Made by a program: the position numbers and the translations under genes
The notes under the pieces: model-generated
Database searches by the model: none
Seen by the model: only the letters and a program-made list of their open reading frames with translations
Told to the model about the DNA's origin: nothing
IMG/VR virus record: IMGVR_UViG_3300045988_140580
Origin: a virus
Reading direction: 5' to 3' (one strand)
DNA: 39,708 bases
Part shown: one piece after another, positions 1 through 39,708 of the stretch
How the letters are laid out: each line of letters opens with the position of its first letter
How positions within the stretch are numbered: position 1 is the first letter of the stretch

Positions 1-81
1 ATCACCGTCGTCTTTGGCACATCCATTGCGACCATCTTCGGCGTATTCCTCATTCCGATTCTGTTCATCATCGTAGAAAAT
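1..81. repeat. Left copy of 81-bp terminal direct repeat (identical to 39628-39708). Candidate phage DTR, circular-assembly overlap, or att core.
   Basis: Exact identity of 1-81 with 39628-39708, read directly. The repeat has a higher GC content and a C-ending codon bias unlike the phage genes, and it is open in + frame 1, where it encodes a hydrophobic helix. Confidence 0.9.
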
Positions 82-180
82 ATCGGACACAGAGGGAAAC
101 CCTTTAGTAAGGTAAAGGAATCTGACGGTTGACCGCTGGACTCAGGAGCACAATAAGCAACTTATAAGCACTTTTGTCTC

Positions 181-1263
181 TCACGGGTAACTCCATGTTA
201 CTCGGTTGTCTGTGGAGTGTGTGTAGTATTTCAGAGTAGTTTCTATACTACTGTGACCCATCAGTTTGCTTACTCTCATAACGTCTACATGTTTCTCAGT
301 TATGAGTAGGGTAGCAAAAGTATGTCTCATGTCGTACAGGTGGTGTCCTCTACCCAGTACGGCATGGGTATACTTTTTGAATCGCATATTTACATTATCG
401 ACACTCATATAACCATACTGGCTCTTGAAGGAATAGAAGATATTATCCTTTGGGAGCCTTTTTATATTACTTACTAACCACTTACCATACTGCTCTTTGT
501 CTATCGGTACTATCCTATAACTGCTATCCTGTGTCTTCATCCCATCCTGTAGTTTTCCTCTGAATCCCAGGGATTTGTTGAAGTTCACATAGTTTTCCGT
601 AACATCTTCCTTGGTAAGCGCGAGTATTTCCTGTGGTCGTGCCCCAGTTATCATACCGATTACTATGTATATTTGGTAGACTAGGGGAAGCTTAGTAGAC
701 AAAGTTTTTTTATCTAGCAGCTTACTGACTTCCTCACTGGAGAATGTACGTATGTGTCTTTTGGGTTTACCCTTGATGGTCCTTATGGCACCTCTGCTTG
801 TCATTGGATTATTATCAAGGTATCCCTCGTATACCGCGGTTTCCAGTATAGCTTTGAAGTTCTTTCTCCATCTTGACAGGGTAGAAGTAGCGTAGCCATG
901 GGAAGCCAGACCTAGGAAATACCTATTGATATCCTGTGTAGTCAGATCATAAAACTTTGTCTTAGCTAACTTACTGCCTACTACATGTTTGTTATAGAAA
1001 TGCTTGATACCATTTAAGGTAGACTCACGATACACATTTTCCTTCAGTTCTATGAAGTGTTCCCAATATTCCTCTATGGTAGTAGGGGTGAAGTACTTTA
1101 TGTTTGTTCCTCGTACCTTATCAAAAAACTGCTCAACTTCCTGTCGGGTATCACACGTTTTACTAACTCGCTTACCATTACCGATGCATATAGCACCTTT
1201 GAATTTTCCATTTGGTGTCCTTGTTATAGAACCAGTACCTTTTTCTCTTCTTATTCTTTTCAT
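181..1263 (-). CDS. int: Tyrosine recombinase / phage integrase
   Basis: 360-aa ORF. The C-terminal catalytic region reads HDMRHTFATLL...LMGHSSIETTLKYYTH (R..HxxR..Y tyrosine recombinase motifs), and ARPQEILAL supplies the box A arginine. An RBS GAAAGGTGA lies upstream on the minus strand. It is the only large gene on the minus strand. Confidence 0.93.
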   Translation of the reverse strand: MKRIRREKGTGSITRTPNGKFKGAICIGNGKRVSKTCDTRQEVEQFFDKVRGTNIKYFTPTTIEEYWEHFIELKENVYRESTLNGIKHFYNKHVVGSKLAKTKFYDLTTQDINRYFLGLASHGYATSTLSRWRKNFKAILETAVYEGYLDNNPMTSRGAIRTIKGKPKRHIRTFSSEEVSKLLDKKTLSTKLPLVYQIYIVIGMITGARPQEILALTKEDVTENYVNFNKSLGFRGKLQDGMKTQDSSYRIVPIDKEQYGKWLVSNIKRLPKDNIFYSFKSQYGYMSVDNVNMRFKKYTHAVLGRGHHLYDMRHTFATLLITEKHVDVMRVSKLMGHSSIETTLKYYTHSTDNRVTWSYP

Positions 1264-1479
1264 ATATCACCTTTCTTCCCTAGATACTTTTAGTTGTTCC
1301 CTCTATGGGTAGGATAGCATAAGGGGACACAGTATTCCAGATGAAAATTGGAGAAAAATTTGTGATACTAGATTGATTGAGATCTCCTCAGATTTTCCCC
1401 CGTGTACCCCCTGGACAACAATATAAAATAAAATAAACTTAATTATATACTATTATATGTCTGAACAGAAACACATAAG

Positions 1480-1525
1480 GTCTCACGGTATCCCTGATAA
1501 TATCAAGGTTTACACGGTATCCAGT
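1480..1525. repeat. Direct repeat of CACGGTATCC(C/A)(T/G)TG at about 30-bp spacing (candidate protein-binding sites near int)
   Basis: tctCACGGTATCCctg at about 1480 and tttaCACGGTATCCagtg at about 1510. Confidence 0.4.
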
Positions 1526-1722
1526 GTCTATCTATTGCTTTTATTTATGATACACACGGAGCCGTTGTATTGATGTTATCAGTTTTTTTAATTAGTTGAA
1601 TGAGTCAACTATATGGATACTCAAGGATATATGATGGAAACATTAAGATATATGAACGAATGTTCATGTGATATTAAAAATTGCTCTATAAAATATCTGT
1701 CTATATACATTAGAAATACTTA

Positions 1723-1875
1723 TCACGTACATCAGAAATATTTATAAGATACATCAATGTTACTTATAATATACATTGGAAATACTTATAACATACATAT
1801 TCCAGGCATGGAGTATACTTATGACAGACACAGGAAATACGTATGATAGACACAGAATATGTTGGGATACATGGC
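1723..1875. repeat. Iteron-like array: about 7 imperfect tandem copies of a 22-bp unit GAAATACTTATNANNTACATCA
   Basis: Units begin at about 1723, 1745, 1767, 1789, 1811, 1834 and 1855, for example GAAATACTTATCACGTACATCA, GAAATATTTATAAGATACATCA, GAAATACTTATAACATACATAT and GGAAATACGTATGATAGACACA. The array is AT-rich and non-coding, and lies between int and the repressor module. Confidence 0.7.
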
Positions 1876-1944
1876 TTATGGTCTATAGCATATTGCTATT
1901 AATCTAAGCATCGAAAGAAGATAAAGCATTAACTAATTTTCTTA

Positions 1945-2337
1945 TTACTGTTTTGAGCGTATATACATAAAAGTACCAATAAGTAATATGATTCCGATAA
2001 TGATATTAAGAGATAATAAATAAGCTGTTTCATTTTTTAATTTATTAACTTCAGATTCTAATTGTTTTATTTTGTTATAATTTTGCGTTATTGTTTTTCC
2101 CTGTGCTTCATTTATTAATACTGTTTCAGATAAAACCTCATCAATACGCTCATTTGGCTGTAATGTTTGGGGATCTATATGCGGTTGAAAATTTCTATAT
2201 TTATCATTATACCACTGAACAAATGCATTATGTGTACCTCGGTCCCATGTATCATTTTTCCAGTCGTAGGCCATTATTTCCATAACAGAGACAAAGAGTA
2301 AACATAAAGAAATTATAATTTTGAAGAATATCTTCAT
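1945..2337 (-). CDS. Secreted/membrane protein (N-terminal signal peptide or TM, coiled coil, C-terminal TM). Candidate lysogenic-conversion or superinfection-exclusion protein.
   Basis: The ORF track gives 1945..2382 from a TTG start. The more plausible start is ATG 2337 (MKIFFKIIISLCLLFVSVMEIMA), preceded by GAGGTG. The C-terminal hydrophobic segment is LLSLNIIIGIILLIGTFMYI. It is co-oriented with the repressor and int. Confidence 0.5.
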   Translation of the reverse strand: MKIFFKIIISLCLLFVSVMEIMAYDWKNDTWDRGTHNAFVQWYNDKYRNFQPHIDPQTLQPNERIDEVLSETVLINEAQGKTITQNYNKIKQLESEVNKLKNETAYLLSLNIIIGIILLIGTFMYIRSKQ

Positions 2338-2434
2338 TTTATACACCTCAATTATATGTAAATTATAAGAATAGTATAGCAAAATATAGGTATCCTTAGA
2401 ATACTTTTGTATTCTTTAGATACCCATATTTTAG

Positions 2435-2611
2435 TTATTGCTTTTTATTTTCAGTTATTAGAATATTTTCATTATCATTAACATATTTTGTAATATGTCG
2501 TGTTAAATATCCGCTTACAGTGTCGCCTTTTATTTTTAGTATTTTTTGAAATTTGTTTTTTAGTTCACTATCTATTCTTATTTGCATGAACTTTTCTTTT
2601 GTGTCTTTCAT
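2435..2611 (-). CDS. Small ribbon-helix-helix (Arc/Mnt/CopG-like) DNA-binding protein, 58 aa. Candidate lysogeny repressor. Not in ORF track (under 60 aa).
   Basis: Hand translation of the minus strand gives MKDTKEKFMQIRIDSELKNKFQKILKIKGDTVSGYLTRHITKYVNDNENILITENKKQ*. The pattern is a beta-strand (FMQIRIDSEL) with alternating hydrophobics, helix A, a G-D-T-V-S-G loop (the G-x-S/T-x-S RHH hallmark) and helix B. An RBS AGAAGGGAAG lies 9 nt upstream. It is divergent from the early operon, with operators between them. Confidence 0.6.
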   Translation of the reverse strand: MKDTKEKFMQIRIDSELKNKFQKILKIKGDTVSGYLTRHITKYVNDNENILITENKKQ

Positions 2612-2637
2612 ATAATATCACTTCCCTTCTAATATTC

Positions 2638-2665
2638 ATTATAGCAGGTTTTTTAAGTTGTGACA
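2638..2665 (-). promoter_or_regulatory. Sigma70-like promoter for the RHH gene (minus strand): -35 TTGTCA (2665..2660), 16-nt spacer, -10 TATAAT (2643..2638)
   Basis: Read on the reverse complement. The -35 overlaps the operator half-site at 2660-2676. Confidence 0.45.
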
Positions 2666-2676
2666 ATGTAGTAAAA
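2660..2676. promoter_or_regulatory. Operator-like site O1 (half-conserved): TGTGACAATGTAGTAAA
   Basis: Shares CAATGTAGTAA with O2 and O3. Overlaps the -35 of the leftward promoter. Confidence 0.45.
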
Positions 2677-2692
2677 AAAAACAAATTAGGTA

Positions 2693-2721
2693 TTGACTTT
2701 GTCACTACATTGTAGTAATAT
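2693..2721 (+). promoter_or_regulatory. Sigma70-like early promoter: -35 TTGACT (2693-2698), 16-17-nt spacer, -10 TAATAT/AATATA (2715-2721)
   Basis: Near-consensus hexamers read directly. Operator O2 lies inside the spacer. The promoter is upstream of the first early gene (ATG 2822). Confidence 0.6.
2700..2717. promoter_or_regulatory. Operator O2: GTCACTACATTGTAGTAA (perfect 6+1+6 palindrome ACTACA-T-TGTAGT)
   Basis: Palindrome read directly. Located in the spacer of the early promoter. Confidence 0.6.
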
Positions 2722-2780
2722 ATACTCAACGAAAGGGAACATATCAAAATATAAAGTTCCCAAAAATTTTTAACTTCTTA

Positions 2781-2797
2781 TGTCACTACAATGTAGT
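2781..2797. promoter_or_regulatory. Operator O3: GTCACTACAATGTAGTA (palindrome ACTACA-A-TGTAGT) in the early-transcript leader
   Basis: Second perfect copy of the O2 palindrome, about 25 nt upstream of the first early gene's RBS. Confidence 0.55.
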
Positions 2798-2821
2798 ACA
2801 ATCAAGAAAGGAAGGGTAAAC

Positions 2822-3193
2822 ATGGAAGAAGTAACAAAGGAAATGATAATGGACGCTTTGACTGATTATGTTTCTGAATTGTCTGAAGAAGACACAATTA
2901 CACTATGGAATGCCTATTGTGAAGACTACAACCAGATGCACCGATTCATTTATCTAAATGATTTTGACGAACTCGACAGCGTTTTTAAGTCACCTTCAGA
3001 AGCTTTGTATATGGCACAGTATTCACCGTATCACATCAACGACAGATATTTTACTTACAGTTCTTTTTGTGGGCTTATGTCTTTCAGTTTTCTTACAGAT
3101 GAAAATAGTCCGGTAGTAGTTGATGAATTAGTTAGCTACCTGATGAGTCAAAGAGCTGTATATATTTTAGTAAAAAGTCAGTTAGAAAGGTAG
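2822..3193 (+). CDS. Early protein, strongly acidic (about 22 D/E vs 7 K/R in 124 aa). Candidate DNA-mimic / anti-restriction protein (by composition only).
   Basis: ATG 2822 with RBS AAAGGAAGGG; the ORF-track start at 2780 is less likely. It is the first gene of the host-transcribed operon, the position of T7 gene 0.3 (Ocr). Confidence 0.6.
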   Translation: MEEVTKEMIMDALTDYVSELSEEDTITLWNAYCEDYNQMHRFIYLNDFDELDSVFKSPSEALYMAQYSPYHINDRYFTYSSFCGLMSFSFLTDENSPVVVDELVSYLMSQRAVYILVKSQLER

Positions 3194-3202
3194 GTAATTA
3201 CT

Positions 3203-3418
3203 ATGACACAGAGAATCACGGAAAAATTTTTAGATAACATGATTAAAAACATCAATAACAGAACTGGCAGAAAGTACTTCTTAGAATATGCATACGGTGG
3301 GGTAAAACTGGCGCATACATACGAAAACGGCGGATACACAGATGAAAGTTATAGAATGACAAAACGAGAAATGTATTATGTCCTAGATGCTTTACAGCAC
3401 TTCATCAATCACAATTAG
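3203..3418 (+). CDS. Hypothetical early protein (71 aa)
   Basis: ORF with RBS GAAAGGTAGG. No recognisable motif. Confidence 0.5.
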   Translation: MTQRITEKFLDNMIKNINNRTGRKYFLEYAYGGVKLAHTYENGGYTDESYRMTKREMYYVLDALQHFINHN

Positions 3419-3426
3419 TGGATTTT

Positions 3427-3480
3427 ACAGGGTGCCTTAGAAAACTAAGGCACTCGATAAAGGCCACTAGAAGCCTTTAG
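3427..3480 (+). other. Conserved intergenic RNA element, copy A: two stem-loops (GUGCCUUAG-AAAA-CUAAGGCAC; AAAGGC-CACUAGAA-GCCUUU)
   Basis: Paralogous to 4177-4230, with compensatory base changes that preserve both stems. Confidence 0.6.
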
Positions 3481-3507
3481 GCAGTTAGGTAGAAAGGAAG
3501 TAATATC

Positions 3508-3963
3508 ATGACAAGAATTAGCCTGTATCACGTAGAGTTAGTAAAAGATAGCAGCCATAACTATAACGTCTCAAGAGATATGTCTAGCCCGTATAATGTC
3601 ATTCATATGCTTGTAAATACATTGCATCTGGACAAACGCAACGTAGAAAATTTTGGCATGATTGCAGTTAATACGCAAAACAAATTAATAGCTGTACAGA
3701 TTTTAACGCAAGGATCTATCGATACATCTATAGCAAGTACTAGAGAAGTCTTTCAATGCGCTTTACTGCATAATGCACGTGCCATAATACTATTCCATAA
3801 TCATCCTTCCGGGAATTCTGGTCCTTCTAAAGAAGATATAGCAATAACTAAAAGGATAGTTAAAGCTGGGGAACTACTAGGTATTCCGGTATTGGACCAT
3901 GTGATTATAGGTAGTGAGAACGATTACTTTAGCATGAGAAGTGAGGGAATTATCAATGACTAA
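3508..3963 (+). CDS. RadC-like JAB/MPN-domain protein (DUF2466 family)
   Basis: Motif ILFHNHPSGNSGPSKEDIAITKRI matches the RadC-like HNHPSG...PS.xDxxxT signature. 151 aa. Confidence 0.85.
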   Translation: MTRISLYHVELVKDSSHNYNVSRDMSSPYNVIHMLVNTLHLDKRNVENFGMIAVNTQNKLIAVQILTQGSIDTSIASTREVFQCALLHNARAIILFHNHPSGNSGPSKEDIAITKRIVKAGELLGIPVLDHVIIGSENDYFSMRSEGIIND

Positions 3964-4180
3964 CAAAGAATTAGCAAGAAAAATATACGATACGGGGCGT
4001 AATGAAACAACTACAGGAAACTGGGTTTTTCACATAAGTGAGTTAGATGGCAGGACGCCAGAAGAAGGTATGTATATCCTGTTAGATGAGTATAGAGAAG
4101 ACATTTTAGACATAACGTGTACAGATACAGAACTGGATATCATTTTCGCATTAGCTGTTTGTCCTTATTTTCAAGAGTGA
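3956..4180 (+). CDS. Hypothetical early protein (74 aa)
   Basis: ATG 3956 preceded by GAGGGAA. It overlaps the end of the RadC-like gene. Confidence 0.5.
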   Translation: MTNKELARKIYDTGRNETTTGNWVFHISELDGRTPEEGMYILLDEYREDILDITCTDTELDIIFALAVCPYFQE

Positions 4181-4230
4181 ATTTAACAGAGTACCTTAGA
4201 TAACTAAGGTATTCGATTAAGTCCACTAGT
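4177..4230 (+). other. Conserved intergenic RNA element, copy B: GUACCUUAG-AUAA-CUAAGGUA(U); UAAGUC-CACUAGU-GACUUA
   Basis: Same architecture as copy A. The loop CACUAG is conserved while the stems co-vary. Confidence 0.6.
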
Positions 4231-4264
4231 GACTTATCACATGTAACCAGAAAGGATGATACAT

Positions 4265-4846
4265 ATGTTAGCACAGGAAATTTTAAAAGTATTAGCACTC
4301 GATATGACTGAAAAAGAAAAAGTAGAAAAAATCCAAAAACTATGCACCGATGATATTTATGTACACACATGTAGCAAGCCTGTAGGCAATCGGTTTAAAT
4401 TCATACAGAAAGAGTGTAAGAAGGCTAAAAGACCTTGCTTAACAAAGGTACACAGATCGGAAAAATATGGCCTAGTCTGGACCGATGCTTATGTATTGTG
4501 CACGTTTAGAGATGATACATTTCCTACTGATTTATTAGCAACAGAAAAGGAAAAACTAAATGTAGACAATGTTTTAAAGAGTGTAGGTAATGATAAAGCC
4601 AATGCAAGTGTTGAATACAAGGACGTAAAAGCACGGCTTGCTTGTCTATCGACGAAAAAAGAAAAAGAAGCGGACATAATCGAAATAGGGGATTCAATTT
4701 TCAAGACTTGCTTAGTTGACAAAGTTTTCAAATTTTATGGCCTGGACAAACTGAATTTACATACAAAAAATAGCTGTGTTGCATACGGTTATACAGAAAA
4801 TGGTGATGCATTCTTAATTTGTCCGATGAAAAAGGAAGTTAAATAG
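4265..4846 (+). CDS. Hypothetical early protein (193 aa), Cys/Lys-rich, no recognised motif
   Basis: ATG 4265 with RBS AGAAAGGA at correct spacing; the track start at 4256 is too close to the RBS. It is the last gene before the terminator hairpin. Confidence 0.55.
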   Translation: MLAQEILKVLALDMTEKEKVEKIQKLCTDDIYVHTCSKPVGNRFKFIQKECKKAKRPCLTKVHRSEKYGLVWTDAYVLCTFRDDTFPTDLLATEKEKLNVDNVLKSVGNDKANASVEYKDVKARLACLSTKKEKEADIIEIGDSIFKTCLVDKVFKFYGLDKLNLHTKNSCVAYGYTENGDAFLICPMKKEVK

Positions 4847-4951
4847 ATATGAGTACAAAAGAGAAGATAGAAGGATATGCATACTACATCATACTTTGTC
4901 TCTTGTGCATGTTGTGTGAATACCTAGATAAAAACTTAATATAGTTAAGCT

Positions 4952-5005
4952 AAAAATAGCGTGTACTTAGAAATTTTTAAGTCACTCTAAGTACACGCTA
5001 TTTTT
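4952..5005 (+). terminator. Perfect 19-bp inverted repeat (AAAAATAGCGTGTACTTAG ... CTAAGTACACGCTATTTTT) with a 16-nt loop, followed by a T-run. Intrinsic terminator and/or RNase III-type site.
   Basis: Arms at 4952-4970 and 4987-5005 read directly. Located between the early genes and the RNAP gene. Confidence 0.75.
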
Positions 5006-5035
5006 ATATATAAATGCATGAACAAACGTTCTGTT

Positions 5036-5058
5036 AATTGTCCCACTATTAAGAGAAA
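5036..5058 (+). promoter_or_regulatory. Phage-RNAP promoter P1 (variant): ATTGTCCCACTATTAAGAGAAAT, followed by a degenerate copy ATTTGTCCCTTATTTAGAAAGG
   Basis: Member of a 4-copy family sharing ATTGTCCCACTAT(T/C)AAGAGA. Immediately upstream of the RNAP start codon. Confidence 0.6.
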
Positions 5059-5095
5059 TATAATTTGTCCCTTATTTAGAAAGGTGGTTAAAAAT

Positions 5096-7636
5096 ATGTA
5101 TACGCTGGAACAACAATTGGAAGTTGAAAAAATGTATAAGACAGTAGCGGAAGATTCCTTTTTTTCAAAATTGAATCAAGACAAGCAAGAAGGTAACTAT
5201 TCTAGAAGTTCCATAGGTAAAGGAATTATAAAGCAGGTTATGGCACCTTTTACAAAAAACATACACATAAAACTACAGGAAGTCACACTGAGTAAAAAAG
5301 GAGTAAAACCTAAATATTATGCAGTTCTCAAAAAATTCATGGATTACTATATAAACGACATGGATACTTTTGTTAATACATTAGCATTACAAACAATAAA
5401 GGTAGTAGTAAACAACATTGCTACCAATAGAAAAAACTGCAATATGATAGCTAGTGTTATAGGTACAGAACTACAAGATGAAGTAGAATTATATGCCTTT
5501 ATGCATACTGTCGAACATGCAGAAACAAGATATAGTAAAGACATAAATAAACGTGTAGGGAGGAGTTTCAAGAAGAATTTTATCTTACATGCATATCAAG
5601 GGAATGATTTTGTATTTCCTAAATTCAAAAAAACGGAGCTTACAGCTTTAGGCATGGAAATGATAGCTATACTTACAGAATCAGTAGACTTTTTCTACAT
5701 AGCTATGACAGGCGAAAAAGGTTTATTGGAGTTACATCCTAGTGATATGTTTTTACAAGCTGTCATAAAGTCGGAAGAAAACATTATGTCTAGGACGGTT
5801 AAATTAGTACCAACTATAATACCTCCTAAAGCATGGAAAGGAATATTTGAAGGAGGGTATTATGGGGCGTTAGGTATCCAAAATAGATTTATGCGTCATC
5901 ATCCCTATATGAAAGGCACAAAAACATTAAGTAGATACCTGGCACGGCTTAATGAATTAGACCTAACACCTATTTACAGAGCAGTTAATAGGATCCAGAA
6001 CACTGCCTATCATATCAATAGTTATATGCTCGATGTAGTAGGTTCTATATTAGAAAGCGGTGGAAATAGGGCAGGTATACCCCAGATGAAACCATATGAA
6101 AAACTTCCGGCTTTTCCGTATGGAGACAAAGAGATAGAAGAGTCTGAGGAATTGCAAGTGCTATTTAAAGAACATAAGAAGAAAATGATAACCATGATAC
6201 ATAAAGAAAACCAGAGACAAGGCAAGGCGCTAAGGTGCACCATGGTGTACAAATTAGCTAAAGATTTTAGCAGATTTGAGACAATATACTTCCCAATGAA
6301 TATTGATTTTCGAGGGCGTATATATCCCATTCCTACGGGTCTTAATCCACAGGGGGATGATATGACAAAAGGTTTACTGGAATATGCTTTTCCTAAAGCT
6401 GTGTCTAGTGAAGATTCCTTGCAATGGCTTATGATTCACGGTGCAGGGTTAGCAGGGCACGATAAAATTTGTCTGGATGAACGTGTACAATGGGTACAGG
6501 ATAACAAAGATAACATTGTAAATAGTGTCGATAATCCCATAGGGTACACATGGTGGCAAGAGCAGGATAAACCTTTCCAGTTCCTAGCGTGGTGCAGGGA
6601 ATACGTCAATGCCTTAGCTTATATGTTTGCACACAATGGCTCTTTAATAGGGTTCGAGTGTCATTGTGTAATAGCATATGACGGTACCTGCTCTGGACTT
6701 CAGCATTACTCTGCATTACTGAGAGATCCTGTTGGTGGCAGTGCGGTAAATCTGGTGGACCATGATAAGCCTAGTGATATTTATCAGGAAGTAGCAAATA
6801 AAGTTCTGATATCAGTAGAGAATGATTCTCATAATGGCACTATAGAAGATACAGACAGAAAAGGAAATAAGATACCTGGTACAAAAGCAATAGCGGAAGC
6901 ATGGCTTGCACATGGTATCACACGGAAAGTTTGTAAACGCCCTGTAATGACACTAGCCTATGGATCTGGGCAATATGGTTTTGGGGACCAGATTTTTGAA
7001 GATACGACAAAAGACAATCCCTTCTTTAATGGTGTAGGTGACTTCAGGGCAGCTAGATATATGGCTAGTAAGGTATGGGAGACTGTACAGACAACTGTAG
7101 TTTCTGCTACACAGGGCATGTCTTTTCTTAAGGAGTTAGCTAATGAGTTAGCGTCTGATAATATGCCTGTAGAATGGATTACACCGTTGGGATTGCCTGT
7201 ACAACAGATGTATCTTGATTTACATACGGAATGCTTCAGGTTACGGTTTGGTGGTGCCAGTGTGCGCTATCGTATATATGTTACAGAGCCGAAGGAAGGG
7301 GAAGACACAGACAAAAAGAAGCAGGTGTCTGGTGTTGCTCCTAACTTCATTCACTCCCTAGATGCTACTCACTTGATGATGTCTGTTAATGCTTGTGAGA
7401 ATGTGTCTAACTTCACTACGGTCCATGATTCATTTGGTACGTCATTAGGTGAAGCAGAGGAGCTGAGAGAAGTTATTAGACAGCAAATGGTTAAATTGTA
7501 TAGTGAAAATGAGCCACTAAAAGATTTTAAAGCTCATGCTGAAGAATTGCTAGGCAAACATATTGATATAGATTTACCCCGAAAAGGCACATTAGATATC
7601 AATTCTATTTTGTCTAGCAAATTTGTGTTTCACTAA
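5096..7636 (+). CDS. T7-like single-subunit DNA-dependent RNA polymerase
   Basis: The 846-aa protein has TTVHDSFGT (T7 RNAP motif C HDSFGT) and a palm/fingers region similar to T7 gene 1. The start is ATG 5096 after AAAGGTGG; the track's upstream ATG 5018 would place promoter P1 inside the gene. Confidence 0.95.
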   Translation: MYTLEQQLEVEKMYKTVAEDSFFSKLNQDKQEGNYSRSSIGKGIIKQVMAPFTKNIHIKLQEVTLSKKGVKPKYYAVLKKFMDYYINDMDTFVNTLALQTIKVVVNNIATNRKNCNMIASVIGTELQDEVELYAFMHTVEHAETRYSKDINKRVGRSFKKNFILHAYQGNDFVFPKFKKTELTALGMEMIAILTESVDFFYIAMTGEKGLLELHPSDMFLQAVIKSEENIMSRTVKLVPTIIPPKAWKGIFEGGYYGALGIQNRFMRHHPYMKGTKTLSRYLARLNELDLTPIYRAVNRIQNTAYHINSYMLDVVGSILESGGNRAGIPQMKPYEKLPAFPYGDKEIEESEELQVLFKEHKKKMITMIHKENQRQGKALRCTMVYKLAKDFSRFETIYFPMNIDFRGRIYPIPTGLNPQGDDMTKGLLEYAFPKAVSSEDSLQWLMIHGAGLAGHDKICLDERVQWVQDNKDNIVNSVDNPIGYTWWQEQDKPFQFLAWCREYVNALAYMFAHNGSLIGFECHCVIAYDGTCSGLQHYSALLRDPVGGSAVNLVDHDKPSDIYQEVANKVLISVENDSHNGTIEDTDRKGNKIPGTKAIAEAWLAHGITRKVCKRPVMTLAYGSGQYGFGDQIFEDTTKDNPFFNGVGDFRAARYMASKVWETVQTTVVSATQGMSFLKELANELASDNMPVEWITPLGLPVQQMYLDLHTECFRLRFGGASVRYRIYVTEPKEGEDTDKKKQVSGVAPNFIHSLDATHLMMSVNACENVSNFTTVHDSFGTSLGEAEELREVIRQQMVKLYSENEPLKDFKAHAEELLGKHIDIDLPRKGTLDINSILSSKFVFH

Positions 7637-7654
7637 GCAAGAACATAGAGTTTT

Positions 7655-7720
7655 GCAGAAGCACGTATAGAGTAGAAGCATAGGTTTAGACAAAAGTCAA
7701 GACTTCTGCTTCTACTTTTT
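7655..7720 (+). terminator. Hairpin(s) plus T-run after the RNAP gene (AGTAGAAGCA ... TGCTTCTACTTTTT; alternative GCAGAAG/CTTCTGC)
   Basis: 10-bp stem at 7671-7680 / 7707-7716 followed by TTTTT. Confidence 0.55.
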
Positions 7721-7743
7721 AATTGTCCCACATATACTGAAAA
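7721..7743 (+). promoter_or_regulatory. Promoter half-site variant AATTGTCCCACATATACTG, in tandem 27 bp upstream of P2
   Basis: Shares ATTGTCCCAC with the promoter family but diverges downstream (CATATA instead of CTATTAAGAGAGA). The same tandem arrangement recurs at 39358. Confidence 0.4.
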
Positions 7744-7746
7744 TCT

Positions 7747-7778
7747 TATTGTCCCACTATTAAGAGAGAAGGGAAAGG
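7747..7778 (+). promoter_or_regulatory. Phage-RNAP promoter P2: TATTGTCCCACTATTAAGAGAGAAGGGAAAGG
   Basis: Consensus family member. The CACTAT core matches T7 promoters (TCACTATAGGGAGA). It occupies the position of T7 phi1.1. Confidence 0.75.
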
Positions 7779-7884
7779 AATACCTTAGGTATATTAAGTA
7801 TTCCTTAGTTACTTTCTTGGTTACTTACTTAGTAGTTAGTTAGTAGTATTCCTAAGGAATACTAGGAAGGAGCAGAGAAGAGAA
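7776..7884 (+). other. Structured 5' leader downstream of P2 (12-bp stem AGTATTCCTTAG ... CTAAGGAATACT around a loop rich in TAGT/TTAG repeats)
   Basis: Inverted repeat at 7797-7808 / 7851-7862. An alternative pairing is GGAATAC with GTATTCC. Confidence 0.45.
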
Positions 7885-8307
7885 ATGTACAGCGTAGGAG
7901 ATTATGTAGTTATTCGAGAAATACCGGAAACCAATCGTTTTTCTAAATATAACGGTTTGGTTGCTAAAATTATCGGTAAACCTTACTCACAAATTTTAGT
8001 CTATGAAGTATGTATCTGTGGGTTAGAAGATGAAGGTAGTATCTATGTTGAAAGTGTTAATTTAGAACCATATGAAGATGTAGATTGCTACCATGACTCC
8101 CACTACAGAAACAGTGTCTTAGAACCCATTCTGGTAATGCAGAGTATGTTCACGCATGAAGAGTTCATAGGATTTCTCAAGGGAAACATTCTGAAATACA
8201 GATTACGCCTGGGACATAAAGACGATATCCAAAAGGAAATGGACAAGATACAGAGATACGAACAGTGGTTAGCAGAAGCAGAGGAGGGTAAGAAAATTAC
8301 GATATGA
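7885..8307 (+). CDS. Hypothetical protein (140 aa), first gene after P2
   Basis: ORF with RBS GGAAGGAG. No confident motif. Confidence 0.55.
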   Translation: MYSVGDYVVIREIPETNRFSKYNGLVAKIIGKPYSQILVYEVCICGLEDEGSIYVESVNLEPYEDVDCYHDSHYRNSVLEPILVMQSMFTHEEFIGFLKGNILKYRLRLGHKDDIQKEMDKIQRYEQWLAEAEEGKKITI

Positions 8308-8789
8308 TTTACAAAATTGAATTTCATAAATTACGGGATGATGTAGTAGTTCCACAGATTCAGACGGAGGGTTCAGCAGGTGCAGACTTAGTGGTACCAG
8401 ATGATACCTATATCCCACCTTTCCATAGTGTGGGTCACGGAACGCTTGTGCCTTTAGGGTTCTCTTTAGATATCCCTAAAGGAATGCAGGTACACATTAT
8501 GTTACGGTCAAGTGTAGGGCTGAATACTCCATTACGATTATCTAATGGTGTCGGTTTGATTGACTCAGATTACAAAGGCGAAATTTGTCTGCTATTAGAT
8601 AATTTGTCTAAAAATATCGTTTTTATCAAAAGTGGGACTCGAATAGCACAAATGCTACCTTTTTGCAGTGCGAAGTGGGAACTTTCTTCTATTGTCCCAC
8701 TATCAAGAGAGAAGAGGGATAAAATCCCAATCCAGAAAAGAACAGGTGGATTCGGTTCCACCAACAGAAAAAGGAGCGATAGCGAATGA
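8304..8789 (+). CDS. dut: dUTP pyrophosphatase (dUTPase)
   Basis: Trimeric dUTPase motifs: GSAGADL (motif 2), GLIDSDYKGE (motif 3) and RTGGFGSTN (motif 5). 161 aa. Promoter P3 is embedded in its 3' part. Confidence 0.85.
   Translation: MIYKIEFHKLRDDVVVPQIQTEGSAGADLVVPDDTYIPPFHSVGHGTLVPLGFSLDIPKGMQVHIMLRSSVGLNTPLRLSNGVGLIDSDYKGEICLLLDNLSKNIVFIKSGTRIAQMLPFCSAKWELSSIVPLSREKRDKIPIQKRTGGFGSTNRKRSDSE
8690..8721 (+). promoter_or_regulatory. Phage-RNAP promoter P3: TATTGTCCCACTATCAAGAGAGAAGAGGGATA (inside dut, upstream of SSB, like T7 phi2.5)
   Basis: Family member with one substitution (T to C). Confidence 0.7.
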
Positions 8790-9328
8790 AAATCAAAGGG
8801 AAAGCATTTTGGGCAAAAGTAAGGACACCAGAAACATATCAGGGAAATCCTGTGGGATACTCTGTACAGGTTGAAATGCCTGAGGAAAATCTTCAGCGCA
8901 TGAAGGATTACTTTACTGACAAATGCAAAAATGAACAGTTTACAGACAAACGTTGTGATGGTGAAATCACACTGCCAATCAAGGTCGATGAAACCACAGG
9001 TAGAAAAACGGTAAAGGTAAAGACTAAACACTTCTATGTCGAAAAAGCTACAGGCAAGCAGGTTAATAAGGTAATCCCTATTTACAACGAATATGGTGAA
9101 ATTATTCCGGAAGATGTACTTATTGGGAACGGCTCTGATGTAGAAGTAGCCTGTAACTGCAAATTCTTCTATGATTCTGCTAAGAAGTGGGGCGTACGGC
9201 TCTACTTACAGAGCATGATGGTCACTAACCTTGTCAAATACAGTACAGACGGTTCAGATGAATTCGAGTTTAAGAAACGTCCTGAAGTGGAAGAAGCAGA
9301 CGTGCAGGAAGATGAGGTGGATTTCTAA
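8786..9328 (+). CDS. T7 gp2.5-like single-stranded DNA-binding protein
   Basis: 180-aa protein. The acidic C-terminal tail ends in ...EEADVQEDEVDF, with a terminal Phe as in gp2.5. Gene order matches T7. Confidence 0.8.
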   Translation: MKIKGKAFWAKVRTPETYQGNPVGYSVQVEMPEENLQRMKDYFTDKCKNEQFTDKRCDGEITLPIKVDETTGRKTVKVKTKHFYVEKATGKQVNKVIPIYNEYGEIIPEDVLIGNGSDVEVACNCKFFYDSAKKWGVRLYLQSMMVTNLVKYSTDGSDEFEFKKRPEVEEADVQEDEVDF

Positions 9329-9333
9329 TACGA

Positions 9334-9804
9334 ATTGGTGGCATACATAAGAATAAACGTGGTACACGTTCAAAGTATGAAGAGACACTTTTACAGAATC
9401 TAAAAGACAGAAGTGTCTCTTTTGCATATGAGCAGTATTCTTTGAAGTACACAGTGGAACATACATATACACCTGATTTTGTACTACCTAACGGCATTAT
9501 TGTAGAAGCCAAAGATGGTGAAGGTGGGTATGCTCATGTTGGCAAAAGCTCATACTACAGGGGTTCTCTGGATTCCGCAGCCAGAGGGAAGATGTTGCGT
9601 ATCAAGAAGCTGTATCCGAACTTAGATATACGCTTTGTCTTCCGAACAGATCAGACACTGCATAGTCTGGGAAAAAAATGTAGTACATGGTGTAAAGAAC
9701 ATGGTTTCAAGTATCACATAGGTGACTCCATACCAGACAGTTGGCTGAAAGAAGAGCCTAAGGATACAGAAGGATTACTACTGAAAAAGAGAAAGGAGAA
9801 ATAG
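9334..9804 (+). CDS. T7 endonuclease I-like Holliday-junction resolvase. Start codon uncertain (no in-frame ATG/GTG/TTG upstream of the conserved N-terminus).
   Basis: HTYTPDFVLPNGIIVEAKDG matches T7 gp3 YTPDFLLPNGIFVETKG. The reading frame is open from 9316, and the upstream peptide (GGIHKNKRGTRSKYEETLLQNLKDRSVSFAYEQY) aligns with the T7 gp3 N-terminus. The track starts the ORF at TTG 9442. Confidence 0.8.
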   Translation: MGGIHKNKRGTRSKYEETLLQNLKDRSVSFAYEQYSLKYTVEHTYTPDFVLPNGIIVEAKDGEGGYAHVGKSSYYRGSLDSAARGKMLRIKKLYPNLDIRFVFRTDQTLHSLGKKCSTWCKEHGFKYHIGDSIPDSWLKEEPKDTEGLLLKKRKEK

Positions 9805-9807
9805 TTA

Positions 9808-10155
9808 TTGTTAAAGTTTAGAGACAGAGAAGATACAGAATTTGTACGTGTCTATTGGCATGATTTAAATGGTCTGTCTGTCCCTGGACTGCTTAAGGAG
9901 ATTAGGAGAACTAAGGGTGACTTTACTGCTCCATATCACATGATTATTACTAAGGATGGTACGATTCATCATATTAGAAATCTGGAAGCGGTTGCAGGGT
10001 ATGAACTGGCAGACAATGAGTTTGGAGTGCACATCTTAGTTGATTCCATTAGTAGAGATTTAATGACTAGAGTACAGCGGTTATCTCTGGAGGATGTTCT
10101 AAATGATATCAATGTAAAATATCCAGATATACCTGAAGAAAACTATTATGAATGA
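9808..10155 (+). CDS. T7 lysozyme (gp3.5, amidase_2/PGRP)-like protein, C-terminally truncated and lacking the Zn ligands. Probable RNAP-regulatory, non-catalytic homolog.
   Basis: Collinear with T7 gp3.5 (FRDREDTEFVRVYW / LKEIRR..G...YHMIITKDGTI / EFGVHILVD), but it ends about 35 aa early. T7 positions H122/K128/C130 are absent. TTG start. Confidence 0.65.
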   Translation: MLKFRDREDTEFVRVYWHDLNGLSVPGLLKEIRRTKGDFTAPYHMIITKDGTIHHIRNLEAVAGYELADNEFGVHILVDSISRDLMTRVQRLSLEDVLNDINVKYPDIPEENYYE

Positions 10156-11740
10156 TAATGTTCCTATTAAAACGCATTTACCGTGTCCGGATTGTGGTTC
10201 TCATGATGCATTAACAGAGTATTCAGATGGGCACACATATTGTTTCTCATGTCAGACAGTCAGGAATACTTTAGCGCGTGAAAGTAAATTGATTGACATA
10301 AACTCTTTGTCTTTCTCACCACTAAAAAAGCGCGGTATTATGACAAACACATGTGAGAAATATCATTATTACACAGGATATCACAACGGGAAACCTGTTC
10401 ACGTAGCTTGCTATTATGACGACACAGGGGAGCTGATAGGTCAGAAAGTACGCTATCCAGATAAGACGTTTGAGACAATCGGAAAGATTTCTAAAAGGTT
10501 TTTCGGACAGGAGCTGTTCTCTAGCAGGGGAAAGTTAGTTATCACTGAAGGTGAAATTGACTGTCTTACTGTCTCACAGCTGCAGGGGAATAAGTATCCA
10601 GTTGTGTCCATCCCAACAGGTGTTGTGTCTGCTAAAAAAGTGATAACGCATAACATGGAGTGGCTTTCACAGTTCGATGAAATCATTCTGATGTTCGATA
10701 TGGATGAGCCGGGGAGAAAAGCCGTAAAAGAATGTGCAGGCCTTCTCAAAGGCATTAAGGTAGCTAATTTACCTATGAAAGATCCTAACGAATGTCTGTT
10801 AAATGACAAAGGTCAAGCTGTGATAAATGCTATATGGAATGCGAAACCATACAGGCCGGATGGAATAGTTAATGGTGCTGAACTATGGGATATTGTAGAT
10901 AGTGAGGAAGACACAAAAGGGTACAGTTATCCTTGGGATATTCCATTAAATGACATGACACTCGGTATGCGAAAAGGCGAACTGGTAGTGATTACCGCAG
11001 GGACAGGCGTAGGTAAAACTACATTTGTCAGACAACTTATGTATGAATTAGGTGTCAATCAGGGCCGGAAGATAGGCTGTATGATGCTAGAAGAAAATAT
11101 TAAACGTACAGCAATCGGCCTTATGTCTATCCATACAGGTAATAGATTGCACTTAAATAGACATGCAATATCGGAAGAAGAATATCATAAAGCATTCGAT
11201 GAGACACTGGGTACAGGTCACTATGTCTTATACAATCATTTTGGTTCACTCGATGGTGACAACTTACTCAACAAAATACGATACCTGGCTATCTCAGAAG
11301 AGTGTGATTTCATAGTTTTAGATCATGTGTCTATAGCTGTTTCGGGTCTTGAAGGAGATAACGAGCGGAAACTCATAGACTATCTTATGACACAAATGAG
11401 GAGCATAGTAGAAGAAACTGGTGTAGGTATGTTGGTTATCAGTCACTTAAGGCGACCAGATACATCGCAACAATCTCATGAGGAAGGCGGAATAACGTCT
11501 TTGTCTCAGTTAAGAGGTTCTCATGCTATTTCTCAGTTATCAGACATAGTTATTGGCTTGGAGAGAAACCAACAGGATGAGGATGAACATATGAAAAACA
11601 CCATAAAAATACGGGTTCTTAAGAATCGGTTCAGTGGCGATACTGGAATAGCCGGATACCTAGAGTACAGTAAGAAGACAGACAGATTAGAAGTAAAAGG
11701 AAAGAGGGAGAATAATAATGATGATGAAGCAGAGTTTTAA
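10148..11740 (+). CDS. T7 gp4-like primase-helicase
   Basis: Zinc ribbon CPDCGSHDALTEYSDGHTYCFSCQ, TOPRIM ITEGEIDCLTV, Walker A GTGVGKTT, and helicase motifs. Confidence 0.93.
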   Translation: MNDNVPIKTHLPCPDCGSHDALTEYSDGHTYCFSCQTVRNTLARESKLIDINSLSFSPLKKRGIMTNTCEKYHYYTGYHNGKPVHVACYYDDTGELIGQKVRYPDKTFETIGKISKRFFGQELFSSRGKLVITEGEIDCLTVSQLQGNKYPVVSIPTGVVSAKKVITHNMEWLSQFDEIILMFDMDEPGRKAVKECAGLLKGIKVANLPMKDPNECLLNDKGQAVINAIWNAKPYRPDGIVNGAELWDIVDSEEDTKGYSYPWDIPLNDMTLGMRKGELVVITAGTGVGKTTFVRQLMYELGVNQGRKIGCMMLEENIKRTAIGLMSIHTGNRLHLNRHAISEEEYHKAFDETLGTGHYVLYNHFGSLDGDNLLNKIRYLAISEECDFIVLDHVSIAVSGLEGDNERKLIDYLMTQMRSIVEETGVGMLVISHLRRPDTSQQSHEEGGITSLSQLRGSHAISQLSDIVIGLERNQQDEDEHMKNTIKIRVLKNRFSGDTGIAGYLEYSKKTDRLEVKGKRENNNDDEAEF

Positions 11741-12188
11741 GGTTCCTGTTCATGATTATGGGATTACATTAACAGAAATTCCAGATGAAATCACTCTGTA
11801 TTTTAACATTGGAAATTGTGAGTGCCATTGTAAAGGTTGTCATAGTGATTTTCTGTGGGATACACATTTAAATACGCCGATGAAAACGGTAGATGAAATT
11901 TTGTCTATTGTCAAGAAATACAAAGAGGATGTAACAGCTATTGTGTTCATGGGTGGCAATCGTAATGGTATGGATTTTGAAGAATTTGCAGATAAAGTGT
12001 TGAAGCCTGTGTCTGAATTTATGGATGTTGGTATCTACATGGGAGCTTGGGATGCTAATGATTTATTCGTTGCATCTCAATATTGCCGATGGATTAAAGT
12101 AGGCTGCTACAAAGAAGATTATGGTGGACTAGATTCTCCAGCTACCAATCAGCTGTTTTTTGAAGTACAAAATTATAAATTCTTATAG
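11718..12188 (+). CDS. nrdG: Anaerobic ribonucleotide reductase activating protein (NrdG-like radical-SAM activase)
   Basis: GNCECHCKGCHSDFLWD matches the NrdG CxxxCxxC cluster and context (T4 NrdG ...FFQGCPHHCPGCQNPETW). About 156 aa, like T4 NrdG. Adjacent to NrdD. Confidence 0.7.
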   Translation: MMMKQSFKVPVHDYGITLTEIPDEITLYFNIGNCECHCKGCHSDFLWDTHLNTPMKTVDEILSIVKKYKEDVTAIVFMGGNRNGMDFEEFADKVLKPVSEFMDVGIYMGAWDANDLFVASQYCRWIKVGCYKEDYGGLDSPATNQLFFEVQNYKFL

Positions 12189-12197
12189 GTGGTAACA

Positions 12198-12458
12198 ATG
12201 ACGTTTACATTACATGTTATTAAAGGTTGTGCATACTGTGATGCTATTTTGTCTTTATATCCATCATTGGTAAAGAGATATCCTAAGTTATATTTCAATA
12301 TGAAATGTGATGAAAGTGCAAATGAGGGTACAGTATATCCATATATTGAAGCATATCATCTTGATGTTGACGGTGTGTATAGAGACAAAAAAGATTCCAT
12401 GCTATACATCAATGATGTTGTAGATTTTGTAGAAAGGAGTCTTAATAAAGGTAAATGA
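12198..12458 (+). CDS. Glutaredoxin/NrdH-like thioredoxin-fold protein
   Basis: CAYC (CxxC) after the first beta-strand. Lies between nrdG and nrdD. ATG 12198 follows AGGTGG. Confidence 0.5.
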   Translation: MTFTLHVIKGCAYCDAILSLYPSLVKRYPKLYFNMKCDESANEGTVYPYIEAYHLDVDGVYRDKKDSMLYINDVVDFVERSLNKGK

Positions 12459-14218
12459 TTTTGAACTTAACTCCTGATCAGATACAGGGGAAGATTGATT
12501 ATATTAAGAAGTATTCACAAGCGTCCAATAGTGCTGATGGTTCATTAGTTGATAGTAATGCTAATGTAGACACAAAAAACATAGGCATTCTGGAAGCGGA
12601 ACTGTATAAGCCAGAGACGATTCAGATTAATAGAGAGATTGTGAAGCAAAAGTTAGACAGCATGTTTCCTGGACTAGGAGCACAGTATATCAAGGACATA
12701 GAAAGTCACTTTATTTATATCCATGATGAAACGTCCTTGCGTCCCTACTGTGCTTCTATTACCTTGTTTCCTTTCCTGCTAAATGGTACTAAACCTCTGG
12801 GTGGGACAAGCAAAGCACCAAAGAACCTGCATAGTTTTTGTGGATCATTCATTAATCTTGTCTATCAGGTAGCGTCTGGTTTTGCAGGTGCTGTGGCTAC
12901 TGTCGAATTTCTGCTATATTTTGATTATTTTGCGAGAAAGACATATGGCAGTGCTTACATAACTACTAACAAGAAAGAGGTAGAACAGGCCCTACAGGGT
13001 GTTGTATATGCCTTGAATCAGCCTGCTAGTGCACGGGGAAATCAGAGCGTGTTCTGGAATATCTCTGTATTAGACAAGCATTATTTTGAGCACCTATTTG
13101 GTACATTTCATTTTCCGGATGGTTCACAGGCTATGTATTATGGTTCATTCCATGATTTGCAGGAGCTTTTTATGGAGTGGTTCAGGAAAGAGAGGGAGAA
13201 AGAGCTACTGACATATCCCGTTTTGACAGCTTCTATGCTTATCAACGATGAGGGCGTTCCTGTAGACACAGAATTTGCAGAGATGTGTGCTGAGGAAATG
13301 TCCAAAGGTCTGAGCTTCTTTGTCTATGAATCACAAAGTGTTGACTCACTTGCTTCCTGTTGTCGATTGCGCAATGAACTGTCTGACAATACGTTTAGCT
13401 ATACACTGGGAGCAGGTGGGGTATCTACAGGTTCCATACAGGTTATTACACTGAACATGAACAGACTCGTACAACAGAAAGACCATACTGTGTCTGACAT
13501 TGTAAAGCGTGTTCATAAGTACCTTCTGGCATACAGGGCAGTGATTGAAGATTACATGAATAGTGGTTTGTTGCCAGCGTATACAGCTGGGTTTATTAAT
13601 CTGGACAAGCAGTTTCTTACTGTTGGTATCAATGGCATGTTGGAAGCTTCTGAGTTCCTGCACGGTAAACCAGACATAGACTTCTATAGAGATACATTGA
13701 AGACTATCTACTTGTTGAATAAAGAGGATGGTCAAAGATACAAAGTTAAATATAATACGGAGTTTGTCCCCGCAGAAAATTTAGGTGTGAAGAATGCAAA
13801 GTGGGACAAAGAAGATGGCTTAGTGGTTCCTAGAGACTGCTATAATTCCTATTTCTTTCCTGTAGAGAGCAGTGAGTACAGCATTATAGACAAACTTGAT
13901 ATGCATGGTTTACGTACTACAGCGTTTCTTGACGGGGGAGCAGCTTGTCATCTTAATTTGGCGCAGTTATTGACTAAGAAACAGGCGTATCAACTAATGT
14001 GTCTTGCAGGTAAGAAGGGCGTTAATTACTGGACATTTAACTGCTTAATGACAATTTGTGACGATTGTGGATATATTGATGTGAACACGGAAAGGCAGTG
14101 CACGAAATGTGGAAGTACCAATGTTGGTTATGCCACTCGTGTCATTGGCTATCTCAAACGTATTGATAGTTTTTCCACAGCACGTCAGAAGGAAGCTTTT
14201 AAACGACATTATACTTAA
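12455..14218 (+). CDS. nrdD: Anaerobic (class III) ribonucleoside-triphosphate reductase NrdD
   Basis: C-terminal zinc ribbon CDDCGY...CTKCGS followed by the glycyl-radical motif ATRVIGYL (RVxGY). Size 587 aa, adjacent to the NrdG-like gene. Confidence 0.75.
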   Translation: MILNLTPDQIQGKIDYIKKYSQASNSADGSLVDSNANVDTKNIGILEAELYKPETIQINREIVKQKLDSMFPGLGAQYIKDIESHFIYIHDETSLRPYCASITLFPFLLNGTKPLGGTSKAPKNLHSFCGSFINLVYQVASGFAGAVATVEFLLYFDYFARKTYGSAYITTNKKEVEQALQGVVYALNQPASARGNQSVFWNISVLDKHYFEHLFGTFHFPDGSQAMYYGSFHDLQELFMEWFRKEREKELLTYPVLTASMLINDEGVPVDTEFAEMCAEEMSKGLSFFVYESQSVDSLASCCRLRNELSDNTFSYTLGAGGVSTGSIQVITLNMNRLVQQKDHTVSDIVKRVHKYLLAYRAVIEDYMNSGLLPAYTAGFINLDKQFLTVGINGMLEASEFLHGKPDIDFYRDTLKTIYLLNKEDGQRYKVKYNTEFVPAENLGVKNAKWDKEDGLVVPRDCYNSYFFPVESSEYSIIDKLDMHGLRTTAFLDGGAACHLNLAQLLTKKQAYQLMCLAGKKGVNYWTFNCLMTICDDCGYIDVNTERQCTKCGSTNVGYATRVIGYLKRIDSFSTARQKEAFKRHYT

Positions 14219-14232
14219 GAAAGGAGGACCTA

Positions 14233-14430
14233 ATGATTCTATTAAAATTTCTGATGCGATTGGAAGAGTTTTATCGGAAACAGGCCTATAAGTGCCAGGT
14301 GCGGCGTGTTCAGTATGGTCAGCAGATTATGGAAAAACTGAATTACTCTCTGATTAAACTAAGAGAAGAAACTAAACGTGCAGAAGACAAAATTAAAGAG
14401 AAGATTGAGGATGTAAAGCTGTATATGTGA
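14233..14430 (+). CDS. Hypothetical small coiled-coil protein (65 aa)
   Basis: Strong RBS AAGGAGG. No motif. Confidence 0.45.
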   Translation: MILLKFLMRLEEFYRKQAYKCQVRRVQYGQQIMEKLNYSLIKLREETKRAEDKIKEKIEDVKLYM

Positions 14431-14445
14431 TGGAGGTTGTAAGAT

Positions 14446-16293
14446 ATGTTGTTTTTTGATATTGAAACGGATGGACTATTAGAAGATTTAACTAAAATCC
14501 ATTGCATGTGTATTAAAGACACTTCTACAGACACGATGTATCGGTATACTCCAGAAAACATAGAAGACGGTATAAAAAAGCTTATGGTGGCAGGTGAAAC
14601 GATATGTGGTCACAATGTAATCGCATTCGACTTACCTGCCATTAAGAAGCTGTATCCATGGTTCACTGTTCATAAAGACAAAGTTGTTGATACTCTTGTC
14701 TATGCTCGTCTGGTGTTTTCTGAAGTCAACTATATTGATAACAAACTGACAAGGATAGGTGTCTTACCAAAACGCTTGTATGGTTCACACTCTCTAAAAG
14801 CATATGGATATCGTCTGGGAGTACTTAAAGGTACTTACTGTGAGACAGAAGATGCCTGGGCAATTTTCACTCCAGAAATGTTGGACTATAATGAACAAGA
14901 CGTTGTTGTAACAGAAGCTCTGTATAAGAAATGCAGTAAGAAAACTACTACGGAACAGGCTTTGTCTTTGGAACATAAGGCTCAGTGGTTGATGGTAAGG
15001 ATGGAGAACAATGGATTTACGTTCGATAAAGAAAAGGCGATAGAGCTTATGTCTACATTACAGAATAAACAGATTGAAGTACTGAATCAGTTAGCCCATA
15101 TGGTTCCACGTATACCCGACAAAGTTTTCATCCCTAAAAGAGATAACAAAAGTAAGGGATATAAAGCAGGCGTTCCTATTCAGCGCTACAAAGAATTCAA
15201 TCCTAATAGCAGACAGCAGGTTCTATGGATCATGAAAGATTACTACAAATATCCTTTCAGTAATCCGGATATGCATACTGAGGATGGAAAAATACAGCTG
15301 AATGAAGAAACCTTTAAATTAATAGTAAAAGACACAGAAGCACCAGAAGAAGTTCGTAAACTTGCTGAGCTATTTCAAGAAAACTTCTTACTGACTAAGC
15401 GACTAGGACAACTGATTGATGGGAAAAACGGCTGGCTGAAACTCGTAAGTGAAGATGGGAAAATACACGGACATGTTAATCCTAATGGAGCTATTACAGG
15501 CAGAGCCACACACAGTAAACCTAATATTGCTCAAGTACCACATGTTGGCACAGAGTATGGCAAGGAATGCAGAGAACTGTTTACCGTACCCAAAGGATGG
15601 TATCAAGCCGGCATAGATGCATGTGGACTGGAACTACGGTGTCTATCTCACTACATGTATCCATTTGATGATGGTGAATATGCTAATGAATGTGTTAATG
15701 GTGATATTCATACGAAAAACCAGATAGCCGCAGGATTGCCAGAGAGAAATATGGCGAAGACGTTTATATATGGCTTTTTATATGGTGCAGGTGATGCAAA
15801 GATTGGACAGATTGTAGGTGGTACAGCAGAGCATGGAGCAGAACTACGGAAGAAGTTCTTAAAGGAAACTCCTGCTATCAAGAAATTACAGAGTTATGTA
15901 AAAAATCTTTTGTCTGAATATGATGTAGGACTCAGACAAAGGAAATGGAAAACACGATATTTGAAGGGACTTGATGGTCGATTGCTTTATACTCGGTCTA
16001 TCCATAGTGCCCTTAATCTACTATTACAGTCAGCAGGTGCTATTGTCTGTAAATACTGGATTGTACGAACTGAAGAACGCTTATTGAACCTGGGATTAGA
16101 CCATGGTAAAGATTTTCAGCTCATGGCATGGGTGCATGATGAACAACAGATAGCGTGTCGTAATAAAGACATTGCTGGGATTGTAGTAAGAGAAGCACAG
16201 GAAGCTATGAGGGATACACAAAAATACTATAACTTTAAGTGTCAGTTAGATACGGAAGGTATCATAGGGCACAATTGGTACGAATGTCATTGA
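14446..16293 (+). CDS. T7 gp5-like family-A DNA polymerase with 3'-5' exonuclease
   Basis: Exo I motif MLFFDIETDGL. Long identities to T7 DNAP, for example GDIHTKNQIAA and KTFIYGFLYGAGDAKIGQIVG, and the LDTEG...ECH C-terminus. It is shorter than T7 gp5 in the thioredoxin-binding region. Confidence 0.96.
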   Translation: MLFFDIETDGLLEDLTKIHCMCIKDTSTDTMYRYTPENIEDGIKKLMVAGETICGHNVIAFDLPAIKKLYPWFTVHKDKVVDTLVYARLVFSEVNYIDNKLTRIGVLPKRLYGSHSLKAYGYRLGVLKGTYCETEDAWAIFTPEMLDYNEQDVVVTEALYKKCSKKTTTEQALSLEHKAQWLMVRMENNGFTFDKEKAIELMSTLQNKQIEVLNQLAHMVPRIPDKVFIPKRDNKSKGYKAGVPIQRYKEFNPNSRQQVLWIMKDYYKYPFSNPDMHTEDGKIQLNEETFKLIVKDTEAPEEVRKLAELFQENFLLTKRLGQLIDGKNGWLKLVSEDGKIHGHVNPNGAITGRATHSKPNIAQVPHVGTEYGKECRELFTVPKGWYQAGIDACGLELRCLSHYMYPFDDGEYANECVNGDIHTKNQIAAGLPERNMAKTFIYGFLYGAGDAKIGQIVGGTAEHGAELRKKFLKETPAIKKLQSYVKNLLSEYDVGLRQRKWKTRYLKGLDGRLLYTRSIHSALNLLLQSAGAIVCKYWIVRTEERLLNLGLDHGKDFQLMAWVHDEQQIACRNKDIAGIVVREAQEAMRDTQKYYNFKCQLDTEGIIGHNWYECH

Positions 16294-16314
16294 TGAGAAG
16301 GAGACAGGACTATT

Positions 16315-17010
16315 ATGAAATTTGAAGAAGCAAAGATTGGTATGGAAGTAATTTGGAATGGAAGTATTAAAATGAAAGGGACAATTACCATTATCGACAC
16401 ACAGGATAAAAGTGTATTGGTTGTATCGGATGACGAATTTTTTAAATTGTGGTTTTTTGATGACAGTGAGAATCCAACGTTTGATTTAAAAACTTTAAAA
16501 CCCTATAATAGCATTCAGATTACCAAAAAGCCACCTAAGTTTGACATAGATCTAATAGATAGTAAAGAGTTTCAATCTTATGTTGAGACTGTTATTGCTA
16601 AGTATGAGAAAGAGTTTTTACCTGAGGGGACATGCCTTACACATGTGTCTATTCGCAAAGATGGAGAAATCGTAGTGAAGGACAACAGTGGGAAGACAGG
16701 GATTTCAAAATGCCACCCTGATGATGCTTTTAATATCGAAGTGGGATTACAGTTAGCTATGAAGCGATTGGCAGAAAGGCTCCCTTTCATTCCTAAAGAT
16801 GGGGAAGAATATTACTCAATCTTACCTACTTCAGGAACGGTGTATAGCAGTGTTTATTATGGGGGTATATTTAGTGATGCCTTCAACAAGGCCATGGGTA
16901 ATTGCTTCCGCACAGAAAAGGTAGCAAAAGAGAACAAAGACAAAATAATGGCTCGATATGAAAATATCTTAAAATTAGCTGAACTGAATGCTGTAGGAGA
17001 TAAAGGATAA
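16315..17010 (+). CDS. Hypothetical protein (231 aa)
   Basis: ORF with RBS. Sits in the position of the T7 5.x genes. No confident motif. Confidence 0.5.
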   Translation: MKFEEAKIGMEVIWNGSIKMKGTITIIDTQDKSVLVVSDDEFFKLWFFDDSENPTFDLKTLKPYNSIQITKKPPKFDIDLIDSKEFQSYVETVIAKYEKEFLPEGTCLTHVSIRKDGEIVVKDNSGKTGISKCHPDDAFNIEVGLQLAMKRLAERLPFIPKDGEEYYSILPTSGTVYSSVYYGGIFSDAFNKAMGNCFRTEKVAKENKDKIMARYENILKLAELNAVGDKG

Positions 17011-17159
17011 TGAAATATTGTGCTCATGTGAAATATAAATTAGATGAGTATGTTCTCATTGAAGCTGATTCAGAAGAAGAAGCATATGACAAAATAGAAG
17101 ATGTAATACATCCGTTTGCTGAGGATATCGAGGTTATATCAATATACAGAGAGAAATAA
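17010..17159 (+). CDS. Small acidic hypothetical protein (49 aa), not in ORF track
   Basis: ATG overlaps the preceding stop (TAATG), preceded by GGAG. It fills the gap before thyX. Confidence 0.35.
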   Translation: MKYCAHVKYKLDEYVLIEADSEEEAYDKIEDVIHPFAEDIEVISIYREK

Positions 17160-17176
17160 AATAAAAGGGGGTATGC

Positions 17177-17761
17177 GTGTTGCCTAAAGTAGAACTAATT
17201 GCTATTACACCTAACTATATTCAGTTAATTCAGCGGGCTATGGGAGAGTGCTATCAGCGCCCTGTAGGAGAAAAGACGGTAAAGAAAGCTATTCAAGCAG
17301 GGCATTTGTCTGTACTTGAACATTGCTCAGCAACGTTTGAGATTCAGTGCTCTATTTCTGTGTTGCTACAACTGACCAGACACAGACATTTTTCCTTTAC
17401 AGTACAGAGTTCTAGGGGATGCGAACTTACACACTTTCACAAGACTGGCATTGAGTTTTTAGATAGTCTGCTGATAGAGCATATGGCTGATTATAAGTAT
17501 GCTGTAGAAGATGGTTGTAAGAATAAAGAAGATGCTGCTTACTTATTGCCTAAAGCCGCTGAATATAAATTACTTATTACAGGAAACTTCAGGGCATGGT
17601 ATGAGTATTTGCCTAAGCGGATGTGCAAGAGAGCACAGAAGGAACATAGACAAATGGCAGAACAGATTCAGAAACTGTTAGCAAAGACAGCACCAGAGAT
17701 TTTTGATAGAGATTTTATGAATTGCGATAGATGCACTGAAAAGAGTTGTTCGTTCTCATGA
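17177..17761 (+). CDS. thyX: Flavin-dependent thymidylate synthase ThyX
   Basis: ThyX signature RHRHFSFTVQSSR (RHRx7-8S). GTG start after AAGGGGG. Confidence 0.8.
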   Translation: MLPKVELIAITPNYIQLIQRAMGECYQRPVGEKTVKKAIQAGHLSVLEHCSATFEIQCSISVLLQLTRHRHFSFTVQSSRGCELTHFHKTGIEFLDSLLIEHMADYKYAVEDGCKNKEDAAYLLPKAAEYKLLITGNFRAWYEYLPKRMCKRAQKEHRQMAEQIQKLLAKTAPEIFDRDFMNCDRCTEKSCSFS

Positions 17762-18513
17762 TGAATCTTATTTTTGATGCTGACATGTTACTTTTTATCT
17801 CTCTCCTGGAATGTGAAAAAGCTGTTCATTGGAGCAATGATATTTGGACCTTGCACTGTGATATGAGAGAAGCATGTGTCTATTATGATAACTTTGTTAC
17901 TGATCTTACGGAAAAAGTATTAAATCATTATAAATATGATGGAGACTATAAGCTGTTCATGTGTCTTACTGATAAAGAACATGATAATTTCCGTAATGTA
18001 GAAGTTTTTGCTGACTATAAAGCGAATAGGAGGAGCAAGCGTAGACCTGTGTGTTTCAATCCGATGCGTGAATGGATTCGTGATAACTATATTAGCTACA
18101 TGGAACCACATCTAGAAGCGGACGACTGTGCAGGTCTTTTGACACGTGAAGTTGATGGTGATTACATTCTTATTTCGGGAGACAAAGATTTTCGCTCGAT
18201 ACCGGGTAAATTCTATGATTTCATGAGAGACAAATATTTCCAGACAACAGATGAGGATGCAGCCAAATTTCATCTATATCAAACTATTTTAGGAGATTCA
18301 ACAGATAATTATAAAGGTGCTCCGGGATTTGGTGAAGTGAAAGCAAAACGCATTCTAGATGAACTGGGGTACACATGGGAAACGGTGGTAAAAGCATATC
18401 AAGGGAATGAACAGGAAGCCCTGAAAAACGCAAGGTTAGCATATATCTTGCACAAGGCAGGTGATTATGATTGGAAAACAGGGAGTATAAAGCTCTGGGA
18501 ACCCGATTCGTAG
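17758..18513 (+). CDS. T7 gp6-like 5'-3' exonuclease (FEN family)
   Basis: DYKANRRS matches T7 NYKANRK, and ISGDKDFRSIPGKFYDF matches T7 SCDKDFKTIPN. LYQTILGDSTDNYKGAPGFG is also conserved. Confidence 0.88.
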   Translation: MMNLIFDADMLLFISLLECEKAVHWSNDIWTLHCDMREACVYYDNFVTDLTEKVLNHYKYDGDYKLFMCLTDKEHDNFRNVEVFADYKANRRSKRRPVCFNPMREWIRDNYISYMEPHLEADDCAGLLTREVDGDYILISGDKDFRSIPGKFYDFMRDKYFQTTDEDAAKFHLYQTILGDSTDNYKGAPGFGEVKAKRILDELGYTWETVVKAYQGNEQEALKNARLAYILHKAGDYDWKTGSIKLWEPDS

Positions 18514-18971
18514 TTTCCTATGGTAGTCAGGATACCGAACTTGTCTATAGTGTTTACGAACGTTTATGGGAGTTACGGAAAGGACACAAGGTAATCGAGC
18601 CACTTGCTGACAAAGACAGAGTATTCAGAATGGTTACTGAACTGAACAGGTATGGTCAACTTGCCTATTTTTATTACAAAGACACCCTTGTTGGTGTAGT
18701 GGCCTTTAATATCAATCCGGATTTTGTCTGGTGGGGATATATGGTTAAGGCTGTGGAAGAAGTCTTTGTCCTGAGCATGTCTGATGATTATGCAGGGTTC
18801 GGCAGAGTGGCGGCTCAGTTTTTAAAAGATTTGTGCAAGGAAAATCAATGTGACTTAGTGTTTGCAGGGGCGTTTCTGGGTTCTAACAATAGCTATAAAA
18901 AGGTTAAGGGGTATTCTGAGGAGTACCCCACTTACGTTTGTCTTAGAAAGGATTGTGATGCTGTTGAATGA
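18471..18971 (+). CDS. Hypothetical protein, possibly GNAT-like. The true start is probably internal, because the 5' end overlaps the exonuclease gene.
   Basis: ORF with an alpha/beta pattern and a DYAGFGRVAAQFL segment reminiscent of acetyltransferase motif A. Weak. Confidence 0.35.
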   Translation: MENREYKALGTRFVVSYGSQDTELVYSVYERLWELRKGHKVIEPLADKDRVFRMVTELNRYGQLAYFYYKDTLVGVVAFNINPDFVWWGYMVKAVEEVFVLSMSDDYAGFGRVAAQFLKDLCKENQCDLVFAGAFLGSNNSYKKVKGYSEEYPTYVCLRKDCDAVE

Positions 18972-19149
18972 AGAATTACGGTATCTAGTGTCTGCACAAT
19001 TAATCGCAAATTTACGGGAGACATTTACACCTAACTATTTCCTTAACGCTAATAAAAAGTTTACTGCTGAGTATCAGTTAGGTTTTATGGACGGTATATG
19101 TTCCCTTATTAATTATTTAGAAAACAGTATTGATGGGAAAGGAGAATGA
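18958..19149 (+). CDS. Hypothetical small protein (63 aa)
   Basis: ATG 18958 overlaps the preceding stop. Confidence 0.35.
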   Translation: MLLNEELRYLVSAQLIANLRETFTPNYFLNANKKFTAEYQLGFMDGICSLINYLENSIDGKGE

Positions 19150-19156
19150 TTTACGT

Positions 19157-19462
19157 ATGAGTGGTGGAATTGGTAGGGCACTGAAGAAGGTAGTGTCTGC
19201 ACCATTTAAAGTTGTTGGGAAGGTTCTTGGTGTTGGTGGTGGCGGTTCACAGACTGTAAAGGTACAGACACCGGAAGTTACAGGAGCACAGATACAGGCG
19301 AGTACGCAGGCTCAGGCTCCAGAAGCACCTGTATTAGGAACTGAAAATACCACATTAGATTCCAATGGCAAGAAGAAGAAAAAAGGTAAAGCAGGGCTTC
19401 TCATATCTAAAGACAACGGTTCTGGCGGCAACAGTGGTGGTTACACAGGGCTGAATATTTAA
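19157..19462 (+). CDS. T7 gp7.3-like virion/ejected protein
   Basis: Gly/Lys-rich, low-complexity protein of about 100 aa ending ...GGYTGLNI (T7 gp7.3 ends ...GGGINI). Immediately upstream of the portal gene. Confidence 0.6.
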   Translation: MSGGIGRALKKVVSAPFKVVGKVLGVGGGGSQTVKVQTPEVTGAQIQASTQAQAPEAPVLGTENTTLDSNGKKKKKGKAGLLISKDNGSGGNSGGYTGLNI

Positions 19463-19465
19463 GAT

Positions 19466-20989
19466 ATGGCGGATATTACGACACAGGAAATGCAGGAGCA
19501 GGGAGCAAAGAAGACATATGAACGATTAAAGTCGGACAGACAGCCTTATGTTGATCGTGCTGTTGATTGTGCAAAGGTCACTATTCCTGCATTGTTCCCT
19601 AAAGAAAATGATGATAAATCTACGAAATATGAGACACCATATCAATCGGTAGGAGCAAGAGGTGTCAATAACCTTGCGTCTAAGTTGATTCTTGCACTCA
19701 TGCCGCCGAACTCGCCTTTCTTCAGATTAGGTATGTCTGATGAAGTATTAGCTGAGTATATGAATAATGGGCAGGAAGACACAAAAGCTCAGGTTGAACA
19801 GGCTCTGATGATGATTGAGAACAGAGTGATGAAGTACATAGAGTCTAATCAGATACGTGTTACGGTCCTGGAAAGTATTAAACAGCTGATTGTTGCAGGG
19901 AATGCCTTGCTGTTTCTTCCACCTGCTGAGGGCGGTATCAAACTATACAAACTGATGGACTATGTAATACAAAGAGATGGATTGGGCAATGTCGTGCAAA
20001 TTGTTACATTAGACAAAGTGGCGTATGCAACACTTGATGAAACCATACAAAACCTTATTAAGACAGACAAGAAACCAGAAGACCTTATAAATGTATATAC
20101 ACATGTGTGCAGAAGTGGTGATAACTATTTGTCTTATCAAGAGGTGGATGAACAGGTAATTCAAGGAAGTGAACAGACTTATCCCGTAGCTAAGACACCT
20201 TATATTCCTATTCGTATGGTCAAGATGGATGGTGAATCTTATGGCAGGTCCTTCTGTGAAGAATACTTAGGTGATTTAAACTCTTTGGAAAATTTGTCTA
20301 AAGCCATGTTCAAACTGTCAACTATAGCAGCTAATATCTACTTCCTTGTAAATCCCAATGGTGTAACAAGGGTTAAGAAATTGGAAAATGCTGCCAGCGG
20401 TGATTTTGTTGCAGGTCGTAAGGAAGATGTCGATGTATTACAGTTGGACAAATATTATGACTTCAATATGACAAAGGCGCAGGCCGATGCTATAGAAAAT
20501 CGGTTGTCTTTTGCATTCCTTTTGTCTTCTGTAGTACAGCGGAATGCTGAACGAGTAACCGCTGAAGAAGTTCGAACAGTAGCGTCTGAACTTGAAGATA
20601 CTCTCGGTGGAGTTTATTCTATTTTGTCTCAAGAGCTTCAATTGCCGTTGGTACGGCGTATCCTTAATCAGTTACAGAGTACAGGGGAAGTTCCGAATTT
20701 ACCAGAAGGGACAGTAGAGCCTACTATTACTACTGGTCTTGAAGCACTGGGAAGAGGGCATGATCTTGAAAAATATGCTACTGTATTGAATCTTATTTCA
20801 CAGATACCAGGAGCGCAGGAAATGATTAACTGGAATGTCATGCTTCTTAACTTATTTACTGGTGTTGGTGTAGAGACAGAAGGTTTGATTAAGACACAGC
20901 AACAGATAGAGGAAGAACAGCAAATGGCTATGGGGCAGGAAATGGCAATGCAAGCAGTAAAGGAAGGTGGTGACGAAACGAATGGCTGA
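19466..20989 (+). CDS. Head-tail connector (portal) protein, T7 gp8-like
   Basis: Extensive identity to T7 gp8, for example KTYERLKSDRQPY, GESYGRSF.EEYLGDL and LGGVYSILSQELQLPLVRR. Confidence 0.95.
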   Translation: MADITTQEMQEQGAKKTYERLKSDRQPYVDRAVDCAKVTIPALFPKENDDKSTKYETPYQSVGARGVNNLASKLILALMPPNSPFFRLGMSDEVLAEYMNNGQEDTKAQVEQALMMIENRVMKYIESNQIRVTVLESIKQLIVAGNALLFLPPAEGGIKLYKLMDYVIQRDGLGNVVQIVTLDKVAYATLDETIQNLIKTDKKPEDLINVYTHVCRSGDNYLSYQEVDEQVIQGSEQTYPVAKTPYIPIRMVKMDGESYGRSFCEEYLGDLNSLENLSKAMFKLSTIAANIYFLVNPNGVTRVKKLENAASGDFVAGRKEDVDVLQLDKYYDFNMTKAQADAIENRLSFAFLLSSVVQRNAERVTAEEVRTVASELEDTLGGVYSILSQELQLPLVRRILNQLQSTGEVPNLPEGTVEPTITTGLEALGRGHDLEKYATVLNLISQIPGAQEMINWNVMLLNLFTGVGVETEGLIKTQQQIEEEQQMAMGQEMAMQAVKEGGDETNG

Positions 20990-21719
20990 TGAATTGACTA
21001 ATGTAGAAACTACTCCCACAGTGGAAAACAATGATGTAGAAATTAAGACAAATCAGAATATTACTATCGAAGCGCAAGGGGATACTCATGAATCTACGAC
21101 TACTATGAATGAGGAGCAGACGAATGAACCTACTGGGCAGGATGTAGATGCGAATGTACAGCAACGTATTGATGCTCAGACACAGGCAAATACAGACCTT
21201 AAAAACGATTTGTCTAACAAAGGTGTCGATTGGAATGTTCTTGAAAAGGAATATACAGATAACGGTGAGTTGTCCAAAGAATCCTTGGAAGCATTAGAAA
21301 AGGCCGGATACCCTAAGAGCGTAGTAGATGCATACATCAATGGTATGGAAGCTGAGTATGAACGGCTTGCTATGCATGTTGTAGAAAGTGTAGGTGGTGC
21401 AGAACAATTTACTAAATTACAGAATTTTGCAAAGACACAGAATGCAGACTATCAGAAAATGTGGAATGACACGATGAATAGTGGCAATGTGTTAGCAATT
21501 AAGACGATGCTGTCTGGTATCCAGTCTGACATGATTGCAGTTCAGGGTACACAGAAAAGTACTATTATGGGAAGTGGTTCTTCTGGGGCAGGCAACGGAA
21601 ACGCAGGATTCACTTCTAGACAGGACATGATTAAAGCTATGTCTGACCCTCGGTACGGTAAAGACAAAGCCTATACTCATGAAGTTGAACAAAAGGTTAT
21701 TAATTCTAAATTATTTTAA
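20982..21719 (+). CDS. Capsid assembly (scaffolding) protein, gp9-like
   Basis: Position between portal and capsid. Acidic and Gln/Glu-rich. ATG 20982 follows GGAAGGTGGTGA. Confidence 0.75.
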   Translation: MADELTNVETTPTVENNDVEIKTNQNITIEAQGDTHESTTTMNEEQTNEPTGQDVDANVQQRIDAQTQANTDLKNDLSNKGVDWNVLEKEYTDNGELSKESLEALEKAGYPKSVVDAYINGMEAEYERLAMHVVESVGGAEQFTKLQNFAKTQNADYQKMWNDTMNSGNVLAIKTMLSGIQSDMIAVQGTQKSTIMGSGSSGAGNGNAGFTSRQDMIKAMSDPRYGKDKAYTHEVEQKVINSKLF

Positions 21720-21743
21720 ACAAAAGGAGATTGATTAATTAAT

Positions 21744-22736
21744 ATGGCAAATTTAACAAATATTTCTCAGCCCGGGCTTAATCAGGGGCAGTCTGATGCT
21801 TTGCAGGGTTTTCTTAAAGTATTCAGTGGTGAAGTTATTTCTGCATTCGATAGAGCTTCTAAAAGTGTGAATAATCATATCGTTCGTACTATTTCCAGTG
21901 GCAAGTCAGCAAGCTTCCCTGTAATGGGTCGGGCGACTGCTCACTATCTTGCACCGGGCCAGTCTTTGGATGACGTACGAGAAGCCATTCCGCATAACGA
22001 AAAAGTTATTGGTATTGATGGCTTGCTTACTTCTGACCAGTTGATTACTGACATTTATGAAGCTATGTCTCACTTTGATGTACGACAGGAATATTCCAAA
22101 CAGATGGGTGAAGCACTTGCTTTGTCTGCCGATGGTGCTATTCTTGCTGAAATTGCTAAACTGGCTATTGCTAATACTGAAAACATTACAGGTCTTGGTA
22201 AAGGTATTATCATTGAGAAAAAGCTGGCTTCTGGTGACATTGGTATTACGGAAGCTGAAGGTAAGATGATTGTACAGATGCTTCTCGAACTGAAAGCTAA
22301 GTTTTCTAATCAGTACGTACCCAATGATGAACGCTATGTCTATATGAAACCAGAAGGGGTAGCAGCTCTCATTAATTCGTGGAATGCTATCAACCGTGAC
22401 TATGGTGCTGTTGGTACTATTGTTGATGGGAACATTACCAAACTCGCAGGATTCAATATCATTGAAGTTCCTCATCTTACTATTGGCGGAGCAGATGGTG
22501 AACATGTCTTGCGGTCTGGTGTTGCTCATGATTTCCCGTCTGCATATAAAGACAAAACCGTATTTGTCGCCGCTCATCATACTGCTGTTGGTACAGTTAA
22601 ACTGAAAGACCTTGCTGTAGAAACTGCCCGTCGTATCGAATACCAGGCGGATCAGGTAGTTGGTAAGTATTCTATGGGACACGGTGGTTTGCGTCCGGAA
22701 GCTTGCGCAATCGGTACTATTTCTGCTTCTGTATAA
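21744..22736 (+). CDS. Major capsid protein, T7 gp10A-like
   Basis: SSGKSASFPVMGRA...AHYLAPGQSLDD and the C-terminal MGHGGLRPEA match T7 gp10. Confidence 0.95.
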   Translation: MANLTNISQPGLNQGQSDALQGFLKVFSGEVISAFDRASKSVNNHIVRTISSGKSASFPVMGRATAHYLAPGQSLDDVREAIPHNEKVIGIDGLLTSDQLITDIYEAMSHFDVRQEYSKQMGEALALSADGAILAEIAKLAIANTENITGLGKGIIIEKKLASGDIGITEAEGKMIVQMLLELKAKFSNQYVPNDERYVYMKPEGVAALINSWNAINRDYGAVGTIVDGNITKLAGFNIIEVPHLTIGGADGEHVLRSGVAHDFPSAYKDKTVFVAAHHTAVGTVKLKDLAVETARRIEYQADQVVGKYSMGHGGLRPEACAIGTISASV

Positions 22737-22750
22737 GTTTATTTATGGTT

Positions 22751-22792
22751 GGGAGAGGTTCACTCTTAGGGTTCCTCTCCCTATTTATTTAT
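22751..22792 (+). terminator. Intrinsic terminator after the capsid gene (GGGAGAGG ... CCTCTCCC stem followed by TATTTATTTATCT), analogous to T7 Tphi
   Basis: 8-bp GC-rich stem at 22751-22758 / 22774-22781 followed by a T-rich tract. Confidence 0.75.
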
Positions 22793-22817
22793 CTATGAAG
22801 AAAGGTGGGTGAGACAT

Positions 22818-23384
22818 ATGATACTTACACCATTGACTGAGTTAGATGCAATTAATGAAATTATCACAGCTACAGGTGAGGATGGGATTTTGTCTATTGA
22901 AGAAGTTTCAGAAAATGCAGATGCTACAATGGCTCAGAAGATGATAGAATCTGTAAGTCGAGAGATACAGCAGGAAGGATGGGACTTCAATACTATTCCA
23001 GAGGTTACATTATTTCCAGATACAAACACAGGAAAAATAAAATGGAATACATACTTCTTACGTCTAGGCTCAACTGAATACAGAAATAGAGGTGGATATC
23101 TTTATAACATTACAGACGGTACAGACAAATTCGCCACATCTGTAGTTTTTAGTAATGTTATTGTGCTTATTCCTTTCGATGAACTGCCAGAGGTTTTCAG
23201 AAAATATGTAACGACAAAAGCGGCCTTAGCATTTTCTACCCGTTTCTTGGGGGATGCTGAACTCGAAAACTCTTTGTCTTCTGAACTTTCTAAAGCGTAT
23301 GCTGATGTAATGACATACGAGTTAGACACACAGAAAGTAAATGTCTTTAATAATACTTCTGTATCTGAGGTGGGAACACGATGA
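22818..23384 (+). CDS. Tail tubular protein A (gp11-like)
   Basis: Similar to T7 gp11 (ELDAINEI..., RNRGGYLYN). ATG 22818 follows AAAGGTGGGTGAG. Confidence 0.85.
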   Translation: MILTPLTELDAINEIITATGEDGILSIEEVSENADATMAQKMIESVSREIQQEGWDFNTIPEVTLFPDTNTGKIKWNTYFLRLGSTEYRNRGGYLYNITDGTDKFATSVVFSNVIVLIPFDELPEVFRKYVTTKAALAFSTRFLGDAELENSLSSELSKAYADVMTYELDTQKVNVFNNTSVSEVGTR

Positions 23385-25699
23385 GTAATATGACCCAGAG
23401 AATAGACAACTTTATAGAAGGTGTGTCTCAACAGTCACCTATGTTGCGTCATGCTGAACAGCTAGAGGAACAAATTAATGGCTACAGTACTGAAGCAGGG
23501 GGATTACAGAAAAGACCTCCTACTATATCTATAAGTAAACTGTTTAGTGGCACTGAGACAAATGATAACCTATATGTTCATATTATAAATAGAGATGAAA
23601 CTGAGAGATATATTGTAATCTTAGATGTGACGAAAAAGAGTATCAGAGTATTTGATTTGTCGGGCAAGGAAATAAAAGTCACTGTAGAAGACCCAGATTA
23701 TTTGTCTGGTATCACAGGCAATTCATATGCTCAAATGAAAGCTATTACGGTGGCTGACTATACATTTATTCTGAATAAGACAAAGAAAGTACGTATGTCT
23801 GGCGTTAAGACTTCTGATACTATGGCTAATCAGGGGTGTCTAATTAATGTCAAACAGGGGCAATATGGTAGAACGTACAAAGTGTCTATTGATGGTAAGC
23901 AGGTCGCTTCCTATGAAACTCCTGATGGTTCACAAGCAGCTCATGTAAAGAATATTGCTACTGATTATATACGTGACCAACTAGCAACACAAATTCGTAG
24001 TGCAGGTTATACGGTTGATACAGGTTCGTCCTGGCTACGTGTTAGAGGTAATATTAGCAAGGTAGAAACATCTGACTCATTCAACAACTTGGCACTAATT
24101 GGAATTACATCATATACGAATAAATTCACAAACTTACCTGCTTCTGCTCCAGATGGCTACATTGTCTTAATTAGAGGTGAGTCTAATGCTGATGACGATT
24201 ACTATGTAAAATATTCTTCCAGTAGAAACATTTGGGTAGAGTCGGTGAAGACAGGAATAGATAATACAATAGACAAAAAGACGATGCCACATGCTCTAAT
24301 TCGTAATTCAGATGGAAGCTTTACTTTCAAAACCTTAGACTGGGCAGAACGAAAAACAGGTGATGAGAGCAGTAATGAAGAACCATCATTTGTTGGTAGC
24401 ACTATCAATGATTTGTTTTTCTACAGAAATCGTCTTGGATTCCTTAGTGGTGAGAATATCATTTTGTCTTCTTCTTCAGATTTATTTAATTTCTGGATGC
24501 AGAGTGTAGTGGATGTACAGGATGATGATACGATAGATACGAACGCACCTAACAACAAAGTGTCTGTTCTGTATAATGCTATTCCATTCTCAGGTGCTTT
24601 ATACGTATTCTCCGGCCAGACACAGTTTGCACTCACGGCAGACGGTACACTATCTCCTAAAAATGCCAGGCTGGATAGTATTACAGAGTTTACTTCAGAT
24701 ACAGATGTTATTCCTGTTGGTGCGGGTAATTCTGTGTACTTTGTCTCTAAGAGAGCGGATTTTGCTTCTGTCAATGAATATCGGGTAGCTCAATATTATA
24801 CAGATGTAAAGGATGCAGAAGATGTAACAGCTCATGTTCCTTATTATATCCCAAATGATGTCTACAGGATGATTGGTAGTTCTAATGACAATTTACTGTT
24901 CTGTATGTCTGATAATGACAAGCATATAATATATGTATATAAGTATTTGTATATGAACGGCAATAGGGTACAGAGTTCATGGTCTAAATGGAAATTTACA
25001 GGTGAAGTAATTGGCGCTGATTTTGTGGGATCTACTATGTATCTCGCTATCAAATATAGTGACAATTCAATATATCTTGAGAAACTGACTTTGAGTTACA
25101 ATACTGAGGATTTTAAAGATACAGAGAAATACCGTGTGATGCTTGATAGAAAAATAGAAGTAACATTGTCTACTGCTAATGCCACTGAGGATGACCAATA
25201 TATTATTATAGATGTGTCTAAATTGTATGGAGATGCGAATACTCATATCTCAATAGTTACGAATGACGGTATAGTGTATGAAGACAATAAAATTCTCAAA
25301 AATGATGTAACAAAGATGGGAAGCAAAGTAATAGTAGGTGTTCCATATGATTTTGAAATGACACTTTCTACTATTTATATGAAACAGAAAAACAGTCAGG
25401 GAAGTACAGTAACTATTCCTAGTTATAAGTTGATGTTGAGACACGTATTTTTTGACTATGCTGATACGGGTTTTATGGAAGTCGATGTTGACAATAAGTA
25501 TAGGTACAAACTGACAAATAAGAAAGTTGGTTCATATAGATTAGGTAATATTGCATTGCTCACCGGAACATTCAGAGTGCCGGTTAGAAAACTGAATACT
25601 AAAGCCGTTATAAAAGTAATCAATTCATCACCATTACCTTTGTCTATTATTGGTGGTGGTTATGAAGCCAATTACACAACAAGATTTAAGAATTTGTAA
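23381..25699 (+). CDS. Tail tubular protein B (gp12-like)
   Basis: 772-aa protein with segments matching T7 gp12: GLQKRPP, FFYRNRLGFLSGENIILS, and the IIGGGYE.NYTTR C-terminus. Confidence 0.93.
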   Translation: MSNMTQRIDNFIEGVSQQSPMLRHAEQLEEQINGYSTEAGGLQKRPPTISISKLFSGTETNDNLYVHIINRDETERYIVILDVTKKSIRVFDLSGKEIKVTVEDPDYLSGITGNSYAQMKAITVADYTFILNKTKKVRMSGVKTSDTMANQGCLINVKQGQYGRTYKVSIDGKQVASYETPDGSQAAHVKNIATDYIRDQLATQIRSAGYTVDTGSSWLRVRGNISKVETSDSFNNLALIGITSYTNKFTNLPASAPDGYIVLIRGESNADDDYYVKYSSSRNIWVESVKTGIDNTIDKKTMPHALIRNSDGSFTFKTLDWAERKTGDESSNEEPSFVGSTINDLFFYRNRLGFLSGENIILSSSSDLFNFWMQSVVDVQDDDTIDTNAPNNKVSVLYNAIPFSGALYVFSGQTQFALTADGTLSPKNARLDSITEFTSDTDVIPVGAGNSVYFVSKRADFASVNEYRVAQYYTDVKDAEDVTAHVPYYIPNDVYRMIGSSNDNLLFCMSDNDKHIIYVYKYLYMNGNRVQSSWSKWKFTGEVIGADFVGSTMYLAIKYSDNSIYLEKLTLSYNTEDFKDTEKYRVMLDRKIEVTLSTANATEDDQYIIIDVSKLYGDANTHISIVTNDGIVYEDNKILKNDVTKMGSKVIVGVPYDFEMTLSTIYMKQKNSQGSTVTIPSYKLMLRHVFFDYADTGFMEVDVDNKYRYKLTNKKVGSYRLGNIALLTGTFRVPVRKLNTKAVIKVINSSPLPLSIIGGGYEANYTTRFKNL

Positions 25700-25719
25700 G
25701 GAAAGGAGAGTTATATAAT

Positions 25720-26487
25720 ATGGGTGCAATGGGAGCTATTCAAGGTGGCCTAATGTTAACTCAGGCTTATACAGGATGGAAAGCTCAAAGAGACCAGGCG
25801 AAAGAGCAAGCAAAAGCTTTGTCTAAACAAGCAAGTGCCATAGGAAAAAATTTAGCGTATGCATTCCAGAACTATGAATTACAGCGTGTTGATGCCTTTG
25901 ATTCTGCTGTGAATAGTTTGATGAAGACAAGACAGCAGGCATTAGCACTTACTTCTAGTGTACGCGCAGCTATAAATGAAGAGACAAGCGGTAATTCAAG
26001 AACTGGCAGGGCACTACAGAGAGCTTCCAGTGCCGACGTGTTACGTACTGAAAGTTCCATTAAAGACAACTATGAAAGACAATCTGATGAAATAGACTTG
26101 AACAAAGAAGCAGAGAAAAGACAAGCTATTGATGAAATTAATAATATTAAAGCACAGGCTCCACAAATGCCGTCTGTCTGGTCACTCATAGGGCAGGTAG
26201 CAGGTGGGGCTTTGTCTATATATAATTCGTACCAGAATGCGAGTGAGTCAGCGGCTTCACAGGGGATGAAATTAGACACATGGTGGAGAGCAAAGAATCC
26301 AGAGACATATACAGCTAATCGGTATCACTTTAGTATTCCTACGTATTCTTCTGGACTTCCAAATAGCTACAATTATACAAACTATATGTCTAGAAATATT
26401 CCTATACGGTATTCTTTCCCTAACATGCCTACTTACTATACTCTTTTGCCTTCTACTTATACATACAAAAATACAAGGGGGTGGTGA
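25720..26487 (+). CDS. Internal virion protein, gp14-like
   Basis: Position and N-terminus resemble T7 gp14. Strong RBS AAAGGAGAG. Confidence 0.55.
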   Translation: MGAMGAIQGGLMLTQAYTGWKAQRDQAKEQAKALSKQASAIGKNLAYAFQNYELQRVDAFDSAVNSLMKTRQQALALTSSVRAAINEETSGNSRTGRALQRASSADVLRTESSIKDNYERQSDEIDLNKEAEKRQAIDEINNIKAQAPQMPSVWSLIGQVAGGALSIYNSYQNASESAASQGMKLDTWWRAKNPETYTANRYHFSIPTYSSGLPNSYNYTNYMSRNIPIRYSFPNMPTYYTLLPSTYTYKNTRGW

Positions 26488-26492
26488 ATTAG

Positions 26493-28742
26493 ATGGCAAA
26501 TACGAATACGAGCAATGCTGTGGGTACTGCCAGACAGTTCACACCACAGCCCCAGAGCACGTATCAAAGACAGCTTATAACCCCTAGATTAGGAAATACT
26601 ATTCGCTCCAAAGATGTACAGTCAGCAGGAGCACAGTTAGCAGAATCTTTGGGTGTTCTACAAAATGCAGTAGAAAAATACAGACAGGATTATGATACCA
26701 GACAAAAGGATATTGCAGACAAAGTAGTACCTATCCTGTATGGTAAAGAAGATCATGATACCCGGCTGACTGTTGATAGTGTCGCTCTTTTGAATAAAGC
26801 CGGTATAGGTGGTTTGCAAGATAATCCATATGCCTTGGCTTTGATAGACCAGTTGAGAGGGCAGGAAGTATCTTCTGAAATTCATAAGAGATATGATGCA
26901 TATGCTTCTCAGGAACGTCTGAAAGGTACTCTTGAGGATGAGATTAAGAGTTACGATGATTTCTATAATGAACATGTTCAGGACTATTTGTCTAATCTAA
27001 ACGTTAACAATAAGTACGCTATGGATAATGGCCTGTATGAATCACGAGTAGTTAATACTGGTAAAGTAGCGAGTAAGTTCATCACAGAAAAAGAAGAAGA
27101 AATGTCTATCAATCGTTCTGAAGCCATATCTTCTTTTGTCTCTGAAAATACACGCAATAGATGGAAATGGTCAGAAGATGAGGAAAATAGTTTTGTCTCA
27201 CAAGTTGGCAATCTTCTTACCACTACACAGGAGCGTGACCCGACAAAGAACTATCAGATACTAGACAACATGATGAAGACAATAGCTACTAATACAGGTA
27301 ACTACAATATATTATCTAAATTGAAGGAAGCTATTGTCTACGGTAATCAGCGCTTAGGTGATTTTATTGATATAGACAAATATAAAGACCTTGCCAATGA
27401 ATCCAATAAGGCACACTGGATGCAGAGAACACGAGATATATATGATAAGGTGTCTACAGCTAAAGACAAACGTTCTCTATATGAAATAGTAGATGGTTTT
27501 GATGATGATGAAGATAGACAAATTGCTTCTGGTTTTGTCAGTGGGCAGTTGTCCAGTATTGAAGCTGAGGACAGACAGAGAAGAGCGATTGAGCTTGCAT
27601 CTGCTAAGGCTATGGCTAAAGCTGCTGTTGGCAATATTAATCTAAAAGCACAGTTAGCAGCTATCATGAATGGACAGACAACAGATGCCATGGGAAATGG
27701 CGTTGTTACTACTGCTTCACAATTAAAATCGCTTGGTATAGATGAAAATGATATGATTCTCGCTATAGATTCAACTATTGAGAGTCTGAATTTTGATGAT
27801 CCTAATGCTATGTCTCAGCTGATGCGTTTGTCTTATCACCCGGCATATAAAGGAGCTTTTTCTAAGGTATTGCAATATGATGCTACAGCAGGTCTGAATA
27901 GTCTGACAATAGACAATCAAGAACTAACATCATCCTTAAAGCGATGCGTTGATTTATATTTGCGTTCTCCCAGTTTATTTAACGACATGATTCCTGATTC
28001 CAGTTTACAAGCAGGTGTCATGTGTGTAGCCACTCAGGGTGTTCCTACTTACTTACAGGTAAAAGATGTATTAGGAGACAAAAGTAAGCTTGAGCAGATA
28101 GACAAAGATATGAAAGATGCTGTACAGGATGGCGTATCTGGTATGTCTTTACCCTCCCTGGCTGATGGAAGTTCATATGAAGGATTTTCATATACAGAAC
28201 CTAACTCATTAGCTTTTAATGATACCTATAAAAACTACGCACGCATATACAGGGCAGAAGGTTTCTCTGTTGATGAAGCGATTCGGCAGACTAATTATCG
28301 TTTGTCTTCTGAATATTATGCTTTTAATGGTTGTCCTATTCCTAAATCAGTAGCACGACTGTGTGATATAGGTGGCACGGATGAAGACACCTGTAGATCA
28401 GCTTTCTACTGGGTACTTGGTAGTAAATTAAAGAATTACTGTGAAAGTGCAGGTGTAGACTCGTCGGTGGTAACTGTGTCTTATCGTTCGAATAATGCTA
28501 ATGGACAATCTATAGTTTCTTTCTCCAGTTCGGCAGGTATTGTATCGTATCCTTTAATGGGCGACAACGGTATTATCACTGAAGCTAGAGCAAACTTGGA
28601 ACAGAGTGGTAATCAGACATATGAAATTCCTGCCAGTGAGAAGCTCGCTAAGGAAGAAGATAATACTGCAAGAGATAATGCTATACAAACTAAGGAAGAT
28701 GAACAGTCATATGTATACGGTGGTAATCATTTCTGGATGTAA
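26493..28742 (+). CDS. Internal virion (core/ejection) protein, gp15-like
   Basis: 749 aa (T7 gp15 is 747 aa). Assigned by position between the gp14-like and gp16-like genes. Confidence 0.65.
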   Translation: MANTNTSNAVGTARQFTPQPQSTYQRQLITPRLGNTIRSKDVQSAGAQLAESLGVLQNAVEKYRQDYDTRQKDIADKVVPILYGKEDHDTRLTVDSVALLNKAGIGGLQDNPYALALIDQLRGQEVSSEIHKRYDAYASQERLKGTLEDEIKSYDDFYNEHVQDYLSNLNVNNKYAMDNGLYESRVVNTGKVASKFITEKEEEMSINRSEAISSFVSENTRNRWKWSEDEENSFVSQVGNLLTTTQERDPTKNYQILDNMMKTIATNTGNYNILSKLKEAIVYGNQRLGDFIDIDKYKDLANESNKAHWMQRTRDIYDKVSTAKDKRSLYEIVDGFDDDEDRQIASGFVSGQLSSIEAEDRQRRAIELASAKAMAKAAVGNINLKAQLAAIMNGQTTDAMGNGVVTTASQLKSLGIDENDMILAIDSTIESLNFDDPNAMSQLMRLSYHPAYKGAFSKVLQYDATAGLNSLTIDNQELTSSLKRCVDLYLRSPSLFNDMIPDSSLQAGVMCVATQGVPTYLQVKDVLGDKSKLEQIDKDMKDAVQDGVSGMSLPSLADGSSYEGFSYTEPNSLAFNDTYKNYARIYRAEGFSVDEAIRQTNYRLSSEYYAFNGCPIPKSVARLCDIGGTDEDTCRSAFYWVLGSKLKNYCESAGVDSSVVTVSYRSNNANGQSIVSFSSSAGIVSYPLMGDNGIITEARANLEQSGNQTYEIPASEKLAKEEDNTARDNAIQTKEDEQSYVYGGNHFWM

Positions 28743-28760
28743 GAAAGGTGGTGGAATTTC

Positions 28761-31700
28761 ATGAGCAAGAATGAAGATATAGCAAAATTTATGATGGCTA
28801 TCAAGGGGCAGGAGTCGGGCGGGGATTATACAAAACCTAATGAATCTGGCTCTGGTTGTACAGGGGCATACCAGTTCTGTCAAGGTACATGGGATGCATA
28901 TGCAAGCAGTGTAGCACCAGAGTATGTAGGAATAGATCCTGCCAGTGCACCACCAGATGTGCAGGATGCTGTGATGTATGCTAAGACTTCTGAAATGTAT
29001 GATAGATATGGTGGGGATACTCGCCTAATGGCTTTGGAACACTATGGTGGTTCTGGTGTAGCGGATAGGGCAATGGAGACAGGTGTCATTTCAGATGCAC
29101 CAGAGTGGTTCAATGGTGACAAGTATCCCTCTCAGTTAGAATATGCAAATGCCATAGCAAATGCTTCAGGTAGTGCAGTTCCTTCTTTTGGTGGCATGGA
29201 TAAAGCTGTGTCTAATAGCAGACCCATGTTACAACAAACAAGCGTACTACCTATTTTCATCAATCCGGATATATACAAGGTAGATAATACAGAGTTAAAC
29301 AATAGGCCTTTCTTTGATAAGTTGTCTGATTCATTCCAGAATATGTGGTATGAAAACGGAACTATATCTGCTATCCGGTCTGCTTTGATAAAGTCTGTTA
29401 ATAGAGGGTACGAGAAAAACTGGACACCTTCTGACGATGACCTGAAGTTAATGGACGATTTACTGGGGAATAATAAAGTAGCAAAACAGGCAGTACTTCT
29501 TAACTCCGACAATGAAGCACAATTCAGGGCATTTCTGAAGACAAAGAAAGAAGATATAGATAGAGCTAAGAGAGCGGAGCAAACTTCTTGGGGCATTCAT
29601 TCCATTATTGGGGGTGGCCTTGGAATGCTCCTTGACCCTCTGAATCTTATTCCTTTTGTGGGTGAAGGTGCTATGGTAGCTAAGGTAGGTTCTAAGTTAG
29701 GCCTGAAGACATTGGAGAACATAGGAGCTAAACGTGTCTATCAAATCGCAGAATCTGGGGCAACACAGGGATTAGTTAATATGGCGGATTCCTACCTTTC
29801 TGAAAGACACGGCATAAATGAAGCTAACTATGCTGTGTCTGGCCTACTCGGAGCGGCAGGTGGCGCAGGTGTTCGCTTGCTTAGGACCATGCGGAATATT
29901 CCAGGCACTAAGCTTGATGGTGAGAATATGCAGAAATTCATTGCTCAGACAAAAGCGCAGGAAGAACAGGCAGTCAGGGGAGCAATGGACATGGCAGATA
30001 ATGTTTCCTTGGTAACCAATGTGGATCTTAGACATAATGATACCCCTGTAGAAAGAGCAGTATCTGAAGTTTTGCGTTCTAAAGAAGACATAGCTAAAGG
30101 GCTTGATGAACTCACAGGTAGAAAAGTAACTACAGGTAAAGCAATGGAAAAAGCTGTGAGAATGACAACAACGAAATTACAACAGGCTAAAACTGTGTCT
30201 GACCTTGTAGGACGGAAAGCAAGCACTTTGTTACGTAAAGCAGGATTGGATAAGGATGCTTCTCTGTCTGATTTATTACAGGTAGCTAGAGACAATCCAG
30301 ATATTGGTAGACAGGTAAGAAAGGCTACTGAAAAGTATCTGAAAACACCTTTCTCGGATGGAGCATGGAACGGTTTTCTGTACAAGAAGGGTGAAAAGAG
30401 TGCAGATGAAAAAGCTAAGTATGCCATGGAAGCTCTTACTGATTCTGAAAAAGCTAATAACGTCCGCCTGCAAATCGAAAAGAATACTGGTGAAAAGGTA
30501 ACTAATGAGGATGTTAGACGGAGCTTAAAGAAAATACTGTATCAAGAAACTGGGGTTACGTACAAAGAGTCCGGAGACATCATAATCAATGGTACACGCA
30601 TTCGACCAGAATCGCCTGTACATGATTCTATTGTACATCCAGATATTTACTCTATTGGGATGGATGCACCAGAACTTGAAGATATGACAGTGGCTTCTCG
30701 CTCTGTGTCTCCTACGGAACTGAAGAAAGACGGAATAATCAGTAGGGAAGAACAGGAAGCTTTCCAGAAAGATACTGAGTTTGGTTCAAAGACACTTAGA
30801 GAAGTGGAAAAAGAATCACAGGTAGCATTCAAGAGCAGAGTGATGCAGTACGTAGGCAGAAAACTACAGGATAGTAAATATCTTGGTAATACCTATGGAC
30901 ATTTTACAAACTCTGTGTCTAATCATCTCCGTGACTTTGGTAGGAAGATGCTTGGTGATACAAGACAAAATGCTGATAGACTGACTGATGGTATGACTCT
31001 GGACTTCAACACACGAAAGGCAATAGCACGCAGAGAATTACAGAATTATCTCGGGCAGATGTACAGTCAGTATGTGTCTTTCTTTAACAAGAATCCTGGG
31101 ACTCCTACAGAAGTCAGGCAGAAATTTGGCAAACTGTTCACGGAAGCCTACGATTCGAAGGTTAAAAAAGGTCAGGTTATAGATGGATATCCGGACGAAA
31201 TTAAGGAAGCTGTTAAGTTGGCTGAACAGTTCCGTAAGGAAGAACAGTGGATGCTACATAAAGCCGGACTTCTGGATGATGTAATCCCAGACACAGGGTT
31301 TTACAGGAATGCTGATGTAGACAAAGTAGCTGACTTCCTTACTCACTTTGACACGACTGATGATGCTATTAGATGGTTGAAAAGATATGGAGCTGAAAAT
31401 GCAGACAGAAGTGCACTAGAAAGAATGTGGAAAGAAGACTTGGCTAAACGTGAAGCAGATATAGAAGCAAGACGTAAAGCCGGTAAGAAGATTACGGAAG
31501 CAGAGGAAGAAGCACTCGCTACTGAAACCTTAAATGATTTTATCAACAGAGAAGCTCATAACTGGGCATATGGTATTATAGACAGAAATTTGTCTAATTC
31601 CAGAATTGAGTTACGTGATCTGAATCATATGAATAAGCTTGAACAGTACCAGAGAAGATTCCCTGTAGACACAGCTGCTATTTCTTCCAGAGAACTTCCT

Positions 31701-33455
31701 AATGGTGGTGGCCTATGGTCCTTTGATGATTGTATGCGAGATCACGATATCTTTAAGACCATGGAACGAATAGCTGACCGTAGTTCTGCTAAAGCTACAT
31801 TACGCTCCTTTGGTGTAACAGATATGGGTAAGTTCTTTGATGATTACAGAGACAAGATATATAGGGAACTACGAGGTGCTAATGAAAACAGGCGGCTTAT
31901 CAATCGGTCAAAGGTAGAGGAAAGCTTGGAAGAATTTGACTATGTTGTCTCTAAGCTTATGGGGTATCGTTATGGAACTAAGCAAGCACAAGACCCAATG
32001 AAAGGTATGGTACGCTTACTCAATAAACTTTCCTATTCTATGAATGGCTTCAACATGGGGCTTAACCAGATAAATGAAAATATGGGGCTTATGTCTGTTA
32101 CTGGTAGCCGTGCCATAACTCATATGATTCCTGGGTTAGACAAAGTTTTACAGGGTATGAGACACACTGCACTTTCTCCGGATGAAATAAAGAAGCTACG
32201 TATAGCCAGTGATTACGCCCATTACAATTTCTTGAATCCAATGGACTTAACCACACCACAGGTAGAGCGTATAGGATTGAGAGCTAAGGTAATGGCTAAG
32301 GCAAATACTATGGCTGACTATGCTTCTGATATGACTTCCATGATAAACAGATTGTCCGCGTGGACTTCTAATGCTGTCAGTCTGGGCGAAGCTGATGTTA
32401 TGTCTGATTTGGTGGACTGGGCTGTTCTGGGTAAGACAAGGAAGAAGATATTTTCTGATAGGTTCATGAGAGAAGCCGGGGTGCGTGATGTAGATAAATT
32501 CAAAGACACAATCAATAAGTACTTTGGTAATTTAGACCATGATGATCCGGATGCTGTATTCAAGGCTATACATGAAATGCAGGAGAAAGACTATCAAGCC
32601 TTTGTCTCCATGAGAGCATTGTCAGCGCAAGCAGTACAGAGAGGTATCTTACAGCCTAATTTGTCTAATGATAATTACTTTGCTAAAAAAGGTATGTGGC
32701 CTATTCTGTTTCAGTTTAAGAACTTCTCCAGAATGGCTTTGGATTCCCATTTAGCAAGAGCCTTGGAAAGACCAGACAGGGAAGTAATGACACAGCTCTT
32801 GTCTTCAGGGGTAGCAGGTGCAGGTATCTGGGCATTACGAACACAAGCGTATGCAAATTATAAATATAAAGACGAAAAGGAAAGACAAAAATATCTTGAT
32901 GATACCTTAACGGCAGATAATTTTGCTCGTGCAGGTATTACCAGAAGTTCATTGTTAGCCGGATTATCTTATGGGAACGACTTGTACGAAATGATATCGG
33001 GTGCTCCTACTGTACGTACTACTGTAAATAGACAAGGACAGGCTACGGGAATTGGCGATTATGTCAATCAGTTACCTGCCTTTGGTTCAGCTAATACTAT
33101 AGTGTCTGGAGTTGGTGGTGTGTGGGGTGCTATGCACGACCTTGTGAAAGATCATGAAGTATATCAAGATGATGCTAAAACAGTAGCTAACATGTTCCCG
33201 ATAGACAAATTTGTAGGCACACAGGCTGTTTTGTCTGGAATGCTCGATATCCACAAAGGACAAACCGTAGAAAATAACTTTAAGAAGCGTCCGGAAAAGA
33301 GACTGACTAACAATCCTGTACAGATGCTGAAAGACTATGTTACAGGGACAAATGATGTAAAAGAACAGAATGAAAAGATGAAAGAAAGCCAGAAAAAGAA
33401 AAGAGACAAAAATAAAAAGAAAGAAATTATTCCTATGAATGGAGAAAGGTGGTAA
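28761..33455 (+). CDS. Internal virion protein gp16-like with an N-terminal lytic transglycosylase (SLT) domain
   Basis: 1564-aa protein. The N-terminus has the catalytic E-S (AIKGQESGG) and GAYQF..GTW, as in SLT domains. Large size and position match gp16. Confidence 0.8.
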   Translation: MSKNEDIAKFMMAIKGQESGGDYTKPNESGSGCTGAYQFCQGTWDAYASSVAPEYVGIDPASAPPDVQDAVMYAKTSEMYDRYGGDTRLMALEHYGGSGVADRAMETGVISDAPEWFNGDKYPSQLEYANAIANASGSAVPSFGGMDKAVSNSRPMLQQTSVLPIFINPDIYKVDNTELNNRPFFDKLSDSFQNMWYENGTISAIRSALIKSVNRGYEKNWTPSDDDLKLMDDLLGNNKVAKQAVLLNSDNEAQFRAFLKTKKEDIDRAKRAEQTSWGIHSIIGGGLGMLLDPLNLIPFVGEGAMVAKVGSKLGLKTLENIGAKRVYQIAESGATQGLVNMADSYLSERHGINEANYAVSGLLGAAGGAGVRLLRTMRNIPGTKLDGENMQKFIAQTKAQEEQAVRGAMDMADNVSLVTNVDLRHNDTPVERAVSEVLRSKEDIAKGLDELTGRKVTTGKAMEKAVRMTTTKLQQAKTVSDLVGRKASTLLRKAGLDKDASLSDLLQVARDNPDIGRQVRKATEKYLKTPFSDGAWNGFLYKKGEKSADEKAKYAMEALTDSEKANNVRLQIEKNTGEKVTNEDVRRSLKKILYQETGVTYKESGDIIINGTRIRPESPVHDSIVHPDIYSIGMDAPELEDMTVASRSVSPTELKKDGIISREEQEAFQKDTEFGSKTLREVEKESQVAFKSRVMQYVGRKLQDSKYLGNTYGHFTNSVSNHLRDFGRKMLGDTRQNADRLTDGMTLDFNTRKAIARRELQNYLGQMYSQYVSFFNKNPGTPTEVRQKFGKLFTEAYDSKVKKGQVIDGYPDEIKEAVKLAEQFRKEEQWMLHKAGLLDDVIPDTGFYRNADVDKVADFLTHFDTTDDAIRWLKRYGAENADRSALERMWKEDLAKREADIEARRKAGKKITEAEEEALATETLNDFINREAHNWAYGIIDRNLSNSRIELRDLNHMNKLEQYQRRFPVDTAAISSRELPNGGGLWSFDDCMRDHDIFKTMERIADRSSAKATLRSFGVTDMGKFFDDYRDKIYRELRGANENRRLINRSKVEESLEEFDYVVSKLMGYRYGTKQAQDPMKGMVRLLNKLSYSMNGFNMGLNQINENMGLMSVTGSRAITHMIPGLDKVLQGMRHTALSPDEIKKLRIASDYAHYNFLNPMDLTTPQVERIGLRAKVMAKANTMADYASDMTSMINRLSAWTSNAVSLGEADVMSDLVDWAVLGKTRKKIFSDRFMREAGVRDVDKFKDTINKYFGNLDHDDPDAVFKAIHEMQEKDYQAFVSMRALSAQAVQRGILQPNLSNDNYFAKKGMWPILFQFKNFSRMALDSHLARALERPDREVMTQLLSSGVAGAGIWALRTQAYANYKYKDEKERQKYLDDTLTADNFARAGITRSSLLAGLSYGNDLYEMISGAPTVRTTVNRQGQATGIGDYVNQLPAFGSANTIVSGVGGVWGAMHDLVKDHEVYQDDAKTVANMFPIDKFVGTQAVLSGMLDIHKGQTVENNFKKRPEKRLTNNPVQMLKDYVTGTNDVKEQNEKMKESQKKKRDKNKKKEIIPMNGERW

Positions 33456-33461
33456 CACATT

Positions 33462-34721
33462 ATGGCTCAAGATTTAAAAGCAAGTGTATCTTTTATTGGT
33501 GATGGTAATACTACTAAATTTTATTTCGGATTTGATTATATTAATAAGCAGTTTATTAAGGTCTCTGTAGGGACAGACGGCACACTTTTGTCTTATCCTA
33601 CAGATTACACGGTGAATGATAAAGAGGTGGAGTTCGTGAAAGCACCTGCTAATGGTACACCAATTCGAATTTATAGACAAACTAATACATCTCGAATTAT
33701 TGAATGGTCTGATGGTGCATTCATTAAAGCTTTACAGATGACGCTTGAAAACGTTCAGCAGTTACATCTGATTGAAGAATCCCAGGACTATGTAATCATC
33801 AATGGCATGTCTAAGTATCCAGATGGAGTTAATTTTAACGCTCTGGGAGCACGTGTTATAAATGTTGCAGACCCAAAAGAGTCACAGGATGCTGTAACGA
33901 AGCACTACATGGAAACGGTACAGGGTGGCTTTGTGTCTCAGAATACAGCACTGGTAGAACAGGCGACTACACAGGCGACCAATGCGAAAAACAGTGCATC
34001 CAGTGCGGCTACATCAGCTTCCCAGAGTGCTTCTAGTGCCAGTGCTTCTGAAACATCTAATCAGTCGGCTAAGAAGTGGGCTGAGTCTACGGATTCTCCA
34101 GATAATCAGGCAGACACAGATAGTACGACAGGGAAGACACAGAGTTCCCGAAGTTGGGCGTTGTATAGTAAGGCAAAAGCGCAGGAAGCGATTACAGCTA
34201 CTAGCACAATGGATGAAAAAGTTGCTGTTGCTATAGAACAAGCGAGCAATGCCGCTAAAAATGCTGAGAATAGTAGAGTTAATGCAGAAAATTCTTCTGT
34301 AAGCGCAGAGAAAGCACTCTCGGCAGCAAACAATGCAGGTGCTTATGCGAATGCGGCTCAGATATCTGAGGTAAACGCAGCTGAAAGTGCGAAACAGGCA
34401 GCCGAATCCGCTGTTGTCTCGAATGCTTTCACAGGGGCCACAGCTACACAAGATGGCACAGCCGGGATAGTACCAAAACCACTGGCAGGACAACAGACTA
34501 GTTTCTTAGCTGGTAGTGGTACATGGGAACCTATTTATCTCCTTGTGACCACAGGAATGATAGTGGCATTCAAGGGAAAGCTAGATACAAATGGATTCCC
34601 GATTATTCCTTCTTTAAATACTCCCAATTTTGCATGGCATGTATGTGATGGGACAAATGGCACGCCGGATTTAAAAGATAAATTTATTCCAGGCACGTCT
34701 TATATCATGATGATCGGATAA
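33462..34721 (+). CDS. Tail fiber protein, gp17-like (conserved N-terminal tail-attachment domain, divergent Ala/Ser-rich shaft and C-terminal tip)
   Basis: N-terminal 110 aa are collinear with T7 gp17 (...GDGNTTKFYFGFDYINKQFIKV..., QQLHLIEE). 419 aa. Confidence 0.8.
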   Translation: MAQDLKASVSFIGDGNTTKFYFGFDYINKQFIKVSVGTDGTLLSYPTDYTVNDKEVEFVKAPANGTPIRIYRQTNTSRIIEWSDGAFIKALQMTLENVQQLHLIEESQDYVIINGMSKYPDGVNFNALGARVINVADPKESQDAVTKHYMETVQGGFVSQNTALVEQATTQATNAKNSASSAATSASQSASSASASETSNQSAKKWAESTDSPDNQADTDSTTGKTQSSRSWALYSKAKAQEAITATSTMDEKVAVAIEQASNAAKNAENSRVNAENSSVSAEKALSAANNAGAYANAAQISEVNAAESAKQAAESAVVSNAFTGATATQDGTAGIVPKPLAGQQTSFLAGSGTWEPIYLLVTTGMIVAFKGKLDTNGFPIIPSLNTPNFAWHVCDGTNGTPDLKDKFIPGTSYIMMIG

Positions 34722-34754
34722 TAAGTGAATAATAAATGTAGGTAATCTTATGAT

Positions 34755-34794
34755 GAGGTATTTTAAGAGTTCTTGAGAACACTCAAAATACCTC
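34755..34794 (+). terminator. Long near-perfect hairpin after the tail fiber gene (GAGGTATTTT...AAAATACCTC with inner GAGT/ACTC). No T-run; terminator or RNA processing site.
   Basis: Inverted repeat read directly. Confidence 0.4.
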
Positions 34795-34840
34795 AGAAAA
34801 CCTTGGTTACATTTGTGATTACGTAATAGGAGAATGATAG

Positions 34841-35044
34841 ATGAAAAACTATATTATTCGTATGCAGGATGAACGTGCGAAATTAGAAACTAAATGGGAC
34901 AAACTTATTAAATATGTGAGCGAGCATTATGATAACCTTGATGGAACAGAAATATACTTGATGCAACAGCAAATTAAGTGTATGGAAAAATATATCATGT
35001 TTCTTAACGCTCGTATTGATCATGCTAAACTCAAAGAAAAGTAA
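34841..35044 (+). CDS. Hypothetical small protein (67 aa)
   Basis: RBS AGGAGAATGA. No TM segment. Confidence 0.45.
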   Translation: MKNYIIRMQDERAKLETKWDKLIKYVSEHYDNLDGTEIYLMQQQIKCMEKYIMFLNARIDHAKLKEK

Positions 35045-35058
35045 AAGGACGATGAAAA

Positions 35059-35529
35059 ATGAAACGAGGTTCGCTAACTAATATGATTAACACAATATGG
35101 AACTTATGGACAGCCACAGAAGTTAAGATTGGCTGTCTTTTTTCTATCCTCTGGCTAGCGTTCAATACACTTGTAGGGGGTGTGGATGACCAGATACAGG
35201 CCCTTGTCATTCTTGTGTCTTTAGACATACTGACTGGCATGGTTGCATCTTGTAAATCACACTCCTTTGTGAGTGCCATCGCTACGAGAGGACTTTGTAA
35301 GAAAGCTGTTATGTTCTTAGTCATTGGTCTGGGTGTCTTACTGGACAGTGCCATGCATACACATATGATCCGCACGATGTTCATAGGGGCCTATGCGATT
35401 GTAGAGGCCATGAGTATCTTAGAGAACATAGACAAACTGGGGTATGGACACTATATCCCGAATTTTATACGAAATGCTTTGGCTCAGATTGCTAGAGAAA
35501 AGCATGTGGAAAAGGAAGGGGACAAATAG
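35059..35529 (+). CDS. Holin (multi-TM, about 3-4 TM segments)
   Basis: Several hydrophobic helices: CLFSILWLAFNTLVGGV, ALVILVSLDILTGMVAS and AVMFLVIGLGVLL. Charged C-terminus. Immediately upstream of the endolysin. Confidence 0.65.
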   Translation: MKRGSLTNMINTIWNLWTATEVKIGCLFSILWLAFNTLVGGVDDQIQALVILVSLDILTGMVASCKSHSFVSAIATRGLCKKAVMFLVIGLGVLLDSAMHTHMIRTMFIGAYAIVEAMSILENIDKLGYGHYIPNFIRNALAQIAREKHVEKEGDK

Positions 35530-35591
35530 ATGCTTTTCGTTCTACTTTTGTACCTTTTTCTCTTAAACCTTATAAAAGGTGGTGTTATTTA

Positions 35592-35729
35592 AATGATTGA
35601 TATTTCTGCAATACTCAACAGTTGCTTTTTGTGTTTCTTTTTCGCTACTATCCTTCACACACGCATAGATGAAAAAGACACCTGTACAATTATTCTTTGT
35701 TTTATTTGGTTACAATGTATTATCCTTAG
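35592..35729 (+). CDS. Small hydrophobic Cys-rich peptide (45 aa), not in track. Possible antiholin or membrane peptide.
   Basis: ATG 35592 after AAAAGGTGGTG. Hand translation gives MIDISAILNSCFLCFFFATILHTRIDEKDTCTIILCFYLVTMYYP*. Confidence 0.3.
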
Positions 35730-35769
35730 TTTATTTTATACTGTTATTAAACAAGGGGGTGTTATTTAG

Positions 35770-36366
35770 ATGGCCAGTAAAGTTATTGACGTATCCTATT
35801 GGCAGAAAGACATAGATTATGATGCAGTAGTTGATGCAGGTGTCGATGGAGCCATTGTCAAGATATCTGAAGGATGTATTGAAGAAGAAACATGGAGACA
35901 CCATGTAGAACAGTGTATTGAACGTGGCCTGAAGTGGGGTGTCTATGTCTATTCTCATGCTTCGACACCTGAAAGGGCCAGAGAGGAAGCAGAGACAGCT
36001 ATCATGCTTTTGTCTGGATATTCTACACCACCTTTAGGTATCTGGTTTGATTGTGAAGACCCTGAGTGCTTCGAGGAAGGTATAGACACAACAGCAATCT
36101 GCTCAGCCTTTATCGTAGAATGTAATGAAGCTGGATTCAGAGCAGGTATCTACTCGTCTTCCTTGAAGTTTACAGACTACATGGAAAACTCTATTCAGCC
36201 TAATTTGCTTGCTGATTATGTACCATACTGGATTGCAGATTATCGTGGATACAATGGGTTTGCTCAGGCATACCCAGATAAGCACGTAGCAGGTTGGCAG
36301 TGGAGTGATAAGGAATATATTGGAGATACTAATGTTGATATGAATGAATGGTATGAGGAGATGTAA
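35770..36366 (+). CDS. GH25-family endolysin (muramidase)
   Basis: N-terminal KVIDVSYWQKDIDYDAVVDAGVDGAIVKISEG matches the GH25 signature (DVS.WQ...D...V...G..F..IK..EG). Confidence 0.88.
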   Translation: MASKVIDVSYWQKDIDYDAVVDAGVDGAIVKISEGCIEEETWRHHVEQCIERGLKWGVYVYSHASTPERAREEAETAIMLLSGYSTPPLGIWFDCEDPECFEEGIDTTAICSAFIVECNEAGFRAGIYSSSLKFTDYMENSIQPNLLADYVPYWIADYRGYNGFAQAYPDKHVAGWQWSDKEYIGDTNVDMNEWYEEM

Positions 36367-36369
36367 GAT

Positions 36370-36558
36370 ATGTACAAGAACCTACGCAAGCAACTTTGCA
36401 AAGAGATTAATAAAATGGATGACCATATGTTTATCCTTCATTTAGCTTGCTTGGATATGATAGATACAGAAATTGTTGATAAAATTATTGATTTTAAAAG
36501 ATTAAAAGACGAAGCAGATAAGATTGAGAAAAACTTAGAAAAAAGGAGTAGGGAATGA
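36370..36558 (+). CDS. Hypothetical small protein (62 aa)
   Basis: ORF between the endolysin and the spanin-like genes. Confidence 0.4.
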   Translation: MYKNLRKQLCKEINKMDDHMFILHLACLDMIDTEIVDKIIDFKRLKDEADKIEKNLEKRSRE

Positions 36559-36953
36559 ATGAAGATAAAATCAAATATGCTGAAAAGATCGTTGCTGTCT
36601 GCATTATTGGTTGTCTCGCTATCTTCTGTCTCTTTTGCGTCTACAACTACCTATCCGCAGACAAATCAGCAGACGATCACAATGACACTATCACAATACA
36701 ACGAATTGAAGATGAACATAGACAGCTTGGAGATGAACTTGCAGATATTAGAACAGAACTCCAGTACGGACAAGAAGCAGTTAATAGAGCTGAGGAACGA
36801 GTTGGAGACCTGCAAGAGTCAAATGCTGTTAGCGCAGAAAAGCTCAGAGAAAGCAGAGAACTTATTGAAAGAAGTAGAAACATCTTTAAAGACGTTGACA
36901 GAGCAAATGGACTCCCTGAAGCACAAACTGGCAGTGAAGGAACGACAAAATAA
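36555..36953 (+). CDS. i-spanin-like protein (N-terminal TM plus charged coiled-coil periplasmic domain)
   Basis: TM segment IVAVCIIGCLAIFCLFCVYNYL followed by an E/R-rich helical region. Position after the lysozyme. Confidence 0.5.
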   Translation: MNEDKIKYAEKIVAVCIIGCLAIFCLFCVYNYLSADKSADDHNDTITIQRIEDEHRQLGDELADIRTELQYGQEAVNRAEERVGDLQESNAVSAEKLRESRELIERSRNIFKDVDRANGLPEAQTGSEGTTK

Positions 36954-37005
36954 ACTGGCGTGGTCTGTTGCAGGTGGTCTTCTGATTGGTCTGGTTGCGA
37001 AATAA
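36577..37005 (+). CDS. Embedded alternative-frame ORF: signal peptide, coiled coil and C-terminal TM (o-spanin or u-spanin-like), fully overlapping the i-spanin-like gene
   Basis: MLKRSLLSALLVVSLSSVSFAST signal-like N-terminus and a C-terminal LAWSVAGGLLIGLVAK. It forms a 140+ codon open frame inside another gene in AT-rich DNA. No lipobox Cys is seen. Confidence 0.4.
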   Translation: MLKRSLLSALLVVSLSSVSFASTTTYPQTNQQTITMTLSQYNELKMNIDSLEMNLQILEQNSSTDKKQLIELRNELETCKSQMLLAQKSSEKAENLLKEVETSLKTLTEQMDSLKHKLAVKERQNKLAWSVAGGLLIGLVAK

Positions 37006-37095
37006 GAAAAGTTATTTTTGTCCATGAGTAATTTATCCTGAGGATAGTGTTATGTGTCTAAAAACGCTCTGGGAGCGTGATAGAGGAGAAAAAAC

Positions 37096-37296
37096 ATGAA
37101 AGTACGTATGAAAAATATAGAGAAACCATCAATGGCTAAGGCAATCCGTGAGAAATGTATAGATTGTTGTTGTGGAGACACAGCAGAAGTACGGAAATGT
37201 ATTTTGGATAGATGTCCTCTGTTTCCATACCGATTCGGATGTAATCCCAAAAGCTATATAAACAGGAACAGAGATATCGTTAAAATTATTCCCTAG
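37096..37296 (+). CDS. Small Cys-rich (putative zinc-binding) protein (66 aa)
   Basis: CIDCCCGD...CILDRC...GC. RBS GAGGAG. Confidence 0.45.
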   Translation: MKVRMKNIEKPSMAKAIREKCIDCCCGDTAEVRKCILDRCPLFPYRFGCNPKSYINRNRDIVKIIP

Positions 37297-37324
37297 ACCG
37301 ACTGGGAAGGGGATAGAGACACAT

Positions 37325-37371
37325 AAGGCTCCCTCTAGGTGTAATTACCTATGGAGCCTTTTATTATTTTT
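37325..37371 (+). terminator. Interrupted hairpin (AAGGCTCC..TAGGT..ACCTA..GGAGCCTT) followed by TTATTATTTTT
   Basis: Arms at 37325-37332 / 37353-37360 with an inner TAGGT/ACCTA pairing, then a T-run. Confidence 0.6.
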
Positions 37372-37396
37372 AAATTCGCAAAGGGGTGAGGAAATA

Positions 37397-37651
37397 ATGA
37401 AGATAGATCCTAAACTGTTAGATAAACTTGCAGAGGAAGAAGTACAGGCTCTACTTGATGGTATACAGGATGAAGAATTACGACAAAATCCTGCATTCCT
37501 GGCTAAAGTAAGACAATTCTTAAAAGACAATGATTTGAAGACAACACCAGAAACTACAGCACCTTTGGTTAAACAGATTACGAAAGAATTACCTGATTTT
37601 GGAGAGGATGATGATTTAACTGTTAACACAATGGACACAAGAACAAATTGA
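37397..37651 (+). CDS. Putative terminase small subunit (gp18-like, by size and position)
   Basis: 84-aa acidic helical protein directly upstream of the large terminase. No diagnostic motif. Confidence 0.4.
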   Translation: MKIDPKLLDKLAEEEVQALLDGIQDEELRQNPAFLAKVRQFLKDNDLKTTPETTAPLVKQITKELPDFGEDDDLTVNTMDTRTN

Positions 37652-39335
37652 TGACGCTAAGAAAGATTTTCGTAAGTTTCTGTTCATTTTATGGGATGAG
37701 ATTGCGCTCCCTGAGCCTACAGGCATACAATATGCCATAGCGTCATTATTGATGAAATGCCCACAGAAACGATTCATTATAGAAGGATTCCGTGGTGTAG
37801 CTAAGTCGTTTATTACATGTGCTTATATTGTTTGGTGTCTATGGAATAACCCGCAGCTGAAATGCTTGATAGTGTCTGCTAGTAAGGATAGAGCGGATGC
37901 TAATGCGGTATTCATACGACGTATCATTTACTTACTAGACTTTTTGTCTGATCTTAAGCCTAGAGATGGTCAACGTAATACACAGAACCTTTTTGATGTT
38001 GGCTTAGCAATACCTGATATTTCTCCTTCTGTAAAATCCGTTGGTATTACAGGTCAGATAACAGGCAGCCGTGCAGACATATTGGTTGCAGATGACGTAG
38101 AGATACCAAACAATTCCAGTACACAGGTCCGTAGAGACAAACTATTCGAGGATGTAAAAGAATTTGATGCTATTATAAAGCCGGGGGATAGTAGTAAGAT
38201 TATATACCTTGGAACTCCCCAAAATGAGATGTCACTATATAATGAATTACAGAATCGTGGCTATGGTGTCTTTGTATTCCCTATCGTATATCCGGAAACA
38301 CCAGAGGAACGTGAATACTATGGAGACAAATTAGCTCCCTTTATTGCTGAACCGTATGATAGAAATCCGGAGCTATACGCAGGCAAGCCAACAGATCCTA
38401 AACGATTCCCAGAAGAAGAAATTGAAGAACGTAGATTATCCTACGGTAAGGCAGGGTTTTCTTTACAGTTCAAACTGAATACTAACTTGTCTGACTATGA
38501 AAAGTATCCATTAAAAGTACAAGACCTGATTGTCTCAGAAGTGGATTTGGATGAAAGTTCACTGAAGTGGGCATGGGCAAGCAGTTATGAGTACAGATTA
38601 AACTCATTGCCTTGTGTAGCAGTCAAAGGTGATTATTTCTATAGAGAGTTCGGTAGAAGTAAGGAGACAGCTAAATATACAGGTACCGTTATGTCTATAG
38701 ACCCATCTGGTAGGGGAACAGATGAAACTGCTTACTCTATTGTGAAATACCTGAATGGTTATCTTTTTGTAGTAGAAGTAGGTGGTTATTCAGAAGGATA
38801 CTCTGATTCTGTACTGACACAGTTAGCAAATAAAGCAAAAGTGTATGGAGTAAATGAGATTGTCGTAGAAGCTAACTTCGGGGATGGCATGTTTACACAG
38901 TTATTCAAGCCCATACTGAATAAAATACATCCATGCTCCATTCAAGAAGTGAAGAACACTAAGCAGAAAGAAGCTCGTATTATTGATACACTGGAACCTG
39001 TTATGATGAGACACAAGTTAATAGTAGCAGAGTCAGTCATTAAAGATGATTATATAATATATGAAAATAAAGGACAGAATTACTCTCTGATATATCAACT
39101 GACACGCCTAAGCAGAGACAAAGGTTCACTATCACATGATGACCGCCTGGACTCCTTAACAATGGCTGTGTCGTATTGGTTAGAAGTTATGGATAGGGAT
39201 GAGCAAGTAGGGATGGATGAACAACTGGATGACTTTCTAGAAGCAGCTATGGATGATGACAGGGGCATCTTCTCACTGATGTATGGTAATACCGATATGA
39301 ATAAAAATAGGAATATAATGAATAAAAAATGGTAG
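37620..39335 (+). CDS. Terminase large subunit, T7 gp19-like. The conserved N-terminus is encoded upstream of the track's start, with no canonical start codon.
   Basis: Very high identity to T7 gp19 (FRGVAKSFITCAYIVW, LIVSASKDRADAN, SPSVKSVGITGQITGSRADI, IYLGTPQ, YGKAGFSLQF, IDPSGRGTDETAY). The frame is open from 37620 and encodes LLTQWTQEQIDDAKKDFRKFLFILW, which aligns with T7 MSTQ...DFVAFLFVLW. The first in-frame ATG is at 37752. Confidence 0.9.
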   Translation: MLTQWTQEQIDDAKKDFRKFLFILWDEIALPEPTGIQYAIASLLMKCPQKRFIIEGFRGVAKSFITCAYIVWCLWNNPQLKCLIVSASKDRADANAVFIRRIIYLLDFLSDLKPRDGQRNTQNLFDVGLAIPDISPSVKSVGITGQITGSRADILVADDVEIPNNSSTQVRRDKLFEDVKEFDAIIKPGDSSKIIYLGTPQNEMSLYNELQNRGYGVFVFPIVYPETPEEREYYGDKLAPFIAEPYDRNPELYAGKPTDPKRFPEEEIEERRLSYGKAGFSLQFKLNTNLSDYEKYPLKVQDLIVSEVDLDESSLKWAWASSYEYRLNSLPCVAVKGDYFYREFGRSKETAKYTGTVMSIDPSGRGTDETAYSIVKYLNGYLFVVEVGGYSEGYSDSVLTQLANKAKVYGVNEIVVEANFGDGMFTQLFKPILNKIHPCSIQEVKNTKQKEARIIDTLEPVMMRHKLIVAESVIKDDYIIYENKGQNYSLIYQLTRLSRDKGSLSHDDRLDSLTMAVSYWLEVMDRDEQVGMDEQLDDFLEAAMDDDRGIFSLMYGNTDMNKNRNIMNKKW

Positions 39336-39357
39336 ATTTCTGGTATCCCAGAAATCT

Positions 39358-39380
39358 TATTGTCCCACATATAGGAAAGT
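39358..39380 (+). promoter_or_regulatory. Promoter half-site variant TTATTGTCCCACATATAGGAAAG, in tandem 28 bp upstream of P4
   Basis: Same arrangement as 7721-7743. Confidence 0.4.
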
Positions 39381-39384
39381 CGCT

Positions 39385-39418
39385 TATTGTCCCACTATTA
39401 AGAGAGAGAAGGGAAGAC
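39385..39418 (+). promoter_or_regulatory. Phage-RNAP promoter P4: TTATTGTCCCACTATTAAGAGAGAGAAGGGAAGAC (right-end promoter, like T7 phiOR)
   Basis: Full family member downstream of the terminase gene. Confidence 0.7.
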
Positions 39419-39627
39419 AAAGGAAAACTAAAGTATCTAAGGAACTCTAATTATACTAAGTATACATATGTACTCAGTTAGCTGTCCTTTAGCGCACTGA
39501 AGTATTCCTGTATCCTTCAGTATCCCTAAAGTATCAAACACTATATCCCATATCGGATAGACAAGGAATAAGCAACTAACAGCTAAACACTTACCACTAA
39601 TTACACACTCATAGGAAGCCTATGGGC

Positions 39628-39708
39628 ATCACCGTCGTCTTTGGCACATCCATTGCGACCATCTTCGGCGTATTCCTCATTCCGATTCTGTTCATCATCG
39701 TAGAAAAT
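39628..39708. repeat. Right copy of the 81-bp terminal direct repeat
   Basis: Identical to 1-81. Confidence 0.9.

Follow-up and report, generated by a model that had tools for sequence, protein, structure and literature searches.

The window (the whole 39,708-nt stretch of DNA analysed here) is very probably the integrated-form genome of a temperate T7-like podovirus of human-gut Megasphaera, and its terminal repeat an attachment-site (att) duplication rather than a direct terminal repeat (DTR). The repeat lies within the 3′ end of a host gene encoding an RND multidrug efflux permease, next to the phage integrase gene (int). The features of the window are itemized in Table 1.

Table 1. Features of the window and of its attachment site, in window coordinates.
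Feature	Position	Strand	Basis or remark
Left repeat copy, attL-core equivalent; codons 1006–1032 (TM12) of the host RND permease	1..81	+	Frame 1
Last 89 nt of the 97-nt block (repeat plus ATCGGACA)	1..89	+	Host ATCGGACAtcgttcg and phage ATCGGACAcagaggg flanks share 8 nt
Probable strand-exchange interval, 24 nt, GTATTCCTCATTCCGATTCTGTTC	43..66; right copy 39670–39693	+	SNPs in AM44-1BH
Partner of the candidate Int-binding repeat, ATATCGGACACAGAGGGAA	79–97		Two-copy family, 79% identity
Phage-supplied pump C-terminus IGHRGKPFSKVKESDG and stop	82..132	+	First 8 nt still within the identity block
Tyrosine integrase, 360 aa, converging on the att core	181–1263	-	PF00589, E=6.7e-16, covering 3–171/172
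CTTATTGTCCCAC motif copies	5034, 7719, 7745, 8688, 10565, 39356, 39383	+	Pattern search of the window
Large terminase TerL, T7-type, last phage gene before attP/attR	37752..39335	+	Pfam PF22530
Non-coding phage arm (P arm), TerL to core	39336..39619	+	Flank kept in attP and attR of relatives
Tandem CTTATTGTCCCAC motifs in the P arm	39356–39368, 39383–39395	+	Two copies
Weak candidate Int-binding repeat ATATCGGATAGACAAGGAA	39553..39571	+	Repeat family D4 in attP contig L024
First 89 nt of the 97-nt block (CTATGGGC plus repeat)	39620..39708	+	Host ...gagtcaCTATGGGC and phage ...aagcCTATGGGC flanks share 8 nt
Right repeat copy, attR-core equivalent	39628..39708	+	L027: phage TerL-side flank before, host tail codons and nadE after

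The window begins and ends with the same 81 nt. The two copies are exactly identical (1–81 and 39628–39708), and no third copy is found on either strand of the window in a search taken down to 15-mers. In + frame 1 the repeat reads ITVVFGTSIATIFGVFLIPILFIIVEN, a hydrophobic helix. A reading made earlier from the sequence alone had described this repeat, its open frame and a preference for C-ending codons unlike that of the phage genes, and each of these observations is borne out. Fifteen of the 27 codons end in C and GC3 is 0.67, compared with C3 of 0.136 and GC3 of 0.33 in 11 large phage genes. When the repeat peptide was resampled with phage codon usage 0 of 100,000 sequences reached 15 C-ending codons; with the usage of the host RND gene, 8% did so. 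The codon usage of the repeat is host-like and not phage-like. Across the joined ends an ORF runs from ATG 39622 through the repeat to a TGA at 130–132, giving the 45-aa peptide MGITVVFGTSIATIFGVFLIPILFIIVENIGHRGKPFSKVKESDG. This junction ORF is present as the sequence-only reading had proposed, but its ATG did not originate as a phage start codon: it is a host Met codon, situated within the host-identical block.

The host gene that carries the core encodes a 1048-aa RND multidrug efflux permease of Megasphaera, and the core corresponds to its last transmembrane helix (residues 1006–1032). The exact 81-mer had no match among IMG/VR viral contigs, nor a 48-mer of the core among JGI metagenome contigs. 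A degenerate DNA pattern for MGITVVFGTS(I/V)ATI was searched in a species-representative genome set and found 12 loci, all in Megasphaera or an unnamed Negativicute. At 10 of them the peptide closes an RND permease gene that is not interrupted, and 60–72 of the 81 core positions there are identical to the window. A protein search returned short ORFs carrying this peptide on both phage-sized and host-sized contigs, one of them labelled at its source as an HAE1 exporter fragment. A search of bacterial genomes had been proposed in the earlier reading, which expected the att core to lie where a host membrane-protein gene has its 3′ end; the core was located there, and the full set of att forms was recovered. 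The 45-aa junction ORF reaches only E=0.58 in Pfam, against the last 27 positions of ACR_tran, and the 27-aa repeat peptide by itself gives no Pfam hit. The assignment of the core peptide to ACR_tran becomes convincing only once the full-length host gene is considered.

Both hybrid sites are found on a single host molecule. The ENA contig ERZ27293773:k109_76964 (194,310 bp, Megasphaera) carries attL (L018) and attR (L027), and was compared with the window over the two prophage ends, about 11–12 kb each. The attL end is 100.00% identical to window 1–11263, with 0 mismatches over 1–180; beyond window position 1 it continues as the body of the 1048-aa RND permease, followed by an MFP adaptor, TetR and other host genes. 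The attR end is 100.00% identical to window 27752–39708, beyond which come host tail codons and nadE. On this contig 39,708 bp, the length of the window, separate the outer edges of the repeats. Scaf2 of the cultured isolate Megasphaera sp. AM44-1BH likewise carries hybrid attL and attR (L008 and L012), 39,461 bp apart, and its prophage is 95% identical.

The phage site attP has the TerL-side flank, a single copy of the core and a continuous path into int. It is found in a 2,322-bp contig that is 99.5% identical (L024), and is likewise continuous in a 40,042-bp contig (L004, 98.5%) and a 42,039-bp contig (L003, 87%). These attP junctions could in principle stem from tandem double lysogens rather than from excised phage. 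Unoccupied attB is found in two contigs (L036 and L035), in which nadE comes straight after the RND gene and no phage lies between them, and the native pump tail is IGRRSKKKPQGVQRIQDV or IGHRSKKKNQGVQRIQDV. Searching for the native C-terminus with a 260-aa query found the empty sites; a shorter, 77-aa query gave fragments only and no clear empty site. A pattern built to span attB, from the host left flank, N81 and the host right flank, had no match in JGI metagenomes. A core common to phage attP and unoccupied host attB is present in two pairs of contigs: the exact shared block is 96 nt for L024 with L036 and 95 nt for L003 with L035, and only 14 nt for the cross pairs. The 95-nt block of the second pair includes 10 SNPs relative to the window. 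At every SNP the attP alleles agree with the attB of their own host lineage, as expected if halves of the core are exchanged in each cycle, or if the phages are specific to host lineages.

In the lysogen that matches the window the identity block of attL and attR is 97 nt long, and comprises CTATGGGC (8 nt), the 81-nt repeat and ATCGGACA (8 nt). At core position 42 the attL of AM44-1BH shows the host allele, and at position 67 that of the phage; its attR is the other way round. This places the crossover most simply within core positions 43–66, taking this one lysogen and assuming that mismatch repair did not act.

The phage supplies the end of the pump gene. In lysogens the pump terminates with the 16-aa phage tail IGHRGKPFSKVKESDG, whereas at empty sites it terminates with the native 18-aa tail, IGH/RRSKKKPQGVQRIQDV; a replacement C-terminus of this kind had been predicted from the window sequence. 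A 47-aa ORF at attR is the displaced native 3′ fragment of the pump gene. The chimeric RND protein of the lysogen scores above the curated cut-off of NF000282 (NCBIfam) over residues 3–1031 and matches Pfam ACR_tran over residues 2–1030. The RND family models end at residues 1030–1033, ahead of the part of the tail that differs, so that the conserved pump protein is preserved and the cytoplasmic tail alone altered. The tail swap is presumably neutral.

Three contigs show variations at this locus. In one (L002, 1–190) the sequence ahead of this RND 3′ site is AT-rich and unlike the TerL-side arm, with the contig beginning only 187 nt upstream; this suggests a second element using the same attB. 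In another Megasphaera species (L001, 4590–4660) a 33-nt tandem duplication lies within the core of the attR of a related phage, so that VPMMFIIVETF is encoded twice. Imprecise recombination or replication slippage may have left this scar. The empty-site contig L035 has a 312-aa ORF on the opposite strand (1378–2316), just upstream of a called 398-aa RND 3′ fragment; this ORF may represent an insertion disrupting the pump gene of that strain.

The integrase converges on the att core. The sequence-only reading had put the core about 100 bp from the 3′ end of int, and the repeat does end 99 nt from the int stop codon. Beyond its Pfam match the protein also matches the PHROG 1 integrase (E=2e-51) and aligns to the structures of Tn1549 Int (6EN0) and XerH/XerD. 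In the alignment with Tn1549 Int the motifs ARPQE, MRHT, GHS and KYY are in register, and the first His of the R-H-R-Y set seems to be Tyr (YDMRH). The protein is presumed to be active. An identical Int protein is encoded on 14 contigs, several of which carry attL and the host RND operon. A tyrosine recombinase gene adjoins the attachment site, the arrangement of a tyrosine-integrase integration module. A tRNA attachment site was excluded, as ARAGORN finds no tRNA gene in the window.

Short repeats around attP were considered as arm-type sites and were too weak to be accepted; for AATAAGCAACT the observed count is reached in 4 of 100 shuffles. The two-copy ATATCGGATAGACAAGGAA/ATATCGGACACAGAGGGAA family could have arisen by chance.

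The remainder of the window is a T7-like genome. Genes for a single-subunit RNA polymerase (RNAP), primase-helicase, family A DNA polymerase, portal, gp10-like capsid, nozzle and T7-type TerL are present in T7 order, and by gene content and order the window is a T7-like (Autographiviridae-type) podovirus. The integrase gene accompanies this set. Megablast of window 1–25000 against INPHARED phages gave no near DNA match. TerL finds its best matches among T7-like phages that infect Proteobacteria (Delftia, Aeromonas, Ralstonia and Vibrio), at 55–58% amino acid identity. When the TerL protein was taken from TTG 37749 it had no match in the collection, and the called start is ATG 37752. With that start, 101 indexed blocks of the collection contain the identical protein, and contigs >50 kb are present in 29 of these. 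Host nadE follows TerL and the att site in nine of the ten TerL matches listed; the contig of the other (L034) stops shortly past the att site. An anaerobic ribonucleotide reductase, NrdD, is encoded at 12455–14218 (E=4.5e-94), and fits a strictly anaerobic host.

The 13-mer CTTATTGTCCCAC, allowing up to two mismatches, occurs seven times in the window, always on the + strand and mostly between genes, and none of 100 shuffles reaches seven. These motifs are probably promoters of the phage RNAP. The tandem pair just past TerL would transcribe across attP; in T7 the promoter phiOR is located in the same place, after TerL. The RNAP ORF (5018–7636) is 872 aa long from ATG 5018, and 846 aa as called on closely related contigs; the promoter-like motif at 5034 lies within the first 30 nt of the long ORF, and the true start is probably downstream. 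Nearer the left end a 58-aa ORF (2435–2611, - strand) has a weak RelB/ribbon-helix-helix match that falls below the cut-off (E=0.004). A divergent pair of sigma-70-like promoters (2666→2638 on the - strand and 2699→2726 on the + strand) lies between this ORF and the early genes, and the two together form a candidate lysogeny switch. Beside the 58-aa ORF is a 130/145-aa ORF (1945–2382, - strand) that is membrane-protein-like and has no family match.

The length of the repeat is best explained as a by-product of assembly where att is truly duplicated. Each end of the window is set 8 nt inside an edge of the 97-nt block, the start at one edge and the end at the other. A de Bruijn unitig that keeps k=89 bases of each branch would overlap itself by 2×89−97=81 nt, and the unique phage part of 39,530 nt plus 2×89 nt gives 39,708 nt, the length of the window. 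We infer k=89 for the window solely from the symmetry of the 8-nt insets. Names of MEGAHIT contigs in the collection (k109, k119 and k141) indicate k-lists in steps of 10. A unitig with the standard k=99 was rejected, as it needs a 117-nt block and on the left the host flank already diverges 8 nt beyond the repeat. Assembly at a different k gives different ends. The Logan contig SRR413734_3446 (k=31) is 100% identical to the window over the 11.2 kb compared, and its length of 39,590 nt equals 39,530+2×30, as predicted for k−1=30 nt shared at each branch. Its first base corresponds to window position 60, which leaves 30 nt up to the right edge of the block. Two further Logan contigs, from variant phages, start 30 nt before positions 60 and 67, which are the two SNP positions that differ among att copies. 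The assembly with k=109, where k is above 97, reads through the repeat into the host contig.

The behaviour of these ends bears directly on whether the repeat could be a true T7-type DTR, present at both ends of virion DNA for concatemer formation and packaging. The phage is T7-like, the repeat is located in the terminase-to-early-gene region where T7-like DTRs sit, and two phage-promoter-like motifs follow TerL, all of which would suit a DTR. The cyanophage P-SSP7 has 206-bp DTRs that were missed by circular assembly (PMC3350473). The repeat is, however, host coding sequence with host codon usage, host DNA immediately borders the 100%-identical sequence at either end in the 194-kb contig, and the edges of the window lie 8 nt inside the 97-nt block without any sequence discontinuity. 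The contig ends shift from 30 nt into the block (k=31) to 89 nt (the window) to read-through (k=109), and because they move with k they reflect the behaviour of graph branches and not fixed termini. The ends thus depend on the assembly parameter and the repeat is not specific to the phage. A plain DTR had been held open as an alternative in the earlier reading; it is not supported, and we consider it extremely improbable.

An overlap left by assembly had also been put forward there, and this is correct to the extent that a break in the graph sets the 81 nt; the break falls at the att duplication, and is not a random k-mer overlap. If the repeat were instead an arbitrary overlap of a circular assembly, with k=81 bases left on both ends, it would carry the usual signature of circular de Bruijn contigs, an exact terminal repeat of k nt, and two relatives (L003 and L004) are indeed phage-length contigs that are broken elsewhere. 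To our knowledge 81 is absent from the common default k-lists of assemblers. The overlap is centred in the 97-nt block rather than placed without regard to sequence features; the chance that an 81-mer would fall wholly within that block is ~17/39,627 (~4e-4), and the independent k=31 assembly breaks at the same block with exactly the predicted length, a recurrence not expected of an arbitrary cut. We consequently give very little credence to an arbitrary overlap. The remaining alternative accepts the same biology, with the window trimmed from a longer host contig at the attL/attR repeats by a prophage-boundary tool, and not a k=89 unitig. The prophage occurs on many host contigs, and between the repeat edges of the 194-kb contig it measures exactly 39,708 bp, as trimming would give. 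In the sole exactly matching lysogen, however, the maximal direct repeat is 97 nt and not 81, and a tool would be expected to report the maximal one. Trimming also leaves unexplained the symmetric 8-nt insets, for which the unitig model accounts. We regard it as unlikely, while allowing it some weight.

Taking the window as a prophage cut at its att duplication, the course of integration may be outlined as follows. Beside int the phage carries a 97-nt segment that matches the end of the RND permease gene. Int would recombine attP with attB at the 3′ end of that gene, with exchange in core positions 43–66, and integration places about 39.5 kb of phage between the pump gene and nadE. The pump ORF remains intact, the phage supplying TM12-identical codons and a new 16-aa cytoplasmic tail, while the native 18-aa tail stays behind in the 47-aa pseudo-ORF at attR. 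An assembler working with k below 97 would then cut the prophage body out at the duplicated block, and in the window the 81-nt overlap would remain. On this explanation, the best available, the 81-nt repeat is not a physical feature of virion DNA. Should the phage have T7-type DTRs, as P-SSP7 does, these are probably located in the non-coding stretch that separates TerL from the early genes.

T7-like phages are usually regarded as strictly lytic, and the present element is a T7-like prophage of a gut anaerobe for which all four att forms are documented. There is also a caution for virome catalogues. An exact terminal repeat usually leads to a contig being counted as a complete DTR genome, but the contig can be a prophage body cut at the att duplication, and in such cases the length of the repeat equals 2k minus the length of the att block. 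Comparing the ends of one element assembled at differing k is a simple check for att artefacts. The wider proposal is of a widespread and truly temperate lineage of RNAP-encoding T7-like phages in gut Megasphaera (a diderm Firmicute), stably integrated as a prophage in the RND gene, with attP tracking the attB of its own host and with a rewriting of the tail that possibly modulates efflux or regulation of the pump. We see the case for this proposal as evenly poised.

By analogy the mechanism is the classic one in which an element integrates at a gene's 3′ end and the ORF is reconstituted, as seen with e14 and phage 21 at icd. Coliphage 21, like e14, integrates into the 3′ end of E. coli icd. 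For e14 the icd ORF is rebuilt from a homologous copy of the gene end that the element brings, with a slightly altered C-terminus, and the native icd′ fragment is kept at the other junction (PMC6379469). The Megasphaera prophage is likewise a tyrosine-integrase element in the 3′ end of a protein gene, with a reconstituted ORF and a displaced fragment at the other junction. It differs from e14 in its target, an RND permease gene of a Negativicute; in its identity block of 97 nt, compared with ~163 nt; in the tail past the block, which is non-homologous (16 aa in place of 18 aa); and in being a T7-like podovirus.

Earlier work mentions RNAP-encoding T7-like prophages in Pseudomonas putida KT2440 and, briefly, in Megasphaera hexanoica (bioRxiv 10.64898/2026.02.16.706137; PMC7693777), and LUZ100 is a T7-like phage with temperate features (PMC10134795). 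The element described here resembles these as an RNAP-encoding T7-like element that is integrated or has temperate features. In the literature searched Megasphaera elements appear only as BLAST outgroups or homologues, with no account of att site, target gene or prevalence. Closer parallels for the att site are found among marine phages. The cyanophages P-SSP7 and S-TIP37 are T7-like, encode a tyrosine integrase and have attP just downstream of int, and their integration has been shown experimentally (PMC8776855). They target tRNA-Leu, with a 42-nt match in P-SSP7, and integrate rarely, no stable lysogens having been found (PMC8776855). The Megasphaera phage shares with them a T7-like genome and an attP near int that exactly matches a segment of a host gene; unlike them it targets protein-coding sequence, and it is present as a prophage in the genome of a cultured isolate and in many long metagenomic host contigs. 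Pelagiphages of the HTVC019P type are also T7-like, with a tyrosine integrase and site-specific integration, and attL/attR hybrids have been recovered from metagenomes (bioRxiv 10.1101/410191). Their attB sites are tRNA genes with cores of 11–46 nt, and attP lies between int and the RNAP gene (bioRxiv 10.1101/410191). In the Megasphaera phage, by contrast, TerL and the 3′ end of int flank attP, and the shared block consists of 95–97 nt of coding sequence.

Follow-up and report, generated by a model that had tools for sequence, protein, structure and literature searches.

Organization of the minus-strand cassette

The window, i.e. the whole 39,708-nucleotide stretch of DNA analysed, carries a group of minus-strand elements within positions 181-2611: a tyrosine integrase gene (int), a 22-bp tandem array, a gene for a membrane protein and a gene for a 58-amino acid RHH protein. 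An ORF survey of the window placed every plausible gene between 2822 and 39335 on the plus strand, and T7 hallmark domains were recognised in these genes (RNA_pol, Helic-prim_T7_N, Phage_endo_I, T7_gp14, Phage_T7_tail, DNA_Packaging_2 and Terminase-T7). The initial annotation had described the minus-strand elements as contiguous and as opposed to an otherwise unidirectional T7-like gene set, and the ORF coordinates bear out both points. A T7-type single-subunit RNA polymerase (RNAP), a T7 gene order and an integrase co-occur in the window. At the DNA level no match was found, and against the GenBank phage set identity does not exceed 35% for the RNAP and 27.5% for the integrase.

The integrase

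The int gene (181-1263, minus strand) encodes a protein of 360 amino acids, which passed the curated threshold of the Pfam Phage_integrase family (PF00589; 59 bits, cut-off 27.1), contains an N-terminal SAM-like domain (Pfam) and matched the PHROG_1 integrase at 2e-51. The nearest phage integrases are those of Streptococcus and Lactobacillus prophages, and the nearest solved structure is the Tn1549 integrase (PDB 6EN0/6EMZ, E = 6e-8). As observed in the alignment to 6EN0, the catalytic pattern is R-K-Y-R-H-Y: R, K, R, H and Y align with the catalytic residues of the Tn1549 enzyme, whereas the first His of the HxxR motif is replaced by Tyr (Y-D-M-R, within YDMRH). The catalytic motifs, previously described as complete, are thus present except for this His. 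Overall similarity to the Tn1549 integrase is low, and the two also differ in their targets, as Tn1549 Int tolerates heterologous ones while the window integrase is associated with a 97-bp homologous core. The gene is full length in all relatives (60-98% identity), so that the refuting condition named in the initial annotation, an int pseudogene in relatives, did not hold. Activity of the enzyme is implied by the recombination products described below.

Integrated copies and attachment sites

The initial annotation had proposed that this podophage can lysogenise and that integrated copies could be sought in bacterial genomes. Such copies were found, both in a 194-kb metagenome contig and in the isolate Megasphaera sp. 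AM44-1BH. In the 194-kb contig an identical integrase adjoins (locus L001) the gene for a 1048-amino acid RND pump and further host genes (ACR_tran, MFP, TetR and others), and the right phage end (L008) abuts a host NAD-synthase gene, with MurJ and TrkA also nearby; the spacing of the two phage-host junctions, 39,707 bp, corresponds to the window length. In the isolate (L018) the integrase is 98% identical, the junction is the same, and the host flanks are 98.6% identical to those of L001.

Each of the four att forms was found, and they have a core of 96-97 bp in common. attL was seen in four loci (L001, L002, L006 and L018) and attR in five (L008, L009, L010, L015 and L017); the attP junction was seen in L007, in the order int, core, phage-specific arm, terminase; and an empty attB was present in L028, where the flanks agree with the lysogen's at 99.1% identity. 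The 97-bp core is identical in attP, attL and attR, and in the empty attB it measures 96 bp and carries two SNPs. A relative (L027) assembled as a circularly permuted contig in the order int, attP, terminase. The phage-specific attP arm (39407-39619), which is included in the L007 junction, lies between the two rightmost phage promoters and the core.

Positions 1-81 and 39628-39708 form an exact terminal repeat of 81 bp. The repeat expected to flank integrated copies is real, but it is the overlap of two partial core copies and the centre of a full att core of 97 bp. Comparison of the cores and translation placed the last 89 of the 97 bp at 1-89 (plus strand), and comparison of the repeat and the junctions placed the first 89 at 39620-39708 (plus strand). 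The left copy matches the 3' end of a host RND efflux permease gene, in the part encoding the last transmembrane helix (...ITVVFGTSIATIFGVFLIPILFIIVENIGH), and host-DNA identity stops at 39620. We also considered that the repeat might be a T7-type direct terminal repeat of the virion DNA, which would put the cassette at the physical left end of the genome; T7-like phages carry terminal repeats of similar size, and the two phage promoters shortly before the repeat, at 39360 and 39387, recall T7 phiOR. This candidate was rejected as highly improbable: the repeat is host coding sequence from the RND gene inside a longer att core, host identity runs 8 bp past it on each side, and the pattern is that of an assembler break at a 97-bp repeat common to attL, attR, attP and attB.

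Adjacent to the left core copy, positions 82-132 (plus strand) provide a phage-supplied substitute for the 3' end of the RND gene, encoding ...IGHRGKPFSKVKESDG with a stop codon at 130-132. The native tail, ...IG(H/R)RSKKKPQGVQRIQDV, is displaced by this phage tail, so that 12 residues encoded by the phage take the place of approximately the last 14 of the permease. Substitute tails of the same kind are present in L018, L025, L027 and L031, and the RND-tail target is kept in relatives with an integrase merely 60-65% identical. In the scheme proposed here, the integrase recombines the 97-bp attP core with the near-identical attB that forms the 3' end of the host's RND efflux-permease gene, and insertion leaves the int cassette beside attL and the terminase beside attR. 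Since attP brings both a copy of the last transmembrane helix and the 12-residue substitute tail, the pump gene stays open after insertion. This integration part of the proposal is demonstrated at the level of the junction sequences. The C-terminal tail of the efflux pump is changed by the insertion, and host physiology could be affected. Phage 21 and e14 offer a parallel: they target the 3' end of a protein-coding gene and bring a replacement for it; in these elements, as in the window, attP duplicates the end of the target gene, which is intact after insertion, the target being icd in the former and an AcrB-type RND permease in the latter.

A different view of these data is that the DNA represents a cryptic or defective prophage remnant, or a lytic phage with a relic integrase, in which cycling between the integrated and free states has been lost. 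No excisionase was recognised among the early proteins (Pfam, PHROG), a catalytic His of the integrase is replaced by Tyr, and the evidence is mostly metagenomic. The L007 attP junction could alternatively come from a tandem double lysogen, and unit-length contigs of 39-40 kb may result from assembly-graph breaks at the repeated core and are therefore no proof of free phage. Nevertheless, the T7-like gene set is intact over its full 39.6 kb and none of its ORFs is disrupted; attL, attR and the attP junction were all seen, and the site is empty in the 99.1%-identical host; the relative in L027 assembles as a permuted circle; and relatives that have diverged to as little as 60% identity still conserve the integrase, the repressor and the att target. 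We regard a remnant or relic as very unlikely. These sequence data indicate that positions 181-2611 very probably function as the lysogeny module of a temperate T7-like podophage whose host is Megasphaera (Negativicutes, human gut).

The RHH protein and its putative operators

The 58-amino acid RHH protein (2435-2611, minus strand) is a putative prophage repressor, as suggested by family, profile and fold matches, by its position and by allele swaps among relatives. At curated thresholds no RHH family membership was obtained in Pfam or NCBIfam, where sub-threshold matches to RelB (Pfam; E = 0.004, 17.4 bits, cut-off 22.4) and RelB_DinJ (NCBIfam; 18.1 bits, cut-off 45.65) were recorded. The PHROG 'Arc-like repressor' was matched at 3e-4, and a profile search with the protein returned the RelB DNA-binding domain 2K29 (E = 0.003). 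The monomer model, of low confidence (pLDDT 66.5), has helices at residues 15-28 and 32-47 and an extended N-terminus, and its top Foldseek matches, although weak (E of at least 0.17), were nearly all RHH proteins (CopA(SO), Arc, ParG, PutA and CopG).

The RHH gene is preceded by a sigma70-like promoter (2638-2666, minus strand; TTGTCA, 17-nt spacer, TG-TATAAT; 11 of 12 matches), and a divergent sigma70-like promoter (2693-2721, plus strand; TTGACT, 17-nt spacer, TAATAT) serves the plus-strand early genes. The early promoter contains, within its spacer and -10, a 15-bp palindrome, CACTACATTGTAGTA (putative operator O2, 2703-2717). A second putative operator, O3 (CACTACAATGTAGTA, 2784-2798), follows 81 bp further downstream, where the 5' leader of the first early gene (2822-3193) is located. 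A partial operator, O1 (2659-2673), is identical to O3 in its right half and centre (ACAATGTAGTA) and overlaps the -35 element of the RHH gene's promoter. In the whole 39.7 kb, CACTACAWTGTAGTA is matched exactly at O2 (2703) and O3 (2784) only.

An equivalent TTGACA promoter with an operator in its spacer was found in all relatives. Phages with integrases 97-98% identical carry RHH alleles just 31-35% identical to that of the window, each allele being accompanied by a different palindrome at the same promoter-spacer position, and in L023 and L031-L034 the repressor slot is occupied by an XRE helix-turn-helix protein with its own four-fold operator. Among the relatives, a change of repressor type thus goes along with a change of operator palindrome, in support of the repressor reading of the initial annotation. 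From this anatomy and the comparison with relatives we infer that the RHH protein acts as the immunity repressor. Made from its own sigma70-type promoter, it would bind O2 and O3 as a dimer or tetramer and shut off transcription of the early operon by host RNAP, while the O1 half-site over the -35 of the RHH promoter would allow autoregulation.

The protein resembles P22 Arc and Mnt and CopG/RelB-type RHH proteins in its size of about 50 amino acids and its predicted strand-helix-helix layout, and the putative operators resemble theirs, which are short palindromes overlapping promoters. Sequence similarity to these proteins is marginal, and Arc and Mnt control the antirepressor region and are not the primary maintenance repressor, whereas the RHH protein of the window is found in the cI position. 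The clade appears to possess interchangeable immunity cassettes (several RHH alleles or XRE, each with its own operator) on an otherwise near-identical genome. These may be viewed as a natural set of small orthogonal repressor-operator pairs, to which a new RNAP-promoter pair is added.

The membrane protein

The gene at 1945-2337 (minus strand) encodes a membrane protein of 130 amino acids and was classed, from hydrophobicity, an AlphaFold model and homologues, as a putative 'moron', i.e. an independently transcribed prophage accessory gene. The protein starts at MKIFF and has hydrophobic stretches at residues 1-24 and 105-124; the model (mean pLDDT 79.7) shows helices at 2-21 and 38-47 and a long helix at 61-129. 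The predicted layout comprises a signal peptide, a small conserved domain (motif YDWxxDxWDR...NAFVxWYN...ERIDEV), the long helix, and a C-terminal transmembrane anchor with a basic tail, such that the inner membrane would hold the anchor and most of the protein would lie in the periplasm. Among 1.84 billion representatives the only homologues were P0004-P0006, which occupy the repressor-X-int slot of related T7-like phages; in other relatives the slot holds unrelated small membrane or secreted proteins. Searches of Pfam, PHROG and PADLOC matched the protein to no known exclusion or defence family.

Directly 3' of the RHH stop codon lies a probable intrinsic terminator, a hairpin with 24-nt arms and a U-run (2381-2432, minus strand; RNAfold -30.7 kcal/mol for the RHH/membrane-gene intergenic region), and this is followed by an extended -10-like element read from the sequence (TGCTATACT, 2372-2380, minus strand). 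A hairpin and T-run were seen at the terminator position in all relatives, and the same succession of terminator and TGnTATAAT was found in relatives 3' of the repressor gene. The membrane gene, preceded by the putative terminator and extended -10, may accordingly form a transcription unit of its own that is active in the prophage. An additional scenario is that the RHH and membrane-protein genes form a toxin-antitoxin or abortive-infection pair, with a RelB-like antitoxin and a membrane toxin; the two genes are adjacent and co-oriented, and the best family matches of the RHH protein are RelB/DinJ antitoxin DNA-binding domains. Such a pair seems scarcely probable, as the RHH proteins measure merely 49-58 amino acids and have no toxin-binding extension, and as the putative terminator and separate promoter lie between the two genes. 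Moreover, the downstream gene is swapped for unrelated proteins while RHH or XRE and the matching operators stay at the early promoter, and a predicted, cleavable-looking signal peptide and periplasmic bulk are unlike known small membrane toxins.

Like exclusion genes of the Ltp/Sie2009 type, the membrane gene sits between int and the repressor with its own putative expression signals, and the predicted topology is that of a membrane-anchored extracytoplasmic protein, as in this type. In the Streptococcus thermophilus phage TP-J34, ltp encodes a prophage-expressed, membrane-tethered exclusion protein within a leftward lysogeny module; as in the window, int, ltp and the repressor gene run leftward and all other genes rightward, with a membrane-tethered prophage protein (predicted in the window) between int and repressor (PMC3952083). 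The membrane protein of the window differs in having no sequence similarity to Ltp or Sie2009 and in not being a lipoprotein. The modules of Firmicutes siphophages also use a CI-like helix-turn-helix repressor, in contrast to the minimal RHH repressor described here, and the module in the window is attached to a T7-like, RNAP-driven genome.

The initial annotation had suggested an exclusion or conversion role for the membrane protein, a suggestion based on position and topology. The same two features point, tentatively, to superinfection exclusion of incoming related phages as the likeliest role. The 1945-2337 product and the P0004-P0006 family could then represent a new type of superinfection exclusion confined to the repressor-X-int slot of this clade, and the protein might block the trans-envelope ejection channel of incoming T7-like phages at the periplasmic face of the inner membrane of a diderm Firmicute. 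The variable membrane-protein slot is a place in which new exclusion mechanisms may be sought.

The 22-bp array and the int upstream region

The region between int and the membrane gene includes a degenerate, AT-rich tandem array of approximately seven 22-bp units (1691-1870; consensus GAAATACTTATAACATACATCA) with one 11-bp insertion. Its lag-22 autocorrelation, 0.66, is the maximum in the window and was reached by 0 of 5000 shuffles. The array had been labelled as iterons, and tandem direct repeats of 17-22 bp, as in replication iterons, are indeed present; their iteron-like length, strict 22-bp phasing (two helical turns) and AT-rich setting are also what a plasmid-type maintenance site or a cluster of integrase arm-type sites might display. 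However, no Rep-type initiator or partition gene was found in the window, the replication genes of which are a T7-type primase-helicase and a DNA polymerase; copy number varies between near-identical phages (it differs in L018 and L019), and the array is missing in L021, L022 and the more distant clades. As for arm-type sites, a weight matrix built from the array units gave no site in the attP arms, and the array is about 1.6 kb from the att core. The iteron label was consequently abandoned, and we consider all three of these functions quite unlikely. The array appears, from its sequence, to be a tandem repeat that is particular to the lineage, varies in copy number and lies in the spacer upstream of int, and to be at most a cis-regulatory or DNA-bending element. 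The non-coding region between it and int (1264-1690, minus strand) holds a G-rich motif (GGGGGTACACGGGGGAA, 1395-1413), conserved in every clade, and a LexA-box-like palindrome (GAACGAATGTTC, 1654-1665).

The early operon and a possible induction switch

The early operon transcribed by host RNAP is closed, before the RNAP gene, by a probable terminator consisting of a perfect hairpin with a 21-bp stem followed by TTTTTA (4951-5006, plus strand). Directly upstream of the RNAP gene (5096-7636) lies a phage (T7-type) promoter, TTAATTGTCCCACTATTAAGAGA (5036-5057, plus strand), and a LexA-box-like palindrome, GAACAAACGTTC (5020-5031), is located between terminator and promoter. The order terminator, phage promoter, RNAP gene is kept in all relatives, every one of which has the hairpin, with differing stem sequences. 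All later genes are expected to depend on the phage RNAP; the RNAP gene is behind a strong terminator and has its own phage promoter, and therefore a block of early transcription would silence the whole genome.

The proposed circuit would be a minimal bistable switch, made up of the 58-amino acid RHH protein on the early promoter, the pre-RNAP terminator and an RNAP that amplifies itself from its own promoter. The LexA-box-like palindromes before the RNAP promoter and upstream of int are candidate induction sites, and those at the RNAP promoter could couple induction to the SOS response in the absence of a cleavable repressor. Induction of the prophage through host LexA is speculative: two palindromes were observed against 0.35 expected, a number reached in 5 of 100 shuffles and not significant alone, and the motif may not be that of Megasphaera. 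The joint proposal of a novel exclusion-protein family in the repressor-X-int slot and a minimal bistable RHH/RNAP/LexA switch is, as a whole, doubtful.

Relation to known temperate T7-like phages

Temperate T7-like phages are established (PMC10134795). Examples are Agrobacterium phage Pasto, Pelagibacter phage HTVC019P, Pseudomonas phage LUZ100, the P. putida KT2440 prophage and cyanophage P-SSP7 (PMC10134795, citing Boeckman 2022 and Zhao 2019). Since such phages are already known, the phage described here is a new member, an additional temperate T7-like phage and not the first one. It is a well-documented case, with four att forms and an isolate lysogen, of a T7-like phage that is not strictly lytic. 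It extends temperate T7-like phages to human-gut Negativicutes, where they are relevant to safety assumptions in phage therapy and to the interpretation of gut viromes.

The known phages share with the window a single-subunit RNAP, a primase-helicase, gp14-16-like core proteins and a T7 terminase, together with a tyrosine integrase near the RNAP end and documented chromosomal integration (PMC10134795). In LUZ100, as in the window, the RNAP gene has its own phage-specific promoter (PMC10134795). Their hosts are Proteobacteria or Cyanobacteria and tRNA genes lie next to int (PMC10134795), whereas the phage of the window has a Negativicute host and the 3' end of an RND pump gene as attB. The known phages are also described as typically having a MarR-like regulator adjacent to int and co-transcribed with it (PMC10134795). 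No MarR match was obtained in the window (Pfam, PHROG); the RHH gene takes the regulator position and is divergent from the early genes. The clade further differs from the known phages by the XRE regulator present in some relatives and by the membrane-protein gene between repressor and int.

Integration into a host RND-pump gene

The initial annotation had read the left end of the window as a lysogeny cassette and had concluded that the phage can lysogenise; this interpretation is supported, with three corrections that concern the attachment core, the proposed iterons and a catalytic histidine. An identical 81 bp is found at the start and the end of the window, and positions 1-132 encode, in frame, ITVVFGTSIATIFGVFLIPILFIIVENIGHRGKPFSKVKESDG*, a translation that resembles the final transmembrane helix of an RND permease. 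The phage was located in host DNA by exact-protein look-ups with its integrase and endolysin. On a 194-kb contig (locus L001) the integrase gene faces a convergent ACR_tran gene of 1048 aa, beyond which lie MFP, TetR, thiamine, FtsY and SMC genes; at the other end of the same contig (L008) the terminase gene is followed by NAD synthase, MurJ and TrkAH genes. The distance between the two host junctions is 39,707 bp, so that the window is exactly the att-to-att interval.

Alignment of the junctions revealed a 97-bp segment that is identical in the phage junction (attP) and in both prophage-host junctions (attL and attR), and that corresponds to window 39620-39708 joined to 82-89. The 81-bp repeat is the centre of this core and falls 8 bp short of it at each side. 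As a contig break at a repeat common to several att forms would lead the assembler to yield such ends, a T7-type terminal repeat is very improbable. The integrated copies that had been predicted beside an 81-bp repeat were indeed found, flanked by the longer core. The attL form was recovered in L001, L002 and L006 and attR in L008, L009, L010, L015 and L017, in independent samples, while attP was read on a 2.3-kb contig (L007) running from int through the core to the terminase end. Unit-length contigs of 39-40 kb (L003, L005, L013) were not taken as signs of free phage, since the repeated core is a point at which contigs break.

A scan of the genome collection with the integrase led to the isolate Megasphaera sp. 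AM44-1BH (L018; Negativicutes, family Veillonellaceae), in which a 98% identical integrase lies at the same junction and the host flanks are 98.6% identical to those of L001. The first DNA pattern, spanning the empty host site (attB), had no match in the metagenome collection, owing to one SNP at the core edge; a second pattern, taken from the host side of the left junction, attL, recovered L028, a 282-kb contig with flanks 99.1% identical to those of the lysogen. Its RND gene continues through the core into the native tail and then into the sequence that flanks attR in the lysogen (L008); L028 is the empty attB. With all att forms recovered, together with the L001/L008 contig and an isolate lysogen, we hold it as nearly certain that the window phage is an integrating temperate phage.

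Upon integration the native RND tail, ...IG(H/R)RSKKKPQGVQRIQDV, is exchanged for a phage substitute, ...IGHRGKPFSKVKESDG, and the gene is kept open. A diverged copy of the same RND tail lies beside int in L025, L027, L031 and L033, whose integrases are only 60-65% identical, which indicates that the whole clade keeps the same target gene. The L027 contig is permuted and reads int, attP and terminase gene in that order. The tRNA scan returned zero tRNA genes, and the attP is therefore not tRNA-based.

Three further observations were made around the core. The substitute tails (82-132 in the window; also L018, L025, L027 and L031) are conserved in type, GH(R/S)xK(P/S)F(S/N)x(V/M/L)K..., despite their diverged cores, which suggests selection to keep the pump gene intact. 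The attL core of AM44-1BH has four substitutions, all of them in the left ~55 bp, and matches the other phage copies exactly over its right part; on this pattern, strand exchange would fall within the right ~40 bp. Finally, downstream of the terminase gene two tandem phage promoters (39360-39406) are directed into attP; from a circular genome they would drive transcription antisense through int and the lysogeny cassette, and from the prophage they face outwards, into host DNA in the direction of the NAD-synthase gene.

A minus-strand cassette in a T7-like genome

The integrase gene (181-1263, minus strand) encodes 360 aa and matches PF00589 (59 bits) and PHROG_1 (2e-51). Its catalytic motifs had been described as complete; an alignment with the structure of the Tn1549 integrase showed R, K, R, H and Y to be present, with a Tyr in place of the first His of HxxR. 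The integrase gene is separated by 680 non-coding bases, with a 22-bp array inside them, from the membrane protein gene (1945-2337, minus), which encodes 130 aa from an MKIFF start; a TTG-extended 145-aa version of this ORF was not the gene callers' choice. The next ORF (2435-2611, minus) encodes a 58-aa protein whose family matches were all sub-threshold and consistently to ribbon-helix-helix (RHH) proteins. Rfam searches of positions 1-5100 gave spurious hairpin matches only (mir-124, mir-728), and the 680-bp spacer thus contains no known RNA family.

The plus strand holds every plausible gene from 2822 to 39335, confirming that the cassette opposes an otherwise unidirectional gene set, and the GC skew changes from negative over the first 3 kb to positive in the remainder. 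Among the plus-strand genes are those for a single-subunit RNA polymerase (RNAP; PF00940, 2.7e-105) and for other T7 domains, namely primase-helicase, endonuclease I, gp14, tail fibre, small terminase and T7 terminase. Six plus-strand copies of a phage promoter, TTGTCCCAC(T/A)..., were counted, compared with ~1.1 expected by chance on both strands. A blastn search of window 1-5000 against 50,697 phage records gave zero matches, which marks this as a phage without a close sequenced relative among isolates.

Several plus-strand features were recorded in passing. A RadC-like JAB-domain protein (PF04002, 2.3e-40) is encoded at 3508-3963, among the early genes; its allele in close relatives is either 99% or only about 58% identical, making it another mosaic point of the early region. 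Between two early genes lies a strong hairpin (3413-3472), the place of the spurious mir-124 match, which may serve as an attenuator within the early operon. Just before the holin (34841-35044) a 67-aa protein with a match to Pfam 'Sequestin' is encoded. After the endolysin, at 36555-37005, two ORFs of 132 and 148 aa overlap in different frames, the 148-aa product having a signal peptide and a C-terminal transmembrane segment; the pair resembles embedded spanins, as expected for a diderm host.

The probable repressor and its putative operators

The RHH gene is divergent from the early genes. Its promoter (2666-2638, minus; TTGTCA, 17-nt spacer, TG-TATAAT) fits the consensus better than any other site in the first 5.1 kb, and the early promoter lies at 2693-2721 on the plus strand (TTGACT, 17-nt spacer, TAATAT). 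A 15-bp palindrome, CACTACA(A/T)TGTAGTA, fills the spacer and the start of the -10 of the early promoter (2703-2717); a second copy (2784-2798) lies 81 bp downstream, before the first early gene's ribosome-binding site. No other exact match occurs in the 39.7 kb, and a half-copy (2659-2673) overlaps the -35 of the RHH promoter. The same layout is kept in nine IMG/VR relatives and in several metagenome loci.

The comparison with relatives provides the strongest argument for reading the RHH protein as a repressor. In phages with 97-98% identical integrases and a ~98% identical early protein gp196, the RHH alleles are just 31-35% identical to that of the window, and each allele goes with its own palindrome, placed in the spacer of a TTGACA early promoter that stays the same (ACATGTGAGAACATGT in L018-L020, AATGTAGCTACAT in L026 and L027). 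An XRE helix-turn-helix protein occupies the repressor position in L023 and L031-L034, and in L023 the operator is ACAACCAAATGGATGT, present in four copies. In these sequences candidate repressor and palindrome change together while the backbone stays constant, which is the signature of a phage immunity region, and we consider it probable that the RHH protein is the phage repressor. A word-indexed homologue search with this protein returned near-identical sequences only.

Proposed gating of the RNA polymerase gene and LexA-like boxes

Ahead of the RNAP gene every relative examined (RNAP 52-86% identical) has a long perfect hairpin with a T-run, followed by a phage-type promoter directly upstream of the gene; in the window these are at 4951-5006 and 5036-5057, respectively. 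The stem sequences of this terminator vary between clades, and the layout is conserved (also in L018-L027). A phage-specific promoter lies directly upstream of the RNAP gene in the T7-like phage LUZ100 too (PMC10134795). Owing to the terminator, early transcription by the host RNAP should largely stop ahead of the gene, so that RNAP expression would be gated by read-through and, once some RNAP is made, would self-amplify from its own promoter. With such gating and self-amplification, repression of one early promoter should suffice to keep the prophage silent.

As to induction, the RHH protein lacks a cleavable domain, and an antirepressor was likewise not recognised. The pattern GAAC-N4-GTTC, which we take to be the LexA operator pattern of Firmicutes and which may not be Megasphaera's own motif, occurs twice in the window (0.35 expected), a count that by itself is not significant. 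The two copies occupy regulatory non-coding stretches: that at 5020-5031 lies after the terminator and before the RNAP promoter, and that at 1654-1665 belongs to the spacer upstream of int. In L018, L019, L021, L031 and L032 this box likewise stands ahead of the RNAP promoter. In the early region of L023, L025, L026 and L027 a sigma70-like promoter, followed by a ribosome-binding site and a start codon, has its -10 flanked by one exact box and one near-match (GAAC-N4-GTTT), and L029 has two boxes 40 nt apart in its early region, ~650 nt upstream of the RNAP gene. Of the nine non-coding boxes, eight as read from the sequences also agree with the RNRY centre of the fuller consensus, CGAACRNRYGTTYC. 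The placement of the boxes is suggestive of SOS control, which would offer an induction route to a phage whose repressor has no cleavage domain.

The membrane protein and its position

In all relatives a hairpin with a T-run lies directly 3' of the repressor gene, followed by a TGnTATAAT-like extended -10 and then by the gene that occupies the slot between repressor and int. In the window these are the hairpin at 2381-2432 and the extended -10 TGCTATACT at 2372-2380, which together mark the membrane protein gene as a probable independent transcription unit. The protein is predicted to begin with a signal-like helix, which is followed by a short conserved domain and by a single long helix ending in a transmembrane segment. 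A word-indexed search found near-identical copies only. An exhaustive HMMER search of 1.84 billion representatives added three relatives (P0004-P0006) with 40-45% identity and the same architecture; a further match, P0007, was spurious, being an ankyrin-repeat protein. The two that were looked up, P0004 and P0005, are flanked on one side by an integrase and on the other by a repressor (RHH in L029, XRE in L031-L034), and in L029 and L032 an RNA_pol gene is on the same contig.

Elsewhere among the relatives the slot holds unrelated proteins, one group being small (61-83 aa) and tail-anchored with the motif GIDKAVxNSxP, and another having 149-155 aa and a signal peptide. PHROG, PADLOC and Pfam gave no usable family match for the window protein or for the slot proteins of relatives. 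A fast-changing, presumably prophage-expressed envelope-protein gene in this slot has a parallel in ltp of S. thermophilus phage TP-J34 (PMC3952083), and by this analogy an exclusion factor is our best, tentative guess at what the membrane protein may be.

Comparison with known temperate T7-like phages

Temperate T7-like phages are established: PMC10134795 describes a prophage of P. putida KT2440 and integration by Pasto and HTVC019P, and it reports LUZ100 as a T7-like phage whose integrase is actively transcribed. In these known examples a MarR-like regulator is co-transcribed with int, and some of them have a tRNA-Leu gene beside int. The window clade differs from these in having a divergent module in the style of Firmicutes siphoviruses (int, accessory gene, repressor), an RHH or XRE repressor instead of the MarR-like regulator, an RND-pump gene as target and a Negativicute as host. 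The window RNAP is at most 35% and the integrase at most 27.5% identical to any GenBank phage, and no report of T7-like prophages of Negativicutes or Megasphaera was found in the literature searched. The components are each ordinary for temperate phages; their combination is a new lineage, not a new kind.

The 22-bp array and the int upstream region

A degenerate 22-bp tandem array occupies 1691-1870, downstream of the membrane protein gene and upstream of a conserved int-proximal block. Its lag-22 autocorrelation (0.66) is the highest in the window and was reached in none of 5000 shuffles. The initial annotation had taken these repeats for iterons, and the array as such is real; however, its copy number varies among near-identical phages (window > L019 > L018), other sequence stands in its place in L021 and L022, distant clades have other short repeats there, and no initiator gene for it was found. 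By its sequence distribution it is a real, lineage-specific repeat, and an iteron set is very improbable. Integrase arm-type sites were also considered, as AAGTAT-like words looked enriched in the attP arm; they were rejected, since a weight matrix built from the array units found no high-scoring site in either attP arm. Three small plus-strand ORFs of the region (1457-1573, 1613-1747 and 1776-1907) were ruled out as genes by 22- and 38-bp indels between close relatives.

Closer to int, a G-rich motif, GGGGGTACACGGGGGAA, lies at 1395-1413 on the minus strand, ~130 nt upstream of the gene. Within otherwise AT-rich, divergent DNA this motif is retained ahead of int in every clade of the comparison (window, L022, L023, L025, L027, L029 and L031).

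Follow-up and report, generated by a model that had tools for sequence, protein, structure and literature searches.

The short-repeat array that lies between the integrase gene and the lysogeny switch of this phage is probably (we would put it at about 0.72) the counterpart of the left-hand short-repeat array of phage T7, known as SRL, which flanks the terminal repeat together with the packaging signals. The window, by which we mean the whole 39,708-nt stretch of DNA that was analysed, is a temperate T7-like prophage of the gut bacterium Megasphaera, bounded by its 81-bp att repeats, and the array takes the SRL position within it in that it directly follows the predicted terminal repeat. An array of this sort is a known type of feature, and one to be expected in a phage of this type; here it is found in a temperate T7-like phage of a Negativicute. 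A role in pac or terminal processing, one of the candidates put forward in a preliminary description of the sequence, is supported by position, namely by the ATCTGT motif, the pre-terminal-repeat motif and the equivalent arrays found elsewhere, while the role itself is unproven.

The prophage and its gene order

The first 81 bases of the window are identical to its last 81. Megasphaera sp. AM44-1BH harbours the same prophage, with a 98% identical integrase, at the 3' end of a gene for an RND efflux pump of 1063 aa, and the 81-mer can be recognised as the att core because it closely matches the 3' coding end of this gene. A substitute C-terminus for the pump is encoded by the phage and runs to a stop codon at 130-132. 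Contigs of the excised, attP form exist as well (e.g., L009 and L145 in our numbering of the relatives), and the sample of ERZ28623655 is one of those that contain them. Circular assemblies break at arbitrary places, which makes contig ends uninformative as a proxy for physical termini. On the plus strand lie the prophage's genes for a T7-type RNA polymerase (5018/5096-7636; phrog_414, E = 5.5e-227), a gp4-like primase/helicase, a DNA polymerase, a gp2.5-like SSB and a gp3-like endonuclease, together with tail and lysis genes, and its large terminase subunit (TerL) is 55-58% identical to terminases of lytic Autographiviridae. Temperate T7-like phages are already known, for instance LUZ100 (PMC10134795). 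A search of viral contigs for relatives of a 145-aa ORF found none.

Since the genome is of the T7 packaging type, one terminal repeat is to be expected between terL and the early genes, which is the interval in which the array lies (Table 1). Candidate promoters of the phage RNA polymerase form a motif family with members at 5034, 7719, 7745, 8688, 39356 and 39383, all on the plus strand, and the pair at 39352-39406 aims at the att core, the integrase gene (in antisense), the predicted terminal repeat and the array. Next to this pair, the stretch 39406-39600 resembles the right-hand repeat array of T7 (SRR); of all parts of the genome it scores best for T7 SRL words (k = 7, 8 and 9), with CCTAAAGTATC shared, and its repeats are weak. 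On the concatemer or the circle, the order would run from terS and terL through two phiOR-like promoters and SRR-like repeats to the att core and int, and from there through the pre-repeat motif, the predicted terminal repeat and ATATCTGTC to the array, the cargo gene, the repressor, the switch and the early genes. The att-int cassette appears to have been inserted where the SRR-like side meets the pre-repeat motif. In virion DNA, the array would be found just inside the left end.

Table 1. Positions of the array, the predicted terminal repeat and the features around them, counted from the first base of the window
Feature	Position	Strand	Remarks
att core	1..81 (= 39628-39708)	+	3' end of RND efflux-pump gene
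Tyrosine integrase	181..1263	-	phrog_1 E = 2e-51; PF00589
Pre-terminal-repeat motif AAAAATTTGTG + 6 nt (ATACTA)	1354..1370	+	counterpart of T7 AAAAATCTGAG-TGACTA, after which the repeat starts with TCTCACAG
Predicted terminal repeat, ~324 bp	1371..1694	+	single copy in prophage; placed by the two flanking motifs
TTCCCCCGTGTACCCCC	1395-1411		within predicted terminal repeat
CACGGTATCC pair	1484-1522		within predicted terminal repeat
Palindrome	1652-1667		within predicted terminal repeat
ATATCTGTC, ATCTGT motif of class II pause type	1693..1701	+	predicted right terminal-repeat boundary
Left sub-array	1702..1800	+	half-unit and four 22-bp units
Leading half-unit TATATACATTA	1702-1712	+	direct reading
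Unit GAAATACTTATCACGTACATCA	starts 1713	+	direct reading
Unit GAAATATTTATAAGATACATCA	starts 1735	+	direct reading
Unit ATGTTACTTATAATATACATTG	starts 1757	+	direct reading
Unit GAAATACTTATAACATACATAT	starts 1779	+	direct reading
11-nt spacer TCCAGGCATGG	1801-1811	+	direct reading
Right sub-array	1812..1877	+	two 22-bp units, ends GACAGACACAG and GATAGACACAG, then degenerate unit
Unit AGTATACTTATGACAGACACAG	starts 1812	+	direct reading
Unit GAAATACGTATGATAGACACAG	starts 1834	+	direct reading
Degenerate last unit	1856-1877	+	direct reading
Right flank of array	1878..1905	+	conserved; small palindrome ATAGCA-TAT-TGCTAT (1885-1899)
130-aa membrane-protein cargo gene	1945-2337	-	
Arc-like (ribbon-helix-helix) repressor gene	2435-2611	-	
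Small terminase subunit, gp18-like, 84 aa	37397..37651	+	PF11123 DNA_Packaging_2; weak phrog_891 match
T7-type large terminase subunit (gp19-like)	37749..39335	+	phrog_38 E = 3e-113; PF22530 Terminase-T7_RNaseH-like
Two tandem candidate phage-RNA-polymerase promoters, CTTATTGTCCCAC...	39352..39406	+	T7 phiOR position
SRR-like stretch, CTAAAGTATC and GTATYC repeats, weak	39406..39600	+	separated from predicted terminal repeat by att core and int

Structure of the array and its boundary motifs

Tandem Repeats Finder reported a period-22 tandem array at 1705-1798 (4.3 copies, 73% matches, score 104) and an 11-bp sub-period at 1761-1800, and a repeat search returned six in-register copies with start-to-start spacings of 22, 22, 22, 33 and 22. 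The iteron-like array of the preliminary description is thus real on the evidence of both searches and of counts above those in shuffles; its figure of about seven units was fair, but the span it gave, 1723-1875, was too short, the true extent on direct reading of the sequence being 1702-1877 (~175 bp). Six 22-bp units are clear (1713-1800 and 1812-1855), degenerate copies stand at both edges and all are in helical phase, the spacer at 1801-1811 holding the two sub-arrays in register by a spacing of 33, i.e., 3 x 11. Each 22-mer is made up of two 11-bp halves, AAATACTTATn and AnnTACATCAg, with TAC recurring once per helical turn over ~175 bp. The 16-nt core ATACTTATNANNKACA, with at most one mismatch allowed, matched seven times in the window against 0.31 in shuffles; six of the seven matches lie inside the array and the remaining one at 2357-2372 on the minus strand. 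For the full 22-mer (at most three mismatches), the window held three matches against 0.00 expected, and the 22-bp unit is unique to the array within the window.

That the array is non-coding, as had been stated, was confirmed: the ORFs that overlap it reach only 43-44 aa and, given that array alleles differ by 22, 38 and 21 nt, any reading frame would shift. Small ORFs at 1613-1747 and 1776-1907 were considered as genes and ruled out, being interrupted or frameshifted in relatives. Rfam gave no match anywhere in the window at gathering thresholds, and a permissive Rfam search of 1264-2800 produced only a chance miRNA match, at 2380-2431. A scan of 1100-3300 for promoters and terminators found zero terminators and 8 promoter-like sites against 13.9 in shuffles, leaving a promoter cluster unsupported, and a distant blastn search of 1264-2800 against phage database DNA gave no match. 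The right flank of the array (1878-1905) is kept in every array-bearing allele, although different genes follow it.

The array begins right behind ATATCTGTC, and ATATCTGT has a single plus-strand occurrence in the window, at 1693, immediately 5' of the array. The heptamer ATCTGTT is the class II pause/termination signal of T7 RNA polymerase and occurs at the T7 concatemer junction (10.1101/2021.01.11.426313; 10.64898/2026.02.12.705533). According to public records, T7 has a direct terminal repeat (DTR) of 160 bp with ATCTGT at 161 and the SRL array at 171-340, T3 a DTR of 231 bp with ATCTGT at 232, and gh-1 a DTR of 216 bp with ATCTGT at 210 and 220; in these three phages the motif marks the right-hand boundary of the DTR. 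The record of Vibrio phage VP4 begins with ATCTGTA, followed by a 12-bp array, and Aeromonas phage T7-Ah carries ATCTGT at 348 and 358, again followed by a 12-bp array; IME-DE1 and the human-gut phage MT835557 have the same layout, and in T7-Ah, IME-DE1 and MT835557 ATCTGT lies ~175-225 bp past a CCCCC motif. Among the relatives of our prophage, ATATCTGTC is kept throughout, also in the group whose integrase is only 65% identical and in places where the flanking DNA has diverged. At its seventh base the motif has C here, in place of the T on which T7 RNA polymerase strictly depends; gh-1, VP4, T7-Ah and IME-DE1 also have C, A or G at this base. Additionally, ATCTGT occurs 4 times on the plus strand of the window against 13.1 expected and 36 times on the minus strand, as compared with 3 against 12.4 and 15 in T7. 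We take this T7-like depletion on the transcribed strand as moderate evidence, in that it ranks 97th of 2131 hexamers and a maximal-order Markov model expects only 6.5 occurrences.

The other limit of the predicted repeat is marked by a pre-repeat motif, AAAAATYTGWG-N6 and then CCCCC at +26/27, which lies ~324 bp upstream of ATATCTGTC. Alignments of T7, T3, gh-1, VP4, T7-Ah and IME-DE1 showed that AAAAATCTGAG-N6 directly ahead of the terminal repeat and CCCCC at +26/27 are common to these six phages, the consensus ahead of the repeat being AAAAATCTGA(G/A) plus six bases and the run of C starting at repeat position 26-27. In the window, CCCCC at 1397 stands at the same spacing from the pre-repeat motif as in those phages, and the pattern AAATNTGWR-N28-36-CCCCC has one match (1356-1401) against 0.02 expected; distant relatives carry AAAAATTTCTGAG at an equal spacing to TTCCCCC. 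Because the pre-repeat motif and ATCTGT flank it with T7-like spacing, the stretch between them is our predicted terminal repeat, with limits predicted from these motifs at ~1371 and ~1694. Inside it lie the direct repeats of CACGGTATCC (1484-1493 and 1513-1522) and the palindrome ATGAAC-GAAT-GTTCAT, both of which had been reported as neighbours of the array and are indeed present.

Arrays in relatives and competing readings

In prophages whose neighbouring sequences are 97-100% identical to those of the window, the array stretch between conserved flanks measures 204, 182, 144 or 123 nt, lengths that correspond to 4, 3 or 2 left units and to either 2 right units or 1 fused right unit; the prophage of AM44-1BH has the 3+1-unit allele. 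The right sub-array has collapsed to one fused unit in L010, L137, L138 and L141, unit-to-unit conversion is seen in one allele (L149), and the 11-nt spacer TCCAGGCATGG is kept in all array-bearing alleles. At the array's spot, L134 and L135 (integrase 97% identical), L133 (91%) and L136 carry CATGGAGTATCT, a 12-bp unit in one to three copies, and relatives with integrases ~65% identical have 29-bp or other repeats at the locus. In L161, L162 and L170, which have no int downstream of terL, the order runs from terL through larger SRR-type arrays, the pac motif, the terminal repeat and an ATCTGT-type motif to a short array, in L161 one of 35 bp in two copies. The comparison with related phages, which had been proposed as a check on the conservation of the unit and its copy number, therefore gave a divided answer: some array always follows ATCTGT at this locus, yet unit, period and copy number all vary freely. 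No co-variation of array type with the early genes, the immunity region or int was found among the relatives, and the immunity region and the next gene on the array's right vary among phages irrespective of the array. This free variation speaks against operator sites of the immunity system. Phages of either array type can have fully identical (100%) TerL proteins (L157 and L133, for example, carry the CATGGAGTATCT array), and their TerS proteins differ only by conservative changes within the first 30 residues, which come from a mosaic boundary. The comparison with the terminase is uninformative as regards co-variation, and the exact unit cannot be a strict determinant of packaging specificity. 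A loose two-unit pattern run on viral contigs was too unspecific to be of use, with 120+ unrelated matches.

These variants bear directly on the other readings of the array, of which arm-type sites for the integrase, forming part of attP, had been proposed before. The repeats do lie near int, and the N-terminus of the integrase looks, by its sequence, like an arm-binding domain; in-phase direct repeats near an integrase gene are also what the arm sites of lambda attP look like. However, all of int separates the array from the 81-bp core, at a distance of 1.5-1.7 kb, the core motif is absent from the sequence near 82-180 and 39400-39627 beside the att core, and the copy number changes from 3 to 7 without any change in int. 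Furthermore, the 22-bp units are missing from L134 and L135, whose integrase is 97% identical and whose int has the same relative position, and from L133 (91%), and, as array type varies under near-identical integrase, essential integrase arm sites are excluded; we regard this reading overall as extremely improbable. (As a possible link between the array and attP, GGATAC/GGTATCC was considered as an arm motif of the integrase and rejected: its enrichment near att and int is modest, with 9 of 34 GGATAC sites, and the units are free of it.) Hardly better is the case for iterons of a replication origin, the other earlier proposal, even if ~22-bp units in direct orientation, in helical phase and in AT-rich non-coding DNA have the classic look of plasmid or lambdoid iterons, and near the left end of T7 there is a secondary origin linked to phiOL. 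PHROG and Pfam scans of the neighbouring genes and the replication module found no Rep, O or RepA-like initiator, a T7-type replisome needs no such initiator, and in relatives that have these replication genes in common the array is of another kind or almost absent. Unlike iterons, the array has neither a cognate initiator gene nor co-variation with replication genes and sits at the packaging junction; the phage-promoter motif is also absent in and next to it, the candidates lying at 5034, 7719/7745, 8688 and 39356/39383. An origin is thus highly unlikely at the array, and by T7 logic a candidate location would be after the polymerase gene, at 7719/7745.

Another possibility is that a lysogeny protein (an excisionase or Cox/Apl-like factor, the Arc-like repressor or the N-terminal domain of the integrase) forms a filament on the array and thereby controls int expression or excision. 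The location between int and the immunity region would suit this, as would the Arc-like gene at 2435-2611, the extra core copy just upstream of the 130-aa gene, and the likeness of direct repeats phased at 11 bp to the sites of P2 Cox or 186 Apl and to Xis filament sites. Yet neither partner follows the array: L010 has the array with a different switch and L138 with the same one, and L134 and L135 have a 97% identical integrase and no 22-bp array. The array is too far from the core for arm, Cox, Apl or Xis sites, the switch region has operator-like repeats of its own, TGTCACTACATTGTAGTA, which differ from the array in sequence, and arrays stand at the same place both in relatives that have no int there and in lytic T7-like phages. 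These differences make a filament very unlikely. A further explanation would have the array as slippage-prone, AT-rich filler beside the terminal repeat, free of sequence-specific function and resized by replication slippage or by recombination of genome ends. Much of the variation described above is what one would expect of filler, namely alleles of 204, 182, 144 and 123 nt that differ by whole units among near-identical prophages, the conversion between units in the L149 allele, and close relatives with only 1-3 copies of a different 12-bp unit; to our knowledge, no function has been established for the SRL even in T7. Against this, no relative lacks some sort of array after ATCTGT, and distant T7-like phages have one as well; the units are spaced by multiples of 11 throughout, the 11-nt spacer is kept, and words are shared with the arrays of VP4 and T7-Ah. 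The core TAY.TAT.A..KACA is also kept over 13 unit variants as other positions drift, although partly by construction, as the extraction pattern fixed those positions. On balance, we consider mere filler rather unlikely.

Parallels in other phages and implications

The SRL and SRR arrays that flank the T7 terminal repeat were reportedly described by Dunn and Studier in 1983. In T7-like phages, the SRL is a run of repeats, phased at roughly 11-13 bp, that starts a few bases past the ATCTGT pause motif, and arrays stand at this position in T7, T3, VP4, T7-Ah, IME-DE1 and every relative of our phage. Our array resembles the T7 SRL in its T7-type terminase, in its position in the spacer between terL and the early genes, and in the order of the elements there, from the pre-repeat motif through the terminal repeat and ATCTGT to the repeats, which in T7 as in the window begin within ~10-20 nt of ATCTGT. 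The lengths are similar (~170 bp in T7 against ~175 bp), as are the sub-periods (12-13 against 11 bp), both of which are near one helical turn; in T7, the repeats after ATCTGT have a period of 13 at 174-245 and 282-340. The differences are that the unit here is a 22-bp double unit of a different sequence, that no words are shared between the array and the T7 SRL, that the predicted terminal repeat has 324 bp as against 160-231 bp in the T7-like references, that an att-int cassette lies between the SRR-like side and the repeat, and that the phage is temperate, with a Gram-negative-type Firmicute (Negativicute) as its host.

VP4 (NC_007149) and T7-Ah (MT740748) have large terminases 55-56% identical to that of the window and, like it, an array right after ATCTGT. 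Both phages are lytic, and the period of their arrays is 12, not 22 (7.6 copies in VP4, 6.2 in T7-Ah). The units of VP4 contain ATACATCAAG, which matches the left units of the window (shared word ATACATCA(A)), and those of T7-Ah are GATAGACACAGG, which matches the right units, with a shared 12-mer and the common word GATAGACACAG(A). Each of these two phages has mainly one type of word, whereas the array of the window joins both and adds a AAATACTTAT half-unit. For word sharing with the VP4 and T7-Ah arrays, our array falls in the top 0.2-0.3% of overlapping windows of the genome. The sharing is modest, and we read it as suggestive, though short of decisive. In other phages, phased short repeats beside the terminase cut site, such as the R sites of lambda cosB or the pacL and pacR boxes of SPP1, form a platform for an oligomeric small terminase subunit. 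The mechanism that we propose below is alike, there is no sequence relationship to these sites, and we claim no membership of their class.

As the counterpart of the SRL, the array would be part of the region for DNA maturation and packaging. Its units, all on one face of the helix over ~175 bp, have the arrangement that is usual in platforms coated or wrapped by a small oligomeric protein, and could serve as one. The likeliest binder would be the gp18-like small terminase or else a maturation complex formed at the pause site of the phage RNA polymerase, which would have come from the promoters at 39356 and 39383. In this view, the array is an accessory that tolerates changes in copy number and not as an essential specificity determinant. 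A broader joint reading, which goes well beyond the SRL comparison and which we hold to be rather improbable as a whole, is that repeats flanking terminal repeats are sequence-specific elements with a small shared vocabulary (ATACATCA, GATAGACACAG and CTAAAG-type words) extending from phages of Vibrio, Aeromonas and E. coli to the Megasphaera prophage, read by a conserved maturation protein such as the gp18-like small terminase, and that the att-int cassette, by lying inside the junction, puts int at the extreme right end of virion DNA, where it would become contiguous with the terminal repeat, the array and the switch only after circularisation. If this were true, the control of int would be coupled to genome topology.

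There are several practical consequences of placing the array at the concatemer junction. The array should carry neither an origin nor an attP-arm label, and the predicted virion ends near 1371 and 1694 would make int the rightmost part of the packaged genome and place the lysogeny switch at its left extreme. Additionally, the natural series of alleles, with two to four left units and one to three right units, together with the alternative units of 12, 29 and 35 bp that occur with nearly the same terminase, offers a ready-made test of the role of SRL-type repeats. Furthermore, the pre-repeat motif combined with ATCTGT can be used to predict the terminal repeats of T7-like phages in metagenomic and prophage sequences for which read data are lacking. 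Finally, the location at the junction allows a widespread gut prophage to be properly annotated; the assembly index has its small-terminase protein in 213 blocks.

Candidate promoters and the lysogeny switch

A motif of about 23 bp, (C)TTATTGTCCCACTATTAAGAGAG, recurs across the window and looks like the promoter from which the phage RNA polymerase transcribes. Directly 5' of the likely true start of the polymerase gene, at about 5096, which would give an 846-aa version of the protein, there is one copy, a placement also reported for LUZ100. Additionally, the motif pair 3' of the polymerase gene matches the position of the T7 phi1.1A/B origin, while the pair 3' of terL, the large terminase subunit gene, matches that of phiOR. 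No copy was found before the late genes of the window.

A different motif, TGTCACTACA(T/A)TGTAGTA, is present in three copies within 2640-2800, in the interval that separates the Arc-like repressor gene from the first gene oriented rightward. The region's best sigma-70-like promoters overlap these copies, which probably serve as operators for the lysogeny switch. Beside the Arc-like gene, an inverted repeat with GGTATCC and GGATACC-like words could act as a terminator or else as a binding site.

Coordinates of sequence features in the window
Feature	Position	Strand	Remarks
att repeats	1-81; 39628-39708		identical, 81 bp; bound the window
TTCCCCCGTGTACCCCC	1395-1411		near predicted left end of terminal repeat; also in relatives
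130-aa protein gene	1945-2337	minus	adjoins the 22-bp repeat array
Inverted repeat	2381-2432		24 nt, 83% complementary, 4-nt loop; between 130-aa cargo gene and Arc-like gene
TGTCACTACA(T/A)TGTAGTA	2662-2673; 2700-2717; 2781-2798		first copy as reverse complement
(C)TTATTGTCCCACTATTAAGAGAG	5034; 7719; 7745; 8688; 39356; 39383	plus	about 23 bp

Variation around the terminal repeat

Close to where the terminal repeat is predicted to begin on its left side, TTCCCCCGTGTACCCCC echoes GTTCCCCCATAGGGGGTACC, found at the same offset in T7, and a C-run at +26/27 is kept in all T7-like phages examined. Three related loci (L161, L162 and L170; IMG/VR contigs 3300014206_000178, 3300014203_001774 and 3300045988_085990), with terL 85-88% identical to that of the window, lack an integrase in the stretch from terL to the concatemer junction, and carry far larger repeat arrays, both ahead of the predicted terminal repeat and within it (in this set, 23-bp x4, 48-bp x2.5 and 32-bp x3). 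These phages may be lytic, or int may be located elsewhere in their genomes.

Next to the array is a slot in which the cargo gene can be swapped. In the window it is occupied by the gene for a 130-aa protein with a signal-like segment at its N-terminus and a hydrophobic segment at its C-terminus, for which there was no family match; in L001, L010 and L133-L136, also related loci, the same slot holds unrelated genes.

A mosaic boundary lies within the small terminase subunit gene, terS, as seen when 37374-37436 is compared with the related locus L157, whose terL is 100% identical to that of the window and whose first 30 TerS residues have diverged; L157 also has about 450 extra bp 5' of terS. 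In the human faecal phage MT835557.1, the match to the terL homologue (55% identity) is broken into two segments spread over 2.3 kb (34589-36891), a split that suggests an intron, intein or insertion in the terminase gene.

Features that relate to the host

The att repeat is the 3'-terminal stretch of a gene for an RND efflux pump. Phage DNA (82-132) supplies both a replacement pump C-terminus and a stop codon (TGA at 130-132), and the gene is therefore intact in lysogens.

GATC is markedly depleted in the window as a whole (37 observed vs 135 expected from dinucleotides) and several hexamers are missing, for example GATCAA (0 vs 16), a composition that suggests avoidance of host restriction sites. 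The window also encodes NrdG- and NrdD-like proteins of an anaerobic ribonucleotide reductase (11718-14218), thymidylate synthase (17177-17761) and a RadC-like JAB protein (3508-3963), genes that fit a strictly anaerobic gut host.

Follow-up and report, generated by a model that had tools for sequence, protein, structure and literature searches.

A 58-aa ribbon-helix-helix (RHH) protein encoded on the minus strand is, on comparative and structural grounds, most probably the immunity (prophage-maintenance) repressor of a temperate T7-like phage of Megasphaera. From the co-variation of residues in its β-strand with the motifs of repeats around the divergent early promoter, we infer that it binds those repeats. 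Repeat motifs specific to each repressor type, replacement of the RHH gene by an XRE regulator in some relatives and sister contigs with neither RHH nor repeats at this position together strongly support, at the level of sequence, a cognate repressor-operator pair. Such RHH repressor-operator logic looks undescribed for T7-like phages, as far as the literature found.

Phage genome and integration

The window (the whole 39,708-nucleotide stretch that was analysed) is a complete 39.6-kb temperate T7-like phage whose host is the gut bacterium Megasphaera. An 81-nt attachment-site core (1..81) recurs as an exact direct repeat at 39628-39708, a spacing of 39,627 bp, and is identical to the 3' end of a host RND efflux pump gene, which is the point of integration. 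The phage is present in both forms: in integrated copies, found beside the pump gene in several metagenomes, the core lies at the end of that gene, and in a 40-kb phage-only contig (L007) it lies between the integrase and terminase genes. The sequence-only reading had taken this integrase-bearing phage to be temperate, and the tyrosine integrase (181..1263, minus strand; Pfam Phage_integrase, E 7e-16), the integrated copies and the phage-only contig all bear this out.

The early operon (2822..7636, plus strand) encodes, in order, proteins of 123 and 71 aa, a RadC-like JAB protein, proteins of 74 and 196 aa and a single-subunit phage RNA polymerase (5096-7636) that is ~34% identical to T7-group polymerases, with 99% of the length covered. 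A T7-type primase-helicase, endonuclease I, terminase and DNA polymerase A are also encoded, and the T7-type gene order, the single-subunit RNA polymerase, the integrase and the integrated state together place the phage among temperate T7-like (Autographiviridae-like) phages. No match to the first 8 kb (megablast) or to the RHH protein (tblastn) was found in GenBank phage records. In the index of the sequence collection, the exact 58-aa protein occurs in 104 blocks.

Only three genes are carried on the integrase strand: the RHH gene, the gene for a 130-aa protein downstream of it (1945..2337, minus strand) and the integrase gene. The 130-aa protein has hydrophobic N- and C-termini, read as a putative signal peptide and membrane anchor, and its slot is variable, being occupied by other small proteins in relatives. 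Family scans and PADLOC gave no family match for it, toxin families included, and PADLOC gave no defence-system match for the RHH protein and its neighbours. Among the window ORFs scanned there was no MarR or other winged-helix protein, the slot being occupied by the RHH gene, and no further recognisable DNA-binding regulator. An Rfam scan of 1200-3000 returned nothing meaningful, and no homology to an RHH-less relative was detected for the 22-bp repeats at 1705-1798.

The RHH protein, its promoters and its operators

The minus-strand open reading frame of 58 codons that was picked out in the sequence-only reading is present at 2611..2435, and the assignment of its product to the RHH fold is upheld by an AlphaFold2 (AF2) model and a profile match to RelB. 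The alignment-based AF2 model (a monomer; pLDDT 90) begins at the N-terminus with an extended strand, after which come two helices; the model made from the single sequence was weak (pLDDT 66), and the alignment-based model was used instead. The β-strand spans approximately residues 8-14 (FMQIRID), helix 1 residues 15-28 and helix 2 residues 32-46, and the G-D-T loop proposed to lie between the helices is placed by the model at 29-31. An N-terminal β-strand, two helices and a short G-x-S/T turn are the features of the RHH superfamily fold, and all are found here. A short helix 3 occupies residues 48-57 in the model, where the protein ends. This leaves the RHH fold alone, and no CI-type or S24 cleavage domain and no helix-turn-helix were found in the 58 aa.

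A word-indexed homologue search with the single protein returned only two near-identical sequences; further homologues came from an exhaustive HMMER search followed by a profile search. The protein on its own scored 17.4 bits against Pfam RelB, under the gathering cut-off of 22.4, and the family profile matched the RHH domain of RelB (2k29) with an E value of 6e-5. The families RHH_1, RelB, RHH_9, DUF6290 and RepB-RCR_reg were each matched by 7-12 of the 32 homologues. Pfam Arc (PF03869) was matched by one of the 32, so that membership of the Arc/Mnt family is not indicated: the description of the protein as Arc/Mnt-type is right as to fold, but its nearest sequences are RHH domains of the RelB/DinJ/CopG type.

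The RHH gene has a predicted leftward promoter, PL (2638..2666, minus strand), with the elements TTGTCA(2666)-17-TATAAT(2638) and a TG extension. It is the best match to consensus in 1200-5100 (11/12), and L016, a relative, has an equivalent TTGTCA-17-TATAAT. Directly after the RHH stop codon, RNA folding places a strong terminator-like hairpin (2380..2433, minus strand) followed by UAUAUUUUG; its folding energy is -26.4 kcal/mol (z -9.0), and none of 200 shuffles folded equally well. With this hairpin, the RHH gene forms a compact promoter-gene-terminator cassette. The predicted rightward host-type early promoter, PR (2693..2721, plus strand), reads TTGACT(2693)-17-TAATAT(2721) and is the sole good sigma-70-type promoter upstream of the early operon. 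It aligns with TTGACA-17-TAAGAT of L016, and all relatives have TTGACA-17/18-TAnnAT promoters. Both assignments are consensus matches, and they agree with the proposal that the RHH gene diverges from the host-type early promoter.

As had been proposed, the repeated sites fall on both promoters and on the early leader. O2, TGTCACTACATTGTAGTA (2700..2717), fills the spacer between the TTGACT and TAATAT elements of PR, where the sequence-only reading had put it, and touches the -10. O3, TGTCACTACAATGTAGTA (2781..2798), lies in the early leader, again as claimed, at approximately +53 to +70. It is just 5' of the ribosome-binding site (RBS) of the first early gene and 24 nt ahead of the ATG at 2822, in a leader of ~93 nt. 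O2 and O3 are 81 bp apart; no other perfect copy of the 17-mer exists in the window, and the flanks that the two share extend past the core. O1, AGTTGTGACAATGTAGT (2656..2672), pairs a perfect TGTAGT (2667-2672), immediately upstream of the PL -35, with a degenerate TGACAA (2661-2666) that overlaps the -35. It is missed by the 17-mer search when 3 mismatches are allowed, has 1 mismatch to TGTNNNNACAWTGTAGT and is identical at 15 of 17 positions (manual count) to TGTAGTGACAATGTAGT, the direct-repeat operator of L016. Of the three copies of ACTACA-W-TGTAGT that had been described, O2 and O3 are thus perfect, but O1 has the right half alone.

Across the window, four matches to the 17-mer were found at ≤3 mismatches against 0.39 expected, and none of 100 shuffles reached four. 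The TGTAGT/ACTACA hexamer occurs five times in the 210-bp intergenic region and 35 times in the other 39.5 kb (Poisson P ~3e-6), and this region is the densest 210-bp stretch for it genome-wide. IMG/VR scans with the two operator 17-mers returned single matches only, several of them on giant-virus contigs, and these were taken as chance.

Between O2 and O3, RNA folding places a leader hairpin (2735..2771, plus strand; GGGAAC-15 nt-GTTCCC, then AAAAATTTTT) with an energy of -8.2 kcal/mol (z -3.0). L016, L020 and L023 have hairpins with other stems at this position, and a similar one was seen by eye in the RHH-less L014. The hairpin probably goes with the early leader and lies outside repressor control.

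Repressor type and repeat motif among relatives

RHH variants with other β-strand residues are encoded by syntenic relatives, and every variant is accompanied by a repeated motif of its own, at the same three positions. In L016-L018 the RHH protein is 67% identical and has the same F-x-Q-x-R β-strand face, and five TGTAGT hexamers stand at these positions, arranged as direct-repeat operators. A comparison of the window with L016 shows one and the same 4-nt central difference (CACT vs AGTG) in O2 and O3, with the TGTAGT subsites kept. Because the same sites are direct repeats in a relative whose protein is 67% identical, palindromy is not the conserved feature; on this comparison, that feature is the arrangement of TGTAGT-type subsites. 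The claim of three palindromic operators therefore gives way to two palindromes and one half-degenerate site. An RNA-hairpin reading of the palindromes was rejected as well, since the 13-nt palindrome leaves a 1-nt loop and the L016 sites are direct repeats. The O2-O3 spacing is not kept, shifting by 7 bp from 81 in the window to 74 in L016, so that a phase-locked loop between them is unsupported; the O1-O2 distance is 44 in the window and 34 in L016, a difference of 10 bp.

Type B RHH proteins (VRINIRLE) go with CACATG/GTGAGT repeats, and TGTAGT is absent from L009, L010 and L012 and present as one stray copy in L023. Type C (AVIRLRLT) goes with the motif ATGTAGCYACA and type D (SYIRFRID) with GTTAYAACATGTKRTAAC. 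Each of types B, C and D has a motif copy inside the TTGACA-17/18-TAnnAT spacer, and most relatives also have a copy of their own motif at the O3 position, just before the RBS of the first early gene; immediately past O3, L001 has a different downstream gene. Since types A and C share TGTAG despite different β-strand residues, the residue-to-base code is not clean. For type A, the type of the window, conservation was read from L016 and, as a weaker case, L020, both of them diverged relatives. Loci with an identical RHH protein have a switch region ~98-100% identical, and the eight loci with an identical or 98%-identical protein are uninformative for conservation because their DNA is ~98% identical.

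In L040 and L046 the RHH slot holds an XRE HTH_3 protein (E 4e-17), and the L040 promoters contain AACCAAAYGGATGT repeats. Integrase and RHH are absent at the syntenic position from L014 and L035 (14 kb and 8.7 kb examined, respectively; the L035 contig is 39.5 kb), whose RNA polymerases are 89-97% identical within the L015 clade. In these two phages the tandem promoters and their flanks are kept, the spacers are unrelated and the repeats are gone.

An accessory or secondary role for the RHH protein is improbable; the primary repressor would then be a host factor or a further phage protein whose fold went unrecognised. Family matches are lacking for several early and middle proteins, and P22 offers a precedent in which RHH proteins act as secondary, not primary, immunity regulators: Arc and Mnt of immI control the antirepressor, a secondary immunity system, and the primary repressor is CI-type. 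In contrast to P22, the RHH protein here, which falls outside Pfam Arc, is apparently the only regulator and is placed on the master early promoter. Its putative operators lie on the sole host-type early promoter ahead of the phage RNA polymerase gene, no other of the three integrase-strand genes encodes a recognisable regulator, and the presence or absence of its slot tracks the integrase and the operators across sister phages.

It is less probable still that the protein is an antitoxin-like or CopG-like autoregulator of its own leftward unit (itself and possibly the 130-aa protein). That role is suggested by its nearest sequence and structure matches, the RHH domains of the antitoxins RelB, DinJ, ParD and TacA, by one homologue labelled by JGI as the antitoxin component of a RelBE/YafQ-DinJ module, and by the overlap of O1 with the promoter of the RHH gene. 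However, at 58 aa the protein is too short for the long C-terminal toxin-binding extension expected of the RelB/DinJ type, and no recognisable toxin gene adjoins it, since the small protein encoded downstream, variable and hydrophobic at both ends, matched no toxin family. The strong terminator-like hairpin separates these two genes, the best-matching sites (O2 and O3) are on the opposite early promoter and leader, and an XRE repressor takes the place of RHH in sister phages. The toxin-antitoxin reading was accordingly rejected.

That the repeats are instead by-products of promoter-segment duplication, or sites for integrase, excisionase or a host protein, is very unlikely: the shared flanks of O2 and O3, the tandem duplicated promoters of relatives and a deletion in L019 that fuses O1 to O3, and so indicates that the repeats recombine, would fit it, but O3 of L016, being a direct repeat, keeps neither palindromy nor RNA structure, O2 and O3 carry the same 4-nt change between two phages with their TGTAGT subsites retained, the motifs switch with RHH type and are gone in RHH-less relatives with conserved promoter flanks, and the integrase gene is >1.3 kb off, with the att core at the genome ends. 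Promoter-region repeats can also come from duplication of promoter segments.

Proposed switch and comparison with known systems

In the proposed mechanism, RHH dimers would bind TGTAGT-type subsites that are paired as ~17-19-bp operators, possibly as dimers of dimers. Occupied O2 (in the PR spacer) and O3 (~55 nt downstream, in the leader) would shut off the early operon; with the operon off, no phage RNA polymerase would be made and all of the middle and late programme would stay silent. O3 might serve as a roadblock or a loop anchor, or be the remnant of a second promoter. O1, with one good and one degenerate subsite, may be the weaker site, and its overlap with the PL -35 would probably give negative autoregulation at high repressor levels.

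We tentatively extend this to a broader, rather doubtful proposal, in which the RHH protein would be the sole phage-encoded regulator needed for lysogeny, making the switch a minimal one that does without Cro and without cleavage. Megasphaera phages would exchange the repressor-operator cassette freely, with at least four RHH specificities plus the XRE alternative in circulation, and its loss would yield virulent derivatives.

If the RHH protein is the immunity repressor, the T7 programme of a prophage that is widespread in the human gut, in an anaerobic Negativicute host, is controlled by a different, very small repressor; the basic concepts of phage regulation would be unchanged. A modular immunity cassette would predict heteroimmune groups, and the sister contigs that have neither cassette nor operators would show how virulent T7-like phages can derive from temperate ones. 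As compact and apparently orthogonal repressor-promoter parts, placed ahead of a phage RNA polymerase, cognate RHH-operator pairs might also serve as genetic tools in gut anaerobes.

The description of the locus as a lambdoid-style switch is only partly supported. As with lambda CI/Cro, the promoters are divergent and share graded operators, the repressor gene points away from the lytic operon, and its side also carries the integrase. Unlike lambda, there is no helix-turn-helix, no S24 self-cleavage domain and no identifiable Cro, and in place of a tripartite OR there are three sites distributed over promoter and leader. The likeness stops there because neither a Cro-like partner nor an induction mechanism was found: the first early proteins (123 aa and 71 aa) have no DNA-binding family match and are not conserved among relatives.

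T7-like phages were long regarded as strictly virulent, and the described temperate members are mostly proteobacterial and thought to use MarR-like regulators. Temperate T7-like phages had been called rare in the sequence-only reading; they have already been described, with MarR-like regulators proposed, in Pasto, HTVC019P, LUZ100 and a Pseudomonas putida KT2440 prophage (PMC10134795). Citing Boeckman et al. 2022, the article gives the proposal that a small repressor blocks phage RNA polymerase expression in lysogeny (PMC10134795). Those phages and the present one have in common a T7-like genome, a single-subunit RNA polymerase and an integrase located towards the left end. Their winged-helix regulator is co-transcribed with the integrase and proposed to act at a promoter adjoining the RNA polymerase gene, whereas here the RHH gene is in its own terminated cassette, its product would act at the host-type early promoter ~2.4 kb upstream of the polymerase gene, and the host is not a proteobacterium but a Negativicute.

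Two further groups of small RHH regulators bear comparison. F55 of the archaeal virus SSV1 is likewise a small RHH protein (55 aa) expressed in the carrier or lysogenic state, but it works with archaeal transcription machinery, has no detectable sequence relationship to the present protein and belongs to a virus with no virus-encoded RNA polymerase cascade. Omega (pSM19035) and CopG are plasmid copy-number and partition regulators; the Omega repeats are 7-bp heptads, whereas the subsites here are apparently ~10 bp long and 11 bp apart.

The ribbon-helix-helix protein and the putative operators

The 58-residue minus-strand ORF claimed by the sequence-only reading is present at 2611..2435 (-), and its exact product (MKDTKEKFMQIRIDSELKNKFQKILKIKGDTVSGYLTRHITKYVNDNENILITENKKQ) turns up in 104 indexed blocks of the public collection. 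Searched alone, the protein matched RelB in Pfam (E 0.004, under the gathering score), 'Arc-like repressor' in PHROG (E 3e-4, counted sub-threshold) and RelB/DinJ in the PDB (E 0.35-0.9, sub-threshold). An exhaustive HMMER search yielded a family of 50-60-residue proteins with the pattern x-I-R-I-R-I-D...G-D-T-x-S-G-(Y/F)-L, the profile of which matches the ribbon-helix-helix (RHH) domain of RelB (2k29, E 6e-5). Family members match RHH_1, RelB, RHH_9, RepB-RCR_reg, DUF6290, ParG and Arc in Pfam, and two from Megasphaera are labeled 'ribbon-helix-helix protein, CopG family' by NCBI. An AlphaFold2 model built with a 32-sequence alignment (pLDDT 90) has an extended N-terminus, helices at 15-28 and 32-46 joined by G29-D30-T31, and a short third helix (48-57). 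As profile, family matches and model all give the RHH fold, that part of the earlier claim is borne out, and the protein is a member of the RHH superfamily by predicted fold. By sequence it does not belong to the Arc family, and it is not a type II antitoxin.

Three palindromic operators had been proposed between this gene and the early operon, and two of them are perfect palindromes. Copies of TGTCACTACAWTGTAGTA lie at 2700-2717 (O2) and 2781-2798 (O3), 81 bp apart within the intergenic region 2612-2821, and no further perfect copy of the 17-mer was found across the 39.7-kb window. With up to three mismatches allowed, the window holds four matches against 0.39 expected, a number reached in 0 of 100 shuffles. 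The third site, O1 (2656-2672, AGTTGTGACAATGTAGT), is a half-site in which the right half, TGTAGT, alone is intact. The hexamer TGTAGT/ACTACA occurs five times in the 210-bp intergenic region and 35 times in the other 39.5 kb (Poisson P ~3e-6), and this region is its densest cluster in the window. The conserved unit is best read as a TGTAGT-type subsite, and the putative operators as two palindromes and one half-site.

A consensus scan identified, as the best predicted promoter of the region, the leftward promoter of the RHH gene (PL; minus strand, TTGTCA(2666)-17-TATAAT(2638) with a TG extension, 11/12), together with a rightward promoter, PR (plus strand, TTGACT(2693)-17-TAATAT(2721)). Relative to these consensus promoters the sites lie where they had been placed: the TGACAA inside O1 is the PL -35, O2 fills the PR spacer, and O3 is in the early leader, 24 nt upstream of the start codon (ATG at 2822) of the first early gene. 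By the same scan, PR is the sole good host-type promoter before the early operon, which ends with the phage RNA polymerase gene. A strong hairpin (2380-2433, -26.4 kcal/mol, z -9) follows the RHH stop codon, so the predicted repressor gene appears to be a self-contained promoter-gene-terminator cassette.

Variation of protein and repeats among relatives

Three related loci, L016-L018, carry an RHH protein 67% identical to that of the window, with the same type A beta-strand face (strand F-L-Q-I-R-I) and synteny, and are likewise integrated next to an RND pump gene. Their intergenic regions can be aligned with the window's (mean column identity 71%, three-way alignment) and contain five TGTAGT hexamers at three matching places. 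Of the palindromes expected in relatives with this ORF, the TGTAGT motif is kept, and palindromy is not, the operators there being direct repeats (TGTAGTGACAATGTAGT). In O2 and O3 alike the central four bases are AGTG in the L016 type against CACT in the window, i.e., reverse-complemented, and the left 10-bp subsite is flipped from TGTAGTGACA in the window to TGTCACTACA. The window O1 is identical to the L016-type operator at 15 of 17 positions (hand count). Two RHH dimers may bind about 11 bp apart; since a two-fold-symmetric dimer would read a flipped pseudo-symmetric subsite as equivalent, we infer that subsite content and spacing are conserved, rather than palindromy. The PL-proximal site in both the window and L016 pairs a good hexamer with a degenerate one, which fits a weaker, autoregulatory site.

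Beyond type A, positions 8 and 10 of the protein (alternating, presumably DNA-facing) vary by type, and R12 is nearly invariant. Type A has F and Q with the repeat TGTAGT; type B has R and N with CACATG/GTGAGT (e.g., TCACATGTGAGTACATG in the type B locus L023); type C has V and R with ATGTAGCYACA; and type D has Y and R with GTTAYAACATGTKRTAAC. In every type one repeat copy lies within a TTGACA-17/18-TAnnAT spacer, and in most types further copies lie directly 5' of the ribosome-binding site of the first early gene and at the RHH promoter. When motifs were cross-tabulated against regions, no type B motif was found in type A regions, and of the four type B regions L023 alone has TGTAGT, in a single copy.

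In two relatives, L040 and L046, an XRE-type HTH_3 protein (E 4e-17) occupies the RHH slot. Both have the same integrase family and a small hydrophobic-tailed protein, and the TTGACA promoters of L040 carry AACCAAAYGGATGT repeats of their own. Two partly known relatives, L014 and L035, belong by RNA polymerase to the clade of the related contig L015 (89-97% identity within it). In the sequence covered neither an integrase nor an RHH gene was found, and the terminase is followed by non-coding DNA and then the early promoters. Their promoter hexamers and flanks align with those of L015, no motif is common to the spacers, and a third site is lacking. These two phages look like natural knock-outs of the RHH module. 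The L035 terminase gene (840-1418) is apparently interrupted by a 192-aa ORF, at a guess a homing-endonuclease-like insertion.

Proposed repression and its parallels

The core repressor-operator interpretation is well supported by comparative genomics, and it is likely that the RHH protein and the repeats form such a pair. RHH bound to O2 would block host RNA polymerase at PR; because the phage RNA polymerase gene ends the early operon behind PR, that enzyme would not be made and the middle and late genes would stay silent. For O3 several roles are conceivable: it may act as a roadblock, serve as a cooperative partner or loop anchor, or survive as a relic of tandem promoters such as those in the relatives L015 and L021. 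O2 and O3 are separated by 81 bp in the window and by 74 bp in L016, and their phase is thus not kept. The window ORFs that were scanned yielded no further recognizable DNA-binding regulator. The label 'lambdoid' overstates the likeness, as the early operon does not open with a conserved Cro-like gene and the 58-aa protein has no cleavage domain; strictly speaking, this is not a CI/Cro switch.

Functionally, the module would work like the Arc/Mnt promoters of P22, and its proposed subsite use recalls the omega repressor, which accepts direct or inverted subsites. An especially close functional likeness is to F55 of SSV1, a lysogeny regulator of the RHH type, 55 aa long, whose target is a repeated 11-nt motif in the early promoters and its own promoter (PMC9608457). 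Temperate T7-like phages have already been described, with the proposal that MarR-like regulators block RNA polymerase expression (PMC10134795, citing Boeckman et al. 2022). Megasphaera T7-like prophages receive passing mention only, as BLAST hits (PMC7693777; bioRxiv 10.64898/2026.02.16.706137). No literature joining Autographiviridae, ribbon-helix-helix and integrase was found by a search that had most subscription journals outside its scope.

The phage and the genes around the module

The first and last 81 nt of the window are identical, lie 39,627 bp apart and code for the C-terminus of an RND efflux pump. The integrated state is seen in several contigs (31-194 kb), where the RND pump gene adjoins the integrase end and is followed by TetR, ThiW and FtsY genes; the phage-only form is L007, a 40-kb contig in which integrase is followed by terminase with a single core copy between them. 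The window RNA polymerase is single-subunit and ~34% identical to T7-group enzymes, and primase-helicase, endonuclease I, DNA polymerase A and terminase genes are also present. Megasphaera sp. AM44-1BH holds a relative with an 82% identical RNA polymerase. Given both forms and the T7-like gene content, this phage of a gut Negativicute is genuinely temperate and T7-like. It also has genes for NrdD, an anaerobic ribonucleotide reductase, for the activase-like NrdG that partners it, and for the thymidylate synthase ThyX (11718-14218 and 17177-17761 (+)), a set consistent with a strictly anaerobic host.

The RNA polymerase gene is broken into two ORFs in L006 (4723-7263; 337 + 494 aa) and L017 (1384-3932; 485 + 347 aa), both integrated copies and possibly decaying prophages or assembly errors. 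In L019, an L016 relative, the O1-O3 DNA including PR and O2 is deleted (4640-4720) and O1 is joined directly to the O3 flank, as if operator repeats had recombined and left the prophage without its early promoter.

A leader hairpin (2735-2771) has counterparts in L016, L020, L023 and L014, with stems that differ by phage (GGGAAC/GTTCCC, GCGGTA/TACCGC, GTAAGG/CCTTAC). AAAAATTTTT comes after it in the window, L016 and L023, and CAACGAAAGG, in the transcript start region, is likewise conserved. Because the RHH-less L014 has a similar hairpin (judged by eye), the element probably serves mRNA stability, processing or attenuation and has no part in repression. In the related locus L001 (~9790-9830) divergence from the window begins directly after O3; the first early gene (123 aa) is absent and the 71-aa gene comes next, a pattern that suggests a mosaic junction bordering the regulatory module. 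In L041 (2625-2969), another relative, and L046 (4084-4371 (+)), the early gene that comes first behind the operators encodes a small HTH_Tnp_1/Brinker-like DNA-binding protein, absent from the window, with a possible Cro-like or antirepressor function. An AntA/ANT antirepressor-family gene lies just downstream of the RNA polymerase gene in the L016 lineage (L016 205-1011, L017 483-1295) and has no equivalent in the window. The window's early operon encodes a RadC-like JAB-domain protein (3508-3963 (+), Pfam E 2e-40); that it inactivates the repressor after derepression is pure speculation.

A 22-bp unit, ATACATCAGAAATACTTATAAC, is tandemly repeated 4.3 times (1705-1798) in the 680-bp non-coding stretch from the integrase to the 130-aa ORF, with no homology detected to the non-coding region of L014. 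The slot between RHH and integrase (window 1945-2337 (-)) holds a small protein that differs from lineage to lineage (130, 83, 72, 149, 61 or 131 aa) and gave no family match. Hydrophobic, membrane-like segments are present in most of these proteins, and the position looks like a lysogenic-conversion or superinfection-exclusion slot.

Follow-up and report, generated by a model that had tools for sequence, protein, structure and literature searches.

The window analysed here, a 39,708-nucleotide stretch of viral DNA (IMG/VR record IMGVR_UViG_3300045988_140580), belongs to an integrase-carrying, T7-like, temperate phage of Megasphaera. Its early operon is transcribed by the host RNA polymerase and contains two paralogous elements, A and B, both downstream of the sigma-70-like early promoter(s), upstream of the terminator and of the phage RNA polymerase (RNAP) gene, and internal to the polycistronic early mRNA (Table 1). 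The two elements are real, and each is a ~55-nt RNA hairpin between early genes: the stop codon of the preceding gene lies upstream, a Shine-Dalgarno sequence and an ATG lie downstream, and the 3′ end of the hairpin falls 15–40 nt ahead of the next Shine-Dalgarno sequence and start codon. Pfam and PHROG searches with the neighbouring early ORFs returned nothing informative except the RadC-like JAB match, and no phage nuclease or RNA-binding protein was found among them.

Table 1. Positions in the window of elements A and B, their predicted structural parts and the surrounding early-operon features.
Feature	Position	Strand	Details
Sigma-70-like early promoter(s)	2693..2726	+	Flanked by operator-like palindromes; presumed early-operon start
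71-aa ORF upstream of A	3203-3418	+	Stop TAG 3416..3418, inside the 5′ strand of A's basal stem
Element A, predicted long irregular hairpin	3415..3470	+	Minimum-free-energy folds, covariance-model score 78.6 bits, pair counts
A basal stem	3415-3421/3464-3470		UUAGUGG/CCACUAG
A 1×1 mismatch	A3422 × G3463		
A middle stem	3423-3427/3458-3462		
A 2×2 internal loop	C3428 A3429 / G3456 A3457		
A upper stem	3430-3440/3445-3455		Apical loop AAAA, 3441-3444
A stem-loop 2 (SL2)	3459..3478	+	AAAGGC-CACUAGAA-GCCUUU; predicted alternative fold, −7.7 kcal/mol, z = −1.8
Accessory cassette between A and B	3508..4180	+	RadC-like JAB-domain gene and conserved 74-aa ORF
RadC-like JAB-domain gene	3508-3963	+	PF04002, 2.3e-40
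Conserved 74-aa ORF of the cassette (ORF74)	3956-4180	+	
74/79-aa ORF upstream of B	3941/3956-4180	+	Stop TGA 4178..4180, inside the 5′ strand of B's lower stem
Element B, predicted long irregular hairpin	4176..4227	+	Minimum-free-energy folds, covariance-model score 77.3 bits
B basal stem	4176-4179/4224-4227		AGUG/CACU
B 1×1 mismatch	A4180 × C4223		
B middle stem	4181-4186/4217-4222		
B 2×2 internal loop	C4187 A4188 / G4215 A4216		
B upper stem	4189-4199/4204-4214		Apical loop AUAA, 4200-4203
B stem-loop 2 (SL2)	4218..4236	+	UAAGUC-CACUAGU-GACUUA; predicted weak alternative fold, −5.7 kcal/mol, z = −2.2
Intrinsic terminator closing the early operon	4952..5009	+	20-bp stem AAAAAUAGCGUGUACUUAGA/UCUAAGUACACGCUAUUUUU, then U-run
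Phage-RNAP promoter, family TTAATTGTCCCACTATTAAGAGA	5035..5058	+	Just 5′ of the RNAP gene; motif distinct from the elements
RNAP gene	from 5096 (likely start)		

The initial annotation had described two copies on the plus strand, and both were found there with the sequences it quoted. The window has just two exact copies of the 17-mer TCGATWAAGNCCACTAG; when up to three mismatches are allowed there are four matches, versus 0.55 expected, and no shuffle reached four. A covariance model run across the window with filters off found no copies beyond A and B, the next plus-strand match (4954-5015, 17.7 bits) being the early terminator and not a member of the family. The coordinates proposed for copy B were 9 nt out of register with A, the true offset being 759 nt. 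Stem-loop 1 (SL1) of B occupies 4189-4214, and SL2 of B, as it had been written, ends at 4236 and not at 4230.

SL1 folds as had been described, with an actual length of 11 bp (arms GGGUGCCUUAG/CUAAGGCACUC in A and GAGUACCUUAG/CUAAGGUAUUC in B; z-scores −4 to −6), and the replacement of a G-C by an A-U pair reported within it is genuine (3434-3451 versus 4193-4210). Folding nevertheless predicts that each element is a single long irregular hairpin, not two small ones. The paired lengths, 7 + 5 + 11 bp in A and 4 + 6 + 11 bp in B, are split by 1×1 and 2×2 loops, and the stacked helix of each element amounts to ~21–23 bp. This architecture is common to the family described below: a basal stem, a 1×1 mismatch, a middle stem UUUWA/UWAAG, an invariant 2×2 CA/GA internal loop and a variable upper stem of 9–13 bp.

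A different place is predicted for the CACUAG sequence from the one it had first been given, that of an invariant loop of SL2 and a possible recognition site. In the predicted fold CCACUAG makes up the 3′ side of the basal stem and pairs with the upstream (C)UAGUGG, which holds the stop codon of the preceding gene; its conservation would follow from this pairing with the stop-codon-bearing 5′ strand. Among the 23 copies that were folded with their flanks, all adopted the same long-hairpin architecture, in all of them CCACUAG or its substitutes paired with the sequence just 5′ of the element, and in none did the minimum-free-energy structure contain SL2. Nor is the sequence invariant: it reads CCACUAU in the copy of a Megasphaera prophage and CCCUAG in a second type of copy, and it is replaced in the copies L166, L170 and L209. 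The sequence forms one strand of a stem, is complementary to the stop-codon region upstream and is dispensable in divergent copies; its reading as a recognition loop finds no support. The arms of SL2, which had been said to differ completely between A and B, differ at only two of six pairs (AAAGGC/GCCUUU versus UAAGUC/GACUUA). SL2 and the lower stems of the long hairpin are mutually exclusive. Folded alone, SL2 is weak (0 to −7.7 kcal/mol across copies); L209 lacks it, in the L004 hybrid it is absent or broken, and in L166 it does no better than shuffles. On these predictions SL2 is a weak, non-universal alternative fold.

Relatives of the element were sought in several collections. A pattern scan of metagenomes yielded 14 loci, among which L196 and L209 are informative new variants; L201, L204 and L205 are chance matches, and so, probably, is L208, a weak match without ORF context that was excluded from the family. 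Scanning 185k genomes for the 17-mer gave 78 matches, all of them lacking the hairpin and attributable to chance except that on a contig of Megasphaera sp. AM44-1BH, a strain with a 95%-identical prophage arm, and blastn against deposited phage genomes detected no nucleotide similarity. A search of the whole window against Rfam 15 returned nothing at gathering thresholds, and the best match below threshold, to mir-124, scored 30.8 bits where the gathering score is 49 and reflects generic long-hairpin similarity. The element is a new structured RNA motif, covariation-supported and with no Rfam family. A second family of intercistronic hairpins that occurs in relatives (GTCGAAACAAGRGG) is absent from the window.

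The proposal that covariation in the elements marks selection on RNA structure over DNA sequence is borne out by pairing, by changes on both sides of pairs, by an excess of G·U pairs and by strand asymmetry. In 29 distinct copies, aligned by fitting to the covariance model and hence with a bias towards structure, standard pairs fill 92.0% of the pair cells (which are not independent events, as many copies are related by descent) versus 31–46% with slid partners, and 17 of the 24 pairs are altered on both sides; none of 500 shuffles matched any covariation measure. G·U pairs number 71 versus 22 A·C, and the plus strand gives the more stable fold in 26 of the 29 copies. For SL1, compensatory changes seen in more than 25 distinct copies from related phages provide strong support. 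Pairing of the basal stem is kept through total replacement or co-deletion of its sequence, in copies that had been found without requiring pairing: CUUCUUAA/UCAAGAGG in L166, CUAGU/AUUAG in L209 (GG and CC both missing), CUAGAG/CCCUAG in the type-2 copies and GUA/UAU in L170. In eight out of eight cases the pairing of the 5′ flanks beats that of shuffled versions of the same flanks (4 to 109 of 1000 shuffles as good).

Sequence is conserved everywhere at UU.ACAG / UC(G)AU.AAG, surrounding the internal loop, while the upper stem is free to vary provided that pairing is kept. A protein-binding or translational-regulator role might rest on this conserved sequence. This core is identical across phages whose RNAPs are 31–55% identical and whose ORF74 homologues are 50–59% identical. 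The placement of the elements is also regular. The upstream stop codon lies 7–17 nt 5′ of ACAG in most copies, the downstream ORF starts 29–77 nt 3′ of TCGAT in nearly all, and every copy with callable flanking ORFs is oriented the same way as those ORFs. There are up to three elements per early operon, and the L170 element is found in a module for DNA replication, where it is flanked by a helicase-side ORF and a gp2.5-like SSB gene.

In three relatives, elements at junctions where a cassette has been lost are chimeric. In L004/L192 the cassette of the RadC-like gene and ORF74 is missing and one chimeric A/B element stands in its place, with the junction inside CCACTAG; in L147 the junction lies inside TCGATTAAGTCC, and in L021 at the Shine-Dalgarno sequence. 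A sequence of ~55 nt repeated between early genes is a substrate for homologous recombination, and recombination at the elements deletes, inserts or swaps early accessory cassettes, as these junctions show directly. Since the crossover points differ, the repeats are homologous-recombination linkers, like the promoter-early stem-loops (PeSLs) of T4-type phages (Arbiol et al. 2010, PMC2839356; Comeau et al. 2014, PMC4122927). A site-specific recombination site of the integron attC kind was rejected: the three junctions fall at three positions (CCACTAG, TCGATTAAGTCC and the Shine-Dalgarno region) and there is no fixed core. At PeSLs, too, recombination between neighbouring copies adds or removes ORFs and leaves a chimera, with variable crossover points (PMC2839356). 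PeSLs, however, carry a strong sigma-70-like promoter and a terminator stem-loop, and neither was detected in the elements: a promoter scan of 1200-8900 showed no sigma-70-like site overlapping 3415-3480 or 4176-4240, and a terminator scan did not list the A and B hairpins, which are followed by UCGAUWAAG with no U-tract. On these scans the elements do not qualify as true PeSLs; they are internal to a polycistronic transcript, whereas a PeSL bounds a transcription unit.

The explanation we favour, to which we give roughly even chances, is that A and B belong to a family of structured intercistronic RNA elements that most likely serve as processing and/or stability sites and that also act as recombination substrates. 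The function that fits best would be processing or stabilisation of mRNA at an RNase III-type site, a counterpart by analogy and not by homology of R0.3–R1.3 of phage T7. RNase III is present in nearly all bacteria (PMC4838370). Substrates of the Escherichia coli enzyme are typically about two helical turns long, the helix length that it needs can be made up by coaxial stacking of short helices, and internal loops confine cleavage to one strand, leaving protective 3′ hairpins (PMC1540722). Elements A and B have this geometry (about two helical turns, stacked helices, an internal loop) and lie between cistrons, in the sense orientation, in a polycistronic phage transcript. The RNase III reading fits because each element is one irregular helix of ~21–23 bp with a conserved internal loop and not two small hairpins. 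In the proposed mechanism, a double-strand-specific endoribonuclease, most likely the host RNase III, would recognise the element and cut at or beside the internal loop; the early transcript would be resolved into gene-sized mRNAs, and the 3′ ends of the upstream products would stay protected by a hairpin, as happens at the T7 sites. Once cleavage has occurred, or while a ribosome occupies the embedded stop codon, SL2 could form from the liberated 3′ strand. Against this reading, the distance from apical loop to internal loop is not fixed, as upper stems range from 9 to 13 bp in length. The internal loop and lower stem are also conserved in sequence more strictly than the known requirements of E. 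coli-type RNase III would explain, and such conservation might just as well be the signature of a sequence-specific RNA-binding protein or of another nuclease.

The closest parallel is with the T7 sites R0.3, R0.5, R1, R1.1 and R1.3, which are likewise paralogous copies in the intercistronic spacers of a host-transcribed early operon. We folded the T7 sites with the cleavage coordinates of Dunn & Studier 1983. Both sets are irregular hairpins that contain an internal loop and span roughly two helical turns, with flanks and loop conserved and a variable upper stem (~10 bp in T7) that shows compensatory changes, and in both such sites bracket the first early accessory genes. The two sets share no sequence homology (CUCAAGG.../...CCUUUAUGAU in T7, UUWACAG.../...UCGAUWAAG in the elements). 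The elements also differ from the T7 sites in their small, symmetric 2×2 internal loop (CA/GA) and in the upstream stop codon built into the stem; unlike T7, the phage is temperate and has a Negativicute host (Megasphaera), and cleavage of its elements is a prediction. The early-mRNA RNase III sites of the Bacillus phage SP82 (Panganiban & Whiteley 1983, cited in PMC4838370) may be a second parallel, drawn from the literature description only: the host whose RNase III cuts them is a Firmicute, and the B. subtilis enzyme, which cleaves SP82 early mRNA, is described there as having narrow specificity (PMC4838370). Such specificity would fit the strict conservation of the internal loop in the elements.

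Some alternatives would place the function in the DNA. The three independent chimeric junctions at the elements, and the parallel with PeSL-mediated shuffling in T4-type phages (PMC2839356), would agree with a recombination linker or site that shuffles early cassettes and has no function as RNA. A linker needs only sequence identity, yet the upper stem varies freely with pairing kept by compensatory changes and G·U pairs are tolerated on the sense strand only; the crossover points also differ, leaving no defined recombination core of the kind seen in site-specific systems. We regard a DNA-only role as very unlikely. The resemblance of CCACTAG to the phage-promoter core CCCACTAT suggested that the elements might be promoters, of a second class, for the single-subunit RNAP of the phage, CCACTA being common to the elements and to the promoter family of the window, TATTGTCCCACTATTAAGAGAG. 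Only CCACTA is shared, however, and the bases immediately on either side differ; the promoter consensus shifts with RNAP lineage (CCCACTATTAAGAGAG in the window and the L190/L200 contigs, CCCACATAGTAGAGAG in L192, CACACATACAGAGGAA in L194 and TCCACTAAAGGGAGAA in L028) while the element core is constant, and CCACTAG is lacking in L166, L170, L209 and the type-2 copies. This possibility is effectively refuted. An operator for a DNA-binding repressor was rejected as well, the palindrome arms differing between copies within one phage and co-varying; likely operators lie instead at 2660-2800, in the CACTACAWTGTAGT palindromes.

Other alternatives keep the function in the RNA and assign it differently. 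SL1 and SL2 might be independent, with the CACUAG loop of SL2 bound by an RNA-binding protein, for example a translational regulator, that controls the downstream gene. SL2 is possible in four sequence families whose arms differ (AAGGC/GCCUU, AAGUC/GACUU, AGUCC/GGACU and AAGUUAU/AUAGCUU), conservation in B-type copies runs precisely to the end of its 3′ arm (UGACUU) and then stops, and the element always lies just 5′ of a Shine-Dalgarno sequence, all of which speak for such a regulator. We still consider this unlikely: SL2 never enters the minimum-free-energy fold once the 5′ flank is included and is weak or missing in several copies, its "loop" changes or vanishes (CACUAU, CUAGGA, ACUCU), and predicted accessibility of the Shine-Dalgarno sequence does not differ consistently between the two conformations. 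Occlusion of the Shine-Dalgarno sequence by the 3′ arm of SL2 when the long hairpin forms was discarded, as 14 copies gave no consistent predicted change in accessibility. Two features could instead point to a translation-coupled switch: most copies have the stop codon in or beside the 5′ strand of the lower stem, and the lower stems and SL2 cannot coexist. In such a switch a terminating ribosome would melt the lower stems, SL2 would form, and expression or decay of the downstream cistron would be coupled to translation of the upstream one. Predicted exposure of the Shine-Dalgarno sequence shows no consistent effect here either, some family members have no SL2, and tight gene packing alone could put stop codons at the base of a hairpin, so that we rate the switch as decidedly unlikely.

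The strong terminator between the early operon and the RNAP gene gives some appeal to a cis-acting antiterminator RNA, like put of phage HK022, by which host RNA polymerase would be modified to read through it. HK022 put and lambda nut are, like the elements, small structured RNAs of early operons with paralogous copies that show compensatory differences, and the conformer of SL1 plus SL2 (~55 nt, two hairpins) superficially resembles put. The put and nut sites are promoter-proximal, stand once per operon and act on RNA polymerase. The elements differ in lying at gene junctions and not near the promoter, in numbering up to three per operon, in having one long helix as the dominant fold and in their variable apical loops; the L170 copy in a replication module makes host-RNAP antitermination unlikely as its role, and the Rfam search gave no similarity to a known antiterminator RNA. 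We judge antitermination highly improbable. A sequence-specific regulatory RNA module was also considered, and we find it unlikely: the CA/GA loop and lower stem might be read by a dedicated factor of phage or host, or a ribosome terminating at the embedded stop codon might drive a switch from the long hairpin to SL1 plus SL2, so as to control the amount of transcription or translation that gets to the terminator-guarded, self-activating RNAP gene in the lysis-lysogeny circuit of temperate T7-like phages, the element serving also as a portable linker by which early anti-defence cassettes would pass from phage to phage.

The new motif sits in a little-studied group, the temperate T7-like phages of gut Negativicutes. 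If the elements are processing sites, the T7 tactic of cutting early mRNA at paralogous hairpins would have an independent, non-homologous counterpart in a host of Firmicute lineage, and the strict conservation of the internal loop could be informative about the specificity of host RNase III. The invariant core and the covariance model form a usable probe for the early operons of this phage group in metagenomes. Whatever the function, the three chimeric junctions show gain and loss of early accessory genes such as the RadC-like gene, and homologous recombination at repeated intercistronic RNA elements extends the PeSL idea from T4-type to T7-type phages.

When copies of the two paralogous intercistronic elements, A and B, and of their relatives were folded with their flanks, one long irregular hairpin was obtained in 23 of 23. 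It comprises a basal stem, a 1 × 1 mismatch or bulge, a middle stem, a 2 × 2 internal loop (5'-CA/5'-GA) and an upper part, with an upper stem of 9-13 bp and an apical loop of 3-8 nt. The initial annotation had proposed two stem-loops per element, the second with an invariant CACUAG loop. Its finding is real and its functional guess reasonable, but the structural description needs correction. Both element sequences are present in the window and stem-loop 1 is genuine (11 bp in each copy, fold z-scores -4 to -6). By contrast, the supposed loop CCACUAG is a strand that pairs with a complementary sequence, (C)UAGUGG or a variant, found upstream of every copy, and it varies in L166 and L209 (contigs of related phages or metagenomes), in type-2 copies and in one Megasphaera copy. 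The stems of stem-loop 2, said to differ completely, differ in just two of six pairs, and the coordinates given for B were shifted by 9 nt relative to A, from which B is in fact offset by 759 nt.

Covariation upholds the proposed selection on RNA structure. Across 29 distinct copies, standard pairs occupy 92.0% of cells, against 31-46% with partners slid, both sides have changed in 17 of the 24 pairs, and none of 500 shuffles equalled any pair measure; a MAFFT alignment of 17 sequences gave the same pairing picture. The most telling basal-stem variants came from searches that left the basal strands unconstrained. UAGUGG/CCACUA is replaced by CUUCUUAA/UCAAGAGG in L166, while L209 has CUAGU/AUUAG, GG and CC being lost together. 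The second copy type of L019-like phages combines basal CUAGAG/CCCUAG with the upper stem GAGGAUACUA/UAGUAUCCUC, and has G-C where the first alignment had U-A throughout its 17 copies. L170 and L196 carry GUAAUUUAA/UUAAGUUAU, and one Megasphaera copy has CCACUAU. Elsewhere in the hairpin, UUUUA...UAAAG covaries with UUUAA...UUAAG. The native 5' flank out-folds its own shuffles in eight of eight test cases (4 to 109 of 1000 shuffles equal). The excess of G.U over A.C pairs (71 versus 22), the more stable fold on the sense strand (26 of 29 copies) and two conserved wobble positions together speak for a structure of the RNA (or sense strand). The invariant nucleotides, UU.ACAG and UC(G)AU.AAG, are the internal loop and its neighbours. 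This core is identical across phages whose RNA polymerases (RNAPs) are 31-55% identical and whose homologues of ORF74, the 74-aa ORF preceding B, are 50-59% identical, a striking conservation against the divergence of the neighbouring proteins.

Because stem-loop 2 is built from the 3' strand of the lower stems, it and the long hairpin are mutually exclusive. In four sequence families, whose arm sequences differ, it is weak on its own (-7.7, -5.7, -6.1 and -5.4 kcal/mol). It at best equals shuffles in L166, and is missing from L209 and the L004 hybrid; in B-type copies, conservation stops exactly at its 3' arm. It is possibly an alternative conformer, not the main structure, and could form after cleavage or during ribosome occupancy of the stop codon. 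Gating of the Shine-Dalgarno sequence by a switch between the two folds was tested, with a negative result.

The 17-mer TCGATWAAGNCCACTAG, common to A and B, occurs exactly twice in the window, and four times with up to three mismatches (0.55 expected). Pattern scans of three collections placed the element in ~20 IMG/VR contigs, a Megasphaera genome and several metagenome contigs; no DNA-level match to deposited phage genomes was found. A covariance model derived from 17 copies recovered further copies in relatives without the exact pattern and, in the window, A and B only. The carriers are T7-like integrase-bearing phages with RNAPs 31-87% identical to that of the window and one to three copies each. 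All copies with identifiable context lie between genes in sense orientation. In most, the upstream stop codon lies 7-17 nt before ACAG, in or beside the 5' strand of the lower stem, and in nearly all the downstream ORF starts 29-77 nt past TCGAT; the element thus fills the intercistronic spacer.

Features of the window and of related contigs
Feature	Sequence	Position	Details
Terminal direct repeat	window	1-81, 39628-39708	exact, 81 nt
Tyrosine integrase	window	181-1263	minus strand
Sigma-70-like divergent promoters	window	~2640-2726	with operator-like palindromes
Element A	window	3415-3470	plus strand
Stop codon at A	window	3416-3418	TAG
A-B bracketed cassette	window	3508-4180	RadC-like JAB-domain protein (PF04002, E = 2.3e-40) and 74-aa ORF
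Element B	window	4176-4227	plus strand
Stop codon at B	window	4178-4180	TGA
Bidirectional intrinsic terminator	window	4952-5009	strong; 20-bp stem, A-run and U-run; closes early operon
Phage-RNAP promoter	window	5035-5058	26 nt past terminator; then Shine-Dalgarno, ATG 5096
Single-subunit RNAP	window	5096	PHROG 414, E = 5.5e-227; likely ATG start (5018 in ORF list)
Phage promoter family TATTGTCCCACTATTAAGAGAG	window	5030, 7741, 8684, 39352, 39379	five places
Second hairpin family	L194	3269-3359, 3656-3746
Second hairpin family	L028	2963-2994, 4109-4140

Several known classes of site were considered for the elements. A phage promoter was rejected because the core stays constant while the bona fide promoter consensus shifts with RNAP lineage, and because CCACTAG is absent from divergent members; a repressor operator, because the arms co-vary and differ among copies of one phage. 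The promoter/terminator scan detected neither a sigma-70 promoter nor an intrinsic terminator within them. In Rfam, A and B belong to no known family: the sole sub-threshold match, in permissive mode, was the mir-124 microRNA-precursor model over A (3413-3472, both strands; 30.8 and 24.5 bits versus a gathering score of 49), a chance match reflecting a generic ~60-nt imperfect hairpin.

RNase III-type processing is the most likely reading, since the architecture fits the defining features of bacterial substrates: about two helical turns, possibly of stacked helices, internal loops that limit cleavage to one strand, and products whose 3' ends carry a protective hairpin (PMC1540722). RNase III is present in nearly all bacteria, and that of B. 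subtilis, of narrow specificity, cuts early mRNA of phage SP82 (PMC4838370). Such narrow specificity would be consistent with how strictly the sequence around the loop is conserved. The L170 copy, which sits in a DNA-replication module adjoining a gp2.5-like SSB gene, favours a general role in mRNA processing or stability over host-RNAP antitermination. Five T7 early intergenic sites, placed by the cleavage coordinates reported by Dunn & Studier 1983, folded into hairpins of the same design as the A/B family: they are paralogous, their flanks are conserved and their upper stem, of ~10 bp, varies. We see an even chance that the elements are new, non-homologous intercistronic processing hairpins of phage early mRNA, where they would act as RNase III-type processing or stability sites.

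A secondary role is documented, with the elements serving as linkers through which early accessory cassettes recombine. When the genes of six close relatives were mapped, the elements fell at the boundaries between modules; three relatives have chimeric junctions, each without the intervening cassette. In L004/L192, which lack the RadC-like gene and ORF74, an A-type left part through CCACTAG joins a B-type right part, with the crossover inside CCACTAG; the 54-nt overlap aligns to window 3417-3470 and 4176-4229. L147, of a different lineage, joins the left half of type 1 to the right half of type 2 inside TCGATTAAGTCC, and L021 joins a type-1 element to the gene following type-2 at the Shine-Dalgarno sequence. 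The variable crossover points argue for homologous, not site-specific, recombination, and assembly collapse is unlikely because the longest exact A-B match is 8 nt. The promoter-early stem-loops (PeSLs) of T4-type phages recombine in the same manner (PMC2839356), but A and B, without promoter or terminator, fall outside the PeSL definition.

Other repeats were observed in related phages. A second repeated intercistronic hairpin family, GUCGAAACAAGGGGA-CUAGC-UCCCUUUGUCUAG, is absent from the window; its occurrence suggests that repeated hairpins between cistrons are general to these early operons. The perfect palindrome ATTGTAATGGCCATTACAAT, which may be an operator or hairpin, occurs four times in L028 (1437, 1890, 3781, 8708), once directly 3' of an element copy.

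The window represents a ~39.6-kb T7-like, integrase-bearing podophage or prophage. Its terminal repeat, which reads like the 3' terminus of a gene for a host membrane protein, is probably a prophage att duplication. It matches a contig of Megasphaera sp. AM44-1BH (L064 1145-1233) beside the integrase arm; over that arm, repeat included, the contig is 95% identical, which indicates Megasphaera, a Negativicute, as host. The palindromes CACTACAWTGTAGT (three occurrences around the divergent promoters, 2660-2800) and, farther upstream, three 30-nt direct repeats ATATACATTAGAAATACTTATCACGTACAT (1703-1798) are probably repressor-binding sites of the lysogeny switch. The host transcribes the early operon, ordered ORF137, ORF71, A, RadC-like gene, ORF74, B, ORF196, terminator. 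ORF74 homologues occur across most relatives, in several directly ahead of a copy of the element; in some relatives an additional ORF of 82-90 aa separates the RadC-like gene from the 74-aa ORF.

The phage promoters, including a tandem pair spaced by 27 nt at the window's right end, follow the consensus CCCACTATTAAGAGAG in the window and the L190/L200 contigs, CCCACATAGTAGAGAG in L192, CACACATACAGAGGAA in L194 and TCCACTAAAGGGAGAA in L028. The consensus differs among related phages, tracking the divergence of their RNAPs, and the set is a natural series for the evolution of promoter specificity. The order of terminator, promoter, Shine-Dalgarno sequence and ATG indicates that the RNAP gene is terminator-guarded and driven by its own promoter. 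In a temperate T7-like phage, such a positive-feedback layout would be appropriate for switching between lysis and lysogeny.

Follow-up and report, generated by a model that had tools for sequence, protein, structure and literature searches.

A conserved hairpin and a predicted cognate phage promoter precede the RNA polymerase gene of a T7-like prophage

The window, that is, the whole stretch of 39,708 nucleotides analysed here, is a complete T7-like prophage that extends from attL to attR (Table 1). In the Megasphaera flank of L001, the att core corresponds to the 3'-terminal part of a host efflux gene of the RND/AcrB type. This L001, a prophage in a Megasphaera genome, is the nearest genomic relative, and the host is a Negativicute (Megasphaera), a gut anaerobe. 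The earlier note had presupposed a phage capable of lysogeny, and this premise was substantiated by the integrase, the 81-bp att repeats and the integration of a relative in a Megasphaera genome. The prophage encodes a single-subunit T7-type RNA polymerase (RNAP), and PHROG matches revealed a T7 gene order, all on the plus strand, with a gp2.5-like SSB, primase/helicase, DNA polymerase, portal, capsid, tail tube, fibre and large terminase. Both the polymerase and the one-strand gene order identify the genome as T7-like (Autographiviridae-type). Over its full length, the RNAP aligned with T7 gp1 with an identity of 35%. Protein-level matches to known phages reached only about 34% identity at best (RNAP), and a megablast search of positions 4000-9000 against phage records returned no match. 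A literature search on T7-like prophages of Megasphaera found no paper. The comparisons below cover six related lineages, whose RNAPs are 55-87% identical; one of them (L006/L013/L014) carries no integrase.

The left part of the prophage contains a candidate repressor gene and a putative lysis/lysogeny switch. In the switch, the minus-strand promoter (2666 to 2638) has the form TTGTCA-17-TATAAT and the plus-strand promoter (2699 to 2726) the form TTGTCA-16-TATACT, and palindromic operators of the type TGTCACTACA[T/A]TGTAGTA are located at 2700-2717 and 2781-2798. The early operon, presumably transcribed by the host polymerase, consists of ORFs at 2780-3193, 3203-3418, 3508-3963 (RadC-like), 3941-4180, 4256-4846 and 4849-4944 (31 aa). 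Two intergenic hairpins in this region, at 3416-3469 and 4171-4232, are imperfect and have no T-run. An Rfam scan of 2600-5300 yielded only sub-threshold, microRNA-like matches to generic hairpins and no known RNA family.

Table 1. Features of the prophage discussed in the text (positions are those of the window).
Feature	Position	Strand	Evidence or remark
att core, left copy	1..81	.	exact 81-bp direct repeat; identical copy at 39628-39708
Tyrosine integrase	181..1263	-	Pfam Phage_integrase, E = 7e-16
Candidate prophage repressor, 58 aa, Arc-like (ribbon-helix-helix)	2435..2611	-	PHROG 582 'Arc-like repressor', E = 3e-4, a weak match
Putative lysis/lysogeny switch, divergent sigma-70-type promoters and palindromic operators	2638..2798	.	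sequence only
Early operon, presumed host-polymerase-transcribed	2780..4944	+	ORFs
Long hairpin, putative intrinsic terminator at the end of the early operon	4951..5006	+	inverted repeat, fold, covariation
Element GAACAAACGTTCTGTTAA between hairpin and promoter	5020..5037	+	conserved in window-, L001-, L002-, L006- and L007-type lineages
Predicted promoter for the phage RNAP, ahead of the RNAP gene, TTAATTGTCCCACTATTAAGAGAAA	5034..5058	+	core TTGTCCCAC at 5038-5046
Second, degenerate promoter-like box	5061..5085	+	PWM scan; TTGTCCC at 5065-5071, invariant AC missing
Shine-Dalgarno AAGGTGG	5081..5087	+	8 nt before ATG 5096; present in all relatives
T7-type single-subunit RNA polymerase, 846 aa	5096..7636	+	Pfam RNA_pol, E = 2e-105; PHROG 414, E = 7e-227
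Hairpin and T5 directly after the RNAP gene, putative terminator of the RNAP unit	7669..7720	+	-29.6 kcal/mol, z = -5.3
Tandem promoters TTGTCCCACATATA... (7723) and TTGTCCCACTATTAAGAGAGA (7749)	7721..7771	+	precede DNA-metabolism genes
Fourth promoter copy, 1 mismatch	8690..8714	+	within the terminal part of the dUTPase gene
Right-end module: 10-bp hairpin 39334-39357, tandem promoters 39360 and 39387	39334..39409	+	promoters point across attR

The early operon is followed by a long hairpin whose arms (4951-4971 and 4986-5006) are 21 nt each and 100% complementary, enclosing a loop of 14 nt. The perfect inverted repeat with a T-run reported earlier ahead of the RNAP gene was thus confirmed, with arms longer than the 19 bp first given. 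The predicted RNA fold reached -29 kcal/mol (z = -6.7), a stability that was equalled in 0 of 200 shuffles. The outer five pairs join an A-run to a T-run, and the 3' arm ends in T5 (5001-5005), directly followed by ATATAT within ATATATAAAT. A hairpin was found at the same position in all relatives (6 lineages), where the structure is kept and the stem sequence is not: the 5' arm reads TAGCGTGTACTTAGA in the window type, TAGCAGGTAACTGAA in the L007 type, AGCAGGTTACTATAC in L016 and AAAATAGAACATAG in L011, and L005 carries one compensatory T>C/A>G change. Across the 6 lineages, both sides were changed in 12 of 16 pairs, and 97.4% of the cells remained paired. This covariation was equalled in 0 of 500 shuffles, and sliding the 3' partner by 1-3 columns left at most 5 double-changed pairs. 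In L002, the upstream A-run has been lost and the T-run kept, which points to termination on the plus strand. The T-run is eroded in L006 and L014, which belong to the integrase-less lineage.

Taken together, the stable stem-loop, the immediate U-run on the transcribed strand and the compensatory changes suggested that the best reading of the 4951-5006 hairpin is a predicted intrinsic terminator. Its loop of 14 nt exceeds the 3-8 nt that are typical of intrinsic terminators, and the loops of the lineages, 13-17 nt or more and up to about 25 nt, are larger than usual for this class; a simple terminator scan, which permits loops of 3-8 nt only, did not call the hairpin. The 14-nt loop and the 16-21-bp stem are atypical for intrinsic terminators. 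The T7 Tphi-type (class I) terminator has a long stem, and the ~16-21-bp stem observed here is nearer to Tphi than to typical bacterial terminators, with which a stem-loop followed by an immediate U-run is shared.

The large loop, unusual for a terminator, is also an argument for the view that the hairpin is mainly an element of RNA processing or stability, either an RNase III site like T7 R1 or a 3' protective stem, and that the early genes and the RNAP gene form one host-transcribed operon. A perfect duplex of 21 bp is long enough for RNase III, and the two further long hairpins among the early genes recall T7 processing sites. Sites of the R1 type are intercistronic hairpins of at least about 20 bp, in which an internal loop is usual and a U-run is usually absent. 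These early hairpins, being imperfect and free of a T-run, fit the T7 pattern better than the 4951 hairpin, which combines a perfect stem with a conserved U-run. In addition, every integrase-bearing lineage retains the tail CTATTTTTAT while the stems turn over, five such lineages sharing it with the 4951 hairpin, and the loss of the A-run but not of the T-run in L002 also speaks against a processing role. We therefore consider it unlikely that processing is the main role of the hairpin, although the processing and terminator roles are not mutually exclusive.

The RNAP coding sequence had been proposed to start at ATG 5096 with its ribosome-binding site, the upstream extension of the open reading frame being artificial. 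In agreement with this proposal, the homologue alignments started at residues 1-6 from ATG 5096, and a Shine-Dalgarno sequence precedes this codon. Furthermore, the relatives differ in 5018-5095 by indels of 1 and 5 nt, which indicated that this stretch is not coding. We scanned the interval between the hairpin and the ATG for sigma-70 promoters with standard spacing, and no candidate was detected. A perfect TATAAT is nevertheless present at 5059-5064, with TTGTCC upstream, and it was missed by the scan because the spacing is 15 nt. This sequence might permit some host transcription of the RNAP gene without read-through. A host promoter between the hairpin and the start codon could then supply the first RNAP, and the phage promoter would sustain expression after host shut-off; in T7, the minor host promoter C at 3113 similarly lies just before gene 1 at 3171. 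The 15-nt spacing and the failure of the scan to call the site argue against such a promoter, and TATAAT was found only in the window; L001-L005, L006 and L007 lack it where they align with this site. A host promoter of this kind is accordingly regarded as improbable.

The element at 5020-5037 occurs as a single copy; no further copies above chance were found in the window, and the palindrome CCAAACAnnTGTTTGG of the L006/L007 type was likewise sought in the window without a match above chance. The T7 class II pause signal is ATCTGTT, and the TTCTGTT within the element was considered as such a signal and dropped, as the relatives vary at this position (TTCTATT, TTCTACT and TTCTGGT). The switch-region operator ACTACANTGTAGT was not found near the RNAP promoter, and its palindromes in the window are confined to the switch (2704 and 2785). 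That the 4951-5006 repeat, a perfect palindrome in which symmetric half-site changes would also mimic covariation, acts as DNA (a site for a dimeric regulator, a cruciform, a roadblock or an operator) is very unlikely, given four unrelated stem sequences between otherwise conserved neighbouring genes, loop lengths that vary from 13 to ~25 nt, a T-run that is conserved while the arms are not, and switch operators of unrelated sequence.

Downstream of the 5020-5037 element, the 18-mer TTGTCCCACTATTAAGAG was found at 5038. Identical copies are present at 7749 and 39387, and a copy at 8692 differs by 1 mismatch. All of them lie on the plus strand, and the three exact copies in the window compare with 0.07 expected by chance. 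A PWM scan located no more than 7 copies, which group into 4 sites and are all plus-strand (5038/5065, 7723/7749, 8692 and 39360/39387). No additional promoter variants were detected in the wider intergenic gaps among the late genes, where only hairpins were seen, after the capsid gene and near 37330. The motif contains a CACTAT core like that of T7, with a purine-rich start region after it, and the sites are located at T7-like positions. From the alignment to the T7 consensus alone, the start site of the 5034-5058 promoter is predicted at about 5052-5053. We then compared the promoter consensus among the relatives, which fell into 6 types: TTGTCCCACTATTAAGAGAGA in the window and L002, TTGTCCCACATAGTAGAGAGA in L001 and L003-5, TTGTCACACATACAGAGG in L006, TTGTCCCACAGAGTAGAGG in L007, AATTAATGTGTCCAGTATATGGGG in L011/12 and TTGTCCAGTAGTATAGAG in L016. 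In 6 lineages, the copy upstream of the RNAP gene matched the consensus of its own genome. The family promoter that had been noted about 40 nt upstream of the RNAP start therefore held up, as it recurs exactly and follows the promoter type of its genome. In the specificity loop, the residue aligned with T7 N748 was R wherever the promoters read TTGTCCC and Q in L006 (TTGTCAC), a correspondence that represents a single event. As in the T7 group of promoters, a co-oriented motif of ~20 bp is repeated at boundaries and co-varies with the cognate polymerase between relatives.

The 5065 box follows the first box at a distance of 27 nt and falls within the predicted 5' UTR. Its TTGTCCC is shared by genomes of the window, L001 and L002 types; those of the L006, L007, L011 and L016 types lack it.

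The TTGTCCC motifs near the RNAP gene could instead serve mainly to prime replication, as at the T7 primary origin phi1.1A/B and phiOL, and play no part in RNAP regulation; T7 origin promoters flank gene 1, and tandem promoters with repeated AAGTATTCCTTAG-like motifs occur after the RNAP gene at 7723-7865, yet the 5038 copy stands ~40 nt from the RNAP start codon in a placement conserved across 6 lineages, and with no terminator in between, any transcript from 5038 must encode RNAP, which makes this explanation highly improbable.

The arrangement of hairpin, T-run and promoter is found at other sites of the genome. A hairpin with T5 directly follows the RNAP gene and precedes the tandem promoters, and it is conserved in L006 and L007 with a different stem. 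The right end of the prophage contains a module of the same kind. The hairpin is thus no special insulator of the RNAP gene, since the same succession of hairpin, T-run and promoter(s) recurs after that gene and at the right end. These observations suggested that the hairpin-then-promoter arrangement may punctuate transcription units in general and may not be a gate reserved for the RNAP gene.

Based on these results, we think it probable that 4951-5095 is a boundary between transcription units, at which an intrinsic terminator precedes a promoter for the phage's own RNAP, so that host read-through would be succeeded by RNAP-driven positive feedback. On infection or induction, the host polymerase would start at the operator-controlled early promoter (~2699-2726) and transcribe the early genes. 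Most early transcripts would stop at the hairpin and U-run of 4951-5006, and a minority would pass the terminator and give rise to the first RNAP molecules. The RNAP would then recognise its own promoter at 5034-5058 (core TTGTCCCAC, start near 5052), from which an mRNA with a short leader, the Shine-Dalgarno sequence and the RNAP gene would be produced. This mRNA is expected to end at the second hairpin and U-run (7669-7720), and the RNAP gene would thus constitute an 'autogene' that is enclosed by two terminators and amplified by positive feedback. Repression of the early promoter would prevail in the lysogen, with the terminator holding back residual transcription. The anatomy has strong comparative support: the analysis showed the hairpin structure with its conservation and covariation, the promoter family with its genome-specific variation, and the identities of the genes. 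From these we infer that transcripts terminate or read through at the hairpin, that initiation takes place at 5052/5053, and that feedback and perhaps bistability follow; read-through, self-amplification and bistability are plausible in this arrangement.

The earlier note had further described the module as suited to a phage that must keep its RNAP silent in a lysogen. The temperate nature of the genome is in line with this description, but the integrase-less lineage L006/L013/L014 keeps both hairpin and promoter, indicating that the module is not limited to genomes capable of lysogeny. A more far-reaching scheme, in which a fully insulated autogene without an operator of its own is silenced only through repression of a promoter 2.3 kb upstream together with efficient termination, and in which the conserved but defective 5065 box serves the polymerase as a self-binding brake, so that fast positive and slower negative feedback form an excitable commitment switch, appears doubtful.

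The combination of a terminator and an own promoter before the RNAP gene is not new, having been proposed in 2023 for the Pseudomonas phage LUZ100. LUZ100 (Putzeys et al. 2023, mSystems; PMC10134795) is a temperate, integrase-bearing T7-like phage in which a host-promoter-driven unit stops at terminator T4 and the RNAP gene is immediately preceded by the phage-specific promoter phi1. A transcription start was mapped at this promoter, and the authors proposed sporadic host read-through followed by a positive feedback loop (PMC10134795). The upstream unit of LUZ100 is MarR-integrase in the same orientation as the RNAP gene, and MarR sites were proposed to flank phi1 (PMC10134795). The prophage described here shares with LUZ100 an integrase-bearing, temperate T7-like genome and, as predicted from its sequence, a terminator and then a phage promoter before the RNAP gene. 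Unlike in LUZ100, the integrase lies on the opposite strand and the candidate repressor is the 58-aa Arc-like protein; among the proteins scanned, no match to MarR was found. The MarR model reportedly goes back to Boeckman et al. 2022. Operators were found here only at the early promoter ~2.3 kb upstream and none at the RNAP promoter, the host is Megasphaera rather than Pseudomonas, and a second, putative terminator follows the RNAP gene. In the literature searched, LUZ100 was the only case of natural RNAP autoregulation found.

In T7, as here, the RNAP gene ends the host-transcribed early region and is directly followed by tandem phage promoters (phi1.1A/B), and phiOL, a phage promoter, is placed ahead of the early region. 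Both genomes also have structured RNA shortly before the RNAP gene, in T7 the R1 RNase III site. However, T7 is strictly lytic, and its early genes are separated from gene 1 by neither a terminator nor a phage promoter; the host terminator TE comes after gene 1.3. The contrast with T7 drawn earlier was overstated, because T7 has phiOL ahead of its entire early region and the minor host promoter C just before gene 1. Dubendorff and Studier in 1991 are said to have engineered a T7 autogene in which a T7 promoter drives T7 gene 1, a construct that was reportedly autocatalytic and very sensitive to leakage. That autogene was synthetic and controlled by a lac operator and lysozyme, whereas the arrangement found here is natural and conserved and has a putative upstream terminator as its guard.

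The six RNAP/promoter pairs, together with their matched terminators, are candidate orthogonal parts for synthetic biology. T7-like phages were long regarded as strictly lytic, and the locus bears on the question of how temperate T7-like phages hold a highly active, self-sufficient RNAP silent in the lysogen. It reveals no new principle; rather, it provides independent comparative support, in a distant lineage, for the model of read-through and positive feedback put forward for LUZ100, and the design has been kept over six sub-lineages despite the turnover of hairpin and promoter sequences.

The early operon was found to stop 7 nt upstream of a perfect inverted repeat, which was detected with a repeat finder before the RNAP gene. 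The perfect pairing described in the earlier note was confirmed, but its length of 19 bp was a slight undercount, as each arm spanned 21 nt. The outermost five stem pairs joined an A-run with a T-run, which was followed by ATATATAAAT. Folded as RNA, the hairpin reached -29 kcal/mol, a stability unequaled in 200 shuffles (z = -6.7). The loop of 13-17 nt was atypical for an intrinsic terminator, and because of this large loop the hairpin was missed by a simple terminator scan (loops of 3-8 nt).

Twenty related loci, with RNAPs 55-87% identical, were recovered from genome, viral, and metagenome collections and sorted into six sub-lineages. In every related locus, the early genes ended in a long hairpin, 60-190 nt upstream of the RNAP start. 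Its stem sequence varied among the window, L007, L016, and L011 types, and the L005 stem differed from that of the window by a single compensatory T>C/A>G pair. Each hairpin was much more stable than its shuffles, with z values of -4.9 to -7.7, except that of L006 (z = -2.7). For the covariation test, ten representatives were aligned with MAFFT and analyzed with RNAalifold, which predicted 16 pairs, 12 of them with changes on both sides. In an independent count, 97.4% of cells were paired, and the covariation score was 0.558 versus 0.205 in shuffles (0/500 as high); when the 3' partner was slid by 1-3 columns as a control, at most five pairs showed both-side changes. The tail CTATTTTTAT was kept in all integrase-bearing lineages despite the stem turnover, with TTTTTG as the L016 version, and L002 had lost the upstream A-run and retained the T-run. 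Pairing apparently under selection, combined with free sequence and a fixed plus-strand U-run, is what an intrinsic terminator predicts, and this conservation pattern argues against a sequence-specific protein site.

Sub-lineages of the related loci, with hairpin stems and promoter consensus sequences
Type	Members	Stem 5' arm	Genome promoter consensus
Window	window, L002, L009, L019	TAGCGTGTACTTAGA	TTGTCCCACTATTAAGAGAGA (window, L002)
L001	L001, L003-5, L010		TTGTCCCACATAGTAGAGAGA
L007	L007, L015, L020, L021	TAGCAGGTAACTGAA	TTGTCCCACAGAGTAGAGG (L007)
L006	L006, L013, L014		TTGTCACACATACAGAGG (L006)
L011	L011, L012	AAAATAGAACATAG (L011)	AATTAATGTGTCCAGTATATGGGG
L016	L016	AGCAGGTTACTATAC	TTGTCCAGTAGTATAGAG

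The L006, L013, and L014 genomes had no integrase; their terminase gene was directly followed by tandem promoters and early genes. The earlier proposal of a device suited to a lysogen agreed with the integrase-bearing prophage studied here, but these three genomes retained the hairpin and promoter before RNAP despite the absence of an integrase. The T-run was eroded in this lineage (TTTAT in L006, none in L014), and such erosion alongside integrase absence, seen in a single lineage, was suggestive.

The 18-mer TTGTCCCACTATTAAGAG at 5038 recurred exactly at two positions and with one mismatch at 8692, against a chance expectation of 0.07. In a PWM scan of the window, the family comprised only seven members, distributed over four plus-strand sites, and three of the four sites carried tandem pairs spaced 26-27 nt apart. 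The motif consisted of a T7-like CACTAT core and then a purine-rich start region (AGAGAGA), and alignment to the T7 consensus would place the start site of the 5038 promoter at ~5052-5053. Each sub-lineage had its own consensus, and the RNAP-upstream copy conformed to the type of its own genome, being essentially consensus in the window, L001, and L011 types and a diverged variant in the L006, L007, and L016 types. The aligned RNAPs of the window, L001, and L002 had the same specificity loop. Within alignment columns ~785-800 (window RNAP residues ~712-722), the position matching T7 N748 held R in every genome carrying TTGTCCC promoters and Q in L006, which has TTGTCAC promoters; this was a single co-occurring change. 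This position, where T7 versus T3 promoter specificity is determined, may set the specificity of orthogonal RNAP/promoter pairs. Based on the lineage-matched consensus and the change at the N748 position, the 5038 motif is very likely a true promoter used by the phage-encoded RNAP, as had been proposed earlier for a motif 40 nt before the gene. Since no terminator intervenes over the ~40 nt to the start codon, any transcript from 5038 would encode RNAP.

Two further elements accompanied this promoter. A second TTGTCCC box, 27 nt downstream at 5065, lacked the otherwise invariant AC; its conservation extended to window-, L001-, and L002-type genomes, and the other lineages had no such box. The element GAACAAACGTTCTGTTAA, between hairpin and promoter, was present as a single copy in the window and conserved from the window through the L007 lineages, and similar palindromes (CCAAACAnnTGTTTGG) preceded several other promoters in L006 and L007. 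Either the box or the element could bind a regulator or RNAP itself.

The product of the downstream ORF was a single-subunit RNAP of the T7 type (Pfam RNA_pol, 2e-105; PHROG 414, 7e-227), with at best only ~34% identity to any RNAP among 50,697 phage records. Homologue alignments opened at residue 1-6, AAGGTGG was located 8 nt upstream of ATG 5096, and a Shine-Dalgarno sequence occurred at that place in every relative. The interval 5018-5095 was noncoding, because relatives differed there by 1-nt and 5-nt indels. On these three grounds, ATG 5096 is the real RNAP start, in line with the earlier note.

Coordinates of features in the window
Feature	Position	Strand	Detail
att core	1-81 = 39628-39708		exact 81-bp direct repeat
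Tyrosine integrase	181-1263	-	
Iteron-like direct repeats	1695-1852		six to seven, 22 bp, consensus ~TACTTATnAnnTACAnnnGAAA
58-aa ORF	2435-2611	-	weak Arc-like repressor match
Divergent sigma-70-type promoters, switch region	2666..2638; 2699..2726	-; +	between integrase and early genes
Palindromic operators, 18 bp	2700-2717, 2781-2798		TGTCACTACA[T/A]TGTAGTA; half-site near 2659
Early operon	2780-4944		
Paralogous imperfect long hairpins	3416-3469, 4171-4232		-30 and -26 kcal/mol
RadC-like JAB-domain gene	3508-3963		
31-aa hydrophobic ORF	4849-4944		MSTKEKIEGYAYYIILCLLCMLCEYLDKNLI
Hairpin arms	4951-4971 / 4986-5006		TAAAAATAGCGTGTACTTAGA / TCTAAGTACACGCTATTTTTA; loop 14 nt
T-run	5001-5005		
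Conserved element	5020-5037		GAACAAACGTTCTGTTAA
Promoter family sites	5038/5065, 7723/7749, 8692, 39360/39387	+	PWM scan; exact 18-mer also at 7749, 39387
T7-type RNAP	5096-7636		
Second hairpin	7669-7720		-29.6 kcal/mol, z = -5.3
Repeat clusters	7775-7865, 39430-39550		AAGTATTCCTTAG/CCTAAGGAATACT-like, with palindromes
NrdD-like gene	12455-14218		
Capsid gene	21744-22736		
Post-capsid hairpin	~22751-22790		T-rich tail
Right-end hairpin	39334-39357		T-run on minus strand
Tandem right-end promoters	39360-39409		

The most likely reading, in which we infer termination, read-through, initiation, and feedback, is that host polymerase would initiate at the operator-controlled early promoter and be mostly halted at 4951-5006. 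The first RNAP molecules would come from rare read-through, and RNAP would then transcribe its own gene from 5034-5058 in positive feedback, with its transcript terminating at the second hairpin and T5 directly downstream of the gene. L006 and L007 also retained this second hairpin, again with a changed stem sequence. The promoter scan found no sigma-70-type promoter with standard spacing between the hairpin and the ATG; a perfect TATAAT at 5059-5064, seen in this window only, is a possible host promoter before RNAP. A window search found no switch-region operator near the RNAP promoter. In L016, the order was two operators, one early gene, hairpin and T-run, variant phage promoter, 61-aa ORF, and RNAP, a compact form of the terminator-then-promoter logic.

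The remaining window constituted a complete T7-like genome, encoded on one strand and including gp2.5-like SSB, primase/helicase, DNA polymerase, portal, capsid, tail tube, fibre, and large terminase genes. L001 is a prophage in Megasphaera sp. AM44-1BH, and in its Megasphaera flank (L001 1-1145) an RND/AcrB-type efflux gene has the att core as its 3' end; thus the prophage integrates at the gene end, rebuilding the gene, and this context and the terminal repeat indicate that the window spans attL to attR. A Negativicute resembling Megasphaera is the most probable host, and the anaerobic ribonucleotide reductase (NrdD-like) is consistent with an obligately anaerobic host. The promoters and operators at 2638-2798, together with the 58-aa ORF, look like a lysis/lysogeny switch. 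This immunity region was mosaic, being replaced in L001-L005 between flanks 92-98% identical. The iteron-like array lay between the integrase and a 145-aa predicted membrane/secreted protein. Among the early genes were the RadC-like gene and, in intergenic positions, the two paralogous hairpins, which were 83% identical, had no T-run, and were reminiscent of T7 RNase III processing sites. The 31-aa ORF, ending 7 nt before the RNAP-proximal hairpin, was kept in L001-L005 with a variable N-terminus.

In the excised circle, the right-end hairpin would fall 3' of the integrase gene across attP, whereas in the prophage it is apart from the integrase, a topology resembling lambda sib retroregulation. 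In the integrated state, the tandem promoters at this end face outward over attR into host DNA; once the genome is circular, their transcription would run antisense to the integrase and repressor genes before entering the early operon, a position like that of phiOL. The repeat clusters immediately followed the post-RNAP and right-end promoters, with CCTAAGTATT motifs in the corresponding place in L006 and L007, and by analogy to the T7 phi1.1A/B origin may represent a replication origin. The PWM scan found no family promoter ahead of the structural genes at 7885-39335 in the window; therefore, ~30 kb is apparently served by the 7749 and 8692 promoters only. The post-capsid hairpin was placed comparably to Tphi after T7 gene 10.

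The contrast with T7 drawn in the earlier note was not clean, since the T7 record holds the phage promoter phiOL (405) upstream of the entire early region and, directly ahead of gene 1 (3171), the minor E. coli promoter C (3113). For LUZ100, a temperate T7-like Pseudomonas phage, a read-through and positive-feedback model has already been published, ONT-cappable-seq mapped the phage-specific promoter phi1 directly upstream of RNAP, and a MarR-like repressor was proposed to block phi1 in lysogeny (PMC10134795). Like LUZ100, the window is a T7-like genome with an integrase, has a terminator ahead of RNAP, and places a cognate promoter immediately in front of that gene; unlike in LUZ100, no MarR match was found among the scanned window proteins and no operator flanked the promoter. 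The literature search found no other natural example besides LUZ100 and nothing on Megasphaera T7-like prophages.

Collectively, the covariation strongly supported the anatomical interpretation of a terminator-like hairpin and an own promoter; self-amplification, bistability, and a requirement for read-through are plausible and consistent with the published model. The arrangement claimed to insulate RNAP was present but not unique to it, as a hairpin with T-run followed by promoter(s) also occurred downstream of RNAP and at the right end; the module therefore looks like general transcription-unit punctuation in this phage. By analogy, the window module would work like that of LUZ100, of which it represents a new and distant example rather than a new principle.
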